A DNA stretch of 64,000 bases, taken from the NCBI GenBank assembly GCA_010909165.1, contig MU008160.1, positions 806,001 to 870,000 on the forward strand. The letters are read 5' to 3'. Shown here in pieces: positions 1 through 64,000 of the stretch. Below the pieces are notes generated by a model. The model worked only from the letters and a program-made list of their open reading frames with translations, did no database searches and was not told the origin of the DNA. The translations under genes and the position numbers were made by a program. Source of the DNA: Anthoceros angustus (Eukaryota; Plantae; Anthocerotophyta). Position 1 is the stretch's first letter. The number at the start of each line of letters is the position of its first letter.

Positions 1-1813
1 AGAAAACTTACCACCTTTCACACTTCTGATCACGACGCAGCCTTGGTCGCTCACAAAGATGGTGTCCAACATACAAAAAACGTATTCAATTGCTATGACC
101 TCCGTAGAAAGATAGTCGCGGCCTACACGGAGCCTGAGAATAGGGAAGAAACTTGGCCTTGTCATGTCTCTTTTCACTGTTCCGATTCAAGTGAAATTTG
201 CGATCATGAATATTAGGGCATGGATAATTTCAAACAGCGTGCTTAGAAAACCGTTGAAATTTGAAAATAATTTCCATGATTTTGAGTTCAAGTGTACAAA
301 TTATTAGAATAAGGGAATTTTAAACCAAACCAATCATCTATCACTTTTACAACACAAACTATGCTCACATTTCAACCCATATTACCTATTCCCTACACAA
401 TATGAAAAGTTAAAAGAAGACTTGAATCCAAGACCTCTAATTTCCAACTTTCAAAGCTTACCACTCCATTAACTTTCCCACACATGAATGATTGGAAGCA
501 CAAAGTATATGTTGAATGAGAGGCTGCATGCCATGCCCTCATTCTTCTTCTTCTTCTTCATCATGCCCTTATGCTCCCCATGCTCCTTGTTTTGATAGCC
601 ACCGAGAAGCCATCACGGTTCGTGGTTTCTTAGCCACTAGCCTAGGGTGTCTAACCGATGTTGAGCAACCGAGAAGCCATTACAGTTCGGTAGTTTCGGC
701 GGAAGGAGGGTGTTTGTTGACGTAGCCCAAAGGCCATGAATCTTGCGCGCGCGCCCAAGGCACGTAGCCTTTGAGCATGACTTGGGTGCAGGCATGCCGG
801 CGCCTAGGTTTGTCACTTACGGTGTGTTTAGGTTCTTCACGCCCTCGACTATTGTACACAATGACATCGACCGTGTCTGGATTGGATGTATAGCACGCAT
901 ATAGAAATAGCCGTATGCATTCCCTTCGATGCTGCGGCAGAGATGGTCGCCCATGTTCATTTACTGTTGTTTAACGAATGGCATGCACTAACGACATGGG
1001 CATCTTGTCCATTGAAAACAATGGTCTACCTATAGGTCAGACCCTTTGTCTACCATTCTAAGCCGCTAAAAGATATAAAATTCTCTACGACACCCTAATT
1101 GTGTGCCTTCTTCTGCAGGGTATGCTCAAATACACATTTCAATGCCCATCGAAAACCCCGTTTCGCGTATATTCACGTCAAAACCCGCTTGATGTATATT
1201 CAGCCGCTTCAAATATTATGCTGTTAGAAGTTTCAAAACAGGTTTGTAATTCCATTGGATCAATTTTGATTAAATCAACTTATCAAGCAAATCTAATCAA
1301 AAGTGCTAGACAACGCTTGCTTACATCTTTTAGTCTAGTGCAAGTTGAGTACATCGAATTAGCTCTTCAACATATTCCTAATCCAAGTGCTGGCCCTATA
1401 TAGCTCCTAATTTTAACACAAATCAGCATAGCATCAATTCCATCAAATCAAATATAAAACAAATTCAAGTTTTTCCTGAAGACAAATTTGCTTTACTAAT
1501 AAGTGAAATTTGTGATCTTATGAGGGTGAGAGGGGGGAGGGGCGAGGTGGGGGGAAAGCCTTGGGTTTTGCTCTCTATCCTCGGTTACTACCAGGGTAGC
1601 TTAATGTCTGTATGGGTCTGACCGTAGCCTGGGTGGCAAGGCTTGGCCTGGCTTTGTATGCGAAGTGTACGCGGGAAGTACGATGCAAAGGGATGTAGTG
1701 GGACTGAGACCCAAGTTGAGGTGTGAGGGGAGTGGATCTAGGAGAGGACGTGGGCTCTAATGATGCGGAGGATTGTGGTGCATGCCCTGTACGTGGGAGA
1801 GGAGAGGGCTTAG

Positions 1814-2111
1814 GTGAGAAACTCCTCAAAAGGGTGAGCTCCTGAAACTCCACTACCGAGTACGGATCTTGGGGAAAAGGCTGCACGAGAGGTGTGGGAA
1901 GTAGGTTGGGGATGGCCTGAATTTGGGCAACGTGGCACCTTGGCTGTCATAACAATATTGTAGATTGTAAATGTGTCTCGGTGGATTAATGGAAGATGAT
2001 GAAATGTTTGTTGAGTCGGAGTGAGTTGCTCTAGTGAAAACTCCCAAAAGGGTGAGCTCCCAAAACTCCACTACTGAGTATAGATATGGAGGAAAAGGTT
2101 GCACGGGAAGG
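1814..2111 (+). repeat. Imperfect direct repeat of about 78 bp (1814-1892 and 2034-2111) in a GC-rich stretch of unknown origin; also present in copy 2 (about 29110-29410)
   Basis: aaaagggtgagctcc..aaactccactac.gagta..gat.t.g.ggaaaagg.tgcacg occurs twice. Confidence 0.8.
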
Positions 2112-2828
2112 GGCACGGTGAGTGCTGAGTAGAGATTAGGGGTAATGTGTGTGCGAAAGTTGTCGGGCACTATGTGTGCAGAGAGTTATACGACATGGTA
2201 CGGCTTCACTAACCTCCTCTGGTTTGTGTCACCTTATGATGTAACTGCAGGTGTGAGCCACACCTGGAATGGTACATCGGTAATAACTCCAAAGACGCCT
2301 CACCTTGTCGGCAGCGTCCCTAGCGGCCCCCCTAAGGACGTCCTAGGAAACAACGTCGTGGGGTGTGTGATGGGAGGAGAGAGAGTAGTTAGAGAGGAGT
2401 CACCCCCTTCCCCTCCCTTAGGTTAGGAGCTGAGTAGATGTTGTGTGTGTGTGTATGTGCTTGAGATGGTTTGTTGATATTTTGCAGAGAATGGTCCATA
2501 GTAGGCACAAAGTACGATCCCCTAGGAACGAATACTACAAATACACCGACATGGGGATCAATGTGACCCCCACTATTGGCAAGGGATCCAATTCGTGACT
2601 TCACATGGGGAGAGCCCATCCACCAGAGGATGAGACCCCGAGAGTCGTGGCCAAAAAGAGCAACTAAGCTCCCCACCTGAAATCTCTTTTTGCACTAGCA
2701 AAATGGCCCTACCAGCCTAAATACCTAAATATTTAGTTAATTTCATTAATTATTTTTCTACATTAGTAACTACATGACTCATCGAGAAACAAATCTAATT
2801 ATTATTAAGCAAGCAAGCTCGGTAGATC

Positions 2829-2996
2829 TGTTGGAAATAAAGCCAACATTAAGTATAAGGGTTTCTTTAGGTTAAACATACGTGAACCATTTTTAGGGTT
2901 TAGTATATAAACAATACACACATACAATTTTGTAACCATTATTTCATTATTTGAAATCAAGCTTTGTCGAGCCAAACTGCTCTCCGCAAATTTACA
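2829..2996 (+). repeat. Copia 5' LTR (168 bp), preceded by target site AGATC
   Basis: TGTTGG...TTTACA; near-identical to 30129-30294 and 63104-63270. Confidence 0.95.
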
Positions 2997-3008
2997 TGGT
3001 ATCAGAGC
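2997..3008 (+). promoter_or_regulatory. Primer binding site (tRNA-iMet type)
   Basis: TGGTATCAGAGC directly after the LTR terminal CA. Confidence 0.95.
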
Positions 3009-3039
3009 TCCAAATGCTCTCTATTTTTCTCAAGACATA

Positions 3040-3787
3040 ATGCCTCGCCGGGGTAGATCCCGTGCAGATCGACGTCAACAGAGGAGGCTACAAAACTCAA
3101 GTCGAGTCCCTGCTGCTAGCGTTTTGGATTTGTACGAGGCCAACTACCCCGACGTCATTTGACGGTGGGTTGCTAGAAACTCGAGTGCAAGTTCCGGGCT
3201 GATTAGGCTACGGCCTTGAGAACCTCAGGAGTAGATTCTCTCTACCGGGCCTGGTGCATTGCTAGGAACCAGCCTGATCCTCGCTCACAACCACTGGTCA
3301 ATTGTGCTGAGAAGGAGTCAACACTTTCAGCCTCTTCTCCTGGCACCCCTGAATTTGGTCCTATTGCTGATTGGGAGTTGCGAGCCTTTGAGAAATGCAA
3401 TCACCCAAATTACAAGAGGGGCGCTTAGGTGGTCAAGGAGAAACATCTGCGAAGACGCAGCGAATTCGCGGAAAATCTACTTCATACAAGAAACGAGTAG
3501 AGAAATTGGCTGCAGAAAAGCAAATTTCAGTTGAGGTTCCTGTTGGGACGTCCATTGAAAAACTCCTGTTCAATCAGCACATCTTGAGAGACGGTGTTGC
3601 TCGCCTGCAAGTCTGCATCGACACACAAATTTCCAGAATTGATAGAAATATCCCCGAGATTGCTGGAATGATGCGTGCGATGGATCTTGGTCAAGGATTC
3701 TCCACAGAGTTCTTGCCAGTGAGACTCCATCCACAGCCACACTTCGGCGGGCTGGAGATGCGAAATGGCGTACAGGATCAGCAGTGA
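3040..3787 (+). CDS. Extra ORF upstream of gag inside the copia (about 250 aa if frameshifts are joined); unknown function
   Basis: MPRRGRSRADRRQQRRLQ...DLYEANYPD...EFGPIADWELRAF...YKKRVEKLAAEKQ...LRDGVARLQVCIDTQISRIDRN; the same peptides appear in copy 2 with breaks at different positions. Confidence 0.6.
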
Positions 3788-4194
3788 CTTTTGGCGTTGA
3801 TCTGAAGCGTCACAATTGTGTTGCTGACCCTTGGCTTGCTTGCGTCTCTTTGCATGAGATTGGTCCGTCAACTGACATGTCTGTTCATAAACCCAAGAAA
3901 TGTCGGTTAGAAACCCTAAGTAAAGAACTCAAACGATACTTTTGAAAGGTTGTGTCCCTTCTCACACTTACACCCTTTCACGTATCCAGGAAGTTGGATG
4001 AGGGAGCTAGCCTGTGAAGGATTGAATACACTTGTATCCATCCCCTCTCAGGTTGTCTCCCCCAACTAACCCCCTGGACACGCATCGTTAGTATCACATG
4101 AGCATCTTCTAGGAACAATTACATCGGAGCATAACTAACCTCGCTATTTTTCCTCTTGAACCATAGTTTTGAAAGGGACTTAGCTGGTTTACGC

Positions 4195-7100
4195 ATGTCC
4201 GATACCGAAAGTGCACATAGTGCATCTGACATCAGCCTAGGTGCAGTCTTAGATCCATTAGATCGTAGCTCTACCTCGTCGGAGGGGGAAGAGGACCTGC
4301 AGGCTGCTAATATATCCAATTTCTGGAATTTTCTGCCAATAGTACCTGTCACAAGTACACAAACCATGGCTACAGGTCCCTCTTTCACATCAGAATTGAA
4401 AGAGAAGGATAGGTTTAATGGGAAACTGTACCATGTGTGGAAGGTACGCATGAAAGCTCTCCTGATAGCTAGGGGAGTCTGGAGTGTTGTGGGTGGAGTT
4501 TTCCAGAGCCTAGCTCTCAAACCGGTACCCAAGCTGATATAGATAAGTGGACAGCTCACAATGAAGTTGCTGTTGCTGTCATTATCAATGGCTTGGATAC
4601 CCTTCTTGTTCCTGATGTGGACTACCTGAACAAGGGCATCGAGATCTGGAATCAGCTCGAGAAAACCTATCAGGTCACTAATATCATGACCAAATGTGTT
4701 GTGTGGCAAGAGTTTTATGCTCTTAGGATGAAAGACGGAGAAAATGTGGGCGGATTTACCAGTAAATTTCGTCACCTCCGTGCTCAGCTTGCTTCCTACA
4801 ACTACAAGATTGAGGAGGAACACGCTGTGGTTCAGCTGTTGAGCAGCTTGCCCGCCTCACTCCAACAGTTTGTCAATTCCTACAATGGTCCTTTGTGTAC
4901 CTCACAGGCTGCTGTTACTGCCGGTAATGCAAGCACCCTCACTGACGACATAGTGGCGGCGTTGCATCAGGAGGAGCAGAGCCGGTTGTTTTCTACAACA
5001 AACACAAAGACCAAGGCTGACGAGTGTTAGTGGCTAAGGTCAGACCCAACAAATCGAAGGGGAAACCCACCACTAACACAGGTCACGATACGTCCACAAA
5101 AAGGACTGGCAATTGCAATTGGTGTGGAGCTCCCGGCCATTGGGCATGGGATTGTCGCAAGAAAAAGGCCGGGGAGCCCCAACGCCAAAAACAACCGCCA
5201 AAGGTGGCGTGAAGGAGAAAGTTGACAATTCAAAAGATACTGTGAAGATTCTCACTGTCTGCCTGACCAGCACGTTGCATGATGCTGGAGAGTGGTATCT
5301 CGATTCCGGAGCTACCACTCACATATGCAACGACAAGAATTTGTTCTCCAAGTTGACCCTGAGTCACATGAAGGACAAAGTGCTGTTAGGGGACGAAAGG
5401 AGTGACACCAGCCTTCGAGTTGAGGGACATGGCAGATGTACCTTCTTTTTCAATGACGGCTCCAGAGCAAGATATCGAGGGAGTGCTATATGTGCCGGAT
5501 ATGGCGAAGAACCTCTTGTCGATGAGTAAGCTCATGCAGATGCGCATGTATGAGATGCGTATGGTTGATGATGCCTGCTGCTTCTATAGAAAATCTTCAC
5601 CTAACATCTGCGCATTTAGAGGTGTCCTCGATCATGACCTGTACAGGCTAGAGCTGAAGTGTTCTTCTGCGTCCACAAGCCATGCAGCGTACACGGTCAA
5701 CATGAATGCTAGTCAGCTTGCATCTTTGTGGCATGCTCGCCTAGGGCATGCTAACCGCAATAAACTGATTGACATGTCCAACCTCGGCTGTCATAGGGAG
5801 CCCTTACCTAGTTGTTTTAAAGAGTTGCCCGTATGTGAGGCATGTATTCTTGCAAAACAGAAGGAGCTTCCTTTCCCGAAAACTGCACATAGAGCCACAC
5901 GAGTTTTAGAGCTTGTACATGCAGATATTTCAGGAAAAATCCATACACCCTCTTTAGGAGGAGCCCTCTATTACCTGACTTTGACAGATGACTTTAGCCG
6001 GTACTCTTGGACCTTCCCCATGCACCTGAAAAGTGACACCGTTAGTTACTTTAAGGACTGGTTACCCACAGCACAACGTCAGTCCGGTTGTACGCTGAAA
6101 ATCCTTCGCAGCGATAATGGCACTGAATTTGTTAACCATGAGTTCGATGAGTACTTATCTGAGCAGGGTATCCAGCGGCAGCTAATTGTTCCTTATACCC
6201 AACAGCAGAATGGTGTAGCTGAGCGCAAAAACCAGACCTTGCTAGGGATGACTAGGAGCATGCGCTCTGGGAATCTGGGCAGGTCTACCTCAGGAATACG
6301 GGGCAGAGGCAGTGGTCACTGCCACGTACATCTTGAATCGAGTGCTGACCAGTTCTGTTAAAGGGAAGACACCATTTGAAGTATTCTGGCATAGAAAACC
6401 CAGTCTGCTTCACTTGCGTGTTTTCGGCTCCAAGGCTTTTGCATATATCCCTGCACCAAAGAGGAAGAAGTTAGAGAATCGAGCTCGTAGACTGATCTTT
6501 ATCGGCTACAGTGAAAATGTGAAGGCCTATAAGCTGTATGACCCTGATACGACAGACATTGTCCTTGCACGGAGTGTTACCTTCCTAGAGGCTATCAATC
6601 TTGTCACAACCGACCCCCAGCAGGCTTCATTTTCAGAGGGAGATTCTGGTGAGGAGGCACCGGATACTGTCACCTTCCCGGCTGATGACACACAACCCCC
6701 AGCAATTGTTCCTCCAGCGCCAGCAGCTCCCCATCCTCCAGTTGCCCCTGCAGCAGACCAGGGTGACATCCTTCATTACGATCCTCCCTCGGATCTTGAA
6801 GACCCCGCTTACGAGGACGCATCGACCGGATCCCTGATGGCCCGCCGATCTTGTTACGATGATGTTTCGATCGATCTGCCAGGAGCTCGCCTCGCTGCGC
6901 TTGTCAACACGTCATGTGCCACCTCCGATCAATGGCGTGAGCCGTTACACGCCTCGTGGATTTTCACACCTGCTGACATGGAGCCACTGTTGATATTCTT
7001 CCTGCAGAGGAACCTTCTTCCTACCAAGCAGCACTTGATGGCCCCGATTGCTCCAAATGGCAGGCAGCAGTGGAGGAGGAGTATCAGTCTCTTCTTAAAA

Positions 7101-8357
7101 ACAAGACTTGGACACTTGCTGACCTACCACTAGGGCGTAAAGCCATCTCGTGCAAATGGGTTTTCAAATTGAAGCTGAATGCCAAAGGGGAAATTGCCCG
7201 ATACAAAGCCAGGCTTGTGGCTAGGGGCTTTACCCAAGTGGAGGGTCTATCGTGGAAACTTTTTCACCTGTCCGTTCGCCTATTCGCTCCCGGCCCTCGC
7301 TGCAGAGCTCGATCTTGATCTCCAGCAAATGGACGTATGCACTGCATTCTTGTATGGGGATCTTGATGAGGACCTGTACATGTGCCAACCAGAGGGCTAT
7401 CAGGATCCAGAAACCCTAACAAAGTCCTAAAATTATTAAAGTGCATTTATGGACTTAAGCAGAGCGGGAGGGTATGGTATATTACCATGCATGTTTACCT
7501 CCTTAGCATCTCTTTTGTGCAGAGCACAGCAGATTCCAATGTATACAGGCTGAGCAGAGGAACCGATTTTGTCGTGCTTGCCCTGTATGTGGATGATGTT
7601 ATCCTCGCAACTAACGACGTTGTTAGAAAGGTAAAGCACATGCTCAGCACAAAGTTTGACATGAAAGACATTGGGGAGCTGAAATATTGCCTAGGAGTAA
7701 AGATTATTAGGGTCAGATCCGAAGGCCTACTCATCATATCGCTAAATATATAAATGATATTTTGAAATTTAAGTTGGATGAGGCTAGGCCCGCTACAACA
7801 CCCTACTCCACAAGGATGAAACTCACCGCCTTCATTGCCCACACCGAGGAAGAGTCCCGCTGAGCATGCGTACCTTATATGCTGCTGGGAGCCCTGATAT
7901 TTGCTAATCGACACGCCCGACATTCTGCATTCCGTTAGCACAAGATTCAGCCTCGGAAAACCCCGCGTAATGCATTGGTCACCGTTAAGAGAATCTTCGA
8001 TATCTCAAAGGCATCATTATGGGCTCACATGTAGGGAGCGGAAAACAAAAGCTTACCTTGACAGCCACCGAGGACCGGCATCCGAGTGATTCGAGGAAGA
8101 GCTTATCCACTTATTGTTTTTTGCTCGCCTCTGTTGCAGTCAATTGGTCGTGTAAGAAACAATCTTCTATAGCCCTGTCTTCCACAGAGGCGGAATACAA
8201 ATCACTGACAGATGCATCTAAAGAGGCAGAGTGGGAGAGGAGCTTCCTACATGACCTGGATCAAGCACAAGAAGGACCTACCTCAATATTGTGTGACAAC
8301 ATGTCAGCCCTGGCCCTAGTAGCAAATCCCAGATTCCACGCCCGCACTAAACACATT
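4195..8357 (+). pseudogene. gag-pol: Copia gag-pol polyprotein, copy 1 (frameshifted; RNase H cut after RTKHI)
   Basis: FNGKLYHVWKVRMKALL (gag N-term), CNWCGAPGHWAWDC (zinc knuckle), WYLDSGATTHIC (protease), LWHARLGH, LRSDNGTEF and QQNGVAERKN (integrase), KARLVARGF, QMDVCTAFLYG and LYVDD (RT), EAEY and CDN (RNase H). Confidence 0.95.
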
Positions 8358-9190
8358 CCCTACTAGAAAAGGCAGCCTATGTTACGTGTTATTGCAATTT
8401 CATGTAACACTTCCAGATTGCAACATGTTATTTAGGCTTGGTATTAAGATTGACACTATTCCTTCTCACACACCATCTTAACATGAACCTCGCTCTCTCA
8501 TCACCTCACCCTCCTAAGTACAACATCCCTCTGCTAGCATTGTTTATGATTTCAAACATATACAATGAAAACTTGCTTATGTTATAGTCCTTTGTTACAA
8601 TTTCATGTAACACTTTCCATGTGGTACACCCAAAAGTTAGGTGGCTTGGTGTTAAGTTTGTGATTTTCCCTCCACCTTCTCTCACCATCTTAACAACATG
8701 CAAGTGGTCTCTTGACCTTACACCTCGCCATTAAGAGCTTGTCATCAAGTTTGTTGGTTTGGTGTTAAGTTTGTGATTTTGTTTTCCACTTTCTCTTACC
8801 ATCTTAACAACATGCTCTTGGTCTCACCTTTCACCTCACACTCCTAGTTAATGCTGGATGATGACACCCATTTCTTTATTGTTTCCTCTTTGTGTTGCCA
8901 TATGATTGTGACAATGAGCTCCCTCTCCCACCGTATTTTATTCTTGCCTTCTTGCTTTTCCTACATAGCAATTACCAAGAACTCTATCTCTCCTCGTAGG
9001 TATCATTCTTTCCATCTTCCCTCTTCAATGCACCCTATGTCCACACCGGTTTTCTTTTCAAGCCCCATATACACAAACCCTTGTTATCGCTAATTATGTA
9101 TAGTAGGATTCTACATTATTTATATGTCCATTTATATATACGGTTGGCGCCGATGTATTCGTGATAATCCTACATACATGACATGAACGT
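8358..9190 (+). mobile_element. Left arm only of the CACTA-type element (duplicate of 35561-36392)
   Basis: ATT followed by CCCTACTAGAAAAGGCAGCCTATGTTAC and subterminal repeats; homology stops near 9190. Confidence 0.9.
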
Positions 9191-10968
9191 ATATATACCT
9201 TCCCTTGTTGTGAGTCAACATCAGCATAGATGCTCTCCCGCTGTTGTGAGGCACCACACCGAGCATAGATGTGCAGGCTGCAGTGTGTAAGACATTGAAA
9301 TGTGACGGAAGCAATGAGGGCCACATGTTTGAACACATGAGTGAGAGCAAGACACATGTAATGTGTTGAGAACAAAGTTGGATTTTTCCAACTTATCGTT
9401 AAAATTGGTAATGAACTCAAAACAGCAAACCCCTCATGCTCTAAGTTAAAGGGATTATGTGCAGACGCATCTGTGCATGCAATGAATTTACATTCTAGAA
9501 ATCTCATTGAGATTATCAAAGCTGAGTTTGTTTAAGATTGAATTACGCTACAATTCTATGGAGATTATCAAAGTTTCGATTTTGTTAAAGATCGTGTATA
9601 AAGTTCACCACAATTCATTGAGAGTGTTACAATTAAAACCCTACTAAGGAGTTTTAGTAATCTAGAGTCAAACACTACAGGAGTTTACGATGACACATGG
9701 TTTTCAAATGCTGATAATGAGCAAGAAATAGATATGGATAAATCTAACTCTAATGGAATGCAATATGAAAGGTAGTTACGGTGGTCATCAAGTCGAGAAG
9801 AGGCAATAAGCCTTCTTATATAATCAAAGAAGGACATGGACAAACTTCATGCCCTATAAGACTACTTGGGTGGAAAACTCAAGGGAGAGTGAGAAATTGA
9901 AAAGCTTGAAGAACGTGGAGGATTATCTGTTTGAAAGATTATTAGCCAAAGTGGAAAAGGTAAAATCAAAGTGTTAAAAGTTGGTGCTAAATTACCTACC
10001 AAAGACATGCCATTTCGAATTGCATAGCGCTGTGGGCACGTTGTCCTTTCGAGAAATGCGCTCGGCTCTCATCAACAAAATTCGCTTGTGTTGGTAGGCA
10101 AGGAGGATCGATGTGAAGCTCCCGTGGAGCAGAGCGCTCAGCTCATCCAAAAAATGCAAATTTTGGTAGGCATGTTGGAGGATCGAGATGTGAAGCTTGC
10201 CATCGAATGGATGTAAGATACTTTTATGCAGCCTGAGCCCTGTGATTCCAGGGACACTACCACAATGCATGAGGTAAACTAACGAAGGTAAAGCGTGGTT
10301 TCTTGTCATAATTGCACATAGCAATCCCAGCAAATTACACTTAGCGACATTGAACAGCCCATCCCAGCACTGATCCAGGCATGGGGTGCTTAATCCCCGG
10401 AGGTCTTAGAAAGAGTAGATATTAGCAACACCCAACTGCTGGAGCACTAGCACAAAATGACGGGTTTTGCTACGCCCGCTTGCTCTTCACTGACGCCTGC
10501 TTGCCCTTCACTTTGTTAGCCTCTGCTTGCTTTACTGGTCAGGACCCAAACGCGTCTTGCGGGCGAATCACCGCTGGGATGGGGACAGCCGTTAAGCGTC
10601 TGATGTTTCAGAGGAATGTTCCCACGCTCTGTCTCCACTGCTCCAAAGGCCAGCCGCCGGGGCCTGATTGGTCTCAGCTGGCACGAGCTAGAACTCCATT
10701 GGCCCACCGAGAGTGAGCCAGAGTTCCAACTCTGTACACAGGTGGCCCACCAGTCTGAGGGATCCTGGAGGAATGGGTGCAAAGACTGATCCTGCCGATC
10801 TTTATCCCGTTGCAGACGCTCCGACATAAAAGATCACAGCCAAATTGCCTAATGTTGTCGTTTCAATGTTCGCTTGTCGAATGCGGAGAGGGTCAGTGCT
10901 CTTTGTCATACTTCCTGTTGAATGAGTCACCATACATGCCAGTTCACCTTCGGCAGACTGGCAATTCT

Positions 10969-13471
10969 TCACGGTCGACCCTTAACTGCAACAACCAGCT
11001 GCAAAATCGATGCACACGGTACCCATCCTCACAACAATGTCTCTCTGTTCAAGCCTTGACATGATCTCCGTGGAACTGTGGCAGTCACTGCACATGCGTA
11101 GATTCTTCGTTACCACCAGAGGTGTCCACTGGAGTGTTCAAGAGACCAAACGCCAGAGCTAGCTTCTCAGCATGCCCACAAAGCACATCTTCCTTTTCCT
11201 TCTCACACAGTGGCTTCAACACCAACTTGTGTGAGGTACATGGCCTCCTTCCTGCTTCAGACGTGCATTCTTCTCTACCTTGAGCGCAACATCCTCTCTT
11301 TCTCTCCCACCAAAATGTATGTACCTTATTCACCTCAATGCTCGCCACTGCAGGTTTCTTGTTAGCTCCTGCTGTTCTCTGTGTTTCAATCCTGTCTACA
11401 TCGTCCACCTACCTGCATCTGCTAGGCATTGGCCATGAGCACATATGCAGGCCTCTGAGGTCCAGCCTAACAGCTTTCAAAACACCGCCGCCTCTATATC
11501 CCTGACTTTTGCAGGCATTCAACAAAGACGTCAACCCACAACATTACTTTGGCCTCATGATAATAGCATTCTCTGCCTCATCTAAATGGCCTGCACGCCC
11601 AAGAAGATCAATCATGCAAGTAATGCTCAATAGTAGGTTTGATGCCATGCTGTTCAGCCATGGAATCAAAGTGCTGCGACCCTCATGGACCAGTCCCTCA
11701 TGACTGCATGCTAAAAGGCAAGTAAAAGTAGCCATCAGGCTGAATACCGGCAACTAACATCTCCTCAAACAAGCTAGTGCCTTGTGACCTTCATCACAAG
11801 CACCATACCCAGATATCAGGGCATTCCATGTCACCACATCCTTTGTGGCCAAGCTGTCAAAACCTGGCGTGCATCTTCCAGTTCACCACATTTTGCATAC
11901 ATGTCCACCAGGCAGTTGCCCAACACTACGTTATCCAGCAGTCCTCTTCAACAATCAGAGTGCAGCTGCCTGCCCTTCTGTAAGGCACCAGTGCTTGCAC
12001 AGGCCTTCAGAAGGCAAGCAAAAGTAACATGGTTAGCCAAATCAGGCCTCCTGCTCCATTTGTCCATACAGAACAAGCGCCTCTTGGCGAGTCCTTGCTG
12101 CATACCCAGCAATCAGCATTCCATGTCACCACATCCTTTGTGGCCAGCTGTCAAAAACCTGGCGTGCATCTCCAGTTCACCACATTTTGCATACATGTCC
12201 ACCAGGCAGTTGCCCACCAGTTATCCAGCAGTCCTCTTCACAATCTGTGAGTGCAGCTGCCTGCCCTTCTGTAAGGCACCAGTGCTTGCACAGGCCTTCA
12301 GAAGGCAAGCAAAAGTAACATGGTTAGCCACAACAGGCCCCTTGCTCCATTTGTCCATACAGAACAAGCGCCTCTTGGCTGCCCTTGCTGTGCATACCCA
12401 GCAATCAGGGCATTCCATGTCACCACATCCTTTGTGGCCATGCTGTCAAAACCTGGCGTGCATCTTCAGTTCGCCACATTTTGCATACATGTCCACCAGG
12501 CAGTTGCCAACAAACAAGAGGAATGCCACTGTGCAACACATCACAGTGCACTTTTCTGCCAGATTCCAAGTCGCGGCAAATGCACAAGCTTGAAGGGCAG
12601 CTACAAAGACGTGAGCATCCGCCTTCACTCCTGACCTACGCATCTCATGGTACAGTTGTATGGCCTCTTAGGTTTCCCATGTTTAGCATGTGAGATTATG
12701 GAAAACCACATGAAGGCATCTGGTTTGTCCACCCTGGTGAGCACATCCATGGCCTCCTCTAGCCTACCTCCAGATGCATACATGCGCAAGATATGATTCC
12801 CCAAGTATGCATTCGAATCGTACCCAAGTTTGACAGCCAGATCATGAACTCGTCGCCCCATAACCAGATCCTTCTTAGCTGCACACAGTTTTAGCACAGT
12901 GTAAAACAGAGACTGAGAAATGGCAGATTCTGTCTGCGCCAGAGATTCCAGGGCTTCAACGGCCTCAGAAAGCTTCCCCTGCTGACATAACACAGTCACG
13001 GTTCCAGCCGTGACGACGCCCATTTCCGATCCTGCACGCCTCCCAGGTTCAGGCTTATCCGGAGCTCGACTTGGAAGAGGCACCATGACCCATCTGCATA
13101 TCCAAAGAAACGAGCTGCTCATCAACCCAAGCTGGACATGCTGTTTAACCACAGGACCTCGCCGGACCCTTACGCCGGAAGTCAGGCGAACGGGAGCTCT
13201 TATCTCGTCTGTTGTCCCACCACATGGTAGGGTCCAGAAAAATTGTTGCCACAAGTGCTCCTGCTCCTGGCAACGACCATCGCTGGAAAACCCGTCACCC
13301 ACACATTTTCTCGGAAGTGGAAGTGCTGGGCCCTTACACTGCTGCACCTGGAGGCTTGGTTGTTTGCCAGGGTTGACTCCTCTGAGATGAGGGTGAGCGG
13401 GAGCTCCTCGTAGAATCCCTGTACACACACCAATTTGTTGGGTCCACAACGGGTCCGCCACACAGTGCCAT
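10969..13471 (-). CDS. PPR-A: PLS-class PPR protein with E-DYW:KP domain ending GRP; frameshifts may be sequencing errors
   Basis: N-terminal extension (putative transit peptide), then P/L/S motifs (DVVTWNALIAGY, VTFACLLKACASTGAL, GNCLVDMYAKCG), LLGRAGHLDEAE, NKKPAVASIEV, HAEKLALAFG, CSDCH and ...KGRP stop (tca at 10969-10971). Start codon inferred from paralog alignment. Confidence 0.9.
11822..12500 (-). repeat. Near-identical S-P-L triplet repeats of about 295 bp within PPR-A (equivalents in B and D)
   Basis: cattccatgtcaccacatcctttgtggcc...ttttgcatacatgtccaccaggcagttgcc recurs at about 11822, 12117 and 12412. Confidence 0.9.
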
Positions 13472-13938
13472 CCTTCAGGGACTGCTGTCGGAGATGAGGC
13501 TAACAACAAACATGGCAGATGCCCAGGTACTGCATGGCCACACCACCTGAAGAAAAGTGCATGCGGTTTACTGCATTTTGGCCAAACCTGTCTCGAGATT
13601 TGGTCAGCCCAGCCCTGTGGAGGCTGGGTGACATCGAGGAACAGTCGTCCAAAGCCAAAAGAATCCAGCCAAGTTGTCGAAGGCTAGTAGGGAAGATGTC
13701 ACTTGGATGCAGTCCCCAGGTCGAAAACCAGTCCGTGGGACTGAGAGATGATGTACATATGTGCCGGTCAAAATGACACCCTGTAATAAATGCAGGACGT
13801 GCATACCATGTATGGAAGGAAGGTGTTTGGAGAGCTCATGCCTTCTGGCTGAGAGTGTGAGTGGCCAGAGAATGAGCGCGGATTCAGCCATGCCCATCAG
13901 TGGTTGTCCGCCTCATCTTCCGACAGCGGTGTCTGAAC

Positions 13939-16310
13939 ATGGCCACAGTTTGGCAACGGATTGTCGTGGACCCAACAAATTGGTGACTGTGCAGGATTCT
14001 ACAGAGAGCTCCAGCTCTGGACCTGGAAACAACCAACCTCCAGGTGCTGCAGTGTAAGGAACCCAGCACCCAAGTTTGAGAAAATGTGTGGGGAAAGATT
14101 TTCCAGGGATGGTCGCCAGGAGCAGGAGCATCTTGTGGAAACATTTTTTCTGACCCTAGGTGGTGGGACAACAGACGAGATAAGAAGAGCACCCTGACTT
14201 CCGGCGTAAGAGGTCTGCCGGGAGGTCCTCTGGTTAAACGTATATGGCCAGCTTGGTGATGAGCAGTCCTGATACGCAGATGGGTCATGGTGCTCCTCCA
14301 AGTCGAGCTGTCCGGATAAGCGGAGCTCAGGCCAGCTCATGTCTGGCAGACAGACTGTTCTATTTCTTCGTCTCTGCTGTTGATGCAAAACTGTGTGAAA
14401 GAAGGATTTGCTGTGGGGACGAGTTCATGATCTCATTGTCAAACTTGGGTGCGAGTCGATGCATTCTTGGGAACCATCTTCTGCGCATGTATGCATGTGA
14501 GGTAGGCTACAGGAGGCCATGGATGTGTTCACCAGGGTGGCACCAGATGCCTTCATGTGGTTCCATCTGCATATGCTAAACATGGGAAACCAATGGGCCA
14601 TACAACTTTACCATCAGATGCGTAGGTCAGGGTGAAGGCGGATGCTCACGTGTTTGCAGCTGCCTTCGCTTGTGCATTGGCTGCCGACTTGAATCTGGCA
14701 GAAGTGCACTGTGATGTGCACAGTGGCATTCTCAACTTGTTTGTTGGCACCTGCCTGGTGGACATGTATGCAAATGTGGTGAACTGAAAGATGCACGCCA
14801 GGTTTTGACAGCATGGCCATAAAGGATGTGGTGACATGGACGGCCCTGCTTGATGGGTATGCAGCAAGGGCTGGCCAAGAGGCGCTTTTCTGTATGGGCA
14901 AAATGGAGCAGAGAGGCTGATTTTGGCCAACATATTACTGCTTGCCTTTTGAAGGCCTGTGCAAGCACTGGTGCCTTACAGAGGGCAGGCAGCTGATGCA
15001 GATGTGAAAAGAGGACTGCTCAATCACGGTTGGCCTGCACATGTATGCTGTGAACTGAAGATGCACTGGTTTTTGAGAGCTGCACATGTGGTGACATGGA
15101 CGTGTGGCTGAAAAATGCACTGAAGATGCACGCCAGGTTTTGACAGCATGGCCACAAAGGATGTGGTGACATGGACTGCCCTGATTGCTGGGTATGCAAC
15201 AGGCTCGAAGAGGCACTTCTTGTATGGACAAATGGAGCAGGAGGGCCTGTGGCTGACCATGTACTTTGCTCCCTTCTGAAGGCCTGTGCAAGCACTGGTG
15301 CCTTACAGAAGGGCAGCTGCACTCACAGATTGTGGAAAGAGGACTGCTGATAACATGTGGTTGGCACTGCCTGGTGGACATGTATGCAAAATGTGGTGTG
15401 GAATGCACGCCAGGTTTTGACAGCTTGGCCACAAAAGATGTGGTGACATGGAATGCCCTGATATCTGGGTATGGTACTTGGATGATGGTCACAGGCACTA
15501 GCTTGTTTTGAGGAGATGTTAGTTGCCGGTATTCAGCCTGATGCTACTTTACTTGCCTTTAGCATGCAGTCATGAGGGACTGGTACGAGGGTCGCAAGCA
15601 CTTTGATTCCATGGCTGAACAGCATGGCATCAACCTAATGTTGAGCATTACATTGCATGATTGATCTTCTTGGCGTGGGCCATTTAGATGAGGCAGAGAT
15701 GCTATTATCATGTGAGGCCAAAGTATGTTGGGGTTGATGTCTTTGCTGAATGCCTGCAAAAGTCACGGGATATAGAGAGGGCAAGGTGTTTTGAAAGCCT
15801 TTTGTTCTGCTGGACCTCCAGGCGTCAGCGTATGTGCTCATGGCCAATGCCTATGCAGATGCAGGTAGGTGGACCGATGTAGACAGGATTGAAACACAGA
15901 GAATGCGAGCAGGAGCTAACAAACAGCCTGCAGTGGCAAGCATTGAGGTGAATAAGCAGGTACATACATTCCTGGTGGGAGAAAGAAGAGAGGATATTGC
16001 GCTTAAGGTAGACAGCACGAATGTTCAACTGAAGCAGGAAGGAGGCCACCCCACACAAAGTTGGTGTTGAAGCCACTGTCGAGAAGGAAAAGGAAGATGC
16101 TTGTGGGCATGCTGAGAAGCTAGCTCTGGCGTTTGGTCTGTTGAACACCTGAGTGGACACCTCTGGTGGTAACAAAGAATCTACGCATGTGCAGTGACTG
16201 CCACAGTTCCACGGAGATCATGTCAAGGCTTGAAAAGAGAGACATTGTTGTAAGGATGGTATCGTGTGCATCGATTTGCAGCTGGTTGCAGTTGCAAGGG
16301 TCGACCGTGA
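13939..16310 (+). CDS. PPR-B: PLS-class PPR-DYW:KP-type protein ending GRP; heavily frameshifted as assembled
   Basis: Homologous to PPR-A from leader to stop; NKQPAVASIEV, HAEKLALAFG, CSDCH, tgc agt tgc aag ggt cga ccg tga. Confidence 0.85.
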
Positions 16311-17312
16311 GAAGGAAGAAGAATAGCCATGGCCGAGTGAATTTTGCTTTCTTCTGAGTTGAATGTCGGTTAACTCCATCCCTGTGCTAACTGAGACAGC
16401 GAATAGGTCTTCCACATAAAACCTCCTGCGACAGGGAAGATGATCTGATTATGGAGCAGGATCGTGCTTGTGTACGTTCACCGTGACGCAAAGATAGCTT
16501 GAGCCCATTGTGCAATGCAGCCGTGATCATATGCAGGATAATTGAAGAAAGGGATGCTCATGACATCAATGGCAATGTCAGAGTTTTGCCCAGTCTGCCT
16601 GGCCTGAGCGCCCGATTTCCATGAGGAAACTTGTTTGTGCGCATGTTGTAGCCTTCTGCTGGTGTTGAGCTGCAGTTCCAGCCGAGCTGACCAGGAAGAC
16701 CGGTTTGTTGAATCCATGGACCCAAAACGTAACGTTAACCATCGAATTGAAATTTGTGAACGATACGTATCGTACACACATGATACAAGGGTGAATGATC
16801 AAATGAACGTTAACGAAAGAATCTGTACTGCCAGTGGCATGAGTTGGGCCTGTCCCGTCGATTGACATGAACCATCGAAGCATCTGGCTTTTTGAGTGAT
16901 GCGTCTAGGAGAAGCCCAGATTGCTTAGTTGCTTCAGTCGGTAGCTATTGCTGAGAAAGCTCCAGAGATTGTTCCGCAAGACAAGGCTTCAGTATGTGGA
17001 TTTACGGAGAAAGAACAAGAGAATTGTTCCTGGTGCCAAGCAAATCAGGTTCCTCATGAGTCCTGATGCTATGTTGACACTGGGGTTATTGATGCCAATA
17101 TCTCCACTTGCCGCAATGAAGAGAGGTCGCCGCACGTGCTGCAACCTGAGTTCTACCACCACAAGACTTAGCATGGCTGTTGCAGTGCATTTGGAAGGAA
17201 GGTACACACTGAAGATCTGTCCACCCAGAGAATTAGGTGAATCCTGCCACCAGTTCCACCTCCTGAAGAAGAATAAGAAGAAATTTGTTGTGTGCATCCT
17301 CCTGAGTGTCAC

Positions 17313-19315
17313 ATGGCCACATTGTGGCATGGAGCCCGTGGACCCAGCAAAAGGAGTGTACAGGATTCTAGAGACCTCCGCTCACCCACCTGGGAGTCAA
17401 CCGCTGAGACAATCAAGCCCAGGTGCGGCGTGATGTAAGGAACCCAGCACTTGTTTTGAGAAAAGCGTGGGTAGGATTTTCCATGGTCGTCGAAAGGAGG
17501 ATAATTTTTGGCTACAAATGTTGCTGGACCATGGCATGTGCTGGGACAACAGTCGATAGGAAGAGCTTCGGCTGACTTCCGGCGTAAGGGCTCTGGTCGC
17601 GGTCCTCTGGTTATGCTACCTGGATAAGCAGCTGTTCTTTGATATGCAGATATATGGTGAGTCTCCTTCGAACTCGAGCTCATGAGCCTGACCTGGCAGT
17701 CGCAGGATCAAATTGGCATCGTATGGCCAACTGTGATCACGTTATGCCAGCAGAAGCTTACTGAGGCAGCCTGGAATCTCTGGCTCAGAGACTGTCCTAT
17801 TTGTCTCTGTTTTATACTGTGATAAACTGTGTACAGCTAAGAAGGATTTGTTCTGGACGAGTTCATGAGCTCACCACCAAACTTGGCTATGAGTCGAATA
17901 CATACAGGGAACCATCTGTTGCATGTATGCAAGTGGAGGTAGGCTACAGGAGGCTATGTTCACCAGGGTACGCAAACCAGATGCCTTCATGTGGTCTTCC
18001 ATAATCTCCGCATGTTAAACATGGGAAACCTAATGAGCCAGATCTGCACCATGAGATGCGTAGGTCAGGTGTGAAAGCGGATGCTCACGTTTTACAGCCT
18101 TCAAGCTTGTGCAGGCCAGACCTGAATCTGGCAGAGAAATGTGATGTGTGTACAGTGGCATTTCGCTCCTTGTTTGTTGGCAGCCTGGTACATGCAAAAT
18201 GTATAACTGGAAGCTGCACGTCAGGTTTGACAAAGCCACAAAAATGTCATGATGCAATGCCCTCACAGCTGGGTATGCAAATAGTGGCGACCTGAAAGGT
18301 GCACGAGGGTCTTGACATCTCACAAAGGATGTGGTAACATGGACAGCCCTGATTGCTGGGTATGTAGCATGGCCTTGGCCAAGAGGCGCTTGTTCTGTAC
18401 AGAGAAATGGAAAAGGAGGGCATCATTGTGGCTGACCTGAAGATTCTGCTGCCTTCTGAAGGCCTGTGGAATGCTGGGCCCTACAGAAGGGCAGGCAGCT
18501 GCACTCGCAGATTGTGGAAAGAGGACTGCTAGATAACCCATGGTTGGTACCTGCCTGGTAGACATGTATGCAAAATAGAACTGGCAGATGCACGCACATT
18601 TTTAACAGCTTATTAAAGGATGTTGTGTCATGGACACACTGATATCTGTTGGGTATGGTAATTTGTGATGAGGTCACAACGAGCTGCTTAGGATGCTGGT
18701 TACGGTATTCAGCCTGACGGTTACATTTACTTGTTTTGTTGCTTGCAAATGAGGGACTGCATGAAGGTAAGCACTTTGATTCCATGTTTGCAGCACAGCA
18801 TCCAACCTACTGTTGAGCATACAATCTGATTGATCTTCTTGGTCAGGCCATTTAGACAGAAATGCTTTTATGATCATAATGAGTCTGCTGATGCCTACCA
18901 GCACTTTTACAACATGTCACCTATGCAGATGCATAGGTGGACCATGTAGAGAGTTGAAGCACAGAGAATATCAGGATTGAAGAAACCCAGAAGCAGGCAT
19001 TGAGGAATAGCAGGTGCATACACATGTGGAGAAAGGACAGATGACATTCAAAGGTAGAGAGCACAAACGCTGAAGGAGGAAAGGCTACATGCCCAGACAA
19101 AGTTGGTGTTGACTGCTGGACAAAAGCATGAGCATGCTGAGAAGCTAGCCATGGCTGGTCTCCTGAACACCCAGGGACACCTTGATGGTAACAAGAATCC
19201 TTTGTGCAGTGACTGCCACAGTTCCACGGAGATTATGTCAAGTTGAAAGGAGAAGTTGTGAAGGGATGTATCTGTACATCATTTGCATGTTGTTGCAGTT
19301 GTAGGTCGCCCGTGA
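17313..19315 (+). CDS. PPR-C: shorter PPR-DYW:KP paralog (about one triplet fewer); the most degraded, may be a pseudogene
   Basis: Same leader (atggccaca..gtggacccagc), WTALIAGY, KKP, HAEKLA, CSDCH and a GRP-like end ggtcgcccgtga. Confidence 0.75.
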
Positions 19316-19641
19316 GATGAAAAGTGACAGTGCTAAAGTGAGCATTACTTCTCAAGAGGTGAGCATGCCTGCTTAATTCCATCCTGTGTAAACTGTGATG
19401 AGACAACGATTCTCACAGTTGTAGGAAATCTGGGTCTTTATCTCTTCCCTGTATGTACACAAGTTCCGTGAGGAAAGGCAGCCCAGGACTGATGAAGTGA
19501 GAATGCAGCAGGATGGTTGATATCCAATATTCGTCCAAGAAATGGATGGAGATGCTTCATGGCGGCATGTCAAGAAGCCTCACCCAACTATGATTGCCAC
19601 CCTGGCAAAATATGGACACCTGCTTGGGTAATGAAGTGAAT

Positions 19642-19750
19642 CCAGAGTGTACCCAACAACCATGGTGGCAAATATTGGTGGCCTGCCTGTAACGGAAGGA
19701 ACCAGAGAGAGGTACCCAACAACCATGGTGGCAAATATTCAGGCCTGCTT
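19642..19750 (+). repeat. Two-copy direct repeat, period about 63 bp
   Basis: tacccaacaaccatggtggcaaatatt at 19650 and 19713. Confidence 0.85.
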
Positions 19751-20846
19751 GGGAAACTAAATTCACTGGGAGTACTTGAGAACGACACCCGGGCACTGGC
19801 GGTCCGCTAGGTGTATTAACAGATTGGGGCATTTTAGTAACGACTGCCTGTTGGTCAGTTAACGACGGTCAATTATATTTTACATTCTGAATTATAATAA
19901 GAATGGCCTAAATAAGTATATCTGAATAATAAATAATTTTAATCTTACTGGTTATCCATTAAAGCGTAAGCTTTCGAAGAGGTTGTAATTATACATATTT
20001 ATGTTAAACCTTCGAGGCCCAGTCATAAAGATGGGTCATGCTTGGCTGTACATGAACACCGAGAATGTTTAGATAAGGTCCGGTGTGCCAGCCTAAGCTA
20101 CATATGTACGGAAATTAGCACAAAAGGCTTGAACCGCTGAGGCGGCCAGGTTGGCTTTCTCCTCGATTTTGTGAATCCCAACCTCAGAACCTGGCTGAGC
20201 CTGCGAGGACTCGGCTTGCATGCGTGCCAGACTGATTCCAACGTGTATGCAATGACTGGAGCATACCCATGAATAGAAGAAGAAGAGAATTTATTGAAGT
20301 CACAAGGAGGATTTCCGTCATGGGACTTGGTACTTAACAACCATGGTGTGCCTAAGCTACTTGCTGCACCAAGGGCATCCACCCTTTAGGCACCCCAGCG
20401 ATCCAAGCTCAGGATGCTTAATCACGGCGTTTTATAAATGTGTCCATTTGCCCAGCCATTTGGACAAGGGTAAGCAAGTGCCCTAGATTGTCACCGCGAT
20501 TCACGCGCCGATCATACATGCTGGAGGAACAAATGCAGGGCTTAGCAAAATTGCCGGACAGGTCCTATACCCGACATGCCAGAGGCCATTGAGCATCCTG
20601 TCCCTCGTTCACAGTTCCAAATGTCCGGATATCACATCATGGCTTGCCTTTCGATCAGCTCCGAGCTGCCTTTCCTCATGATACTGTTACACAGAAGATT
20701 CATTAAACCAGATTTTCCCGTCACAGAAAAGGTGACAATCCGTTTCAGCGATGCCGCTGTCTCAAACAGGATGAAAGTGCATACTCACGTCTTGAAAGAC
20801 AGCAACATTCTCTCCGTCCAAACTTGAGCACTGGCACAACGTCTTC

Positions 20847-23351
20847 TCACGGACGGCCTTTACAACTGCAACAACCCAGCTGCGAATCGATGCACACGGT
20901 ACCCATCCCTTACAACAATGTCTCTGTTCAAGCCTTGACATGATCTCCGTGGAACTGTGGCAGTCACTGCACATGCGTAGATTCTTCGTTACCACCAGAG
21001 GTGTCCCACCGGAGTGTTCAAGAGACCAAACGCCAGAGCTAGCTTCTCAGCATGCCCACAAAGCATCTTCCTTTTCCTTCTCAGACAGTGGCTTCAACAC
21101 CAACTTTGTGTGAGGCATGTGGCCCCTTCCTGCTTCAGTGCATTCGTGCTCTCTACCTTAGCGCAATATCCTCTCTTCTCCCACCAGAAATATGTACCTG
21201 CTTCACCTCAATGGTCGCCACTGCAGGTTTCTTGTTAGCTCCTGCTACCTTCTCTGTGTTTCAATCCTGTCTACATCGGTCCACCTACCTGCATCTGCAT
21301 AGGCATTGGCCATGAGCACATAGGCGGTGCCTTGAGGGTCCAGCCTAACAATGCTTTCAAAACACCACATGCCCTCTCTATATCCCCGTGACTTTTGCAG
21401 GCATTCAACAAAGACGTCAAGCCCACAACATTACCCTCACATGATATAGCATCTGCCTCATCTAAATGGCCTGCACGCCCAAGAAGATCAATCATGCAAT
21501 TGTAATGCTCAGTAGGTTTGATGCCATGCTGTTCAGCCATGGAATCAAAGTGCTTGACCCTCATGACCAGTCCTCATGACTGCATGCTACAAAAGGCAAG
21601 TAAAAGTAGCATCATCAGGCTGAACACCGGCAACTAACATCTCCTCAAAACAAGCTAGTGCCTTGTGACCTTCATCACAAGCACCATACCCAGATATCAG
21701 GGCGTCCATGTCACCACATCTGGCCATGTCAAAAACCTGGCGTGCATCTTCCAGTTCACCACATTTTGCATACATGTCCACCAGGCAGTTGCCCAACACT
21801 ACGTTATCCAGCAGTCCTCTCACAATCTGTGAGTGCAGCTGCCTGCCCTTCTGTAAGGCACCAGTGCTTGCACAGGCCTTCAGAAGGCAAGCAAAAGTAA
21901 CATCAGCCAAAATCAGGCCCTCCTGCTCCATTTGTCCATACAGAACAAGCGCCTCTCCGAGTCCTTGCTGTGCATACCCAGCAATCAGCATTCCATGTCA
22001 CCACATCCTTTTGGCCAAGCTGTCAAAAACCTGGCGTGCATCTTCCAGTTCACCACATTTTGCATACATGTCCACCAGGCAGTGCCACCACACGTCATCC
22101 AGCAGTCCTCTTTCAACAATCTGTGAGTGCAGCTGCCTGCCCTTCTGTAAGGCACCAGTGCTTGCACAGGCCTTCAGAAGGCAAGCAAAAGTGGTCAGCC
22201 AAAATCAGGCCCTCCTGCTCCATTTGTCTACACAGAACAAGCGCCTCTGGCCCAAACCCTTGCTGTGCATACCCAAAATCAGGGCATTCCATGTCACCAC
22301 ATCCTTTGTGGCTGTGTCAAAAACCTGGCGTGCATCTTTCAGTTCGCCACATTTTGCATACATGTCCACCAGGCAGTTGCCAACAAACAAGTTATTAGGA
22401 ATGCCACTGCAACACATCACAGTGCACTTTTCTGCCAGATTCCAAGTCGGCGGCAAATGCATGCTTGAAGGGCAGCTACAAAGACGTGAGCATCCGCCTT
22501 CACTCCTGACCTACGCATCTCATGGTACAGTTGTATGGCCTCCTTAGGTTTCCCATGCTTAGCATGCAGAGATTATGGAAAACCACATGAAGGCATCTGG
22601 TTGCCCACCCTGGTGAACACATCCATGGCCTCCTGCAGCCTCCACATGCATACATGCGCAAGATATGGTTCCCCAAGTATGCATTCGACTCGTACCCAAG
22701 TTTGACAGTGAGATCATGAACTCGTCGCCCCACAACCAATCCTTCTTAGCTGCACACAGTTTTAGCACAGTGTAAAACAGAGACTGAGAAAGCAGAGTCT
22801 GTCTGCGCCAGAGATTCCAGGGCTCCAACGGCCTCAGAAAGCTTCCCTGCTGACATAACACGGTTCCAGCCGTTACGACGCCCATTTCCAACCCTGCACG
22901 TCTGCCAGGCTCACGCTTATCCGGAGAGCTCGACTTGGAAGGAGAGGCACCATAACCCATCTGCATATTCAAAGAAACCAGCTGTTCATCCACCCAAGCT
23001 GGCTTGAACAAGTTGTTTAAGCAGAGGACCTCGCCGCCTGACCCCTTACAGCGGAAGTCAGGCCAACGCGAGCTCTTCTTACCTCGCCTGCTGTCCCACC
23101 ATATGGTAGGGTCCAGAAAATTGTTGCCACAAGTGCTCCTGCTGGTGACGACCATCGCTCGACAATCCTTCCCCACCGAGACATTTTCTCACAAGTGGAT
23201 GGGTTCCTTACACTGCTGAACCTGCAGCCGGAGGCGGCTTGTTTGCCGGTTGACTCCCTAAGGTGAGGTGAGCGGGAGCTCGTCCTAGCATCCTTGTACA
23301 CTGACCAGTTTGTTGGGTCCACAACGAATCTGGTTGCCATACTGTGGCCAT
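20847..23351 (-). CDS. PPR-D: PLS-class PPR-DYW:KP protein ending GRP; frameshifts may be sequencing errors
   Basis: ORF-track fragments LIAGYAQQGLGEAL...VQPDDATFTCLL, HYNCMIDLLGRAGHLDEA and KNLRMCSDCHSSTEIMSRL; NKKPAVATIEV; CSCKGRP stop. Confidence 0.9.
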
Positions 23352-26296
23352 GTCACTGCATCACCTCGGACTACCTAGGTTGAGGCAGAATTGGGCTATT
23401 TCTCTGGCATCAGCCAGAGAGCATGAGCTTCATGCACCCTTCACTTCAGACAACCCAACCACCTGACTGCCTGTTATTATTCGTGGAGTGAAACTCCATC
23501 CCAGCAGCAGCGAGGCGGGCGAGCTATTCCCTGATGGACTGGTTTATCGCTTCTAGGATTTTCACGTTCTTGACCTCCTCCGCACGCTGTAGGCAGTATC
23601 AGAGACCTTCCTTGTCAGGTTACGTAGTTAGTGCAGTCCTCGCTTGACAAGTGCCAGTCCGTCCTTTCTTGCATCCCAGTCCCTAGGCAAGACCTCAAGG
23701 TAATGCACGATACGGTATCCACGATTATTAAAGGATTAGTTGGTATCGTATATACCATGAAATACTACCTAATACTTAAACGACTATGATCTAAACTAGA
23801 AAAGATAAGAAGTTAATATATGATGTGTCGGTCACTTCACGTGTGTTGGCCCGACACTTCACACATGTGTGTGGCTTGTTCTAAGAAGTGCCAAGATCAA
23901 TACACTTAGCTTGATACGAACAACAACACATCAACAACAAAATAAAGTGGGTCCTTGAACCTGACTTGACTTGAGAAATTTGTGTGTCTATATTCTAATG
24001 TTTGCATGCTTTCTCGAACAGTCATATCTTGGTTTCGATAAATAAGAAGCAGAGAGTATTTAATTTTATGAGTCAGCTTTAGTATTCTTAAGCCCTTTTT
24101 GAATGATTTTGTCGATAATTATTAATATTAATAAATGCTCAGTCGAGATAGCCACCAAACTTCTAGGAGCTTGCTCCAGATACCCTTGCATATAGTGTGG
24201 ATACAAAAACTCTACACCAAAGATTCGGACTAGTGAAACAAGATCAAAAAAAGATGAAAAGTTAAAAGAGGTAAAACTAATTAAATAGCTACTATGTTAA
24301 GAAGATGCATGTGTTGCATGCTTCATGCAATCTCTTAGTAGAGAAGAATTTCCGCATCCATTAATAAAGAGCTGCCTAGAGAGGACTCTTAGTGATGAGT
24401 GGTTTGCAAGAATTCCCAAAAGTAGCAACCGCCTAGTAGAGGCGAGCTTACAACCCATGATATATATATAAGGGCTAGAACAAGAGTTTAAAGGTATTCA
24501 TTCTACATTGCAAGCCTTGTGTGTGAGAGTTGTGAAGAGCCTAGCTAGTGAACGTGTCCTTAAGTCAAGGGTAGTAGTCGCATGTGAGATGCCCAAACTC
24601 AAGTGTGTATTCTCAGGAATTAAGAGCGCGCCTTGAGTATGTGGTTTTCGAGTTATTAGTTAATGGTGGGCTAACTGAGCCCGTGCTGCCAGTGAGGTTG
24701 AGAGTGCCAGAGTTGGTGCATGTCTCTAAACAAGAGTGAATTGACGAGGTCCTAGGCCACACCGAAGCTAGTCTTGTCGCTTAATCTTTACTAGCCGCGT
24801 AGTAAGGCGCATTAGACTCCTTACTATTGCAATATTACCTAATTCTCATATTCTCTGACGGTAATCGCTTATCTTGTGGAAAATTGATCTTTACTATATA
24901 TGCTACATAGGGATGAGTGCAAAATATAAACACATCAATCATCGCCTTATCTTGTGGGAAACATTTCATAGAGCATTCTAGGTGTTGGCTTCCCTATACA
25001 TGGCTAGTATGAGGTCTATTAAGGCGTCATCGCTTGTAAATGATATTGACCTTGGCCAACTTTTTCCATCGAACCCATGTGCCAAAATCAAGTCTCCCAA
25101 GTTGAAAGACTGTGGGAAATTGAATTTGGGGTCCACCATGAAATTCCATATACATCTTTGTCCTCAAGTCCTATAGAGGACCATATGAAAGAAGCACAAG
25201 GAACACTTACCCTCGTGGCTCTAGAGAGATTTGGACAAAAGCAACACAGTTTGCTCATGGGTGCCATTCAAGTATTGTTGCCAGGTGGCTTGCACATAAA
25301 CTACGTTCGTGAGATGTTCTATCTAGCTGTCCACAAAAATATCGCGGAAGTAGTGAGGAAAAGAACCCATCGATTCCGTGAATGGATCGCCTAAGTAAAA
25401 CCAGTAGAAGAAAATGACTGAAGACTACCTTCCCGAGATCCGCTATCTAGCATGCATGAAGAATATCGTGGAAGAGGCATAGAAGACAACCCTCGATGCC
25501 ATGGAAACAAGGCTTGGTAACCTTGGACACTCCAAAGTTTACTTAATTTGCGAATCTCGTAATCTAAAAGCTTTGTGCCTATATTTGAAAACAGGCTACA
25601 AATAATCGAATGTTTCAAGAGGATGGTGAAGGAGGCTACATAATTATAAAAATAACTCAAATTTTGATGAAGAGACAAAAGAAATATTTGTTTGGAGGGG
25701 AGATGAATGACGATAGGCCAAGGATGAAGATACAAGTGAAATAGGCGAACATGACGAACATGCGAAAAATCAAAATATTTTTGTTTAAGAAAATAATACA
25801 TTCAATCGCAATGCAACAAAGAACTCTATAGATTGACACATTTTTATATCATTCCTTAGTTTCCAGCACATCTAGACACAACGTATTTTGTACCATTGGA
25901 GTCAAAAATAAAAGTTTATAATTATAAAGTTGAACACAATTGTAAACAGTGTGACTATAATGGATTCATAACAGGCAGTTAAAACGATCGAGGACGGGAT
26001 GAACAATTGAACAAACGATCCAGATGGATGAATTGTCCACACCAAGAGATTAAGATCAGTATCAAGGTGAACACTTATCATGTTATAGGTTGTTGTATTT
26101 GATAATACCCATAGATTGAGGTATTTAGTCGAGAGTGTTTTATTGAGAGAAAAAGTGATGGATTGTGGAGTGCGAGCTCCTCCAGCTTGATTTGTGTTTT
26201 TGTGGTATTTTCCTTTCTCTTTTAAAAGGACCATGTGAAAATAAAAGATAGGGCGAACACAATGTGGATTAGCACAAAAAGCGCATTTAGTGGACA

Positions 26297-26558
26297 TGAT
26301 GCCGGTGGTGACATCATGATGGGGTGATGATGTCTTGTGGTTGATGAAATATTTTATTAATTAAGGCACCTAGGAATCCCTAGAATTAAAATCATCTAAT
26401 TTTTAGGGCTAGAAGTAGTTACTTTATTTAGTTATTGGTGATATTAGTTACAACTACTTATAATCACCTCTACTTATAAACACTTGTACTTTTATCATTC
26501 TAAGCAATGCTACAAACATCTTTGAAGAAGTGTGTGATTTTCATCATGGTATGAGAGC
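26297..26558 (+). mobile_element. Orphan LTR (about 250 bp) plus PBS from a different, truncated LTR retroelement
   Basis: TGATG...CATCA termini followed by TGGTATGAGAGC (1 mismatch to the iMet PBS); no recognisable gag downstream. Confidence 0.5.
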
Positions 26559-29500
26559 ACCTTGTTTTTGATTCTGAGCATACCACTTGTTGCCTATAAA
26601 GGCATCAAATCCATAATGCATTTTCCACTCTAGATTATCTAATCTTCACATATGCACTTAGGAGATTTGTATTTCGGCGAATTGGATCATGCTCAATTTC
26701 ATATTTATATGATGCATAATTTGTGCATCCAATCCTTATCAATTCACCATGGATTCCACCAATCGTAGACAAGGATATTGGAGAAAATTCAAGACGCAAA
26801 ACATGAGAAACAATGTAAGGACCACCCATTAAACCAAAAGAAATTGGGTTCACGTGTTGAAGAAATAGAAGAAAACACGAATATTTGAAGCGGCCGAATA
26901 TAATGGGCCGCTTTAAAACCCGGGACCAATTTTAGATTCATTGTACAGTCCCAAAACCCATGATTCTTAATGTTCCTTGCCATGACGGAGTCTTGTTATC
27001 GCCTCGCTGCAATGGTCCGCTTTGGACAAAATTTTGCCTCTAGGTATGGTGCAGGTGGGCGCCGCATGCCGCCGCCTAAAAGAAACTCAACTTAACTAAT
27101 ATAAAAACTATAATTGATCTCGAACTCGCGATTCTATTAGCCGAGTTTTTACCACTTTACCAACTTTAGGAGACAACAAAATTTTATGATATAAATATAT
27201 ATCAATGAAGGTGCCAATATGCTAGCACCCTATGCTCTTATGCTCCTCCATAGGGCGCCTACGGCCCCTTAAATAGGTTTTCTATGAGCCGGTGCTGCTC
27301 CGCATTAACACTAGGGCTTACAACCACTTGTCCCGCACCCATGCACATTATGACTTACATATATTTTCGCTTGCGCAAGAGAATGAGAAAACACACCACC
27401 TTTCACACTTCCGATCACGACGCATTTTTGGTCGCTCACAAAGATGGTGTCCAACATACAAAAACGATTCAATTGCTATGACCTCAGAGAAAGATAGTCG
27501 CGCTACACGGAGCTCGAGAATAGGGAAGAAACTTGGCCGTGTCATGTCTCTTCTCCTCCGATTCAAGTGAAATTTGAGATCATGAATATTAGGGCATGGG
27601 TAATTTCAAACGCGGTTTAGAAAACCTTTGAAATTTAAAATAATTTCCATGATTTTGAGTTCAAGTGTACAAATTATTAGAATAAGGGAATTTAAACCAA
27701 ACCAATCATCTATCACTTTTACAACACAAACTATGCTCTCATTTCGATACATATTACCTATTCCTACACAACATGAAAAGTTAAAAGAAGACTTGAACCA
27801 AGACCTCTTCCAACTTTCAAAGCTTACCACTCCATTAACTTTCCCACACATAAATATTGGAAGCAAAGTATATGTTGAATGAGGGCGCATGCCCTTCTCA
27901 TTCTTCTTCTTCTTCATCATGCCCTTATGCTCCCCATGCTCCTTGTTTTTGATAGCCCGAGAAGCCATCACGGTTCGTGGTTTCTTAGCCACTAGCCTAG
28001 GGTGTCTAACCGATGTTGAGCAACCGAGAAGCCATTACGGCTCGTAGTTTCGCGAAGGAGTGTTTGTTGATCCAAGATTGCCAAAGGTTATGAATCTTGG
28101 CGGCATGCCGCCCAATGCACGTAGCCTTTGAGCATGATTGGTGCGATGCGCCTAGGTGTGTCACTTACGGTGTTTAGGGTCTTCACCCGCTATTGTACAC
28201 AATGACATCGACCGTTCCGGATTGGATGTATAGCACGCATATAGAAATAGCCGATGCATTCCCTTCGCCGCGCAGATGGTCGCCCATGTTCATCATCGTT
28301 GTTTAACGAATGGCATGCACTAACGACATGGGCATCATTTCCATTGAAAACAATGGTCTACCTATAGGTCAAACCTTCGCTACCATTGTAAGCCGCTAAA
28401 GATATAAAATTTCACGACACCCTAATTGTGTGCCTTCTTGCAGGTATGCTCAAATACACATTTCAATGCCCATCGAAAACCCCTGCTTCATGATATATTC
28501 ACGCCAAAAGCCGCTTGATGTATATTCAGCCGCTTCAAATATTATGCCGTTAGAAGTTTCAAAACAGGTTTGTAATTCCATTGGATCAATTTTGATTAAA
28601 TCAACTTATCAAGCAAATCTAATCAAAAGTGCTAGACAACGCTTGCTTACATCTTTTAGTCTAGTGCAAGTTGAGTACATCGAATTAGCTCTTCAACATA
28701 TTCCTAATCCAAGTGCTGGCCCTATATAGCTCCTAATTTTAACACAAATCAGCATAGCATCAATTCCATCAAATCAAATATAAAACAAATTCAAGTTTTT
28801 CCTGAAGACAAATTTGCTTTACTAATAAGTGAAATTTGTGATCTTATGAGGGTGAGAGGGGAGGGCGAGGTGGGAAAGCCTTGGGTTTTGCTCTATCCTG
28901 CTACTACCGGGTATGTCTCGTATGGGTCCGACCAGAGTGGTGGCAAGGCTTGGCAGGTTACGAAGTGTACGCGGGAAGTACGATGCAAAGGGATGTAGTG
29001 GGACTGAGACCCAAGTTGAGGTGTGAGGGAGTGGATCTAGGAGAGGACGTGGCTCTAATGATGCGGAGGATTGTGGTGCATGCCACTGACGTGGGAGAGA
29101 GAGGGCTTAGGTGAGAAACTCCTCAAAAGGGTGAGCTCCTGAAACTCCACTACCGAGTACGGATCTTGGGGAAAAGGCTGCACGAGAGGTGTGGGAAGTA
29201 GGTTGGGGATGGCCTGAATTTGGGCAACGTGGCACCTTGGCTGTCATAACAATATTGTAGATTGTAAATGTGTCTCGGTGGATTAATGGAAGATGATGAA
29301 ATGTTTGTTGAGTCAGGAGTGAGTTGCTCTAGGCGAGAAACTCCCCAAAAGGGTGAGCTCCCAAAACTCCACTACTGAGTATAGATATGGAGGAAAAGGT
29401 TGCACGGGAAGGGGCACGGTGAGTGCTGAGTAGAGATTAGGGGTAATGTGTGTGCGAAAGTTGTCGGGCACTATGTGTGCAGAGAGTTATACGACATGGT

Positions 29501-30128
29501 ACGGCTTCACTAACCTCCTCTGGTTTGTGTCACCTTATGATGTAACTGCAGGTGTGAGCCACACCTGGAATGGTACATCGGTAATAACTCCAAAGACGCC
29601 CCTCACCTTGTCGACGACGTCCCTAGCGGCCCCCCTAAGGACGTCCTAGGAAACAACGTCGTGGGGTGTGTGATGGGAGGAGAGAGAGTAGTTAGAGAGG
29701 AGTCACCCCCTTCCCCTCCCTTAGGTTAGGAGCTGAGTAGATGTTGTGTGTGTGTGTATGTGCTTGAGATGGTTTGTTGATATTTTGCAGAGAATGGTCC
29801 ATAGTAGGCACAAAGTACGATCCCCTAGGAACGAATACTACAACAGAACATGGGGATCAATGTGACCCCACTATTGGGATCCAATTGGTGACTTCACATG
29901 GGAGAGCCCATCCACCAGAGGATGAGACCCCGAGAGTCGTGGCCAAAAAGAGCAACTAAGCTCCCCACCTGAAATCTCTTTTTGCACTAGCAAAATGGCC
30001 CTACCAGCCTAAATACCTAAATATTTAGTTAATTTCATTAATTATTTTTCTACATTAGTAACTACATGACTCATCGAGAAACAAATCTAATTATTATTAA
30101 GCGTAAGCAAGAAATGGCTCGGTAGATC

Positions 30129-30294
30129 TGTTGGAAATAAAGCCAACATTAAGTATAAGGGTTTCTTTAGGTTAAACATACGTGAACCATTTTTAGGGTT
30201 TAGTATATAAACAATACACACATACAATTTTGTAACCATTATTTCATTATTTGAAATCAAGCTTTGTCGAGCCAAACCGCCTCTCCAAATTACA
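30129..30294 (+). repeat. Copia 5' LTR, copy 2; PBS TGGTATCGAGC at 30295-30305
   Basis: Matches 2829-2996 apart from indels at the 3' end. Confidence 0.95.
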
Positions 30295-30334
30295 TGGTAT
30301 CGAGCCAAATGCTCTCTATTTTTCTCAAGACATA

Positions 30335-31080
30335 ATGCCTCGGGTAGATCCTGCGATCGACGTCAACAGAGGAGGCTACAAAACTCAAGTCGAGTCCTTG
30401 CTGCTAGCGTTTTGGATTTGTACGAGGCCAACTACCCCGACGCATGCCAGGTTGCTAGAAACTCGTGCAAGTTCCAGAGGCTGATTAGGCTGCGATTGAG
30501 AACCTCGTGGAGTAGATTCTCTCACCGGCCTCGGTGCATTGCTAGGAACCACCGATCCTCGCCACAACCATCGGGTCAATCAGCCGAAGGAGTCAACACT
30601 TTCAGCCTCTTCTCCTGACACCCCTGAATTTGGTCCTATTGCTGATTGGGAGTTGCGAGCCTTTGGAGAAGTCTGCAATCACCCAAATTACAAGAGGACG
30701 CTTAGGTGGCTGAAGGGAGAAACATCTGCAGAAGACGACGCAATTGCTGCAGAAAAATCTACTTCATACAAGAAACGAGTAGAGAAATTGGCTGCAGAAA
30801 AGCAAATTTCAGTTGAGGTTCCTGTTGGGACTTCCATTGAAAAACTCCTGTTCAATCAGCACATCTTGAGAGACGGTGTTGCTCGCCTGCAAGTCTGCAT
30901 TGACACACAAATTTCCAGAATTGATAGAAATATCTCGGAGATTGCTGGAATGATGCGTGCGATGGATCTTGGTCAAGGATTCTCCACAGAGTTCTTGCCA
31001 GCGAGCGGAGACTCCATCCTGTGACCTCGCTCACCGGCGGGAGCGCTGGAGATGCGAAATGGCGATGGATCGCATGACTT
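30335..31080 (+). CDS. Extra ORF upstream of gag, copy 2 (frameshifted)
   Basis: ORF-track peptides 30412-30618 and 30539-31024 match the copy-1 peptides. Confidence 0.6.
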
Positions 31081-31477
31081 TTGGCGTTGATCCAAGCGCC
31101 AATTGTGTTGTCAATTCTTGGCTTGCTTTGGTGCCTTTGCATGAGATTGGTCCGTCAACTGACATGTCTGTTCATAAACCCAAGAAATGTCGGTTAGAAA
31201 CCCTAAGTAAAGAACTCAAACGATACTTTTGAAAGGTTGTGTCCCTTCTCACACTTACACCCTTTCACGTATCCAGGAAGTTGGATGAGGGAGCTAGCCT
31301 GTGAAGGATTGAATACACTTGTATCCATCCCCTCTCAGGTTGTCTCCCCCAACTAACCCCCGACACGCATCGTTAGTATCATGAGCATCTTCTAGGGACA
31401 ATTACATCGGAGCATAACTAACCTCGCTATTTTTCCTCTTGAACCATAGTTTTGAAAGGGACTTAGCTGGTTTACGC

Positions 31478-34400
31478 ATGTCCGATACTGAAAGTGCACA
31501 TAGTGCATCTGACATCAGCCTAGGTGCAGTCCTAGATCCATCAGATCGTAGCTCCACCTCGTCGGAGGGGGAAGAGGACCTGCAGGCTGCTAATATATCC
31601 AATTTCTGGAATTTTCTACCAATTGTACCTGTCACAAGCACACAAACCATGGCTACAGGTCCATCTTTCACATCAGAATTGAAAGAGAAGGACAGGTTTA
31701 ATGGGAAACTGTACCATGTTTGGAAGGTACGCATGAAAGCTCCCGATAGCTAGGGAGTCCGGAGTGTTGTGGTGGGAGTTTTCGAGCCTAGTTTCTCAAA
31801 CCGTACCAAGTATAGATAAGTGGACAGCTCACAATGAAGTTATTGTTGCCATTATCAATGGCTTGATACCCTTCTTGTTCCTCGGCGTGGACTACCGAAC
31901 AAGGGCATCGAGATCCTGAATCACCGAGAAAACCTATCGTCACTAATATCATGACCAAATGTGTGTGGCAAGAGTTTTATGCTCTTAGGATGAAAGACGG
32001 AGAAAATGTGGGCATTTACCAAGAAATTTCGGCCACCTCCGTGCAAATTGCTTCCTACAACTACAAGATTGAGGAGGAACACGTGGTTCATTGAGCAGCC
32101 TTGCCCGCCCCTCACTCCAACAGCTTGTCAATTCCTACAATGGTCCTTTGTGTACCTCAAAGCTGTCCATCGCCGGTAATGCAAGCACCCTCACCGTCGA
32201 CGACATAGTGGCGGCATCGAGGAGCAGAGCCGGTTGTTTTACAACAAACACAAAGACCAATCGTAGAGTGTTAGTGGCTAAGGTCAGACCCAACAAATCG
32301 AAGGGGAAACCCACCACTAACACAGGTCACGATACGTCCACAAAAAGGACTGGCAATTGCAATTGGTGTGGAGCTCCCGGCCATTGGGCATGGGATTGTC
32401 GCAAGAAAAAGGCCGGGGAGCCCCAACGCCAACAATCTGCAAAACAATCTGCCAGTGTGGCCGTGAAGGAGAAAGTTGACAATTCAAAAGATACTGTGAA
32501 GATTCTCACTGTCTGCCTGACCAGCACGTTGCATGATGCTGGAGAGTGGTATCTCGATTCCGGAGCTACCACTCACATATGCAACGACAAGAATTTGTTC
32601 TCCAAGTTGACCCTGCGTCACATGAAGGACAAAGTCCTGTTAGGGGACGAGAGGAGTGACACCAGCCTTCGAGTTGAGGGACATAAGATGTACCTTCTCT
32701 TTTTCAATGACGGCAAGATATCGAGGAGTGCTATATGTGCTTGATGGCGAAGAACCTCTTGTCGATGAGTAAGCTCATGCATGCGCATGTATGAGATGCG
32801 TATGGTTGATGATGCCTGCCGCTTCTATAGAAAATCTTCACCTAACATCTCAGATTTAGAGGTGTCCTCGATCATGACCTCGTATAAAGCTAGAGCCGGA
32901 AGTTCTTTCAAGGCCCACAAGCCATGCGCTGCATACACGGTCAACATGAATGCTAGTCGCCTTGCATCTTTGTGGCATGCTCGCTTAGGCATGCTAACCG
33001 AATAAACCGATTGACATGTCCAATCTCGCCTCGTCATAGGGAGCTCCTTACCTAGTTGTTTTAAAGAGTTGCCCGATGTGAGGCATGTATTCTTGCAAAA
33101 GAGGAGCTTCCTTTCCGGAAAACTGCACATAGAGCCACCAGAGTTTTAGAGCTTGTACATGCAGATATTTCAGGAAAAATCCATACACCCTCTTTAGGAG
33201 GAGCCCTCTATTACCTGACTTGATGTATGACTTTAGCTGCACTTTGGACCTTCCCATGCACCGAAAGTGACACCATTAGTTACTTTAAGGACGGTTACCC
33301 AAGACAACGTCCCGTTGTACCGAAAATCCTTCAGTGATAATGGCAATTAATTCAACCATGAGTTCGGAGTACTTATCTCGAAAGCAGGTATCCAATGGCA
33401 CTCATTGTTCCTTATACCCAATGCAGTAATGGTGTGAGCGAAAAAACCGCACCTTAGGGATGACTAGGAGAGCGCCGAGGTGTCTAGTGAACAGGTGTTT
33501 ACCTCTGAATATCGGGCGAGGCAAGTGGTCACCCACGCACTATCTTGAATCGTGTCACCAGCCTGCTAAAGGGAAGACACCATTTGAAGTATTCTCGCAT
33601 AGAAACCCACCGCTTCACTTGCGTGTGGCTCCAAGGCTTTTGCATATATCCCGCACCAAAGAGAAAGAAGTTAGAGAATCGAGCTCAGATCGATTCATCG
33701 GCCAAGTGAAAATGTGAAGGCCTATAAGTCAGATGACCCCGACACGATGTACATTGTCCTTGAGTGTTACCTTCCTAGAGGCTATCAATCTTGTCACAAC
33801 CGACCCCTCAGCAGTTTCATTTTGGGAGGAGATTCGTGAGGAGGCACCGACATCACACCTTCCCTACCGATGACACACAACCCCAAAGAATTGTTCCTCC
33901 AGCAGCCCCATCCTCCGAGTTGCCCCTCGCAGACTGTGGTGACATCCTTCATTACGATCCTCCCTCGATCTTGAAGACCTTCCGAGGACGCATCGACCGA
34001 TCCTCGCCGATGGCCGCCGATCTGTTACTGATGATGTTCTCGATCCAGATCCAGCCAGGAGCTCGCCCGCTCTCGCCGGTCAACACGGCTGTGCCACCTC
34101 CGATCAATGGCGGAGCCCTGCCACGCCCGCGGATTTTCACACGCCGGGCCGCATACGGAGCCACTGTTGATATTCTTCCTGCAGAGGAACCTTCTTCCTA
34201 CCAAGCAGCACTTGATGGCCCTGATTGCTCCAAATGGCAAGAGTGGAGGAGGAGTATCGCTCTTCTTAAAACAAGACTTGGACACTTGCTGACCTACCAC
34301 CAGGGCGTAAAGCCATCTCGTGCAAATGGGTTTTCAAATTGAAGCTGAATGCCAAAGGGGAAATTGCCCGATACAAAGCCAGGCTTGTGGCTAGGGGCTT

Positions 34401-35560
34401 TACCCAAGTGGAGGGTCTGGACTATCAGGAAACTTTTTCACCTGTGGTCCGTTCTCAGTCCATTCGCGTTCTGCTGGCCCTCGCTGCAGAGCTCGATCTT
34501 GATCTCCAGCAAATGGACGTATGCACTGCATTCTTGTATGGGGATCTTGATGAGGACCTGTACATGTGCCAACCAGAGGGCTATCAGGATCCAGAAAACC
34601 CTAACAAAGTCCTAAAATTATTAAAGTGCATTTATGGACTTAAGCAGAGCGGGAGGGTATGGTATATTACCATGCATGTTTACCATAGCATCTCTTTGTG
34701 CGAGCAGATTCAATGTATACAGGAGCAGGAACCGATTTTGTCGTGCTTGCCCTGTATGTGGATGATGTTATCCTCGCAACTAACAGCCAGACGTTGTTAG
34801 CAAAGGTAAAGCACATGCTCAGCACAAAGTTTGACATGAAAGACATTGGGGAGCTGAAATATTGCCTAGGAGTAAAGATTATTAGGGTCAGATCCGAAGG
34901 CCTACTCATCATATATCAGCACAAATATATAAATGATATTTTGCGCAAATTTAAGTTGGATGAGGCTAGGCCTGCTACAACACCCTACTCCACAAGGATG
35001 AAACTCACCAGTCTTCATTGCCCACAGTCTGAGGAAGAGTCCCGCGATATGCAGCATGTACCTTATAGGCCGTTGGGGAGCTGATATTTGTTGCTAATCG
35101 ACACGCCCGGACATTCGATTCTAGCACAAGATTCTCGCCTCGGAAAACCCCCGTAATGCATTGGTCAGCTGTTAAGAGAATCTTCAGATATCTCAAAGGC
35201 ACTCATTGCTATGGGCTCTGCTACAGAGGGAGCGGAAAACAAAAGCTTACCTTGACAGGCTTCACTGATGCCGACTGGGCATCTGATAGTGATTCGAGGA
35301 AGAGCTTATCCACTTATTGTTTTTTGCTCGCCTCTGCTGCAGTCAATTGGTCGTGTAAGAAACAATCTTCTATAGCCCTGTCTTCCACAGAGGCGGAATA
35401 CAAATCACTGATAGATGCATCTAAAGAGGCAGAGTGGGAGAGGAGCTTCCTACATGACTTGGATCAAGCACAGGAAGGACCTACCTCAATATTGTGTGAC
35501 ACCATGTCAGCCCTGGCCCTAGTAGCAAATCCCAGATTCCACGCCCGCACTAAACACATT
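31478..35560 (+). pseudogene. gag-pol: Copia gag-pol, copy 2, interrupted in RNase H by the CACTA element
   Basis: Same domains as copy 1; GFTQVEGLDYQETFSPV, GFTDADWASDSDSRKS and RFHARTKHI, followed by the TIR. Confidence 0.95.
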
Positions 35561-35589
35561 CCCTACTAGAAAAGGCAGCCTATGTTACA
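35561..35589 (+). repeat. Left TIR
   Basis: CCCTACTAGAAAAGGCAGCCTATGTTACA. Confidence 0.95.
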
Positions 35590-36389
35590 GTCGTTATTGC
35601 AATTTCATGTAACACTTCCAGATTGCAACATGTTATTTAGGCTTGGTATTAAGGTTGACACTATTCCCTTCTCCTGCTGTCACCATCTTAACATGAACCT
35701 GGCTCTCTCTCTCATCACCTCTCCCTCCTAAGTACAACATCCCTCTCGCTAGCATTGTTTATGATTTCAAACATATACAATGAAAACTTGCTTATGTTAT
35801 AGTCCTTTATTACAATTTCATGTAACACTTTCCATGTGGTACACCCAAAAAGTTAGGTGGCTTGGTGTTAAGTTTGTGATTTTCCTCCACCTTCTCTCAC
35901 CATCTTAACAACATGCAAGTGGTCTCTTGACCTTACACCTCGCCATTAAGAGCTTATCATCAAGTTTGTTGGTTTGGTGTTAAGTTTGTGATTTTGTTTT
36001 CCACTTTCTCTTACCATCTTAACAACATGCTCTGGTCTCACCTTTCACCTCACACTCCTAGTTAATGCTCCAGATGACACCCATTTCTTTATTGTTTCCC
36101 TCTTGTGTTGCCATATGATTGTGACAATGAGCTCCCCTCTCCCACCGATTTTATTCTTCCTTCTTGCTTTTCCTACATAGCAATTACCAAGAACTCTATC
36201 TCCCTAGGTATCATTCTCTTTCCATCTTCCCTCTTCAATGCACCCTATGTCCACACCGGTTTTCTTTTCAAGCCCCATATACACATCAAACCCTTGTTAA
36301 CCTAATTATGTATAGTAGGATTCTACATTATTTATATGTCCATTTATATATACGGTTGTGGCCGATGTATTCAGATAATCCTATACATG

Positions 36390-36392
<3 letters not shown>

Positions 36393-36430
<38 letters not shown>
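36393..36430. repeat. (AT)19 microsatellite at the right boundary of the segmental duplication
   Basis: Direct reading; copy 1 has only a short TA run at about 9190. Confidence 0.98.
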
Positions 36431-36432
<2 letters not shown>

Positions 36433-36579
36433 AATACATACTTTATGTATAGGTACAAATTCATAGATATCTAACCATGCCATAGTTATAAGTATACACC
36501 TCATAGATTAATAAATACCTCATCACATTTACCACCAAATGCATACGCGCATGCTTTTCAAACGCCCCATTTGTGCGTT

Positions 36580-37620
36580 TTCCCTATCTAGACTTCAATA
36601 CGAATACGCGGCTTGCAAGACATATGCCATAGTTTTCGGGTTCATTCCACAACCTAAAACATATCAAGGACAATGTAAACGCTACGTAACTATGGAATGC
36701 CGCTCTGTGTGGCGGTGCTATGAGGCCGATCTCCTTCATCCGCTCGCGGATCGACCGACCCCCTCGACGCACTACCAATCAAGCGTGTTGCCATCGCCCA
36801 CAAGCACTCTCCACCAGCCACGCTACGCGATGGCGGCGATTTGTGAATGTCCTCGCATGCGCTTGCGCGTGTTTCATTTGCCGCTTGCTCCCGCTTTGCA
36901 CAACCGCAAGAAAGGAACTGCATCAAAATCCACGAGCGTCCACAAAGACAAATCAATCCAGCTTATTGCCGGACATGGACTTGCACATACCACATGTCGG
37001 CAAGACCATACTCTTCACCATCCGAGTCTCGACCTCCTCGCATCTTCAATAGCTGCCTTTTGCTCGACCTTTGGCCTAGCACCTCGCCTGCTTTCTCCCG
37101 CTCATGTCGACCTTTGAGCGCCGGCATTCGAGCCACTAACCTCCACGCTCGTGCCTTGCACTCCCGGCCCCATAGGCTGCATATTCACCGTGAAGTTACA
37201 TTAGGCAAAATGATCCGTGCATTCAATTCATCCCCGCCATTGCCACCAAACTCACACTTTTGGAGATCTTGTGATTCGCCTTGTGGGTGGCAACACACTC
37301 ACGCCTCCACCTTCCACACCATCCCCACCGCCTCCGACATCACGAGTGTGATGCCCTCCTCGTTCCACCTTCCCTTCCCTTCCCCTGGGACATGCTATGG
37401 TTCCTTCCATCTTTTCGTGCCCTTCACCGCACATTATTTTCCTTCTCCTTCGACCGCAGCCATGCACACACATCGCCATCGCTCACAGCCTTCATGTCCT
37501 ACATGCGCACTTTTTGACCACTAGCTATTCAACCAAGGCCCCGATCTATCGCCATACCACTCGAGTCCCGCATGCTCCAATCCATGTTTCGCAGCCCATT
37601 TCAACTCTTGTCTGCTGCGC
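36580..37620 (-). pseudogene. Possible PIF/Harbinger-type DDE transposase remnant inside the CACTA
   Basis: Minus-strand fragments in the expected order: IASG (HTH-like), MEGTI (DGTH-like), FTVNMQ, FVDARGF, RTFTNRRHRVAWLVESACGRW (FN..H...R..VE.AFG.W-like), AAFHSYV (LHN-like). Recognised by eye across frameshifts only. Confidence 0.4.
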
Positions 37621-38919
37621 CCTTCCCCACCTGAACATACCTTCTCTCGAACTCTTTTGCTCCCATGGGACCAAATGGATTGGTCCCATGCTCGTTTTGC
37701 AAGTCGAGTTGCCCGCTTGTTGTGGGGTTGGCCACACACCACCGTGTGCAACGCACCACCGCTTGCTCACCGCCTCCACGCCTTGGTGCCGACGTCGGAG
37801 GTGCAGCCATTTCGCATCTTTCCCTTCTCCTCCAAATAACCGCACCGCACCTTCTTGCCAACGCGGTTTCTTGTCCGCCAAGCCCCTGCAAACCCGGACA
37901 CGATATCCTCGCGATCTACACTAGGGAACTGTACTCTACCTTCCTCACCTGTCCCTCAAAGTCTCGCCGTGGTCGGACCATGGTACCATCAATTCCGACA
38001 CTAGCTCCAACACGCCACCTGGAAGGCCTTCCGACCGCCTCCTCGTCGATGGGCTCTTCCTCCTCATCTTCATTCTCCACCCACCCTCCATCACACACTG
38101 CTCACCATGTAAACCCCACGACCATGCATGCACAACACGGCAATGATGTCGTCAAGTGGCTTACCGCCAACTTTTCTCGCTCCCCTATCTCTCCCGCTGT
38201 CAATGTTGTCGGTAGGTCCTCGCCCACCTCTTCACCAGCCATTTCCCCTCCGCCTCCCTCCGCCACCATCCTCGGCCGGTGGTGTCCTCTCGCCTCGGCC
38301 TCACCCCATGTGTGGTGTTTCGTGGCCTCCCTCCTCCCCGGGCCGCTCAGCAATATCAACTCCAAAGGCCGCACTTTGCGCTCTTCAAAAGACCCTCCGC
38401 CCGCCTCCTTGAGTCCTCCATGGTCACAAAAATAAGCTCTTCTAGAAGAGCCCTATTCTCCTCCCGCCATCCGTGAGGTGCGTCCTCGCAAGCTCCCGCC
38501 GCCTCCACATGCCCGCTGTCCGGGCCAAGGCCTCACCTCCTGCAATTTGCACTTTCACGCGTGAGGGCCTCCTTTCAAAGTCCAGGTCACTGGGCAGGCC
38601 TCCCCACCCACATTTCCCTGCACCGCCCACGGCAGCGCAATGAGGAACGGTTGCCGCCTCCTCCTCATCCAACACCTTCCACGGCCAAGCAGGCCCTCCC
38701 TCCCACAAGCCTTCCATGTCCATCGCTCCGAAGGACCCTCCCAAGTCCACTCCCGCCGGGCAGAGAGGCGACATACTGCTGGTGCCTCCTGGTACCACGA
38801 GCCATGCGGACATGCCACGGCTCCTCCACGGTTCGCCCGCGCACCCACCTGTGTCCGCATGGCATGCCCCATGCCGCTTTTGGCGGCGGACACCCGTCAC
38901 CTCTTTGAACGAAGCTCCC

Positions 38920-39470
38920 ATGTCCCCATGCTTCACATATATAGCCCGCAATGTGCAATACCGTGACCCAAGGACGAAATTGGTAACAATGCTCGGATGC
39001 CCATGTGCCAAGGATGTTGTATGGTCATTCATGCCGCCATGGCCCGCTCAACATGCGCCACACGGACGAACAACACGTCCGAATCGTGGTTTTACCTTCA
39101 TGTCGAGCCATAATGCGTGCCACCGGCTCCAAAGACGCACGCCGCCCCTGCGGCGCACACCCGACCTACCTGCTCAAGCGCCATGTCCCCTGCTTCATAT
39201 ATAGCGGCAGATTTGAACGCCTTCGTGACCGGCGGACAATTTGGCGATGCTTTGGATGCCCATGGGTGAATGGTGTTGTCCGTGTGTCGGGCCATGGCTC
39301 GCACCCTAGCCATGCCGCCTTTTCCGGCGCACACCTCGTCTTTTGTTCGTTGGCATGTCCCCATACTGTATATATAGGCGGGCGATGAATGATAATTCGA
39401 CCCCAAGGACTAATTTGGCAACTTGCGGATGCCCATGGGCCATGGATGTTGTTGGTTTGTGAGTTGAAAA
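38920..39470 (+). repeat. Three degenerate dispersed repeats
   Basis: atgtcccc..ct....tatatag...g...aatt(t)gg.....ct.ggatgcccatg at about 38920, 39183 and 39355. Confidence 0.7.
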
Positions 39471-39935
39471 GACCATGGTCCAAGGATGGTTACCATATGT
39501 GGTCAAAGTGTTGACTACTTATTCGAGATCCAAGGAGCATTGTTCGCAATGCACCTAATGACCATGTTCCAAGGATGGTTAATGCATGTGGAAGCGTGAC
39601 TACTTTTCGAGATCCAAGGACCATTGTTTAATGCAATGAATGACCATGGTCCAAGGATGTTAATGCATATGTGTTAATGTTGTTGAGTACTTTTCGAGCC
39701 AAGGACCATTGTTCGCAATGCAATCGGAATGACCATGGTCCAAGGACGGTTAATGCATATGTGTTCAAACAGTGTTGAGTACCTTTTCGACAGCCAAGGA
39801 CCATTGTTCGCAATGCAATCGAAATGACCATGGTCCAAGGATGGTTAATGCATATGTGGGTCGAACAGTGTTGAATACTTTTTCAACAGCCAAGGACCAT
39901 TGTTCGCAATGCAATCGGAATGACCATGGTCCAAG
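39471..39935 (+). repeat. Tandem array of five units of 82-96 bp plus a partial sixth, inside the CACTA
   Basis: Units start at about 39471, 39560, 39642, 39731, 39826 and 39922; each begins with the palindrome GACCATGGTC (one mismatch in unit 2). Confidence 0.92.
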
Positions 39936-42839
39936 TAGTTATTTCACTCCCCGTCGTAACCTTGTGGTGACGGGTGGAGGAGGGAAAGAGTGGGGCGGAG
40001 ATCATCCGAGCCACCTACATTCAGTTTCCGCCTTTTGCGGACATTATAACCACAATGGCAATAAACATCGCCCATCTGCCTATTATGATCCTTGCAAGTA
40101 CATGGCCCGCATACAATATGCCATGACAAAAGGACAAGTGGTAGGTCGAACCCTATGATGTATCCTACTTGAAACCCACTTGACTTGGTTGCCTTCATCA
40201 AAGTGAAGATACCGCTAATGTCGACACGCCATTGCCAATAAGTGATGGTGACGGTAGCATTTGTGCCATGTCCCGTGATGTAAGGAAGACCGTGATCATC
40301 ATTTCGCACACGGCATGGCACTTGTCGAGCTCGCTCCTCTTTGACCAGCCTAAGACAGATGTGAACCGAGATACCGCAATAAGATCCCAGATCGCCATCC
40401 ACCGCGTGGGCTCGTGAGTATAATGTCTGTTGAGCATCGCGGCTCCGACCATCAACTAGGAGACATGGCAGGAGGATGACACATGGCTGAAATTGTGAAA
40501 AACTGCAATGACGACAACCCTCACGTCACTGGGAAGACGGACGTTTGTGGCCTTTTTTTTTCATATCACGCAGTAGAGCACTGGCATTGGAATCCGCGCC
40601 ACTCTATGCCCGCACTAACCGACCGCCATCCTCATTGCAACTTGCAATAGTGGTCATTCATGGAAATCGATAGCCGGGAAAGCCTGCCATGCCTGCGTTT
40701 TCCCTTTACAGGAACGGTCGACATGAAAGATTCCCTCGACCGTTCCTCCATTCGCCATGACGCACAATTTGCCACGGCCCCTCATCTGCATGCACGGTTT
40801 AAATGACCTTGCCGGGCCTCCGCTTCATGGTTGTGGCGATCTGCTCCTCCAAGCATGCGCCCTTGTGGAATAGTCGAGGAGGTGCAACTCCCAACCCTTG
40901 CCCTCTCCTCCTCTCTTCATCCCCGAATTGCCATGGGCATGTAGGAAACCAACTTCGTTGGAGGGCCTCGTGATCGAACCGAACCACCATTGGTTTGTTG
41001 TTCTCTCCATCTCCGGTGCACACCCCATCGCCGATGGCCATCAAGGACCCCAAGCACCGAGGGCGTCACTCGCCCATCTTAGGGGCGGTCTCGTGTGCAT
41101 GCAACCGGGAATCCGCCATTGGGGTGGCAATGTGGAAGTCGCCAATGGTCACGAGTGGCGATGGTATCCAACCTCATGTGGCATGGAAGGTGTCGGGCAC
41201 AAATCAAACACCTCGTTTCACAAGCCGTGACCGTGTGGCGATCATTTCTTTGAACCTCGTGGATGTTTGGATTTCTCTTTATATGTTGCAAACGTTCATT
41301 TCCTCACCTTCGATGTTGCTTGCAACATTGCGTGATTGTGTGTGGATATTGCTGCCACACGGCCGCGAATCGACGATGGCCATCGAGGAAGAGGGCTGCA
41401 GCTCGCTCACGCGATGGCCATCGGCGATCGGAGGTTGCTCGCCCCACGCCACGGGACGAGGCAAGCTTGGCCGTCCCGGCTTTTGCCGTCTCTTGGGCAT
41501 GACAATGCCGTGTTCGGGGCCGTTATACCTCACATTCGGGTATACTTCACCATTCTTAAAGGCGGCGTTGGGAAATGTGATTCCTCCATTTGTACCACGT
41601 GTACTACTCATCAACACTGCAATAAAAGTCGATGACTGTCATGTCCACTTCGGAATGGATGGATAGGGGTTGGTGCCCATCCATACCGTGGAGCACATGA
41701 CATGTCACCGCCACCCACGTCACTTATGTTTGACGTGTCAATCGTGCACCGTGTGCCGATGGATGCCATATGGATTCACAAACTTTGGGATCCTTTGCCA
41801 TCGCGCGTTGCCCTCCTCCGGATAGTGCGCCCGACAAACTATACAAGTGTCCGCCTCCAAACCGTGATGGATCGAGGTGGAAACGAAGGCGGGACTTTCG
41901 CAAGCCTCGAAGTTGAAGGCGAAAGGGAGGTTGAGAGGGAAGGGAAGGCGACACAACACTCCCCGCCTTCACCGACCATGCATACGCGGGAGAGGGAAGC
42001 GGGGAGGATTCTGCTTTGGGGGCGGCGCCGTCTCCCCCCACGCCGCGCGAACTCGCAGTAATTTCCCAATGGGAGGAAGAGGCAAGTCGCATGGAGCTAC
42101 ACTTTTGCAGGCCACGATCCAAGGAGGTCGAACTTGAGTCGATTGTTTCGGATAGAACAAATCGCCGCTGGGGCTTCACATCCAAGCGGCCACTATGGCT
42201 ACACACCTCAAGAATGGACTTGGGGGCGTAAGAGACGGCATGGAACACGCTGTGCCACCGGGTGCACCGCCTTCACCGCAATGGCGCACGCAACATGGGA
42301 GTTGTATAGAGACTTTGAGAGCATGAGCTCAACACTATCCTCGCTATGGACGGTGCAAATCAAGGAGGTGGCTGCAGAAAGGATGGGCGCCTCGTCGAGC
42401 ATCTTCCGCCTTTCAATGCAACCGCTTCCCACGGGTTTGAATGTAAAATTGTGAAGGAGGTGGGGCATCTGTTTAGCCTGAACACATGTTTGCAAGTGCA
42501 ATGACTCATGCATGTAGACATGACGTTGCTGCCCGCCCGCTAGCCGTCGCTCATCTCCTCCCTTTCAACCACCTCACCACCTACCGACGGTGCGCTCAAT
42601 GTCGGAGTGTTTATTCAGGCCCGTGACATCCCGCCAATGCAATGATTCATCCCATCCCGCCGCTCTCACCACTGGGATGAACATGGCGTGAATCCACAAC
42701 CGTACTTCCTCTCCGCGGCCATCGACGGACTCCATCGCCCGAGGTGCTCTAATGTTGAAGGACCGGTTCTCGATTTGGAGACGCGTGCGCTGCGGCGTGA
42801 TGCCCGCACCGGCGGTGCATGAGGGTCGTTGAATTGGAC

Positions 42840-44764
42840 ATGAATTCGGCGGTCATGATTCATAGGTTGCCCGTGCGTGCCGCCTCGATTGCTTGTCCGA
42901 CACCGGTCGGGACCACGTGCAAGATGCCCCGATTTGCAAATGAGGTTTACATGTTTTGTCCATGCCGTGCGGTGTGGCGACCTCTGGCGGATTCCAGCGC
43001 ACATCTCAAGATCGCACTGCTTGGCGGCTGCACGGCTCCGCCGCGTAAGCTCAAGGCGTGCTGCATGACCATTGCTCTCTAATTTGCATTAATCGAGGTT
43101 TATCCGCACTGCGGAGCCAAGTTTGGACAGCGGTGGCGGAGGCCTTGAAGGCGCCTCTCCACCGCAGACGGACACGGAAACGGGCTCGAGGAGTATGAAA
43201 TGCGACAACAAGGCAATGGGGCGACCAAAGTGGCAATGTGGAGAGCATGGACGAGGAACGGGATGCGGTACCTCATATGCACTGTGGACGACTTGCCGGA
43301 AGCAATCGATCATGCACTTGGCACGGAGGGAACCGCGCGACGTAACCGCCGCTTGTCGCGGCGAGACGCCTTTATACCAGGTGTGAACAAAGGGTGAAAG
43401 CGAAGAGAGGGCTAAGCGCCACATCGTTGTTGTCTTGGCAAACCATGTTTGACATCGACGCCGTGACAGCCCTCTTAAAGATCTTAAGTGTGGATTTTTG
43501 CCGATCGAACGAGTTACGAAGGACATGTACGAGGCCAAGTCATGCACCTATTTGGCCCCGATATGAGAAAATCCATGCTTGTGAGAAAGATCGCTGCTGT
43601 GGGCGAGTACGGGACGCAACCATTGCCCAAAGTGTGGACGCGGTTCGTGGATGGGTTTGATGAACGCCGAGTCCTCGGAAGGTCCTCCGGCATTGAAACC
43701 GCGATCAAACGCATGTTTGAATGGCGGAAATAGCACGATTGATGACTTGGTATGTCGGGAGGCAAAGCGAGAATGGGGACATGTCCATGATGGCGGATAC
43801 CCGGCATGGAGAGCACTAGATGCGCTTGACGGTTTCGGCGATGAGCCGAGGAACTTGAGGTTAGCATTATCCACGACGGTTCAACCTGCTTTTGTGTCCG
43901 CAAACACGTCCATATGGCGGTTTTGGTATTTGTGCACAACATGCCACCTTGGGCCAAAGACAAAGGACGCGATGTCATCATGCCTCCGATTGTGCCGGGA
44001 TGGTTAAAATTTCGATGTGTACATGGCACCCGGTAGATGAACTCAAGAGTTATGGAGGGGGGTGGACATGGAAGATTTCTCAATGCCGGTAAACCATCCT
44101 AAGAGGCATTTCAAGTTACGCGCAGCGGTTCTGCACATCATTGCCGATTACCCGGGGTTGGGTACCCTCACCGGATTGCAAGTGAGAGGGAAGCGAGCGT
44201 GTGTCGATTGCTGGCTGGACCTTGATTCTCGCTATTCCAGAGATTTGAAAAAGCCCGTTTATGTCGGATCGCGTCGGTGGCTACCAGCTAATGACAGTGG
44301 ACGGTGGAGGATGATTGGTTTGATGGATGGACCTCGACCCAAACCAAAGCCGCCGCCAACGCTCGATGATATTGTGACGGATATGGCACGCAGAAGAACA
44401 CCGCAGACGCGTCCGGGGCAACTTTGGAACCGTGGAGAATGTCGCCCTTGTTCGTAGTCCGCCATATCGGCCACATGCTTGTGTGGGCGCCAAAGGATGT
44501 GATGCACGTGGAAAAAACAATGCAGAGGCCATATGGCACACGGGGAGAGCGAGATGACATTGCTTCGCGCATGGACATGGTAGCAAGCGGAGGGAAAAGA
44601 TGGTTGTGGCTCAGAGGACGATGGCCAATACCCGCAGCGCCAGACGCTTTGTCCAAATCGAGACTTGAAGATTGAGGGCATTAAACGCATCAAGCGCCCA
44701 GGCTATGGGTCCAACATATAGCACTAAGGTGGAAAGCGGGAAGTTGGCTGAAATGCATGCTGAG
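42840..44764 (+). pseudogene. tnpD: CACTA TnpD-like transposase, 5' part (start approximate)
   Basis: MFCPCR (transposase-associated domain), YEKIHAC, FGDEPRNLRLALST, FKLRAAVLHIIADYPGLGTLTG..ACVDC, DVMHVEK, GYGSNI; cut at the KSHD motif. Confidence 0.88.
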
Positions 44765-47700
44765 TGTGGAAGACCACATGTGAACTAACCCCGCCTCTCA
44801 AGTGTCGGTGAACGATTTTTTTGTTTTGGGTGTGTTAGAATAGCGAGTGCTTTGAGAATCGCCCGAGTCGTCTTTTATACGGAATGGTCCTTGGCCCTTG
44901 GAGATAATAATTTTTCGACCCTTAGGTTTGACCCGGAGGGTGGGGTAGAAATAGAGTCCTTGGGTATTGGGAATTTTTAGAATAAAAGGTGTCTATATAT
45001 GCTAGGGATGCTCACAATATGCCAGCTTGTAGTCAAGTGGGGTGGTGGCTAGTTCCACCACGGTGGCCGAGAACGGACGCATGCACTGTGGGGAATTTAC
45101 AACCCTAGTGGCGGAGCGGGACTACCCACGGAGAACCGGGAGAAGGCACACCCAAGACCGCGAGGTCGCGACTTTCCGTGAGGGGCGGAGCGGAGTCAGA
45201 AGAGGGGCGCTGCATACGACGCCAGCCAACCACCGCCTCGGCAGGAGGAAAAGGCGCGACGATCGGCAGGCGGGCGGCGGAGGAGAGAAATCGGGCGCCG
45301 GCAAGTTCGCGAGGAGGCGTGGAAGGAGCGCGCGAGGGCGGTCGATTTTTTTTTCTCTTCCACTGTGATCCGCAGGGTAGTCGAGGTTTTGTTTTTGGGA
45401 GACAACGAGAGAAGGAGATGGCGCCCCGAGCTGCGGCCGAAATCCCCACCACGCAGTGGCCCAACATGGACCACTGGAAAGTGAGAGCTGGCAGCCTGGT
45501 GCAGGAGCTGGGTCTGAAGTTCATGGAGAAGAAATGGTGCTACGACAGCCCTGCATTGGTGCAAGAGTGCGCCCGGCAATTAAGGACCAAGTCGCAAGAG
45601 GGTGACGCGAGGAAAAGGCCGCAGAATCTGGATTTGGCCTCTTCGAGCAAAGAATGGGCGAGAAGCATCGAGGATGGGAGCTTGGTGATTGACCCCAGAA
45701 AGAAGACCTTGAAAGCGCAGCCGCGCCATGAAGCCTGGGAAGTGAGAGTGAACAATGGTCGGGTGACTCGCCAACTCGTGGTTCATGGTGGGATTGGCCA
45801 AATGGATTTTGTGTTCCTGTAACCGGAAGTCGGATCATATGGCGGATCACTTCTTGGTTTTCTTCACGAGGTGGTCAAGGGTACACAAATTGATTGGGGA
45901 GGATGATTAAAGAGCCTGTGAGGAGAAGGCGATTTACTCTTCTTCCCTCGGCCCTCCTTGATTTCGCTTTTCCGATTCATGTATTTCGCATTCCGGTGTT
46001 TAACTGAGTTGAAGTCGGGTCCGCCCGCATGGTTGGAAGCCGGGGAACTCAAGGTAGAAGAGGAGGAATTGAAGGAGGATTCGCAAGGATTCCAAGCGGG
46101 GAGTGCGCTCGAAGGTTCAAGAGGAGGGGAAGTTTCAAGGGTAAGAAGCGAAGGGCGGCAACGGTAACGGGGATCAAGAAGGGGAGGGCAAAAGAAGCAG
46201 AGGAGAGGAACCCACAGCCACACCTGTGGTCACCAGTCAAGAGGCAGCAGGAACGCGGGTAAAGGAGGAAAAGTAAAGGGAATGGTAAGTTGCTCCCTGT
46301 GGGATGAACCGCTAGGGGAGAATGAGCGGGGAAGAGGCAGGACAACCTAGGAGAGGAGGGTTAACTTCCCGAGACCGCAACGGAGCTCCGGACATTTTGA
46401 CATTTCACCGAACCGTCTGCCGAGGTGGGGATAGAGACACCGCTAAGAGAATTGTTGGAGGCGGATGGGCAAGGGACAGCCAATTTGGGGATTTGTGGTT
46501 TGACTTGCCATGGGCACGCAGCGGATCTCTTGATCAAGACCATGCTCACTTGGCGAGTGCAAGGCTGTCAGGAGAAGTTGCTCAAGGAGAAGTTGGAGAG
46601 CCCGGAAGAGAGAGGCGGCCGAGAGAGACGGAGGGCGGGCCATCAAGGCACAGGAGGCAAGGCACATGTCCACCAACAGAAGAGTAAATCAGTCAAGAGC
46701 TACAATTGAAGAGCGTGATGAGTCCCAGTGGGGAGTGAGCGGAGAAATTCAGAATCATGGAGAGGTGTTGTCCGGAAAGAGAGCTAGGCCAGTCAAGAGA
46801 GAGGTGGCAAACCGGATCCGAGCTGCCCACCGCAGAGCAAACAACCACCGTGGGAGCCACCACGGTGGCTAAATAGCCACCGGGCCGTGGAACGGGAACC
46901 CGAGGTGGGGAAGCACAATGGAGTGTCAGAGGAGGGACGGACATAGACAAAGCTGAGGATTGTCCACTGAGAGAGGAGGGACCTTGATGGCGGGCGAGGC
47001 AGGCGTCCTGGCTGAGGAGCGCGTCTGGCGGTTCAGGTGAGGGGAGTGCTCATCAAAGAGATGTGGTTGATTGGGAGAGGGGCGTCCAGGCAGATTTGAG
47101 AGTGTAGGGTTCCCAGTAGAGGGTCATCCGTGGGTGGAGTGAAGCCGAAGAGTGAGGGGATTGAGTGGAGAGGAGACCGGTTGGCGTCCGCCAAGAAGGC
47201 CGGGAGGATGGTCGAGGCGGGTGGGCTCACGCCGGAAGGAAAGGCGAAAAAAGAGGTAGGAGGCCGAGGCGAACCTGAAGGCTTTTCCAACCGCCCTGGT
47301 CCTCCCAACCATGTGTGGTCCAGAGGTGAGGGGTGAAAAGGGTCGGCCCGGAGACGAGAGAGAGTTCATTGGGAAGGGAAAGGTTCCTGAGGTAGTTGTG
47401 TGCGCTACTGGGAGGGATTGTGAGAGTGAGGGAAAATCAAACGCTGAGGGGAGTGGAAGGTGGATCGCAGAAATTCCTAAGTAAGGTGAGGCGATATAGG
47501 TGTCCATAGCCCCTAGGTCCGTGTTAGAGAAGTCTGATAGACTCGAAGGCGGCAGGTGGGGCCCGCCAGGGCCGAACTGCCACCGCGGGGTGGCCGAGTC
47601 TACCACGGTGGTGGGTTTGGGCAAGGTAGCTGGAGAAGGTGGGTAGCGACGGTGTCTAGAATCCATAGATTTAGCACCTTGACACAACACCATTCCCTTG

Positions 47701-47768
47701 GGATCGAATCCTACGACATAGAGGGTAAATGTGGCCTCTTTGGCCTTCGATGCAAAACCCATTCCACA
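44765..47768 (+). repeat. Gypsy 5' LTR (about 3.0 kb); PBS tggcgccgg at 47772
   Basis: Homologous to 53453-56880. Confidence 0.92.
45418..46900 (+). CDS. ORF embedded in the gypsy 5' LTR (frameshifted; end approximate); resembles accessory ORFs of plant retroelements
   Basis: MAPRAAAEI...ALVQECARQLRTK...ADHFLVFLHEVVKGTQIDWG...FAFRCLTELKSGPPAWLEAG, then charged or coiled segments; repeated in the 3' LTR. Confidence 0.55.
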
Positions 47769-48149
47769 TTTTGGCGCCGGAATGAAATCACAAGGTTATA
47801 GGGGACTAACCATAGCTTAGGTGTCTAGTTTTGGAGTGTATCTAGTTAGGTAGATGGATGCCACGGTTGAGTCGAGGGTTCGAGTCAAGTCGGACGGAAG
47901 GCCACACGAGAAGCGACAACGCCAAGCAATCGGAAAGGTTAGGGTTGCAAACCGCGAGTTGAGGAGGGTCCACAAGACGCACCCGCTGGAAGGGTGAGCA
48001 AAGGAGATCGTTGGAGATCAATCGACCCCGCAGAACCGTTGTTGACCAACCACCGAATCAAGAACGATAGTCATGACCACCACCACACGGTGGTGGTCAC
48101 CACCAAGCAACCTTATCCGTCAGTATGGAGAGGGAAGGGGTATGAAGAC

Positions 48150-51100
48150 CCGATGAATTTGTTGAGCTTTTGAGGACATTTGCAAACCAGAAGCGGAGAT
48201 GCACAGATTCATTGTTCTATGGAGTTCTTCGGGGTCCAAATAAGTGGTATAGGCGAATACCTCAAGTCACCACACCTCCAAAGAACCTATGAAGAATTAA
48301 AACCGCCTGTGAAAGGTTGGGGGCTTGACGAGAGGGATACGTGTTGTCCAAGCTTGGCTGCAGAGAGGAAAGAAGGAAACCTTGCAGCGTATGTGGAGAG
48401 GTTTCACACCACGCGATCAAGTGGCCCTCACTGAGTTGCAGCAATACGGTGGTTCGCTAAAGGCCCGGGTTCTAAGATGGGGAGACACGTAAGGTTACAA
48501 GCGGAGAAGAATTTGGGCAAGGCTATCAAGGCGGCGCTAAACTATGAGGAATCCAACCCGCAAGGGAGGAGGAAGGCTAAGAAGGAGAAGAAGAAGCCGT
48601 GGATCGGAAAAAGAAGGGATTCCTCATCCTCCTCGGAAGGAAGTTCATCGTGAAGAAAGCTCCACGAAGATTCCACGTAAAGTTCCTCGAGGAGGAAACG
48701 AGTGCGCCTGAGGAAGGCCATCGATGAGGAGCGCCAAATGGAAAAAGAAAATGAAGGGTCGCACGGACAACAAGGAGGGCAAGGGCAAAACAGAGGCGAT
48801 GTACGCAAAGAAGGACGCGAATAAGCGAGAAGGGAGGCCGAGGTAGCCAAGAAAGTAGAACAACAGGGGAACAAGATGGAGGAGATGATGGCAAAATTCG
48901 AAATTCCATCTTAATGCGGTCAAGGAACATGAGAGGCGGAGAGTCACGAACCCACGAGCCAACCTCTTCGCTCAACGTGGGGCGCAGGGACACTCCAAAG
49001 CTAATTGTCCGACGACAAGGTACACCCGGGATATGAGGAAGAGGAGGAAGAGGGTCCGTGGAAGATACATACGATCCGGAGGTTCAACAACCCAAGTGTA
49101 CCCAAAGACCATGTACCCGCCAACCTACGTAATTCCACGGGTAGGCGTCAGAATCAGGGTAACAATCCAATGGGCACCGCTTGTGCTATAATTGTCAACC
49201 TTGGACACTATGCGCACCTTATCCAACTCGTCAAGGCAATGGAGATTTTGATAAACTATGTCAAGATTAGCAAGGGCATTTGGGTGAAGTGTGCTCCAAA
49301 GCCCCAAAGACGGTGAGGATCACAGCCCACCAACGGAGTTCACCCAAACCCAAGTCCTGTCCGCCATGCATGTTGAGGACGACTTATGGCGGTATGGGAG
49401 GATGCCGAGATTGGAACCCCGAGGAGCTTGGAGGATTAGACGAGGAAGCGATTATTATGGGGAAGCCTCCGCCATGGTCGTAGAACAAGGAGCACAAAAG
49501 CAAAAGAGAGCGACGTGGGGAAAAAAGAAGAAAGGAGGCGGATACGACCACGGATCGATGAGGGAGAGAGTGTCGCCACCAGGGCGGAAATACCAACACC
49601 GAACGCTAAAAAAGAAAACAAGTCCTGGTGACTTGGCGGATGGACCATATGTGCAAAAGAGTGATGCAAATGAGACTGAGTGTTCCAATGCGGAAAGGTG
49701 AATGAAGGTCACGACGAAGTAAGGGGTGGAACCCTACCGATTTCGAGAAAGTTACCGAACCGGAGTTAGGGTTTCCACGACGGGCGAAGTCATGGATATG
49801 ATACAAGAAGAATTGGCAAGGAGGCTACGGGGAAAAGGCGGGTGTCGATTTCCACCACCCTGTGGGAGTCCACCACCCCACCGGAAGGGCCACTGCACCA
49901 AGTCATGACGAACCGGGAACCCAACCAACCAAACTCGGATGGTAAGGTCGGGCCACCGCTTCTTTCAATCTCGCCGAGGCCATCATGGACCAACATTTCA
50001 TGATCACATTCGGACAACCCTCCGAGACAATCCATGTATAGGCAATGATCGAGGGCGTTAAAAGAGGCGCAACCCAAAAAGAGGCGCAATGTTCCTATAC
50101 CAGGCCGCCGCGCGTGAACTTGGTATCCATGGTGGATCAAGGCCCACCAACCTGTGGAAATTTCGGATGTGTCATCAAAGGAGTGCCTCTCACGGGTCGG
50201 TGTAAATATTATGACGTAAGACACGGCTAGGAAATTGGGCTTGGATATTGAACATACTACCAAGGTTTTGAGGCTAAACATGTCCGTAATGGTGCCCGGG
50301 TGCTAACGACCATTGGAACCATCCCTACTTGATGGATTATGTAGTCATCCAAAAAAATCGCTGTGACGACGCCCTAATTGGCCGAACATGGATGTACGAT
50401 CGCAATGCACGCCAAGTGGGCGGAAGGAAGTTTTTAAACCGCTGGAATGGGATCCCAAGACCAAGGAGGGAAGGATGTGCCTATCGTGGAGTAAGGACAT
50501 GTATGCAGTGAAACTCCAATCAAAGAGGGTACACCTCGGCAGAGGACACGCGGAGGGGGAAGAGGAAGATAGGTTCCGTCGCACACATCTCATGGTCCGA
50601 TGAGGAGCGACTACCGCAGAGATATCCATATACAATTAACCCAGGGTCGTTACGGGTAACCGAATGCTCCGGAAGGGGTCCGGCGGGATTCGAACAGCAG
50701 TGGAGAAGTGGAGGAGGCGCCACGCAGCTCACGCCGGAGGATTTGTTTAGGGAATGGGGCATGAGAGAAGAGGAACCGCGGAGCCGTAAGAAGGATTCGG
50801 GGTTAGCACCGCACGAGAGCGAGTGGCACAGTGAAGTCAAGGACGTTGAGGTTCTTCCGGAAGGTGCTCAAATTCTCCGAACAATGGATGCGGCGTTGGA
50901 GGAAGGAATGAAGCAACCGCTTAATTTATCGATGTTTTCGCCTTCGAGGTAAGACATGAAGGGATCCCAAAGAATGGGCGAGCATAGGATTGACTCGGAA
51001 CCGTGGAGCAATCCGAAGGATTCCACAAGACAAGTTAAATAAGTACTCCTCAAGGTAAAGGATCGCTTGGAGATGTACCTCAAGGCGGACGTGATCTATC

Positions 51101-53420
51101 CTATAGTCAATACCGAATGGGTGGCTCCAATAGTGGTAGTACCTAAGAGGCGCCAGCAAAATCCGAGTTTGTCGACCGGAGAAGGTTGAATAAGGTCACC
51201 AAGAAGGATCACTTTCCGCTACCCTTCATCGATAATATCCTCGGATCCGTCGCAGTGTAATGGCGATTCATTCCTAGACGGTACTGGGTATAATCACCGC
51301 ACCTTAGGGATTGGCCTCGACCGCTTACAACCGACTGGGGACATATGCTTACAAGCGCAGCGACGGGTTGACGGAGCACTGGGTCCTTCGCGAGCCATCG
51401 TCAAAATTTTCAAGGACTTCGCGACTTTATGGAAGTTTTCCGACGACTTCGCAGATTCGGGTGGGACCATCCGTCCGGAAGTGCCCGAGCGCCGCCGAGC
51501 AACGCAATTATGCGCATCCGAAAAGTGCTACTGCATGTCGAGGAATTGCAGCATCAATTTTCAAGCCGAGGTATAGAAGTAGATCCGGACAAGGTAAAGG
51601 TCATCGCCACCCTTAGAGCACCAACAACGCTAAAGGAACTCCGCGGTTCCCGGGATGGTCGATATGACGCTTGCTCCAAATTTCGCCAAGCGCCCCACTA
51701 ACGAGCTTGTTAAGGAAGGATCGAGGGAGGACGACGAACGGAGGAAGCAGTGACTTACGCACTACACGCCACAGCCCCACGCTAAAAGGACCGGATCGAG
51801 TAAGAAGTTCCACGCTGTTGATGTTTCATTTGCAATTGGGTCCCAGCTGCCGGATGAGAAGAAGAAGGATTTTCCGATCTACTGCCGGGAGACAACTAAC
51901 GGACGCGAGCAAAGTATATACCACGGAGCGCAAGCACTGGAATGGTTTACTCGGTCGAAATTCGACACTACCTCCTCTCGTATGAATTTGTGTTCCATGT
52001 TGACCACTTTGCCTTGAAACACCTTGTGAATAAACTCGACCTTTCGGACGATAGCACTGGATCTTGTGAGTTTACCTTCACAAAGGAAACGAGAGAGGGT
52101 AGGAAGCATATCAATGCCGACTTCATATCTCGATTGAAAACAGGAAAGGTGGAAAACCACCAGAAGACGACTTTCGATGAGACACTGCTCGCAGGAGTTG
52201 CAAACCAACCAGTGAAGCCTGGAAGGAGGGAGCCAAGATCGATTGAGAAGGGAGGGTGGCTTCAAGACCAACATATCGTGAGATATACGATTATCTTGGC
52301 ACAGGCCAAATTCCTCCACCTATCCAAGACATGATTCAAAGGCTTGTCCACTACTCCACCATTCACACGGCACAACATGAATTTATACCGAGTCACCCCG
52401 ACGGCGTGGAGCGGTTATGGGTACGCATCGGTGAGCGGAGTCCCGAGCTCTTTACAAGAAGAGGCGGAGGTCATTATGCCGCGCATGTCACATGCAGAAA
52501 ATTTTGAGGTCGCTTGGTGGCCTACAATGTACAAGGATGCCGGGGAGTTCGTGAAGCGCGGACGCTTGCCAAAGGGTCGGCAAGCCAACAGAACAACCCA
52601 ATGGCCCCTTGTCCCCATACTTGCACCGCACCATTCGAGAAATGGGGAATCGATTTTGTCCCCTATCCAAAAACCAAGGCTCGCCAAAACCAATACATCC
52701 CGTGGCCACAGACATCGACGCGATGATGGTAGAAGCACGCATCGCGTAGATTCGACGCCGTAGCGGCGATTCTGCTCGAGCAAATCATCACCGATATGGC
52801 TGCCACCGGAGCGGTCGCGATGAGGAACACATTTCGTCAATCGTAATCTCCAACATGACCAACCACTTCAACGCCGCCACGTGAAGTCCACGCCTTTATA
52901 ACCCAAAAGCCAATGGGACGGAAAAGGCAAATGGCTTGTTGTGCAAGATCCTAACCAAACTCACCGCGTATGCGATGATCGATATGAAATCGCATTCAAG
53001 ACTGCATCGGACCGCTGGAAAAGTGACAACGCAAAGAAACCTCAGATTATCTTACTTACGGCATTCACCATGCCAATAGAATTCAAGTTCCCACCGAGAA
53101 TACAGGAACCAAGTCGAATGGGAGGAAAGTCGCTTGGAAAGGTTGGTGGGTTTCAACGACACGGAGGAGAGAACAAGCCCTCCAAGTTATGCGGATGTCC
53201 AAAGAGGAGGAAGGAGTGGCACGACAAGAGATTGAAGCCAAGAATACGTTGTTCGGGATCCGCTTTACTATACGATAACCGATACATGCACTTTCTGTAA
53301 ATTACATCTCGATGGATGGGGCCCAGTTTCGTGGCCGGAACCGATCAATTCAACTCATTTTAGTGGCTCACCCTTGCCAACGCACAACGGTTGGCGGGTC
53401 AAGAAATATTACCAATAAGT
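48150..53420 (+). pseudogene. gag-pol: Gypsy gag-pol (heavily frameshifted as assembled; boundaries approximate)
   Basis: AAYVERF (gag), degenerate CCHC knuckles at about 48970 and 49180, GVNIM..TARKLGL and ALIGRTW (protease), VIYPIVNTEWVAPIVVVPK and KVTKKDHFPLPFID (RT), YEFVFHVDHFALKHLV (RNase H), PFEKWGIDFV (integrase); no chromodomain. Confidence 0.9.
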
Positions 53421-53440
53421 TGGCGAGGACGCCAACAAAT

Positions 53441-53450
53441 GAGAAGGGAG
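53441..53450 (+). promoter_or_regulatory. Polypurine tract of the gypsy element
   Basis: GAGAAGGGAG, 2 nt before the 3' LTR. Confidence 0.85.
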
Positions 53451-53452
53451 TA

Positions 53453-56400
53453 TGTGGAAGACCACATGTGAACTAACCCCGCCTCAAGTGTCGGTGAACG
53501 ATTTTTTTGTTTTGGGTGTTAGAACAAAGAAGCAGAGAATCGTCTCACGGAATGGTCCTTGGCCCTTGGAGATAATAATTTTTCGACCCCTTAGGTTTGA
53601 CCTTGGGTGAGAAAATAAAATATGTCCAAATATACATGTACAATATTTGTGTAGTCAAGGTGGTGGCCCCCACCACCTGCCCCAGAAAGTCGGCGCCCAG
53701 TGAAGAGGGGCGCTGCTGCACACGACGCTGTGCCAAATCACCGCCTCGCGGGGAGGAGGAAAAGGCGCGCGATCGTGGAGCGCGGCGGGCGGAGGAGAGA
53801 AATCGGGCGCCGCAAGTTCGCGAGGAGGCGTGGAAGGAGCGCGAGGGGCGCTCGATTTTTTCTCTTCCGACCGTGATCCGCAGGTAGTCGAGGTTTTGTT
53901 TTTGGGAGACAACGAGAAGGAGATGGCGCCCGAGCGGCAAATCTCACACGCAGGGCCCAACATGGACCATCGGAAAGTGAGAGCCGGCACTGCGTGAGCC
54001 GGGTCAAGTTCATGGAGAAGAAATGGTGCTACGTACCGCATTGGTGCAAGAGTGCGCCCGCAATTAAGGACCAAGTCGCAAGAGGGTGACGCGAGGAAAA
54101 GGCCGCAGAACTGGATTTGGCCTCTTCGAGCGGTATGGGCGAGAAGCATCGAGGATGGGAGCTTGGTGATTGACCCCAGAAAGAAGACTTGAAAGCCGCA
54201 GGCCGCGCCATGAAGCCCGGGGAAGTGAGAGTGAACAATGGTCGGGTGACTCGCCAACTCGTGTTCTACCGGTGGGATTGGCCAAATGGATTTTGTGTTC
54301 CTGTAACCGGAAGTCGGATCATATGGCGGATCACTTCTTGGTTTTTCTTCACGAGGTGGTCAAGGGTACACAAATTGATTGGGGAGGATGATTAAAGAGC
54401 CGTGAGGAGAAGGCGAATTTACTCTCTTCTTCCTCGGCCCTCCTTGATTTCGATTCATGTATTTGCATTCCGTGTTTAACGAGTTGAAGGTGGTCCGCCC
54501 GCATGGTTGGAAGCCGGTCAGGAACTCAAGGTAGAAGAGGAGGAATTGAAGGAGGATTCGGGCAAGGATTCCAGCTTGGGAGTGCGCTCGGAAGGTTCTA
54601 AGAGGGAGGAAGTTTCCAAGGGTAAGAAAGGGGCGAAACGGGTCGAACGGGATCGGAAGAAGGGAGGCACCAGAAGAGGAGGAACCCACACACCTGTGGT
54701 CACCAGTCAAGACGCAGCAGAACGGGTAAGGAGGAAAAGTAAAGGGAAATGGAAGTTGCTCCCTCCGTGGGGATGAAACGCCGCTAGGGGAGAATGAAGG
54801 GGAAGAGGCAAGGGCAACCCCTAGGAGAGGAGGGGTTAACTTGGCCGAGACCGCAACGAGCTCCGGACATTTTGGCGACATTTCACCGAACCGTCCCCGA
54901 GGTGGGGATAGGAGACACCGCCATACACGAGAATTGTTGTGGAGGCGGATGGGCAAGGGACAGCCCAATTTGGGATTTGGTGGTTTGACCGGCCATGGCG
55001 ACGCAGCGGATCTCCTGATCAAGCCATGGCTCTCACTCGAGTGTGCAAGGCCAGGAGAAGTTGCTCAAGGAGAAGTTGGAGAGCCTGAAGGCGAGAGCAA
55101 GGCGAGGAGCGCAGACGGAGTGCGGCGGCCTTATGCAAGGCATGTGAGCGCTTAAGGCACATGTCCACTCCAGAAGCTTTAGTAAATCAGTCGGGGGCGA
55201 TGCTACAATTGAAGAGCTTCAGATGAGGTCTCATGAGTCCAGAGTGGAAGGCGCCTTGGAGAAATTCAAGAAGCGGAGAGGTACAAGGAAAGAGACGGTT
55301 AGAGTCAAGAGAGAGGTGGCCAAACCAAGAAAGGCCGAGCAATGCCCACCGCAGGAGCCGTGGAACCACCACGGTGGCTAAACCAGCCACCGGGAACGGG
55401 AACCGAGGTGGGGAAGTCACCGACGGAGTGTCGCAGATGGAGGGATGATCCCCGGAGAATCCAGCCGCCTGTGATTGTCCACGGAGGAGAGGGTAAGGAC
55501 CAGACGAAGGGCGACAGTTACGCGTCGGATGAGGATGCTCATGTCCCCGGCTTCGCCGCATGGTGAGCGGTGCTCACTCTAAACGTGTATGTGGTTGTTG
55601 GGACAGGAGGGGCGTAAACCACCGGGTCAGACATCTTGACACAGCGCTACGCTGGTTCCTTCGAGTAGAGCGGCGCCTATCCTCCGCAAGTGGTGTGGAA
55701 GAGATGAGCGAGGCGCAGCGAGCATGGAGGGAGGAGCACATATGGTTGTCCAAATGAGGAGGAGCGGGACAATGGACATAGAGGTCACAGCGCGCAACGT
55801 CCGCTGGAAGGCGCGAGGGAAATTCAAAGGAGAGCGAGGTGGAGGTTGTGGGGAAAATCGCCGGATCGAGAGGCGAGGCCAAGAGCGAGAGGGTCCCCAT
55901 GGGCCGAGGGCGAGGCAAAGAATCGGAGGCGGCGCTGATTTTAGGGGAGTCGCGATAGCCTAGGACCGGGTTTTTCAGCGAGGATAGGGAGTTCCATCAC
56001 CAGAGTCATGTTGCTTAGATTGGTAAGGCGCGTGGTAGGAGAGCTACAATTTTAGACACTAAAGAGAAGTGAGTCGTGTTGGACCACAGATGTATAAGAG
56101 ACCCTGGGTGTCTCTCAAGGCGACGATTTCGTGTGAACTTCCGTATCGAACCGCCGAGTGGGGTTGATTGGAGACGTCCGTCAAGATCAAACGCGCGACC
56201 GCCTTCCGTCACAAGAAGGCCGGAAGATCTCGGATGGTCGAGAGCGGAGTGGCCAAGCTCCACGCCTGGGTAACGGAGAAGCGCACGAAAAGGTAGAGGA
56301 GCCGGCCGAGGCGGAACTGGAAGGCGACCCAAGCACCGATCGGGTTTTCCCGATCCTCTTTCCAACCGCTGCCACTGTGTGTTCATTCCATGAGAGGGGT

Positions 56401-56880
56401 CTGTGTGGCCCAAGGAGGGTCTGTGGCCCAAGGAAAAGGGGTCTGTGTGGCCCGTGAGACGAGGGAGAGTTCATTGGAAGGGAAAGGTTCCGAGGGTAGT
56501 TGTGCTACCGAGGGATTGTGAGAGCGTGTGAGGGAAAATCTAAACGCGAGGTGGAAGCGGTGGTAGGATCGCAAAAGGGGCGGTGAGGCGATATAGGTGT
56601 CCGATAGCCTAGGTCCGTGTTAGAGAAGCCGCGACGGTAGACTCCGCGAAGGCGGGCGCTTGGGGGCCCGTGTGCCGAACTGCCACCGCGGTGGCCGAGT
56701 CCCACGGTGGTGGGTTTGGGCAGTGGAGAAGGTGGGAAGTGAGCGACCAGGGTCTAGAATCCATAGATTTAGCACACCTTGACACAACACCATTCCCTTG
56801 GGATCGAATCCTAGGACTATAACGACATAGAGGGTAAATGTGGCCTCTTTGCGTCTTCAGATGCAAAAACCCATTCCACA
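53453..56880 (+). repeat. Gypsy 3' LTR (about 3.4 kb)
   Basis: Starts tgtggaagaccacatgtgaactaacc and ends aaaacccattccaca; has roughly 0.45 kb of extra sequence near 55600-56100 relative to the 5' LTR. Confidence 0.92.
53923..55450 (+). CDS. ORF embedded in the gypsy 3' LTR (second copy, frameshifted; end approximate)
   Basis: RVNNGRVTRQLVFYRWDWPNGFCVPVTG, MADHFLVFLHEVVKGTQIDWG, EAGQELKVEEEELKEDS. Confidence 0.55.
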
Positions 56881-57900
56881 ACTGGCACATTATGTTGGAA
56901 ATCATATTCCCCATTGTCCTCCGGGGGTGCATAGAGCCAGAGGTGTACAAGGCGGTTGTAAAGCTAGGACGCCTTTACCGGTGGATTTGCCGGTAGACGA
57001 TACCGGTCGGGACATCCAAGCAGTAGCGAGAGGCGATGAGGGTAATGTGCTCTCTCGAGAAGCAATTTCCCCAAGATGTTTGATATATCAACCCACCTCA
57101 TATTACACTTAGTGGACGTGGTGGCGCTTTGGGCCCTTCACTAGGTGGATGTACCCGGTGGGAGGTATTTAGGATCCGAGCGGACGGTCTGACGGTAGAC
57201 GAGTCCAGATAGCGGTGGGGTACATGCGTGAGGAGAGTTTGCATTTGCATGACATTTCTCCGCGTTTCGCTCACGTGGGAGAAGCATGGACTGCGATGAG
57301 CGTATGGGGAGAAGGTCTTTGGGTGTCGGCCGTGCGTACATTATGGATGCCGTGGAGGCACGCCAGCACATATGTGTTGTATCACACGGTGCGGCCGTTC
57401 TTGGACATGTCTGAGGAAGAAGTTAGGACAAACGGTGCAGGATGGTCGACGGACTTTCGGACGGTGGATATGGAAGAAGGGCTCGACGCATGGGATGGGC
57501 ATCCTTGCATGACCCGCAGTGACCGCAATCATGGATGGGCTGCGTTGCAAGCGGTGGCATATAGCCACATGTGGAACAAAGGCAGCCACCTCGAGCAGTG
57601 GAGGCGGACAAAGCGTCGCGGAGTACAAAGGATAGTCACGGTGGCCAGTTTCTCATGGTGGGGCGGCGACATTGAAGAGGGCGCCCGTTCTACGCACATA
57701 GAACAAATACTCCGCTGCGGTTCTATGAGTTTAAGCCAATTTTGTTGAAGGTTAGATGGTACAGTGTCGGCCGGGAGGGACAAGGCCATCGATGCGAAAG
57801 TCGTACGGTTGACATTGTAAATACGGAGAAAGTTTGTGTGTCTGGTGCGCTCAATAGATGGTCCGTTTGCCATCGCCATCGCGTAATGATGCATCGCATC
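56881..57900 (+). pseudogene. tnpD: CACTA TnpD-like transposase, 3' part (DUF4218- and DUF4216-like)
   Basis: DWHIMLEIIFPIVLRGCIEPEVYKAVVKLGRLYRWIC, MFDISTHLILHLV..RWMYPV, EFKPILLKVRWYSV. Confidence 0.88.
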
Positions 57901-58022
57901 CAGACGGGGATGAAAACTAGGGTTGGCCATCTGGTACCCCCGGCGAGGGATGGAGGGACACGGAGGCAGTGGGCGGAGCCATATAGCGCATGGCATGTGG
58001 CCTATGGACGTCGAGGATGGGC

Positions 58023-58160
58023 GTAACCTCCGGACCAGCGACGTAATGTAATGTGGCTCCATTGGAAGACACGTAACCAAGCGTGACACTACGAAGATGG
58101 GGGTAACCTCCGGACTAATGACGTAATGTGGCTCCAATGGAAGACAATCACGTGACATCT
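58023..58160 (+). repeat. Two-copy tandem repeat, period about 80 bp, between tnpD and the second ORF
   Basis: gtaacctccggac....gacgtaatgt...ggctcca.tggaagaca at 58023 and 58103. Confidence 0.85.
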
Positions 58161-58759
58161 AAATACCGTGGTCTTGATGGCGGTGTTCACATGACGACAC
58201 CGATTATCGGCAATATGCAATGATGAGCTCTTCTAGATCGCACTCAATTGTGGGCAAGGGACTACAAGTTGTCGTAATATAAAACACTAGTCATTATGGC
58301 GAAGGAGAAGGGCACGGTGAGGATTTGCGCGATAATAATGACGGCCGACGAGTTTGCAAACAAAGGCTTTCCATATGAAGAGCTTTGAATTTTGGCAGTG
58401 GCGACCCTTGGCTTGGCAACTATCAGGAAGGGGGCAAGCCAATGCCTTCAGCATGGCGCGGTGGCGTCCGCCGAACGGGGCAATGGACAGGAAGGGAAGG
58501 GCGTGGAAGCTGAGTTTGCAGACATCGTATACCCCCGCTAGGAGCACCACTGTCGGCAGGCGTCGCCGACGCCGTCGCCGACGCCTATCCGTAGGTGGGT
58601 GGGGAGGATGAGAGGGCAAGCTCGTCTCGAGCTACCTCGCTCATCCACCCCAGCCACCTAACACCTCTGATCCGAGCCGCGCGCGCGCCTCACCAGGCCA
58701 CCGCGTCCTACATAGACACACGAGAGTTGTGAGGGACAAGGGAACATGGCAGCCCGAAC

Positions 58760-59900
58760 CAATGGCAGATTTGAGGACATGGAGACGTGGAATATCCCAG
58801 CCCCGACAGACGCGGACTTGGAGCATTGCGTTCGCGAATTGAACGCAGGGTGACGATGCTTTGCTATCAGATGAGGTGGGTGTTTCGAGACTGGATTGAC
58901 AAGAACGTCTTGTTCACAATTTGTACACACGTTGATGCGGTTGCTGCGGGCGTTGCAGTGCACCTGCTTGGCATCTTTGGCATTCATGCGCAGACATGTG
59001 GAGGCAGCCCATGGCAACACGGGAGGTGGTTGGGAATGCGAGAAGGCAAAACCGAGGGGGAGGAGCGGGTAAGAAGCCGAGCATGGTGGGGCGGGGTCCC
59101 TGCGCCGACACAACGGATGAGGAATGGCGGCGGCGGTTTAAGGGGAGGTGTGATGACAAGGGGTGTGCGAGGCGGATCTTGATGGAGTGGTGTCGAGGTG
59201 GACAACGATGCACTTGTGACCTTGATAAAAGGAATGGCGTGAAATGGCTGAAGGAGGCAATGCAAAAGCAAAGGACAGGAAGGGAAGGGAATCCGATGTT
59301 GTTCGAAGTCAGCGAAGCAAGGCCTGTTGAACTGTGAGGACAAAGGTTGTGAATGAACTGGGGAACATGGCAAGATGGCGCGACGTTCCGAGAGGGGAGA
59401 AGGGACGGTTAGTGAAATCGGTGTCGGAAGCCTTCCCCGACCTGGTGGTGAAGTCCAGCATAAGCCGACACTTTGCGCAGATGACTCGCACGCGCAATTC
59501 TCGATGTGTGGAGGCCGCAAAGGCAGCGGCATTAGAGGAGAGGGAGCAGGAGGGGGGAGGAGCAGGTAAGAAGCCGAGCATGGTGGACGAGGAGGAGTGG
59601 GAAGATGCCCTTGCACAGGCTCGGATGGAGCTGCAAGCAGGAAGTTCGAGCCATCAAGTATGAACTTACTGACAAGAGAGGCTGGCCAAAAACGGAGGGT
59701 GGGGCCAAACCCTTGGGGCAAGGGGAGGCGTCTTTGGATGGGTGCTTGGTTTGAGAAGAAGCATGGAGGTACCCAAATCAAGAGGAGGCTGAATTTGGGA
59801 GATCAAGAGGACGATCTCCATGCAACCTCTCAGGCGGTTCGCGGTGGCGGTCATCCCGAGTTCATACAATGGTAAGACATGGAATAACCGGAACCACCCC
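58760..59900 (+). pseudogene. CACTA TnpA-like (Ptta/En/Spm-type) second ORF; fragmented, may extend to about 61290
   Basis: RWRDVPRGEKGRLVKSVSEAFPD...GKKPSMVDEEEWEDAL; located downstream of tnpD on the same strand. Confidence 0.5.
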
Positions 59901-61819
59901 AGAGGTTCAGGCTATGGCCAGGAGGACAAGGGAGATGACAATTTTGTTGAACGACATGGAATTGGAGATGGATCCAGATCTGGTGGCATTTCCGAGACGA
60001 AGGATGGAAGACAGGGCAGGCACTGCTGCAGGAGGTGGTGGTGTGGATGTGGGGGGGATAAGTAGGAGGACGGTGGGAGTAGAATGCATTGGGAGAGAGG
60101 AGGGGAGACAAAACACGAAGAGAAAGGGGAGGGGGCTTGGTCCGAAGGTGGGATGGTGCGATGGTGGAAACAGTGTCCGAGTGAGGCTATGACGGGCAAT
60201 GTGATCGTGGTGCCGACGACGCCACGATCACCAAGGTGATGGAACGTCCATGCCCGGTGATAGTGTGAATGCCGAGTGTGAGAAGATGTGTAGGGAGAGG
60301 CGGTGGCGAATGGAGGAGAGGAGGGTGTGCCGTCACCGTCAAGTTGCGGCCATGGCCGTAGGCAGGGGAGGGACTTGGAATCAGCTGTAGCGGCCATGCC
60401 GGTTCACGGAAGGAGGGGTGTGTCAAGAGGGCAGCCGGCTGGTAAAGGGCGTGTGTTGGGAGGGTGCCCGTCACTGCCTAGTGACGGGCAGAACTGCACA
60501 TTGTGGACGGAGATGGGGTCAGAGGGAGTGACGAGGGCCGTGAAAGACATGAGGGATGGAATCGGAGGGCCGGATGAGAATTACATTCCGTGGGGAGGCA
60601 ATTGTGTCTCAGCAAGGCGGCATGTGTCAGCGTGGCAGAACAAATGGGGTGGGAGAGGAGGCGGTGGCGAATGGAGGAGGCGGGGTCCATGGCGAAGCCA
60701 TGGTCGTGGTGGGGCCAAAAGGCGAGTGGCAGCCATGAGGGAATTCGAGGGGAGGGAGAAAGGCGAGGCAGCAAAAATGTTGATGGCAAAACGTCGAAAC
60801 AACGATGGCGCAGAGTATGAGGAAGGGGCGACATTGAGGGCGTGCCTAACCGTGCTGCATACATACCGGGCGACCCGATGCGAAAGCATGGACCTCCAAT
60901 GAGGCCCCATTGGAGGCTACGCCACTGTGACAAAAGGTGGAGGCCGAAGAGGAAAGCGGGGAGGTGCCTGGAGGCGGCAGCGGGGCCGCAGGGGCACGGG
61001 CCGCCACAGTGAGCGAGGATGGAAGGAGTGATATGGGCAAGAGGTACATAAGAAAGCAGTATGGGGTGCGGGAAGGTAAGCAATTGAAGGTCGTTGTGCA
61101 CACTATATCTGCACATGTCTTGAAGGGCATGCTGCGATGTTTGTACGTGGTGCGTGCGAGGAGGAAGGGAGGTGGATGCGATGGAAAGGGAAAGCTGGTC
61201 GTGAATGACGCAAGAGGAAGGGAGGAAGAAAATCGCAAAAGCAGGGGTTGTAGGAGGTTTCCTTCTCATGCATACGATGAGGAGTAGGAAATTAGAAATG
61301 AAGAAGCATACTGTATGGAGCGAAAGAACCCAGCGTATGAAAACAAACTCCTAGGCAGAAGGACAAAGTAGTAAATACTGATAAGAAGGGCTGGGCGAGC
61401 CATGGCAAGAAGCCGATGGGCATGGGGGACAAGCCGGGCACGTAACGCCCGCTAGAGAAGGTAGGTTGCGCGACACCGGATACACAAAAATAGGCCGCTG
61501 GGGTGAAATGTGGGATGTATGTATCCGTACAGGTTTTCAGGAATGATGAATACAAAGTATAGTATCCTGGACGTGTACAATTTACGTACGTTAGCAGTAT
61601 GTCGTATAACTGTGTTTTATACAAAATGAAATATAACCGTATGTCACAGGAAATTATCGTATATGGCATATTACCAATACCAGTATTCTACGAAGGCTGT
61701 ATGCATACATGTATTTATTTATATGTATTCATACGAGGTAATAAGGGAAACCAAGTATTCTATATGGTAAATGTAGTAAAGGAGGAAGGTAGATGGGGAG
61801 GAGGTTCGGTACCAAGCCT

Positions 61820-62093
61820 CCAAAAGTGTTACAAGACTTTTCTTGTAACACTTTATATGTTGCAACCGTGTTGCAATCTTGAGAGAGGACAAAAGCGCCT
61901 CTCACTTCATCTCAACAAAATTGCAACACCCTTGCAACATGGTTGCAACAAACACTCCGGTTTGGTTTCCAAGCCAAAGTGTAACAAGCGGCCCAAAAAG
62001 TGTTACATGACCCCAAAATTGCAACATAAGTGTTACATCCGGGGGTCCAAATCTTAACATAAAGTGTAACATAGGCTGCCTTTTCTAGCTGGG
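61820..62093 (-). repeat. Right subterminal repeats and right TIR (62065-62093)
   Basis: Multiple GTGTTACA, TGTAACA and TTGCAAC motifs in both orientations; the TIR reverse complement is CCCAGCTAGAAAAGGCAGCCTATGTTACA. Confidence 0.92.
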
Positions 62094-62279
62094 ATTGAAA
62101 TCCAACACCACTATATTAGAGATGTGGTGGAACGAGGTGCTGTTAAAGTGGGATATGTACATACAGATGAGAATGTGGCAGATGTGCTGACTAAGGGCCT
62201 GGTAAAGCATAAGCATTACAAGCACCTTTCAGGTTTGGGCCTGGAAGACTACACAAGATATATGGACAGCAGCCAGTGA
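62094..62279 (+). pseudogene. Displaced C-terminus of copia RNase H (61 aa)
   Basis: IEIQHHYIRDVVERGAVKVGYVHTDENVADVLTKGL...stop at 62277-62279; too short for the ORF track without a start codon. Confidence 0.95.
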
Positions 62280-62396
62280 CTCATCTGGTGTTGGTGGGGG
62301 CGGAAACCCGAAGGTTTCCAATTTGTTGATGAAGAGTGTCCACAATTTGCTTGTGGACACAGATAACTGTACACGCTCCCCACAGGCACGAGGTCG

Positions 62397-62860
62397 TCAC
62401 CGATGAAGGTAAGTGCAAAATGCGAGAAGGACCCACGCCCGCCGGAGGATGAAGCTCACCTTACATTCATCCGGTGGCTCAACGCCCATGGATGGCTTGA
62501 CGCCTTCCTTGGCGCCATCAGTAGCACGTTTCGCAGCAAAGGATGTGTTCCAGTCCGATCCCGCCTTAGCTAGGCGTAGGCAAGCGAGTGGAGTAGGCGT
62601 ATGAGCCCGAAGCGAAAGTCGCCGCCGGGTTCGTGACCCAACACGAGGTGCCCGAAAGTTGTTCCTGGTATAGGTCCTGGGTTGCCGGGGCAGTTGCTCA
62701 TGAAGCGAGCCAACTCCTCCAGTGACCCACACCTACTCCATGGCAACCTTCCCAGCGGCGCTTCCGTCTCTGTTGCTGCGCTGGATTTTGCGTTGGGCTG
62801 TTTCCTTCTCCTTGGCGTCTTCACTGGGCCGGCGTATGTCTTGCCGCTGCGCGTCTGCAT
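62397..62860 (-). CDS. Antisense ORF in the copia 3' region (96 aa as read, about 150 aa with one frameshift); unknown function
   Basis: MQTRSGKTYAGPVKTPRRRKQ...WSRCGSLEELARFM...; the overlapping frame continues LRLAKAGSDWNTSF...FILRRAWVLLAFCTYLHR stop. Confidence 0.5.
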
Positions 62861-63095
62861 CGTTGCTAGGCGATGGTGGGCTTGGCAGCTGAGCTTGATA
62901 GCAGCCAGGAAGGTGAGGGAGATGGTGGCGGCGGCAAACGCTTGCGCTATGATTAAGTCCGTCGCTGGCGTAGGGGTTTACGCTGGGTTTGTGCACGCTC
63001 CGTTCTGCGTTCTGAAAGGATCCCGTTTTTTTTTATGACTAGAAGATCGTCGATGATGGTCATAGTTGCGCAAGTCATATACCTAAAGTTGCTTT

Positions 63096-63103
63096 AGAGG
63101 GAG
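63096..63103 (+). promoter_or_regulatory. Polypurine tract of the copia element
   Basis: AGAGGGAG immediately before the 3' LTR. Confidence 0.85.
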
Positions 63104-63270
63104 TGTTGGAAATAAAGCCAACATTAAGTATAAAGGTTTTTTAGGTTAAACATACGTGAACCGTTTTTAGGGTTTAGTATATAAACAATACACACATACA
63201 ATTTTGTAACCATTATTTCATTATTTGAAATCAAGCTTTGTCGAGCCAAACTGCTCTCCGCAAATTTACA
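63104..63270 (+). repeat. Copia 3' LTR, followed by TSD AGATC
   Basis: About 3 differences from the LTR at 2829-2996 by eye. Confidence 0.95.
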
Positions 63271-63292
63271 AGATCATAGGGATGTGTGCACA

Positions 63293-63490
63293 TTAAGGCA
63301 TCCACATGCGGGCTGTCAAGTAGACATAAGCAAGGATTTCCAGCATTAAAGACGGTGAATTCCAACGTGATAGTGAACATAGGTGATAAGCATTCACTAC
63401 TCTCCGAGTTACAGTTTTTAGCAAGTCCTCAACGTACTTCTGGTTTAGACGGACCTTTGTATTGCCAGCTTTGCCTTTTGAAGAATGCAA
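63293..63490 (-). pseudogene. Possible hAT transposase fragment in the DNA that the copia inserted into
   Basis: SRWNSPSLMLE resembles the hAT TRWNSTYxMLE motif; a single motif only. Confidence 0.3.
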
Positions 63491-63675
63491 TCTTATGCTA
63501 AGTAATTTCTACTTTGTGTTTGATGCATGGGCGAGAGCGTGATGCAATTCTCTGGTTTTAGAATTGTGCCGTACTGGACTTCGTATGCAAGGTTTCGCTC
63601 GCAGGTAGTGTGGGTTTTGCTAACATTTTAGAAAGCTTTTATAAGCAGGGGACCCTTTTTAGGATGAAACTAGGA

Positions 63676-63828
63676 CACTAAGCTAGTAGCAAGCTGCAAG
63701 CCAAAGTCTTAAGTTCTTCGTTAGGTTTTCTTTCTTTTTCTATATCTAATTACACTAGGCTAGTAGCAAGCTGCAAGCTGAGTCTTAAGTTCTTCGTTAG
63801 GTTTTCTTTCTTTTTCTATATTTAATTA
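63676..63828 (+). repeat. Two-copy tandem duplication of about 77 bp
   Basis: gctagtagcaagctgcaagc..agtcttaagttcttcgttaggttttctttctttttctatat occurs twice. Confidence 0.95.
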
Positions 63829-64000
63829 CAGGTGGGAATTACAATACTTGTCCACTGCAATATCCGATATCACGACTTCGGCCATGCATGTACATAGAAA
63901 CCTAAAGGCCTATAGCGGTATTGTACAAATTGGCCATTTATTTCCTTTGTGTATCAATGTGTGGAGTTAGATGTATGTCATTACATAATTATCAATAATC

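Follow-up and report, generated by a model that had tools for sequence, protein, structure and literature searches.

Four paralogous, intronless PPR genes lie within the 64-kb window, i.e., the whole stretch of DNA that was analyzed: copy A (10969..13471, minus strand), copy B (13939..16310, plus strand), copy C (17313..19315, plus strand), and copy D (20847..23351, minus strand). The limits of A, B, and D were set by their ATG and stop positions and by frameshift-aware alignment to the protein P0003; A is further supported by Pfam PPR and DYW_deaminase matches, and B has the same architecture as A. Copy D is the best preserved of the four, and copy C is the shortest and most divergent. The coordinates and the - + + - order in the earlier note agree with the motif positions found here, and its outer limits coincide with the stop codon of A (10969) and the ATG of D (23351). 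Based on self-BLAST, the nucleotide identity is 89% for A/D, 84.5% for A/B, 83% for B/D, and 72-76% for C versus the others, and no fifth copy was found elsewhere in the 64-kb window. A and B are divergently oriented, and the 467-nt spacer between them (13472..13938), which is near single-copy in public runs, may serve as a shared promoter region.

All copies have the same domain order, namely, an N-terminal PDF-like motif, a PLS-type PPR array, E1/E2, and a DYW domain. Proteins of the PLS class are defined by tandem P, L, and S motifs of ~35, 35-36, and 31 residues, followed by E1 and E2. A motif-by-motif alignment to P0003 resolved the order L-S-(P-L-S)x3-P2-L2-S2-E1-E2 in A, B, and D, and intact pieces matched Pfam PPR, PPR_1, and PPR_2. 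DYW deaminases are defined by an HxE...CxxC zinc-binding signature in a domain of ~133 aa, and PF14432 was matched with E=2e-7, above the curated cut-off. These Pfam searches found both PPR and DYW_deaminase domains in pieces. The PDF-like motif of D (WWDSRRGK..WPDFRCKG..EVLCLN..AWVDEQLVSL) was located by alignment to the N-terminus of P0003 at 22967..23132 on the minus strand; its counterparts are found in A (13100-13254), B (14133-14281), and C (17506-17671).

The DYW:KP domains were delimited in A (10972..11360, minus strand; KKPAVA, HAEKLA, VTKNLRMCSDCH, HSSTEIMS, and a GRP terminus), B (15921..16307, plus strand; KQPAVA, HAEKLA, CSDCH, and GRP), and D (20850..21233, minus strand; KKPAVA, HAEKLA, VTKNLRMCSDCH, HSSTEIMS, and GRP). 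The KP box, K(K/Q)PAVA, occupies 11343-11357 in A, 15924-15938 in B, and 21216-21230 in D, and has a degenerate form (KKPRxAG) in C. All four copies have HAEKLA and CSDCH, and the replacement of HSE by HAE is a criterion of DYW:KP domains (PMC9478123). Each copy also ends with GRP and a stop codon (A, 10969-10980; B, 16299-16310; C, 19304-19315; D, 20847-20858) and has HSSTEIMS, in which a GRP-specific Glu replaces Lys103 of the PG domain. Lys88 is needed for U-to-C editing (PMC11845758, PMC9478123). Counting on P0003 according to the same two studies, we found that the active-site residues Lys88 and Met92 are both present in A, B, and D (VTKNLRMC), and that C has kept the Lys and not Met92. 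The motifs reported previously for this cluster (KP box, HAEKLA, CSDC, and GRP) were thus recovered in A, B, and D, and in C with a degenerate KP box, a copy that had already been flagged as less clear.

A quick IQ-TREE search with 84 DYW domains placed A, B, and D in one clade (SH-aLRT 99). This clade is nested within a GRP-ending clade that also contains P0003, P0046, P0048, and P0050 (support 96), which in turn is nested within a clade of HAE domains (96); the HSE/DYW clade is separate from the latter (99). The motifs and this tree both uphold the assignment to the GRP subgroup of DYW:KP proteins. The earlier note had named a grouping with canonical DYW:PG proteins as the outcome contrary to its assignment, and the domains of the window stand apart from that group. 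It had also given hornworts, ferns, and some lycophytes as the range of the subclass; for the GRP ending, this agrees with the literature for hornworts and not for ferns or lycophytes (PMC9478123). In a whole-library search, P0003 was the sole long, close GRP relative; it is an intact, intronless, GRP-ending protein. Over ~800 residues, its amino-acid identity is 57-60% to A, B, and D (60% to D) and 50% to C. The word-indexed search of public proteins with P0003 was dominated by generic PPR proteins of 31-55% identity, and that with the DYW piece of A found nothing at E <=1e-8.

As assembled, none of the four copies is an open reading frame. On the frameshift-aware alignment to P0003, we counted 30, 39, 32, and 29 frameshifts in A, B, C, and D, respectively, with in-frame stops numbering 3 in A, 2+2 in B, 5+2 in C, and 0 in the aligned codons of D. 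These 29-39 breaks per copy are most likely, for the greater part, small-deletion errors of a noisy assembly rather than real mutations. This reading is supported by the similar indel density of unrelated transposons in the window and by the finding that the whole 64 kb contains a single ORF of 300 aa or more. Gap events account for 2.3-3.4% of aligned columns, and mismatches for 6-18%, in a 9-kb pair of transposons, a pair of LTRs, and three PPR pairs; in BLAST comparisons across the window, gap openings are about equal in number to mismatches. The frameshift counts are also alike despite the widely differing divergences of the copies, and the sisters A and D have four frameshift sites in common, versus 3.4 expected by chance. 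Inherited frameshifts, which would prove the breaks real, were accordingly rejected. Furthermore, the stops are far below the neutral expectation (observed versus expected: A, 1 and 4.1; D, 0 and 4.4, with 669 codons scored; B, 1 and 9.6; C, 4 and 13.2), and comparisons among the copies gave dN/dS values of 0.50-0.64 and an excess of changes at third positions. Homopolymer bias was considered as the cause of the indels and rejected, as the share of 1-nt indels that touch an identical base is only about one half, which is near chance.

Public short-read data are consistent with this reading, since their contigs carry letters that are missing at break sites. In the contigs of four public runs, all 12 of the best-supported indels are letters absent from the window, and at least 8 of these 12 coincide with, or are only a few bases away from, inferred frameshift sites. 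Seven are located beside frameshifts of the protein alignment (11026, 11858, 12447, 13166, 13237, 14802, and 15766) and one at a 2-nt gap of A versus D (11472). Because the family is very multi-copy and these contigs are short and 90-95% alike, the missing letters reflect the family consensus and not this locus itself. Each run gave 10,000-41,000 short family contigs that aligned to A and B, and no close match to either copy was found among the longest contigs listed. The alignment of the sole locus-specific contig (X1, 617 nt), at 13645-14159, contains 7 mismatches and 47 gap letters; over this interval, the contig exceeds the window by 45 nt.

Taken together, we consider it fairly probable that the four copies are paralogous, intronless nuclear PLS-class PPR genes with a DYW:KP domain of the GRP subgroup, that most of their breaks are assembly errors, that selection, judging by the substitution record, maintained open frames in A, B, and D for most of the time over which they diverged, and that the family is very large, closely similar, and spread over the genome. 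Several findings count against this explanation. After frame correction, 2-4 in-frame stops are left in A and B; the indels show no concentration in homopolymers, and lengths of 5-7 nt occur among them; the public runs, including those flagged as possible RNA, yielded no RNA evidence for the copies; no near-identical protein was recovered from the public collection with the DYW piece; and, in the literature, U-to-C activity is reported for consensus-designed proteins only and for no natural GRP protein. In addition, the dN/dS among the copies is well above the values of 0.11-0.19 obtained versus P0003, which leaves room for relaxed constraint or partial decay.

The strongest alternative, which we regard as somewhat unlikely, is that the cluster is an array of true pseudogenes, i.e., four dead GRP-type PPR relics in a transposon-rich graveyard with frameshifts that are real small deletions. 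The 29-39 frameshifts in every copy as assembled, the raised dN/dS, and the neighboring transposons broken to the same degree would all fit this scenario, as would the lost conserved segments and the 5+2 stops of C. However, one indel per ~3 substitutions, near constant across divergences, fits no mutational decay known to us, and A and D do not share frameshifts beyond chance. The strong nonsense deficit, with no stop in the 669 scored codons of D, and the family contigs that carry absent letters exactly at the breaks also argue against decay of the whole array. For C, a pseudogene is probable from its sequence; 165 reference residues are unmatched, and conserved DYW segments are missing in addition to the frame breaks.

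If the frames of the other copies are open, as in the assembly-error explanation favored above, family knowledge predicts how their products would act. The protein would enter the plastid or mitochondrion, its ~14 PPR motifs would read a short RNA stretch via residue 5 and the last residue of each motif, and the DYW:KP domain, with the zinc site HAE...CSDCH and Lys88, would change a uridine that lies closely downstream of the bound RNA into cytidine. In several P and S motifs, position 5 is occupied by T in B and by N in A and D. Because B differs from A and D at these RNA-recognition positions, A/D and B probably do not have one and the same target. New specificities, which had been proposed for this cluster, may arise there, on the basis of just these PPR-code differences between B and A/D. 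A bolder joint reading, which we hold to be doubtful, is that the cluster represents a functional group of U-to-C editors that diverged recently, in which new specificities would be generated by local duplication, duplication of internal P-L-S triplets, and changes at code positions (N to T), and in which all copies would have an N-terminal single-strand-binding module of the PDF type, as yet unreported for editing factors.

Concerning the origin of the cluster, the window is rich in transposons, as the earlier note had described, and the cluster is flanked by two copies of one 9-kb element. Regarding its proposal of local amplification, a simple recent event of this kind is not supported: the closest pair, A/D, has B and C in between, the similarity starts at the ATG and ends near the stop codon, the 3' flanks being only weakly alike, and the family is massively multi-copy in the public runs. 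The copies could instead be retroposed or transposon-carried insertions that landed together rather than local DNA duplicates, which we judge to be quite unlikely. The lack of introns, the extent of similarity from the ATG to about the stop codon, and the position between the two 9-kb copies are in line with such insertions, and the PPR expansion in hornworts has been attributed mainly to dispersed duplication with retroposition (PMC13386178). However, the weak 3' flank similarity among B, C, and D is typical of old DNA-level duplicates, and four unrelated insertions in 12 kb are improbable unless the family targets such sites. Retroposition as such was rejected, because no poly(A) tract follows any of the four stop codons.

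As for the direction of editing, the designer KP6 performs both U-to-C and C-to-U reactions, and single substitutions (Lys88, HAE to HSE, and others) can shift the direction (PMC9478123, PMC11845758). Given these results and the lack of a reported assay of natural GRP proteins in the literature examined, the genes might be intact without being dedicated U-to-C editors, acting instead in C-to-U editing, in both directions, or as RNA binders only, but this is highly improbable, as, in bacteria and human cells, the editing obtained with the GRP-based designers KP2 and KP3 was U-to-C, with no C-to-U editing (PMC9478123), and HAE, Lys88, Met92, and CxDCH are kept in A, B, and D.

Earlier work has already described this kind of gene, the domain signature that marks it, and how abundant it is in hornwort-type genomes, and the cluster itself is therefore ordinary. 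With ~30 breaks per copy that are most likely sequencing errors, these are most likely ordinary family members viewed through a noisy assembly. To our knowledge, no enzymes other than DYW:KP proteins convert U to C in RNA. These proteins are under development as programmable base editors, and because few natural GRP-type genes have been sampled, intact sequences from this locus would enlarge the diversity available for design. Close paralogs with different code residues would also help in studying specificity change. The sequences of the locus become usable for such work only after polishing.

Among known systems, the copies are most like the hornwort GRP-type PPR-DYW:KP proteins (described in Anthoceros and the basis of designers KP2 and KP3; PMC9478123), with which they have in common the PLS-PPR array, E1/E2, KPAVA, HAE, CxDCH, Lys88, Met92, the Glu in place of the PG Lys103, the terminal GRP, and the placement in the GRP clade. 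They differ from the nearest intact GRP protein, P0003, in having ~60% identity and one extra P-L-S triplet, and from the known hornwort proteins of this type in that their frames are broken as assembled. The hornwort DRH-type and the fern and lycophyte DYW:KP proteins (designers KP1 and KP4-KP6) share the KP box, HAE, the architecture, and the HAE clade with the window copies, but their terminal triplets (DRH, DHH, DRP, and similar) retain the Asp, and they lie outside the GRP clade. The canonical PPR-DYW:PG C-to-U factors, such as OTP86 and PPR56, have the same PLS-E1-E2-DYW order, HxE...CxxC signature, and active-site lysine, whereas their PG box, HSE, and DYW terminus set them apart in a clade of their own (support 99).

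A six-frame motif scan found one gene design present in four copies at 10969-23351, with start codons at 13471 (A, minus strand), 13939 (B, plus strand), 17313 (C, plus strand), and 23351 (D, minus strand). A and B lie head to head with a 467-nt spacer between them, and C and D lie tail to tail. All four copies have HAEKLA, CSDCH, and a GRP before the stop codon, and K(K/Q)PAVA is present in A, B, and D; stop-free pieces match PPR motifs and DYW_deaminase (Pfam). In self-BLAST, nucleotide identity is 89% between A (10969-13451) and D (20847-23326), 84.5% between A and B, 83% between B and D, and 72-76% between C and the other three. No fifth copy was found in the window by tblastn with an intact relative as query. 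The observation in the earlier note is confirmed, and the start and stop positions place its limits, 10969 and 23351, exactly at the stop codon of A and the ATG of D.

When the DYW piece of A was compared with 1.8 billion representative proteins, 29 matches were obtained. The best long match, P0003, is an intact protein of 753 aa with a C-terminal GGRP, and its gene, which is intronless, lies on a 9-kb contig from a public run. The DYW:KP subclass is told from the canonical DYW:PG by the KP box, HAE, and an altered terminal triplet, and the hornwort GRP subgroup is marked by the GRP ending and a Glu at Lys103 of PG domains (PMC9478123). U-to-C editing requires Lys88 (PMC11845758, PMC9478123). 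After frame correction, the DYW domains of A, B, and D read KKPAVA.IEV, then LCGHAEKLALAFGLLNTP.GTPLVVTKNLRMCSDCHSSTEIMSRLE.RDIVVRDGYRVHRFAAGCCSCKGRP, and Lys88 (positioned by counting on P0003) is the K of KNLRMC, followed by Met92. These features agree with the published DYW:KP and GRP-subgroup criteria (PMC9478123, PMC11845758). A phylogeny of 84 DYW domains, including four GRP-ending database proteins and 52 HSE domains (mostly DYW-ending), recovered A, B, and D as a clade (SH-aLRT 99) nested with the four GRP-ending proteins (support 96), within an HAE clade (96) that is apart from the 52 HSE domains (99). These copies do not group with PG proteins, and the assignment to DYW:KP claimed in the earlier note, together with that to the GRP subgroup, is supported. 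The GRP-based designers KP2 and KP3 have U-to-C editing activity and no C-to-U activity (PMC9478123). Given the family placement and this activity, candidate U-to-C editors is a fair label, by homology, for the window genes.

As assembled, all four copies are broken. Each copy was aligned twice in a frameshift-aware manner, to P0003 and then to P0003 with one P-L-S triplet doubled, and the breaks comprise 30 frameshifts and 3 in-frame stops in A, 39 and 2 in B (plus 2 stops in inserted codons), 32 and 5 in C (plus 2 in inserted codons), and 29 and none in D. Several independent features (indel rate, frameshift pattern, stop deficit, dN/dS, and missing letters) favor assembly noise over decay, and we consider noise the likely source of the breaks in A, B, and D. 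In all repeat pairs of the window, small indels occur about as often as mismatches, with BLAST giving 349 mismatches and 282 gap openings in the 9-kb transposon pair, and 104 and 105 in the LTR pair. In MAFFT alignments of these two pairs and three PPR pairs, gap events account for 2.3-3.4% of columns and mismatches for 6% to 18%. The transition fraction of the repeat pairs is only 0.4-0.6, and a single ORF in the transposon-rich 64-kb window reaches 300 aa. Together these traits are the signature of a deletion-prone assembly that has not been polished, and accurate reads are therefore needed for any call of a broken gene in the Anthoceros angustus genome.

Frameshift numbers are similar in all four copies though divergence varies greatly. 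The sisters A and D have 4 frameshift sites in common, compared with 3.4 expected by chance; no frameshift is inherited between them. With lineage-specific substitutions taken as neutral, stops observed in aligned codons were 1 vs. 4.1 expected in A, 0 vs. 4.4 in D, 1 vs. 9.6 in B, and 4 vs. 13.2 in C. Among copies, dN/dS is 0.50-0.64, with third-position changes in excess; that these values exceed those against P0003 (0.11-0.19) is a point against the noise reading. All 12 best-supported indels in contigs of four public runs are letters absent from the window, and at least 8 of them coincide with inferred frameshift sites or lie a few bases away: seven beside protein-alignment frameshifts (11026, 11858, 12447, 13166, 13237, 14802, and 15766), and that at 11472 at a 2-nt gap in A relative to D. 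Further points against the noise reading are that these contigs come from family members and not demonstrably from the A-D locus, and that the indels are not tied to homopolymers, some being 5-7 nt long.

In C, 165 residues of the alignment reference are unmatched, EKEDxLCG before HAE is missing, and the TPLVVTKNLRM segment is shortened. Because conserved stretches are missing in frame-independent ways and C has the most stops of the four copies, it is probably dead irrespective of polishing.

Similarity among copies starts at the ATG and stops approximately at the stop codon, with only weak 3' flank likeness among B, C, and D and no poly(A) tract. This pattern fits old DNA-level duplicates with conserved or homogenised ORFs better than fresh tandem copies or retrocopies. 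In the public runs X1, X3, X7, and X8, which bear the labels of three or more organisms, the gene bodies within 10900-16400 gather 10,000-41,000 short contigs per run, and their summed depth, which is not a copy number, exceeds that of the near single-copy A-B spacer by a factor of 10^3 to 10^4. One X1 contig matches this spacer with 7 mismatches and 47 gap letters. The depth shows that many near-identical relatives exist and that the family is very large. Hornworts have 1,583-2,308 PPR genes, and this growth was ascribed mostly to dispersed duplication (PMC13386178). The cluster is flanked on both sides by copies of an approximately 9.2-kb element (1-9197 and 27386-36407; about 90% identical, same orientation), the first of which may extend beyond the window start. 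A gypsy-type element has LTRs at 45199-46937 and 53702-55445 (approximately 83% identical by BLAST); since gap openings nearly equal mismatches in this pair, its apparent age is inflated by assembly noise.

Positions 5 and last of the PPR motifs are nearly alike in A and D, mostly N/D with U predicted, and in B position 5 is occupied by T in S1a, P1b, S1b, and P1b', with purines predicted. PPR-code residues next to frame breaks are uncertain, and the copies probably differ in target. In the frameshift-aware alignment, A, B, and D are 57-60% identical to P0003 at the amino acid level and C is 50% identical, and the layout is an N-terminal region, L-S-(P-L-S)x3-P2-L2-S2, E1, E2, and DYW. The N-terminal motif LW.QFF.D...WWD.RR.K....PDFR.KG..EVLWLN...AWVDEQLVSL is found in all four copies (A, 13100-13254; B, 14133-14281; C, 17506-17671; D, 22967-23132) and is common to P0003. 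Adjacent P-L-S triplets repeat with a 297-nt period in A (11804-12217 and 12101-12511) and D (21685-22093 and 21973-22388), and their DNA identity of 88-92% suggests a recent internal duplication or conversion. P0003 has one P-L-S triplet fewer than the window copies, a difference for which such a duplication or conversion would account.

Follow-up and report, generated by a model that had tools for sequence, protein, structure and literature searches.

A cluster of four duplicated GRP-type DYW:KP PPR genes in Anthoceros angustus, with predicted target differences at position 5 of the repeats

Introduction

Changing the specificity of PPR proteins through position 5 and the last position of their repeats is a textbook principle. 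In clusters of Restorer-of-fertility-like (Rf-like) PPR genes, Fujii et al. (2011, in PNAS) reportedly found diversifying selection at the RNA-contacting residues. Like the members of such clusters, the four genes described here are recent duplicates lying close together, in which the repeat scaffold is conserved and replacements gather at specificity residues. In contrast, Rf-like genes are P-class genes of flowering plants and lack a deaminase, whereas the present copies are of the PLS class and carry one, and their excess of replacements, scored over 22 sites, lies at position 5 only.

Hornwort DYW:KP proteins fall into two subgroups, of which GRP is one (PMC9478123). GRP-type proteins are candidate U-to-C factors (Gerke 2020 and Gutmann 2020, cited in PMC9478123), and the designer proteins KP2 and KP3 were built on them (PMC9478123). 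Like them, the genes described here combine a PLS array that runs into P2-L2-S2-E1-E2 with a KP box (LVLKPL), an HxE/CxDCH zinc site and a terminal GRP. Unlike them, they have no open frame in the assembly, and in one copy, C, most of E1 and the KP box are lost. All four copies also have an N-terminal PDF-like motif, which finds no mention in the GRP-type DYW:KP literature examined. Synthetic PLS-DYW and PLS-DYW:KP designer editors (PMC9478123) offer a further likeness, since their PLS triplets are near-identical and residues 5 and last set the target. Those editors are engineered, whereas the near-identity of triplets b and c here is natural (an internal 294-nt tandem repeat) and the function is predicted.

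Results

The window, that is the whole stretch of 64,000 nucleotides of contig MU008160.1 that was analysed, holds the four copies in the order and orientation A<- ->B ->C <-D, between two flanking copia copies. Each copy was read across its frameshifts by frameshift-aware protein-to-DNA alignment, and motifs were rechecked by regular expressions (regex) on three-frame translations. Positions are given in Table 1.

Table 1. Positions in the window of the gene copies, their code residues and other features
Feature	Copy	Position	Strand	Detail	Evidence
Gene copy	A	10969-13453	-		frameshift-aware alignment; Pfam PPR and DYW_deaminase matches on ORF pieces; motif regex
Gene copy	B	13903-16310	+		frameshift-aware alignment; Pfam E_motif and DYW_deaminase matches; motif regex
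Gene copy	C	17296-19315	+		frameshift-aware alignment; motif regex
Gene copy	D	20847-23314	-		frameshift-aware alignment; motif regex
S1a position 5	A	12497-12511	-	VGNCL, N=AAC	alignment and regex
S1a position 5	D	22370-22384	-	VGNCL, N=AAC	alignment and regex
S1a position 5	B	14743-14757	+	VGTCL, T=ACC
S1a position 5	C	18176-18187	+	VGSL, S=AGC, next codon missing
P1b N/N	A	12406-12423; 12320-12331	-	VTWNAL; VANH, last N 12323-12325
P1b N/D	D	22280-22297; 22191-22202	-	VTWNAL; LADH, last D 22194-22196
P1b T/N	B	14831-14848; 14920-14931	+	VTWTAL, T=ACG; ILAN, last N=AAC 14929-14931
P1c N/N	A	12118-12120; 12029-12040	-	N=AAT; LANH, last N 12032-12034
P1c N/D	D	21990-21992; 21902-21904	-	N; last D=GAT
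P1c T/D	B	15166-15183; 15249-15260	+	VTWTAL, T=ACT; VADH, last D=GAC 15255-15257
P1c T/D	C	18334-18351; 18428-18439	+	VTWTAL, T=ACA; VADL, last D 18434-18436
L1b last residue	A	12220-12222		N
L1b last residue	D	22094-22096		D
SS-motif remnant	B	about 15020-15160
SS motif	C	about 18244-18328
Tandem repeat	A	11804-12512	-	2.4 units of 294 nt covering PLS triplets b and c; matches 92%, indels 5%
Tandem repeat	D	21685-22385	-	same type; 2.4 units of 294 nt; matches 88%, indels 6%
KP box LVLKPL	A	11208-11225			motif regex
KP box LVLKPL	B	16061-16078			motif regex
KP box LVLKPL	D	21086-21103			motif regex
GRP and stop	A	10969-10980			motif regex
GRP and stop	C	19304-19315			motif regex
CSCKGRP C-terminus	B	16287-16307			motif regex
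CSCKGRP C-terminus	D	20850-20870			motif regex

Alternating P1-L1-S1 triplets followed by P2-L2-S2 were recognised by alignment to L001 (an intact relative on an independent Logan contig), P0034 and P0165, and by matches to Pfam PPR, PPR_1 and PPR_2. Behind its PDF-like motif, copy A reads L0-S0-(P1-L1-S1)x3-P2-L2-S2-E1-E2-DYW:KP, and it shares one 14-motif array with D. Copy B has the same layout except for a degenerate S1b and an SS-motif remnant, while C consists of P1a-L1a-S1a, an SS motif, one further PLS triplet and P2-L2-S2, and so has one triplet fewer than the others and has lost most of E1. A preliminary description of the locus had the four paralogs built on one chassis, which fits A and D but neither B nor C. 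E1 and E2 lie between array and deaminase in A, B and D (alignments, with a Pfam E_motif match in B). HAEKLA and CSDCH, the HxE / CxxCH zinc-binding signature of DYW-type deaminases, are present in all four copies, with Pfam DYW_deaminase matches; the KP box that replaces the PG box was lost in C; and every copy ends in GRP and a stop codon instead of DYW. P0165, an intact protein of 950 aa that ends in GGRP and has a matching layout, shares 60.6% identity with the read-through of copy D over 660 residues. Judged by these motifs, the four copies are duplicated PLS-class PPR genes with E1/E2 and DYW:KP domains, of the GRP subgroup, and hence candidate U-to-C editors of organelle RNA of the hornwort type, with predicted activity. 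C is the most diverged, and D is the sister of A and the least broken.

For the P motifs, the preliminary description had read the residues at position 5 and last as N/N twice in A, N/D twice in D, T/N and T/D in B and T/D in C, and for the first S motif GNC in A and D, GTC in B and GS in C. All these calls were reproduced on the raw sequence by alignment and regex, the P motifs by position and the S motif at S1a. Position 5 of S1a, P1b and P1c is N in A and D versus T in B; in C it is S at S1a and T at both P1c and S1c. A change from N to T or S at position 5 turns a pyrimidine-reading repeat into a purine-reading one (PMC3420917), and these switches do separate A and D from B and C as described, with pyrimidines predicted for the former pair and purines for the latter. 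With ? for a repeat that gives no call, the P and S motifs of A are predicted to read U, ?, U, C/U, U, C/U, U, U, those of D the same series with U wherever A has C/U, and those of B U, ?, G, A, ?, G, ?, U. The T codons of B and C differ (ACC, ACG, ACT, ACA), so that these are old, real differences and not errors. Near-identical PLS units of L001 alternate N/T and N/D in the same way. Several other code codons sit inside frameshifts and are uncallable, namely position 5 of S1b in D (near 22084), of S1c in B (near 15365) and of P2 in C and D.

The focus of replacements on code positions was examined in those codons for which three or more copies give a clean reading, which left only 22 scorable code sites (12 at position 5 and 10 last) on noisy sequence. 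Variation was seen at 8 of 12 position-5 sites, compared with 82 of the 354 remaining PPR positions (p=0.002); within the P and S motifs it was 6 of 7 (p=0.001). In these codons the last position showed no excess (3/10, p=0.42), so that this small and noisy sample supports the proposed focus on the code for position 5 and not for the last residue. By pairs, code sites differed at 7/16 versus 31/296 other sites between D and B (p=0.001), and at 6/16 versus 32/306 between A and B (p=0.006). Neighbouring codons are close, much as previously noted, with amino-acid differences at non-code PPR positions of 7% for A-D and 10% for A-B and D-B. Use of the D read-through as reference carried the frame errors of D into some code calls (S1b position 5, S2 last), and a stricter test left these out. 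Between B and A/D, dN/dS is 0.21-0.28 in the E-DYW part and 0.5 in the PPR tract, values that suggest past selection.

The contrast between A (N/N) and D (N/D) is real in the raw sequence, but code sites differ between the two no more than the background does (2/21 versus 25/369, p=0.44). The last-residue differences at P1b, L1b and P1c are all single A/G transitions, AAC in A and GAC or GAT in D, and dN/dS in the PPR tract is 1.04 (32 non-synonymous and 9 synonymous differences), which fits relaxed selection too. CpG decay as the cause of a D-to-N change was rejected, the context (GCT, then GAC) not being CpG. The A/D difference is indistinguishable from neutral change or error, and we take it as a serious possibility, a little on the doubtful side, that it is substitution-type sequencing error or neutral polymorphism and that A and D share one specificity. 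Against this, the three changes share one direction at homologous last positions, and N and D both occur at the last position in the intact relative.

Copies A and D each contain an internal tandem repeat (Table 1), whose unit measures 294 nt here versus 306 nt in L001; therefore about 4% of bases are missing. In A and D, units b and c all resemble one another about equally (6-10% substitution distance), without an orthology signal, unlike unit a, where the two copies differ by 3.2%. Among clean codons divergence is greatest in unit b. As last residue, both units of copy A have N, and both units of copy D have D. Such a pattern would follow if the differences had come mainly from exchange or conversion of whole PLS units and from motif gain and loss, instead of code-targeted point substitution, and the SS motifs of B and C, absent from A and D, and the missing triplet of C point the same way. 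We nevertheless hold this history to be somewhat unlikely, because the position-5 excess persists in aligned clean codons, where it is 4-fold against B, amino-acid differences over the remainder of these units being 9-21%; noise also peaks in the repeated units and may blur their orthology.

An uninterrupted coding sequence was found in none of the four copies in the assembly. Frameshifts number 34 in A (29-32 of them deletions), about 40 in B, 41-43 in C (over a shorter alignment) and 25 in D, and over all copies 134 were of deletion type versus 6 of insertion type. A simulation with equal deletions and insertions gave back equal numbers. From copy to copy the density of frameshifts hardly changes (25-43 each), whereas terminal branches differ about 7-fold in length. 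Homopolymers are enriched for deletions (16/50 observed, 7.5 expected, p=0.005), and a T5 to T4 deletion in CAGGTTTTTGAC recurs in non-sister copies, twice in A and three times in B, and never in D. Errors at methylated cytosines were rejected as a source (3/50 deletions at CG versus 2.6 expected, 6/50 at CHG versus 11.3 expected). An indel excess was also seen in the retrotransposons of the window, with 282 gap openings versus 349 mismatches for the copia pair and 105 versus 104 for the gypsy LTR pair. The breaks are not linked to branch length, and the retrotransposons alongside share the indel excess. Judging from these counts, the likeliest source of the breaks is a noisy long-read assembly that dropped bases, mostly in small deletions, and the genes themselves may or may not be intact. 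Near-coincident frameshifts between copies were overall no commoner than chance, and sisters shared no more than non-sisters, so that inherited breaks are unsupported.

A majority consensus of the four copies failed to restore the frame, too many deletions coinciding or misaligning. A word search with a clean 134-aa piece found no polished copy (best match 65% identity), a search of the whole library found no sequence of the same gene, only relatives at 55% identity or less, and a word search with P0034 combined with window-piece alignment gave a best match of 60.6% to the D read-through, again with no same-gene sequence. With no polished or transcript copy among these matches, the noise reading is inferential.

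A rival view, which we consider unlikely, takes all four for true pseudogenes of a silenced cluster with retrotransposons on its flanks, their code differences being relics from before their death or drift with no function today. The absence of open frames, the flanking copia copies, the A-D dN/dS near 1 and the losses in C would agree with it, but the number of frameshifts does not rise with branch length, identical deletions recur across non-sister copies, the indel excess extends window-wide, true nonsense substitutions are almost absent (copy D has zero in-frame stops in 644 matched codons, and a simulated 4% random substitution gave 1-3 stops), and the deletion bias of 22:1, together with an indel to substitution ratio of about 1:1 on the A and D branches, is far from plant mutation spectra as generally known. 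Silencing would also agree with the reported under-representation of GRP-type genes in transcriptomes (PMC9478123). Copy C, with its larger lesions, may be truly dead.

Discussion

The account that we favour, as probable with moderate confidence, is that of a duplicated cluster of GRP-type editors with divergence at position 5 and frame breaks due to assembly noise. The four genes would belong to a class proposed for U-to-C editing of organelle RNA. As in the family at large, each repeat would read one RNA base through its residues 5 and last, and the DYW:KP domain would act a few bases downstream of the bound stretch. A and D appear to be recent duplicates, B and C older copies. After duplication, replacements of N by T or S would have gathered at the fifth residue of P and S motifs, and three or four positions of the array would thereby have a purine instead of a pyrimidine as their predicted base. 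The SS motif of B and C and the lost triplet of C would have moved the reading register too, and with both changes B and C are predicted to bind sites other than those of A and D. Despite their many breaks, the genes may be intact in the organism; the lack of an open frame in any copy leaves present-day retargeting unproven.

The locus is one more PPR cluster and an ordinary finding, its principle being already textbook, and with so many small deletions in the sequence the finding is secure only in part. A bolder reading, which we think improbable, is that young GRP-type U-to-C editors have been caught diverging in target, all four intact and serving different U-to-C sites. If so, single N-to-T changes at position 5, made on internally duplicated PLS triplets that are near-identical by nature, would together with the SS insertion move the predicted site from a U-rich to a purine-containing one, and the cluster would parallel, in nature, the designer-PPR chassis. 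Because this stretch of the assembly is short of roughly 4% of its bases, single-codon calls need accurate resequencing first. Should the copies prove intact, they would offer four natural and closely related DYW:KP editors, with predicted targets that diverge at a small number of known positions. Such a set would lend itself to tests of the PPR code in U-to-C editing, a process that is still poorly characterised.

A cluster of four GRP-type genes

The region from 10.9 to 23.4 kb of the window consists of four copies of one gene, A to D. Identity between copies, determined by BLASTN of the region against itself, was 89% for A-D, 84.5% for A-B and 83.4% for B-D, and 72-77% for C against the other three. 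ORF pieces of the cluster matched Pfam PPR, PPR_1, PPR_2, E_motif and DYW_deaminase, and a long ORF was absent from all four copies (cluster maximum, 294 aa). The copies were read with a purpose-written protein-to-DNA aligner tolerating frameshifts, guided by the Logan contig L001, an independent relative with 70-72% DNA identity to them, fused to the C-terminal part of the intact protein P0034.

Positions of features in the window
Feature	Positions	Strand or orientation	Remarks
Copy A	10969-13453	minus	frameshift-aware protein-to-DNA alignment
Copy B	13903-16310	plus	frameshift-aware protein-to-DNA alignment
Copy C	17296-19315	plus	frameshift-aware protein-to-DNA alignment
Copy D	20847-23314	minus	frameshift-aware protein-to-DNA alignment
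PDF-like motif, A	13169-13222	minus	
PDF-like motif, D	23045-23101	minus	
PDF-like motif, B	14193-14210	plus	
PDF-like motif, C	about 17500-17600	plus	
Copia copies flanking the PPR cluster	1-9197 and 27386-36407	direct	gag-pre-integrase, rve, SH3_retrovirus matches
Gypsy LTR pair	45199-46937 and 53702-55445		83% identity

In the DYW domain of the copies, LVLKPL replaces the PG box (this KP box is lost in C), HAEKLA and CSDCH are also found, and the C-terminal end is GRP followed by a stop codon. Judged by sequence, the copies are members of the GRP subgroup, one of the two hornwort DYW:KP subgroups, which are candidate U-to-C editors (PMC9478123). The closest intact protein found, P0165 (950 aa), is 60.6% identical to the D read-through, ends in GGRP and has, as the window copies do, an N-terminal PDF-like motif. 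This motif (WWDNRRDK..PDFRRK, then PAWVDEQ) opens all four copies; its match in P0165 lies at residues 75-115.

A and B are arranged head to head, their first aligned codons lying only ~450 nt apart (13453-13903), and their N-terminal regions yield an inverted repeat (13053-13507 versus 13903-14321, 77%). A bidirectional promoter may be common to both. Another Logan contig (L003:839-5902, SRR33208241) carries two intact PPR-E-DYW genes in tail-to-tail orientation, separated by 470 nt. That pair is convergent, like C and D, so that clustering of this family occurs in accurate assemblies too.

Origin of the frame breaks

Frameshifts numbered 34 in A, about 40 in B, 41-43 in C and 25 in D. True nonsense substitutions were nearly absent among in-frame stops: D had zero such stops over 644 codons, and those of A and C derive from deletions. 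Five lines of evidence favour assembly error over decay. First, 134 deletions of 1-2 nt were counted versus 6 insertions; the aligner is unbiased, since it recovered equal numbers of both when a control was simulated with as many insertions as deletions. Second, break density was near-constant across copies, while terminal branches differed about 7-fold (0.015, 0.022, 0.033 and 0.112 substitutions per site for A, D, B and C); indels matched substitutions in frequency along the branches to A and D. Third, identical deletions recur between non-sister copies. T5 is shortened to T4 in CAGGTTTTTGAC in two S motifs of A, three of B and zero of D, and GATGATG to GATG in A, B and C; no excess sharing of breaks by sisters over non-sisters was found among the four copies. 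Fourth, deletions were enriched in homopolymers of at least 3 (16/50 versus 7.5 expected, p=0.005), and the same 50 showed no enrichment at CG or CHG, so that a link of the errors to methylation finds no support in these copies. Fifth, the indel excess extends window-wide: the Ty1/copia pair, 90.5% identical, shows 282 gap openings versus 349 mismatches, the gypsy LTR pair 105 versus 104. The longest ORF of the whole 64 kb is 319 aa.

The PLS unit (P1-L1-S1) measures 287-296 nt in the window versus 306 nt in the intact relative, so about 4% of bases are missing. As sequence searches found no polished copy of the four genes, we infer, rather than observe, that the frame breaks are assembly noise, which we consider probable. 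C may be dead regardless of noise. In L001 (1-2315, public run SRR28420626), three clean frames are linked through two frameshifts that each fall at a PLS-unit boundary; these may be an assembly mis-join between near-identical repeats, or a real break.

Motif architecture

A preliminary description had placed all four paralogs on a shared scaffold. This holds for A and D, which both read PDF-like motif, L0-S0, P1-L1-S1 three times (a, b, c), P2-L2-S2, E1, E2 and DYW domain, but not for B and C. In B, S1b is shortened and followed by an SS motif remnant (about 15020-15160); in C, S1a is followed by an SS motif and just one more PLS triplet, and most of E1 is missing. With 14 reading motifs in A and in D, about 15 in B and 12 in C, the register of upstream motifs shifts as well.

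In both A and D, TRF reports triplets b and c as an internal tandem repeat of 294 nt. The units A_b, A_c, D_b and D_c differ from one another to about the same degree (6-10%) with no orthology signal, and in unit a the A-D difference is only 3.2%. Such a pattern suggests that units have been exchanged, or that the repeated part carries additional noise.

Replacements at the code residues

Every residue call of the preliminary description is present in the sequence. Beyond its list, the last residue of L1b is N in A, D in D and H in B, position 5 of S1c is T in C, and position 5 of P1a is S in C versus F in the others. Code codons with an internal deletion were uncallable, among them S1b of D, S1c of B and P2 of C and D; S1b of D reads GGCAC-TGC, and the original could be AAC or ACC. 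The T codons vary (ACC, ACG, ACT, ACA), and hence reflect neither a single event nor error. Near-identical units of L001 likewise alternate N/T and N/D.

Code residues (position 5/last) and predicted bases of P and S motifs, 5' to 3'
Motif	A	D	B	C
S0	U	U	U	n/a
P1a	?	?	?	n/a
S1a (position 5)	N (AAC), U	N (AAC), U	T (ACC, 14749), G	S (AGC, 18182), purine
SS (C only)	n/a	n/a	n/a	U
P1b	N/N, C/U	N/D, U	T/N, A	absent
S1b	U	?	?	absent
P1c	N/N, C/U	N/D, U	T/D, G	T/D, G
S1c	U	U	?	G
P2	U	U	U	n/a

Codons in frame in both copies and in the same three DNA-alignment columns were compared. Code sites differed more often than other PPR sites for D-B (7/16 versus 31/296, p=0.001) and A-B (6/16 versus 32/306, p=0.006), but no excess was detected for A-D (2/21 versus 25/369, p=0.44), so a code contrast between these two is not supported. 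For C against A or D, the proportions were 33-38% versus 20-21% (p=0.11-0.17). Among sites with at least 3 clean copies, 82/354 other PPR positions were variable, versus 11/22 for positions 5 and last pooled (p=0.007), 8/12 for position 5 alone (p=0.002) and 6/7 for position 5 in P and S motifs (p=0.001). The last position alone showed no excess over this background (3/10, p=0.42). The claimed focus on code positions therefore appears real at position 5, the purine/pyrimidine discriminator, but is not seen at the last position; it sets B and C apart from A and D, but not A from D.

Selection

In clean codons of the PPR tract, dN/dS was 1.04 for A-D (32 non-synonymous, 9 synonymous), 0.51 for A-B, 0.56 for D-B and 0.39-0.52 for pairs with C. 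The corresponding E1-E2-DYW values were 0.49, 0.28, 0.21 and 0.49-0.57. The deaminase end was clearly constrained after the split of B from A/D, and the A-D differences look unconstrained.

Predicted targets

By analogy with the family, the array would bind organelle RNA in single-stranded form, each motif contacting a single base that its residues 5 and last specify, and the DYW:KP domain would convert a U a few bases downstream. In the PPR code, N with D, N or S specifies pyrimidines, and T purines (PMC3420917). Under this code, the suggestion that A and D read pyrimidines where B and C read purines agrees with the bases predicted at S1a and P1c, and for B at P1b. The family (GRP-type DYW:KP) is already known, as is this route of PPR specificity divergence; a contrast between A and D, a role for the last position and a present-day function are not supported. 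Since the predicted bases differ, B and C should have no site in common with A and D.
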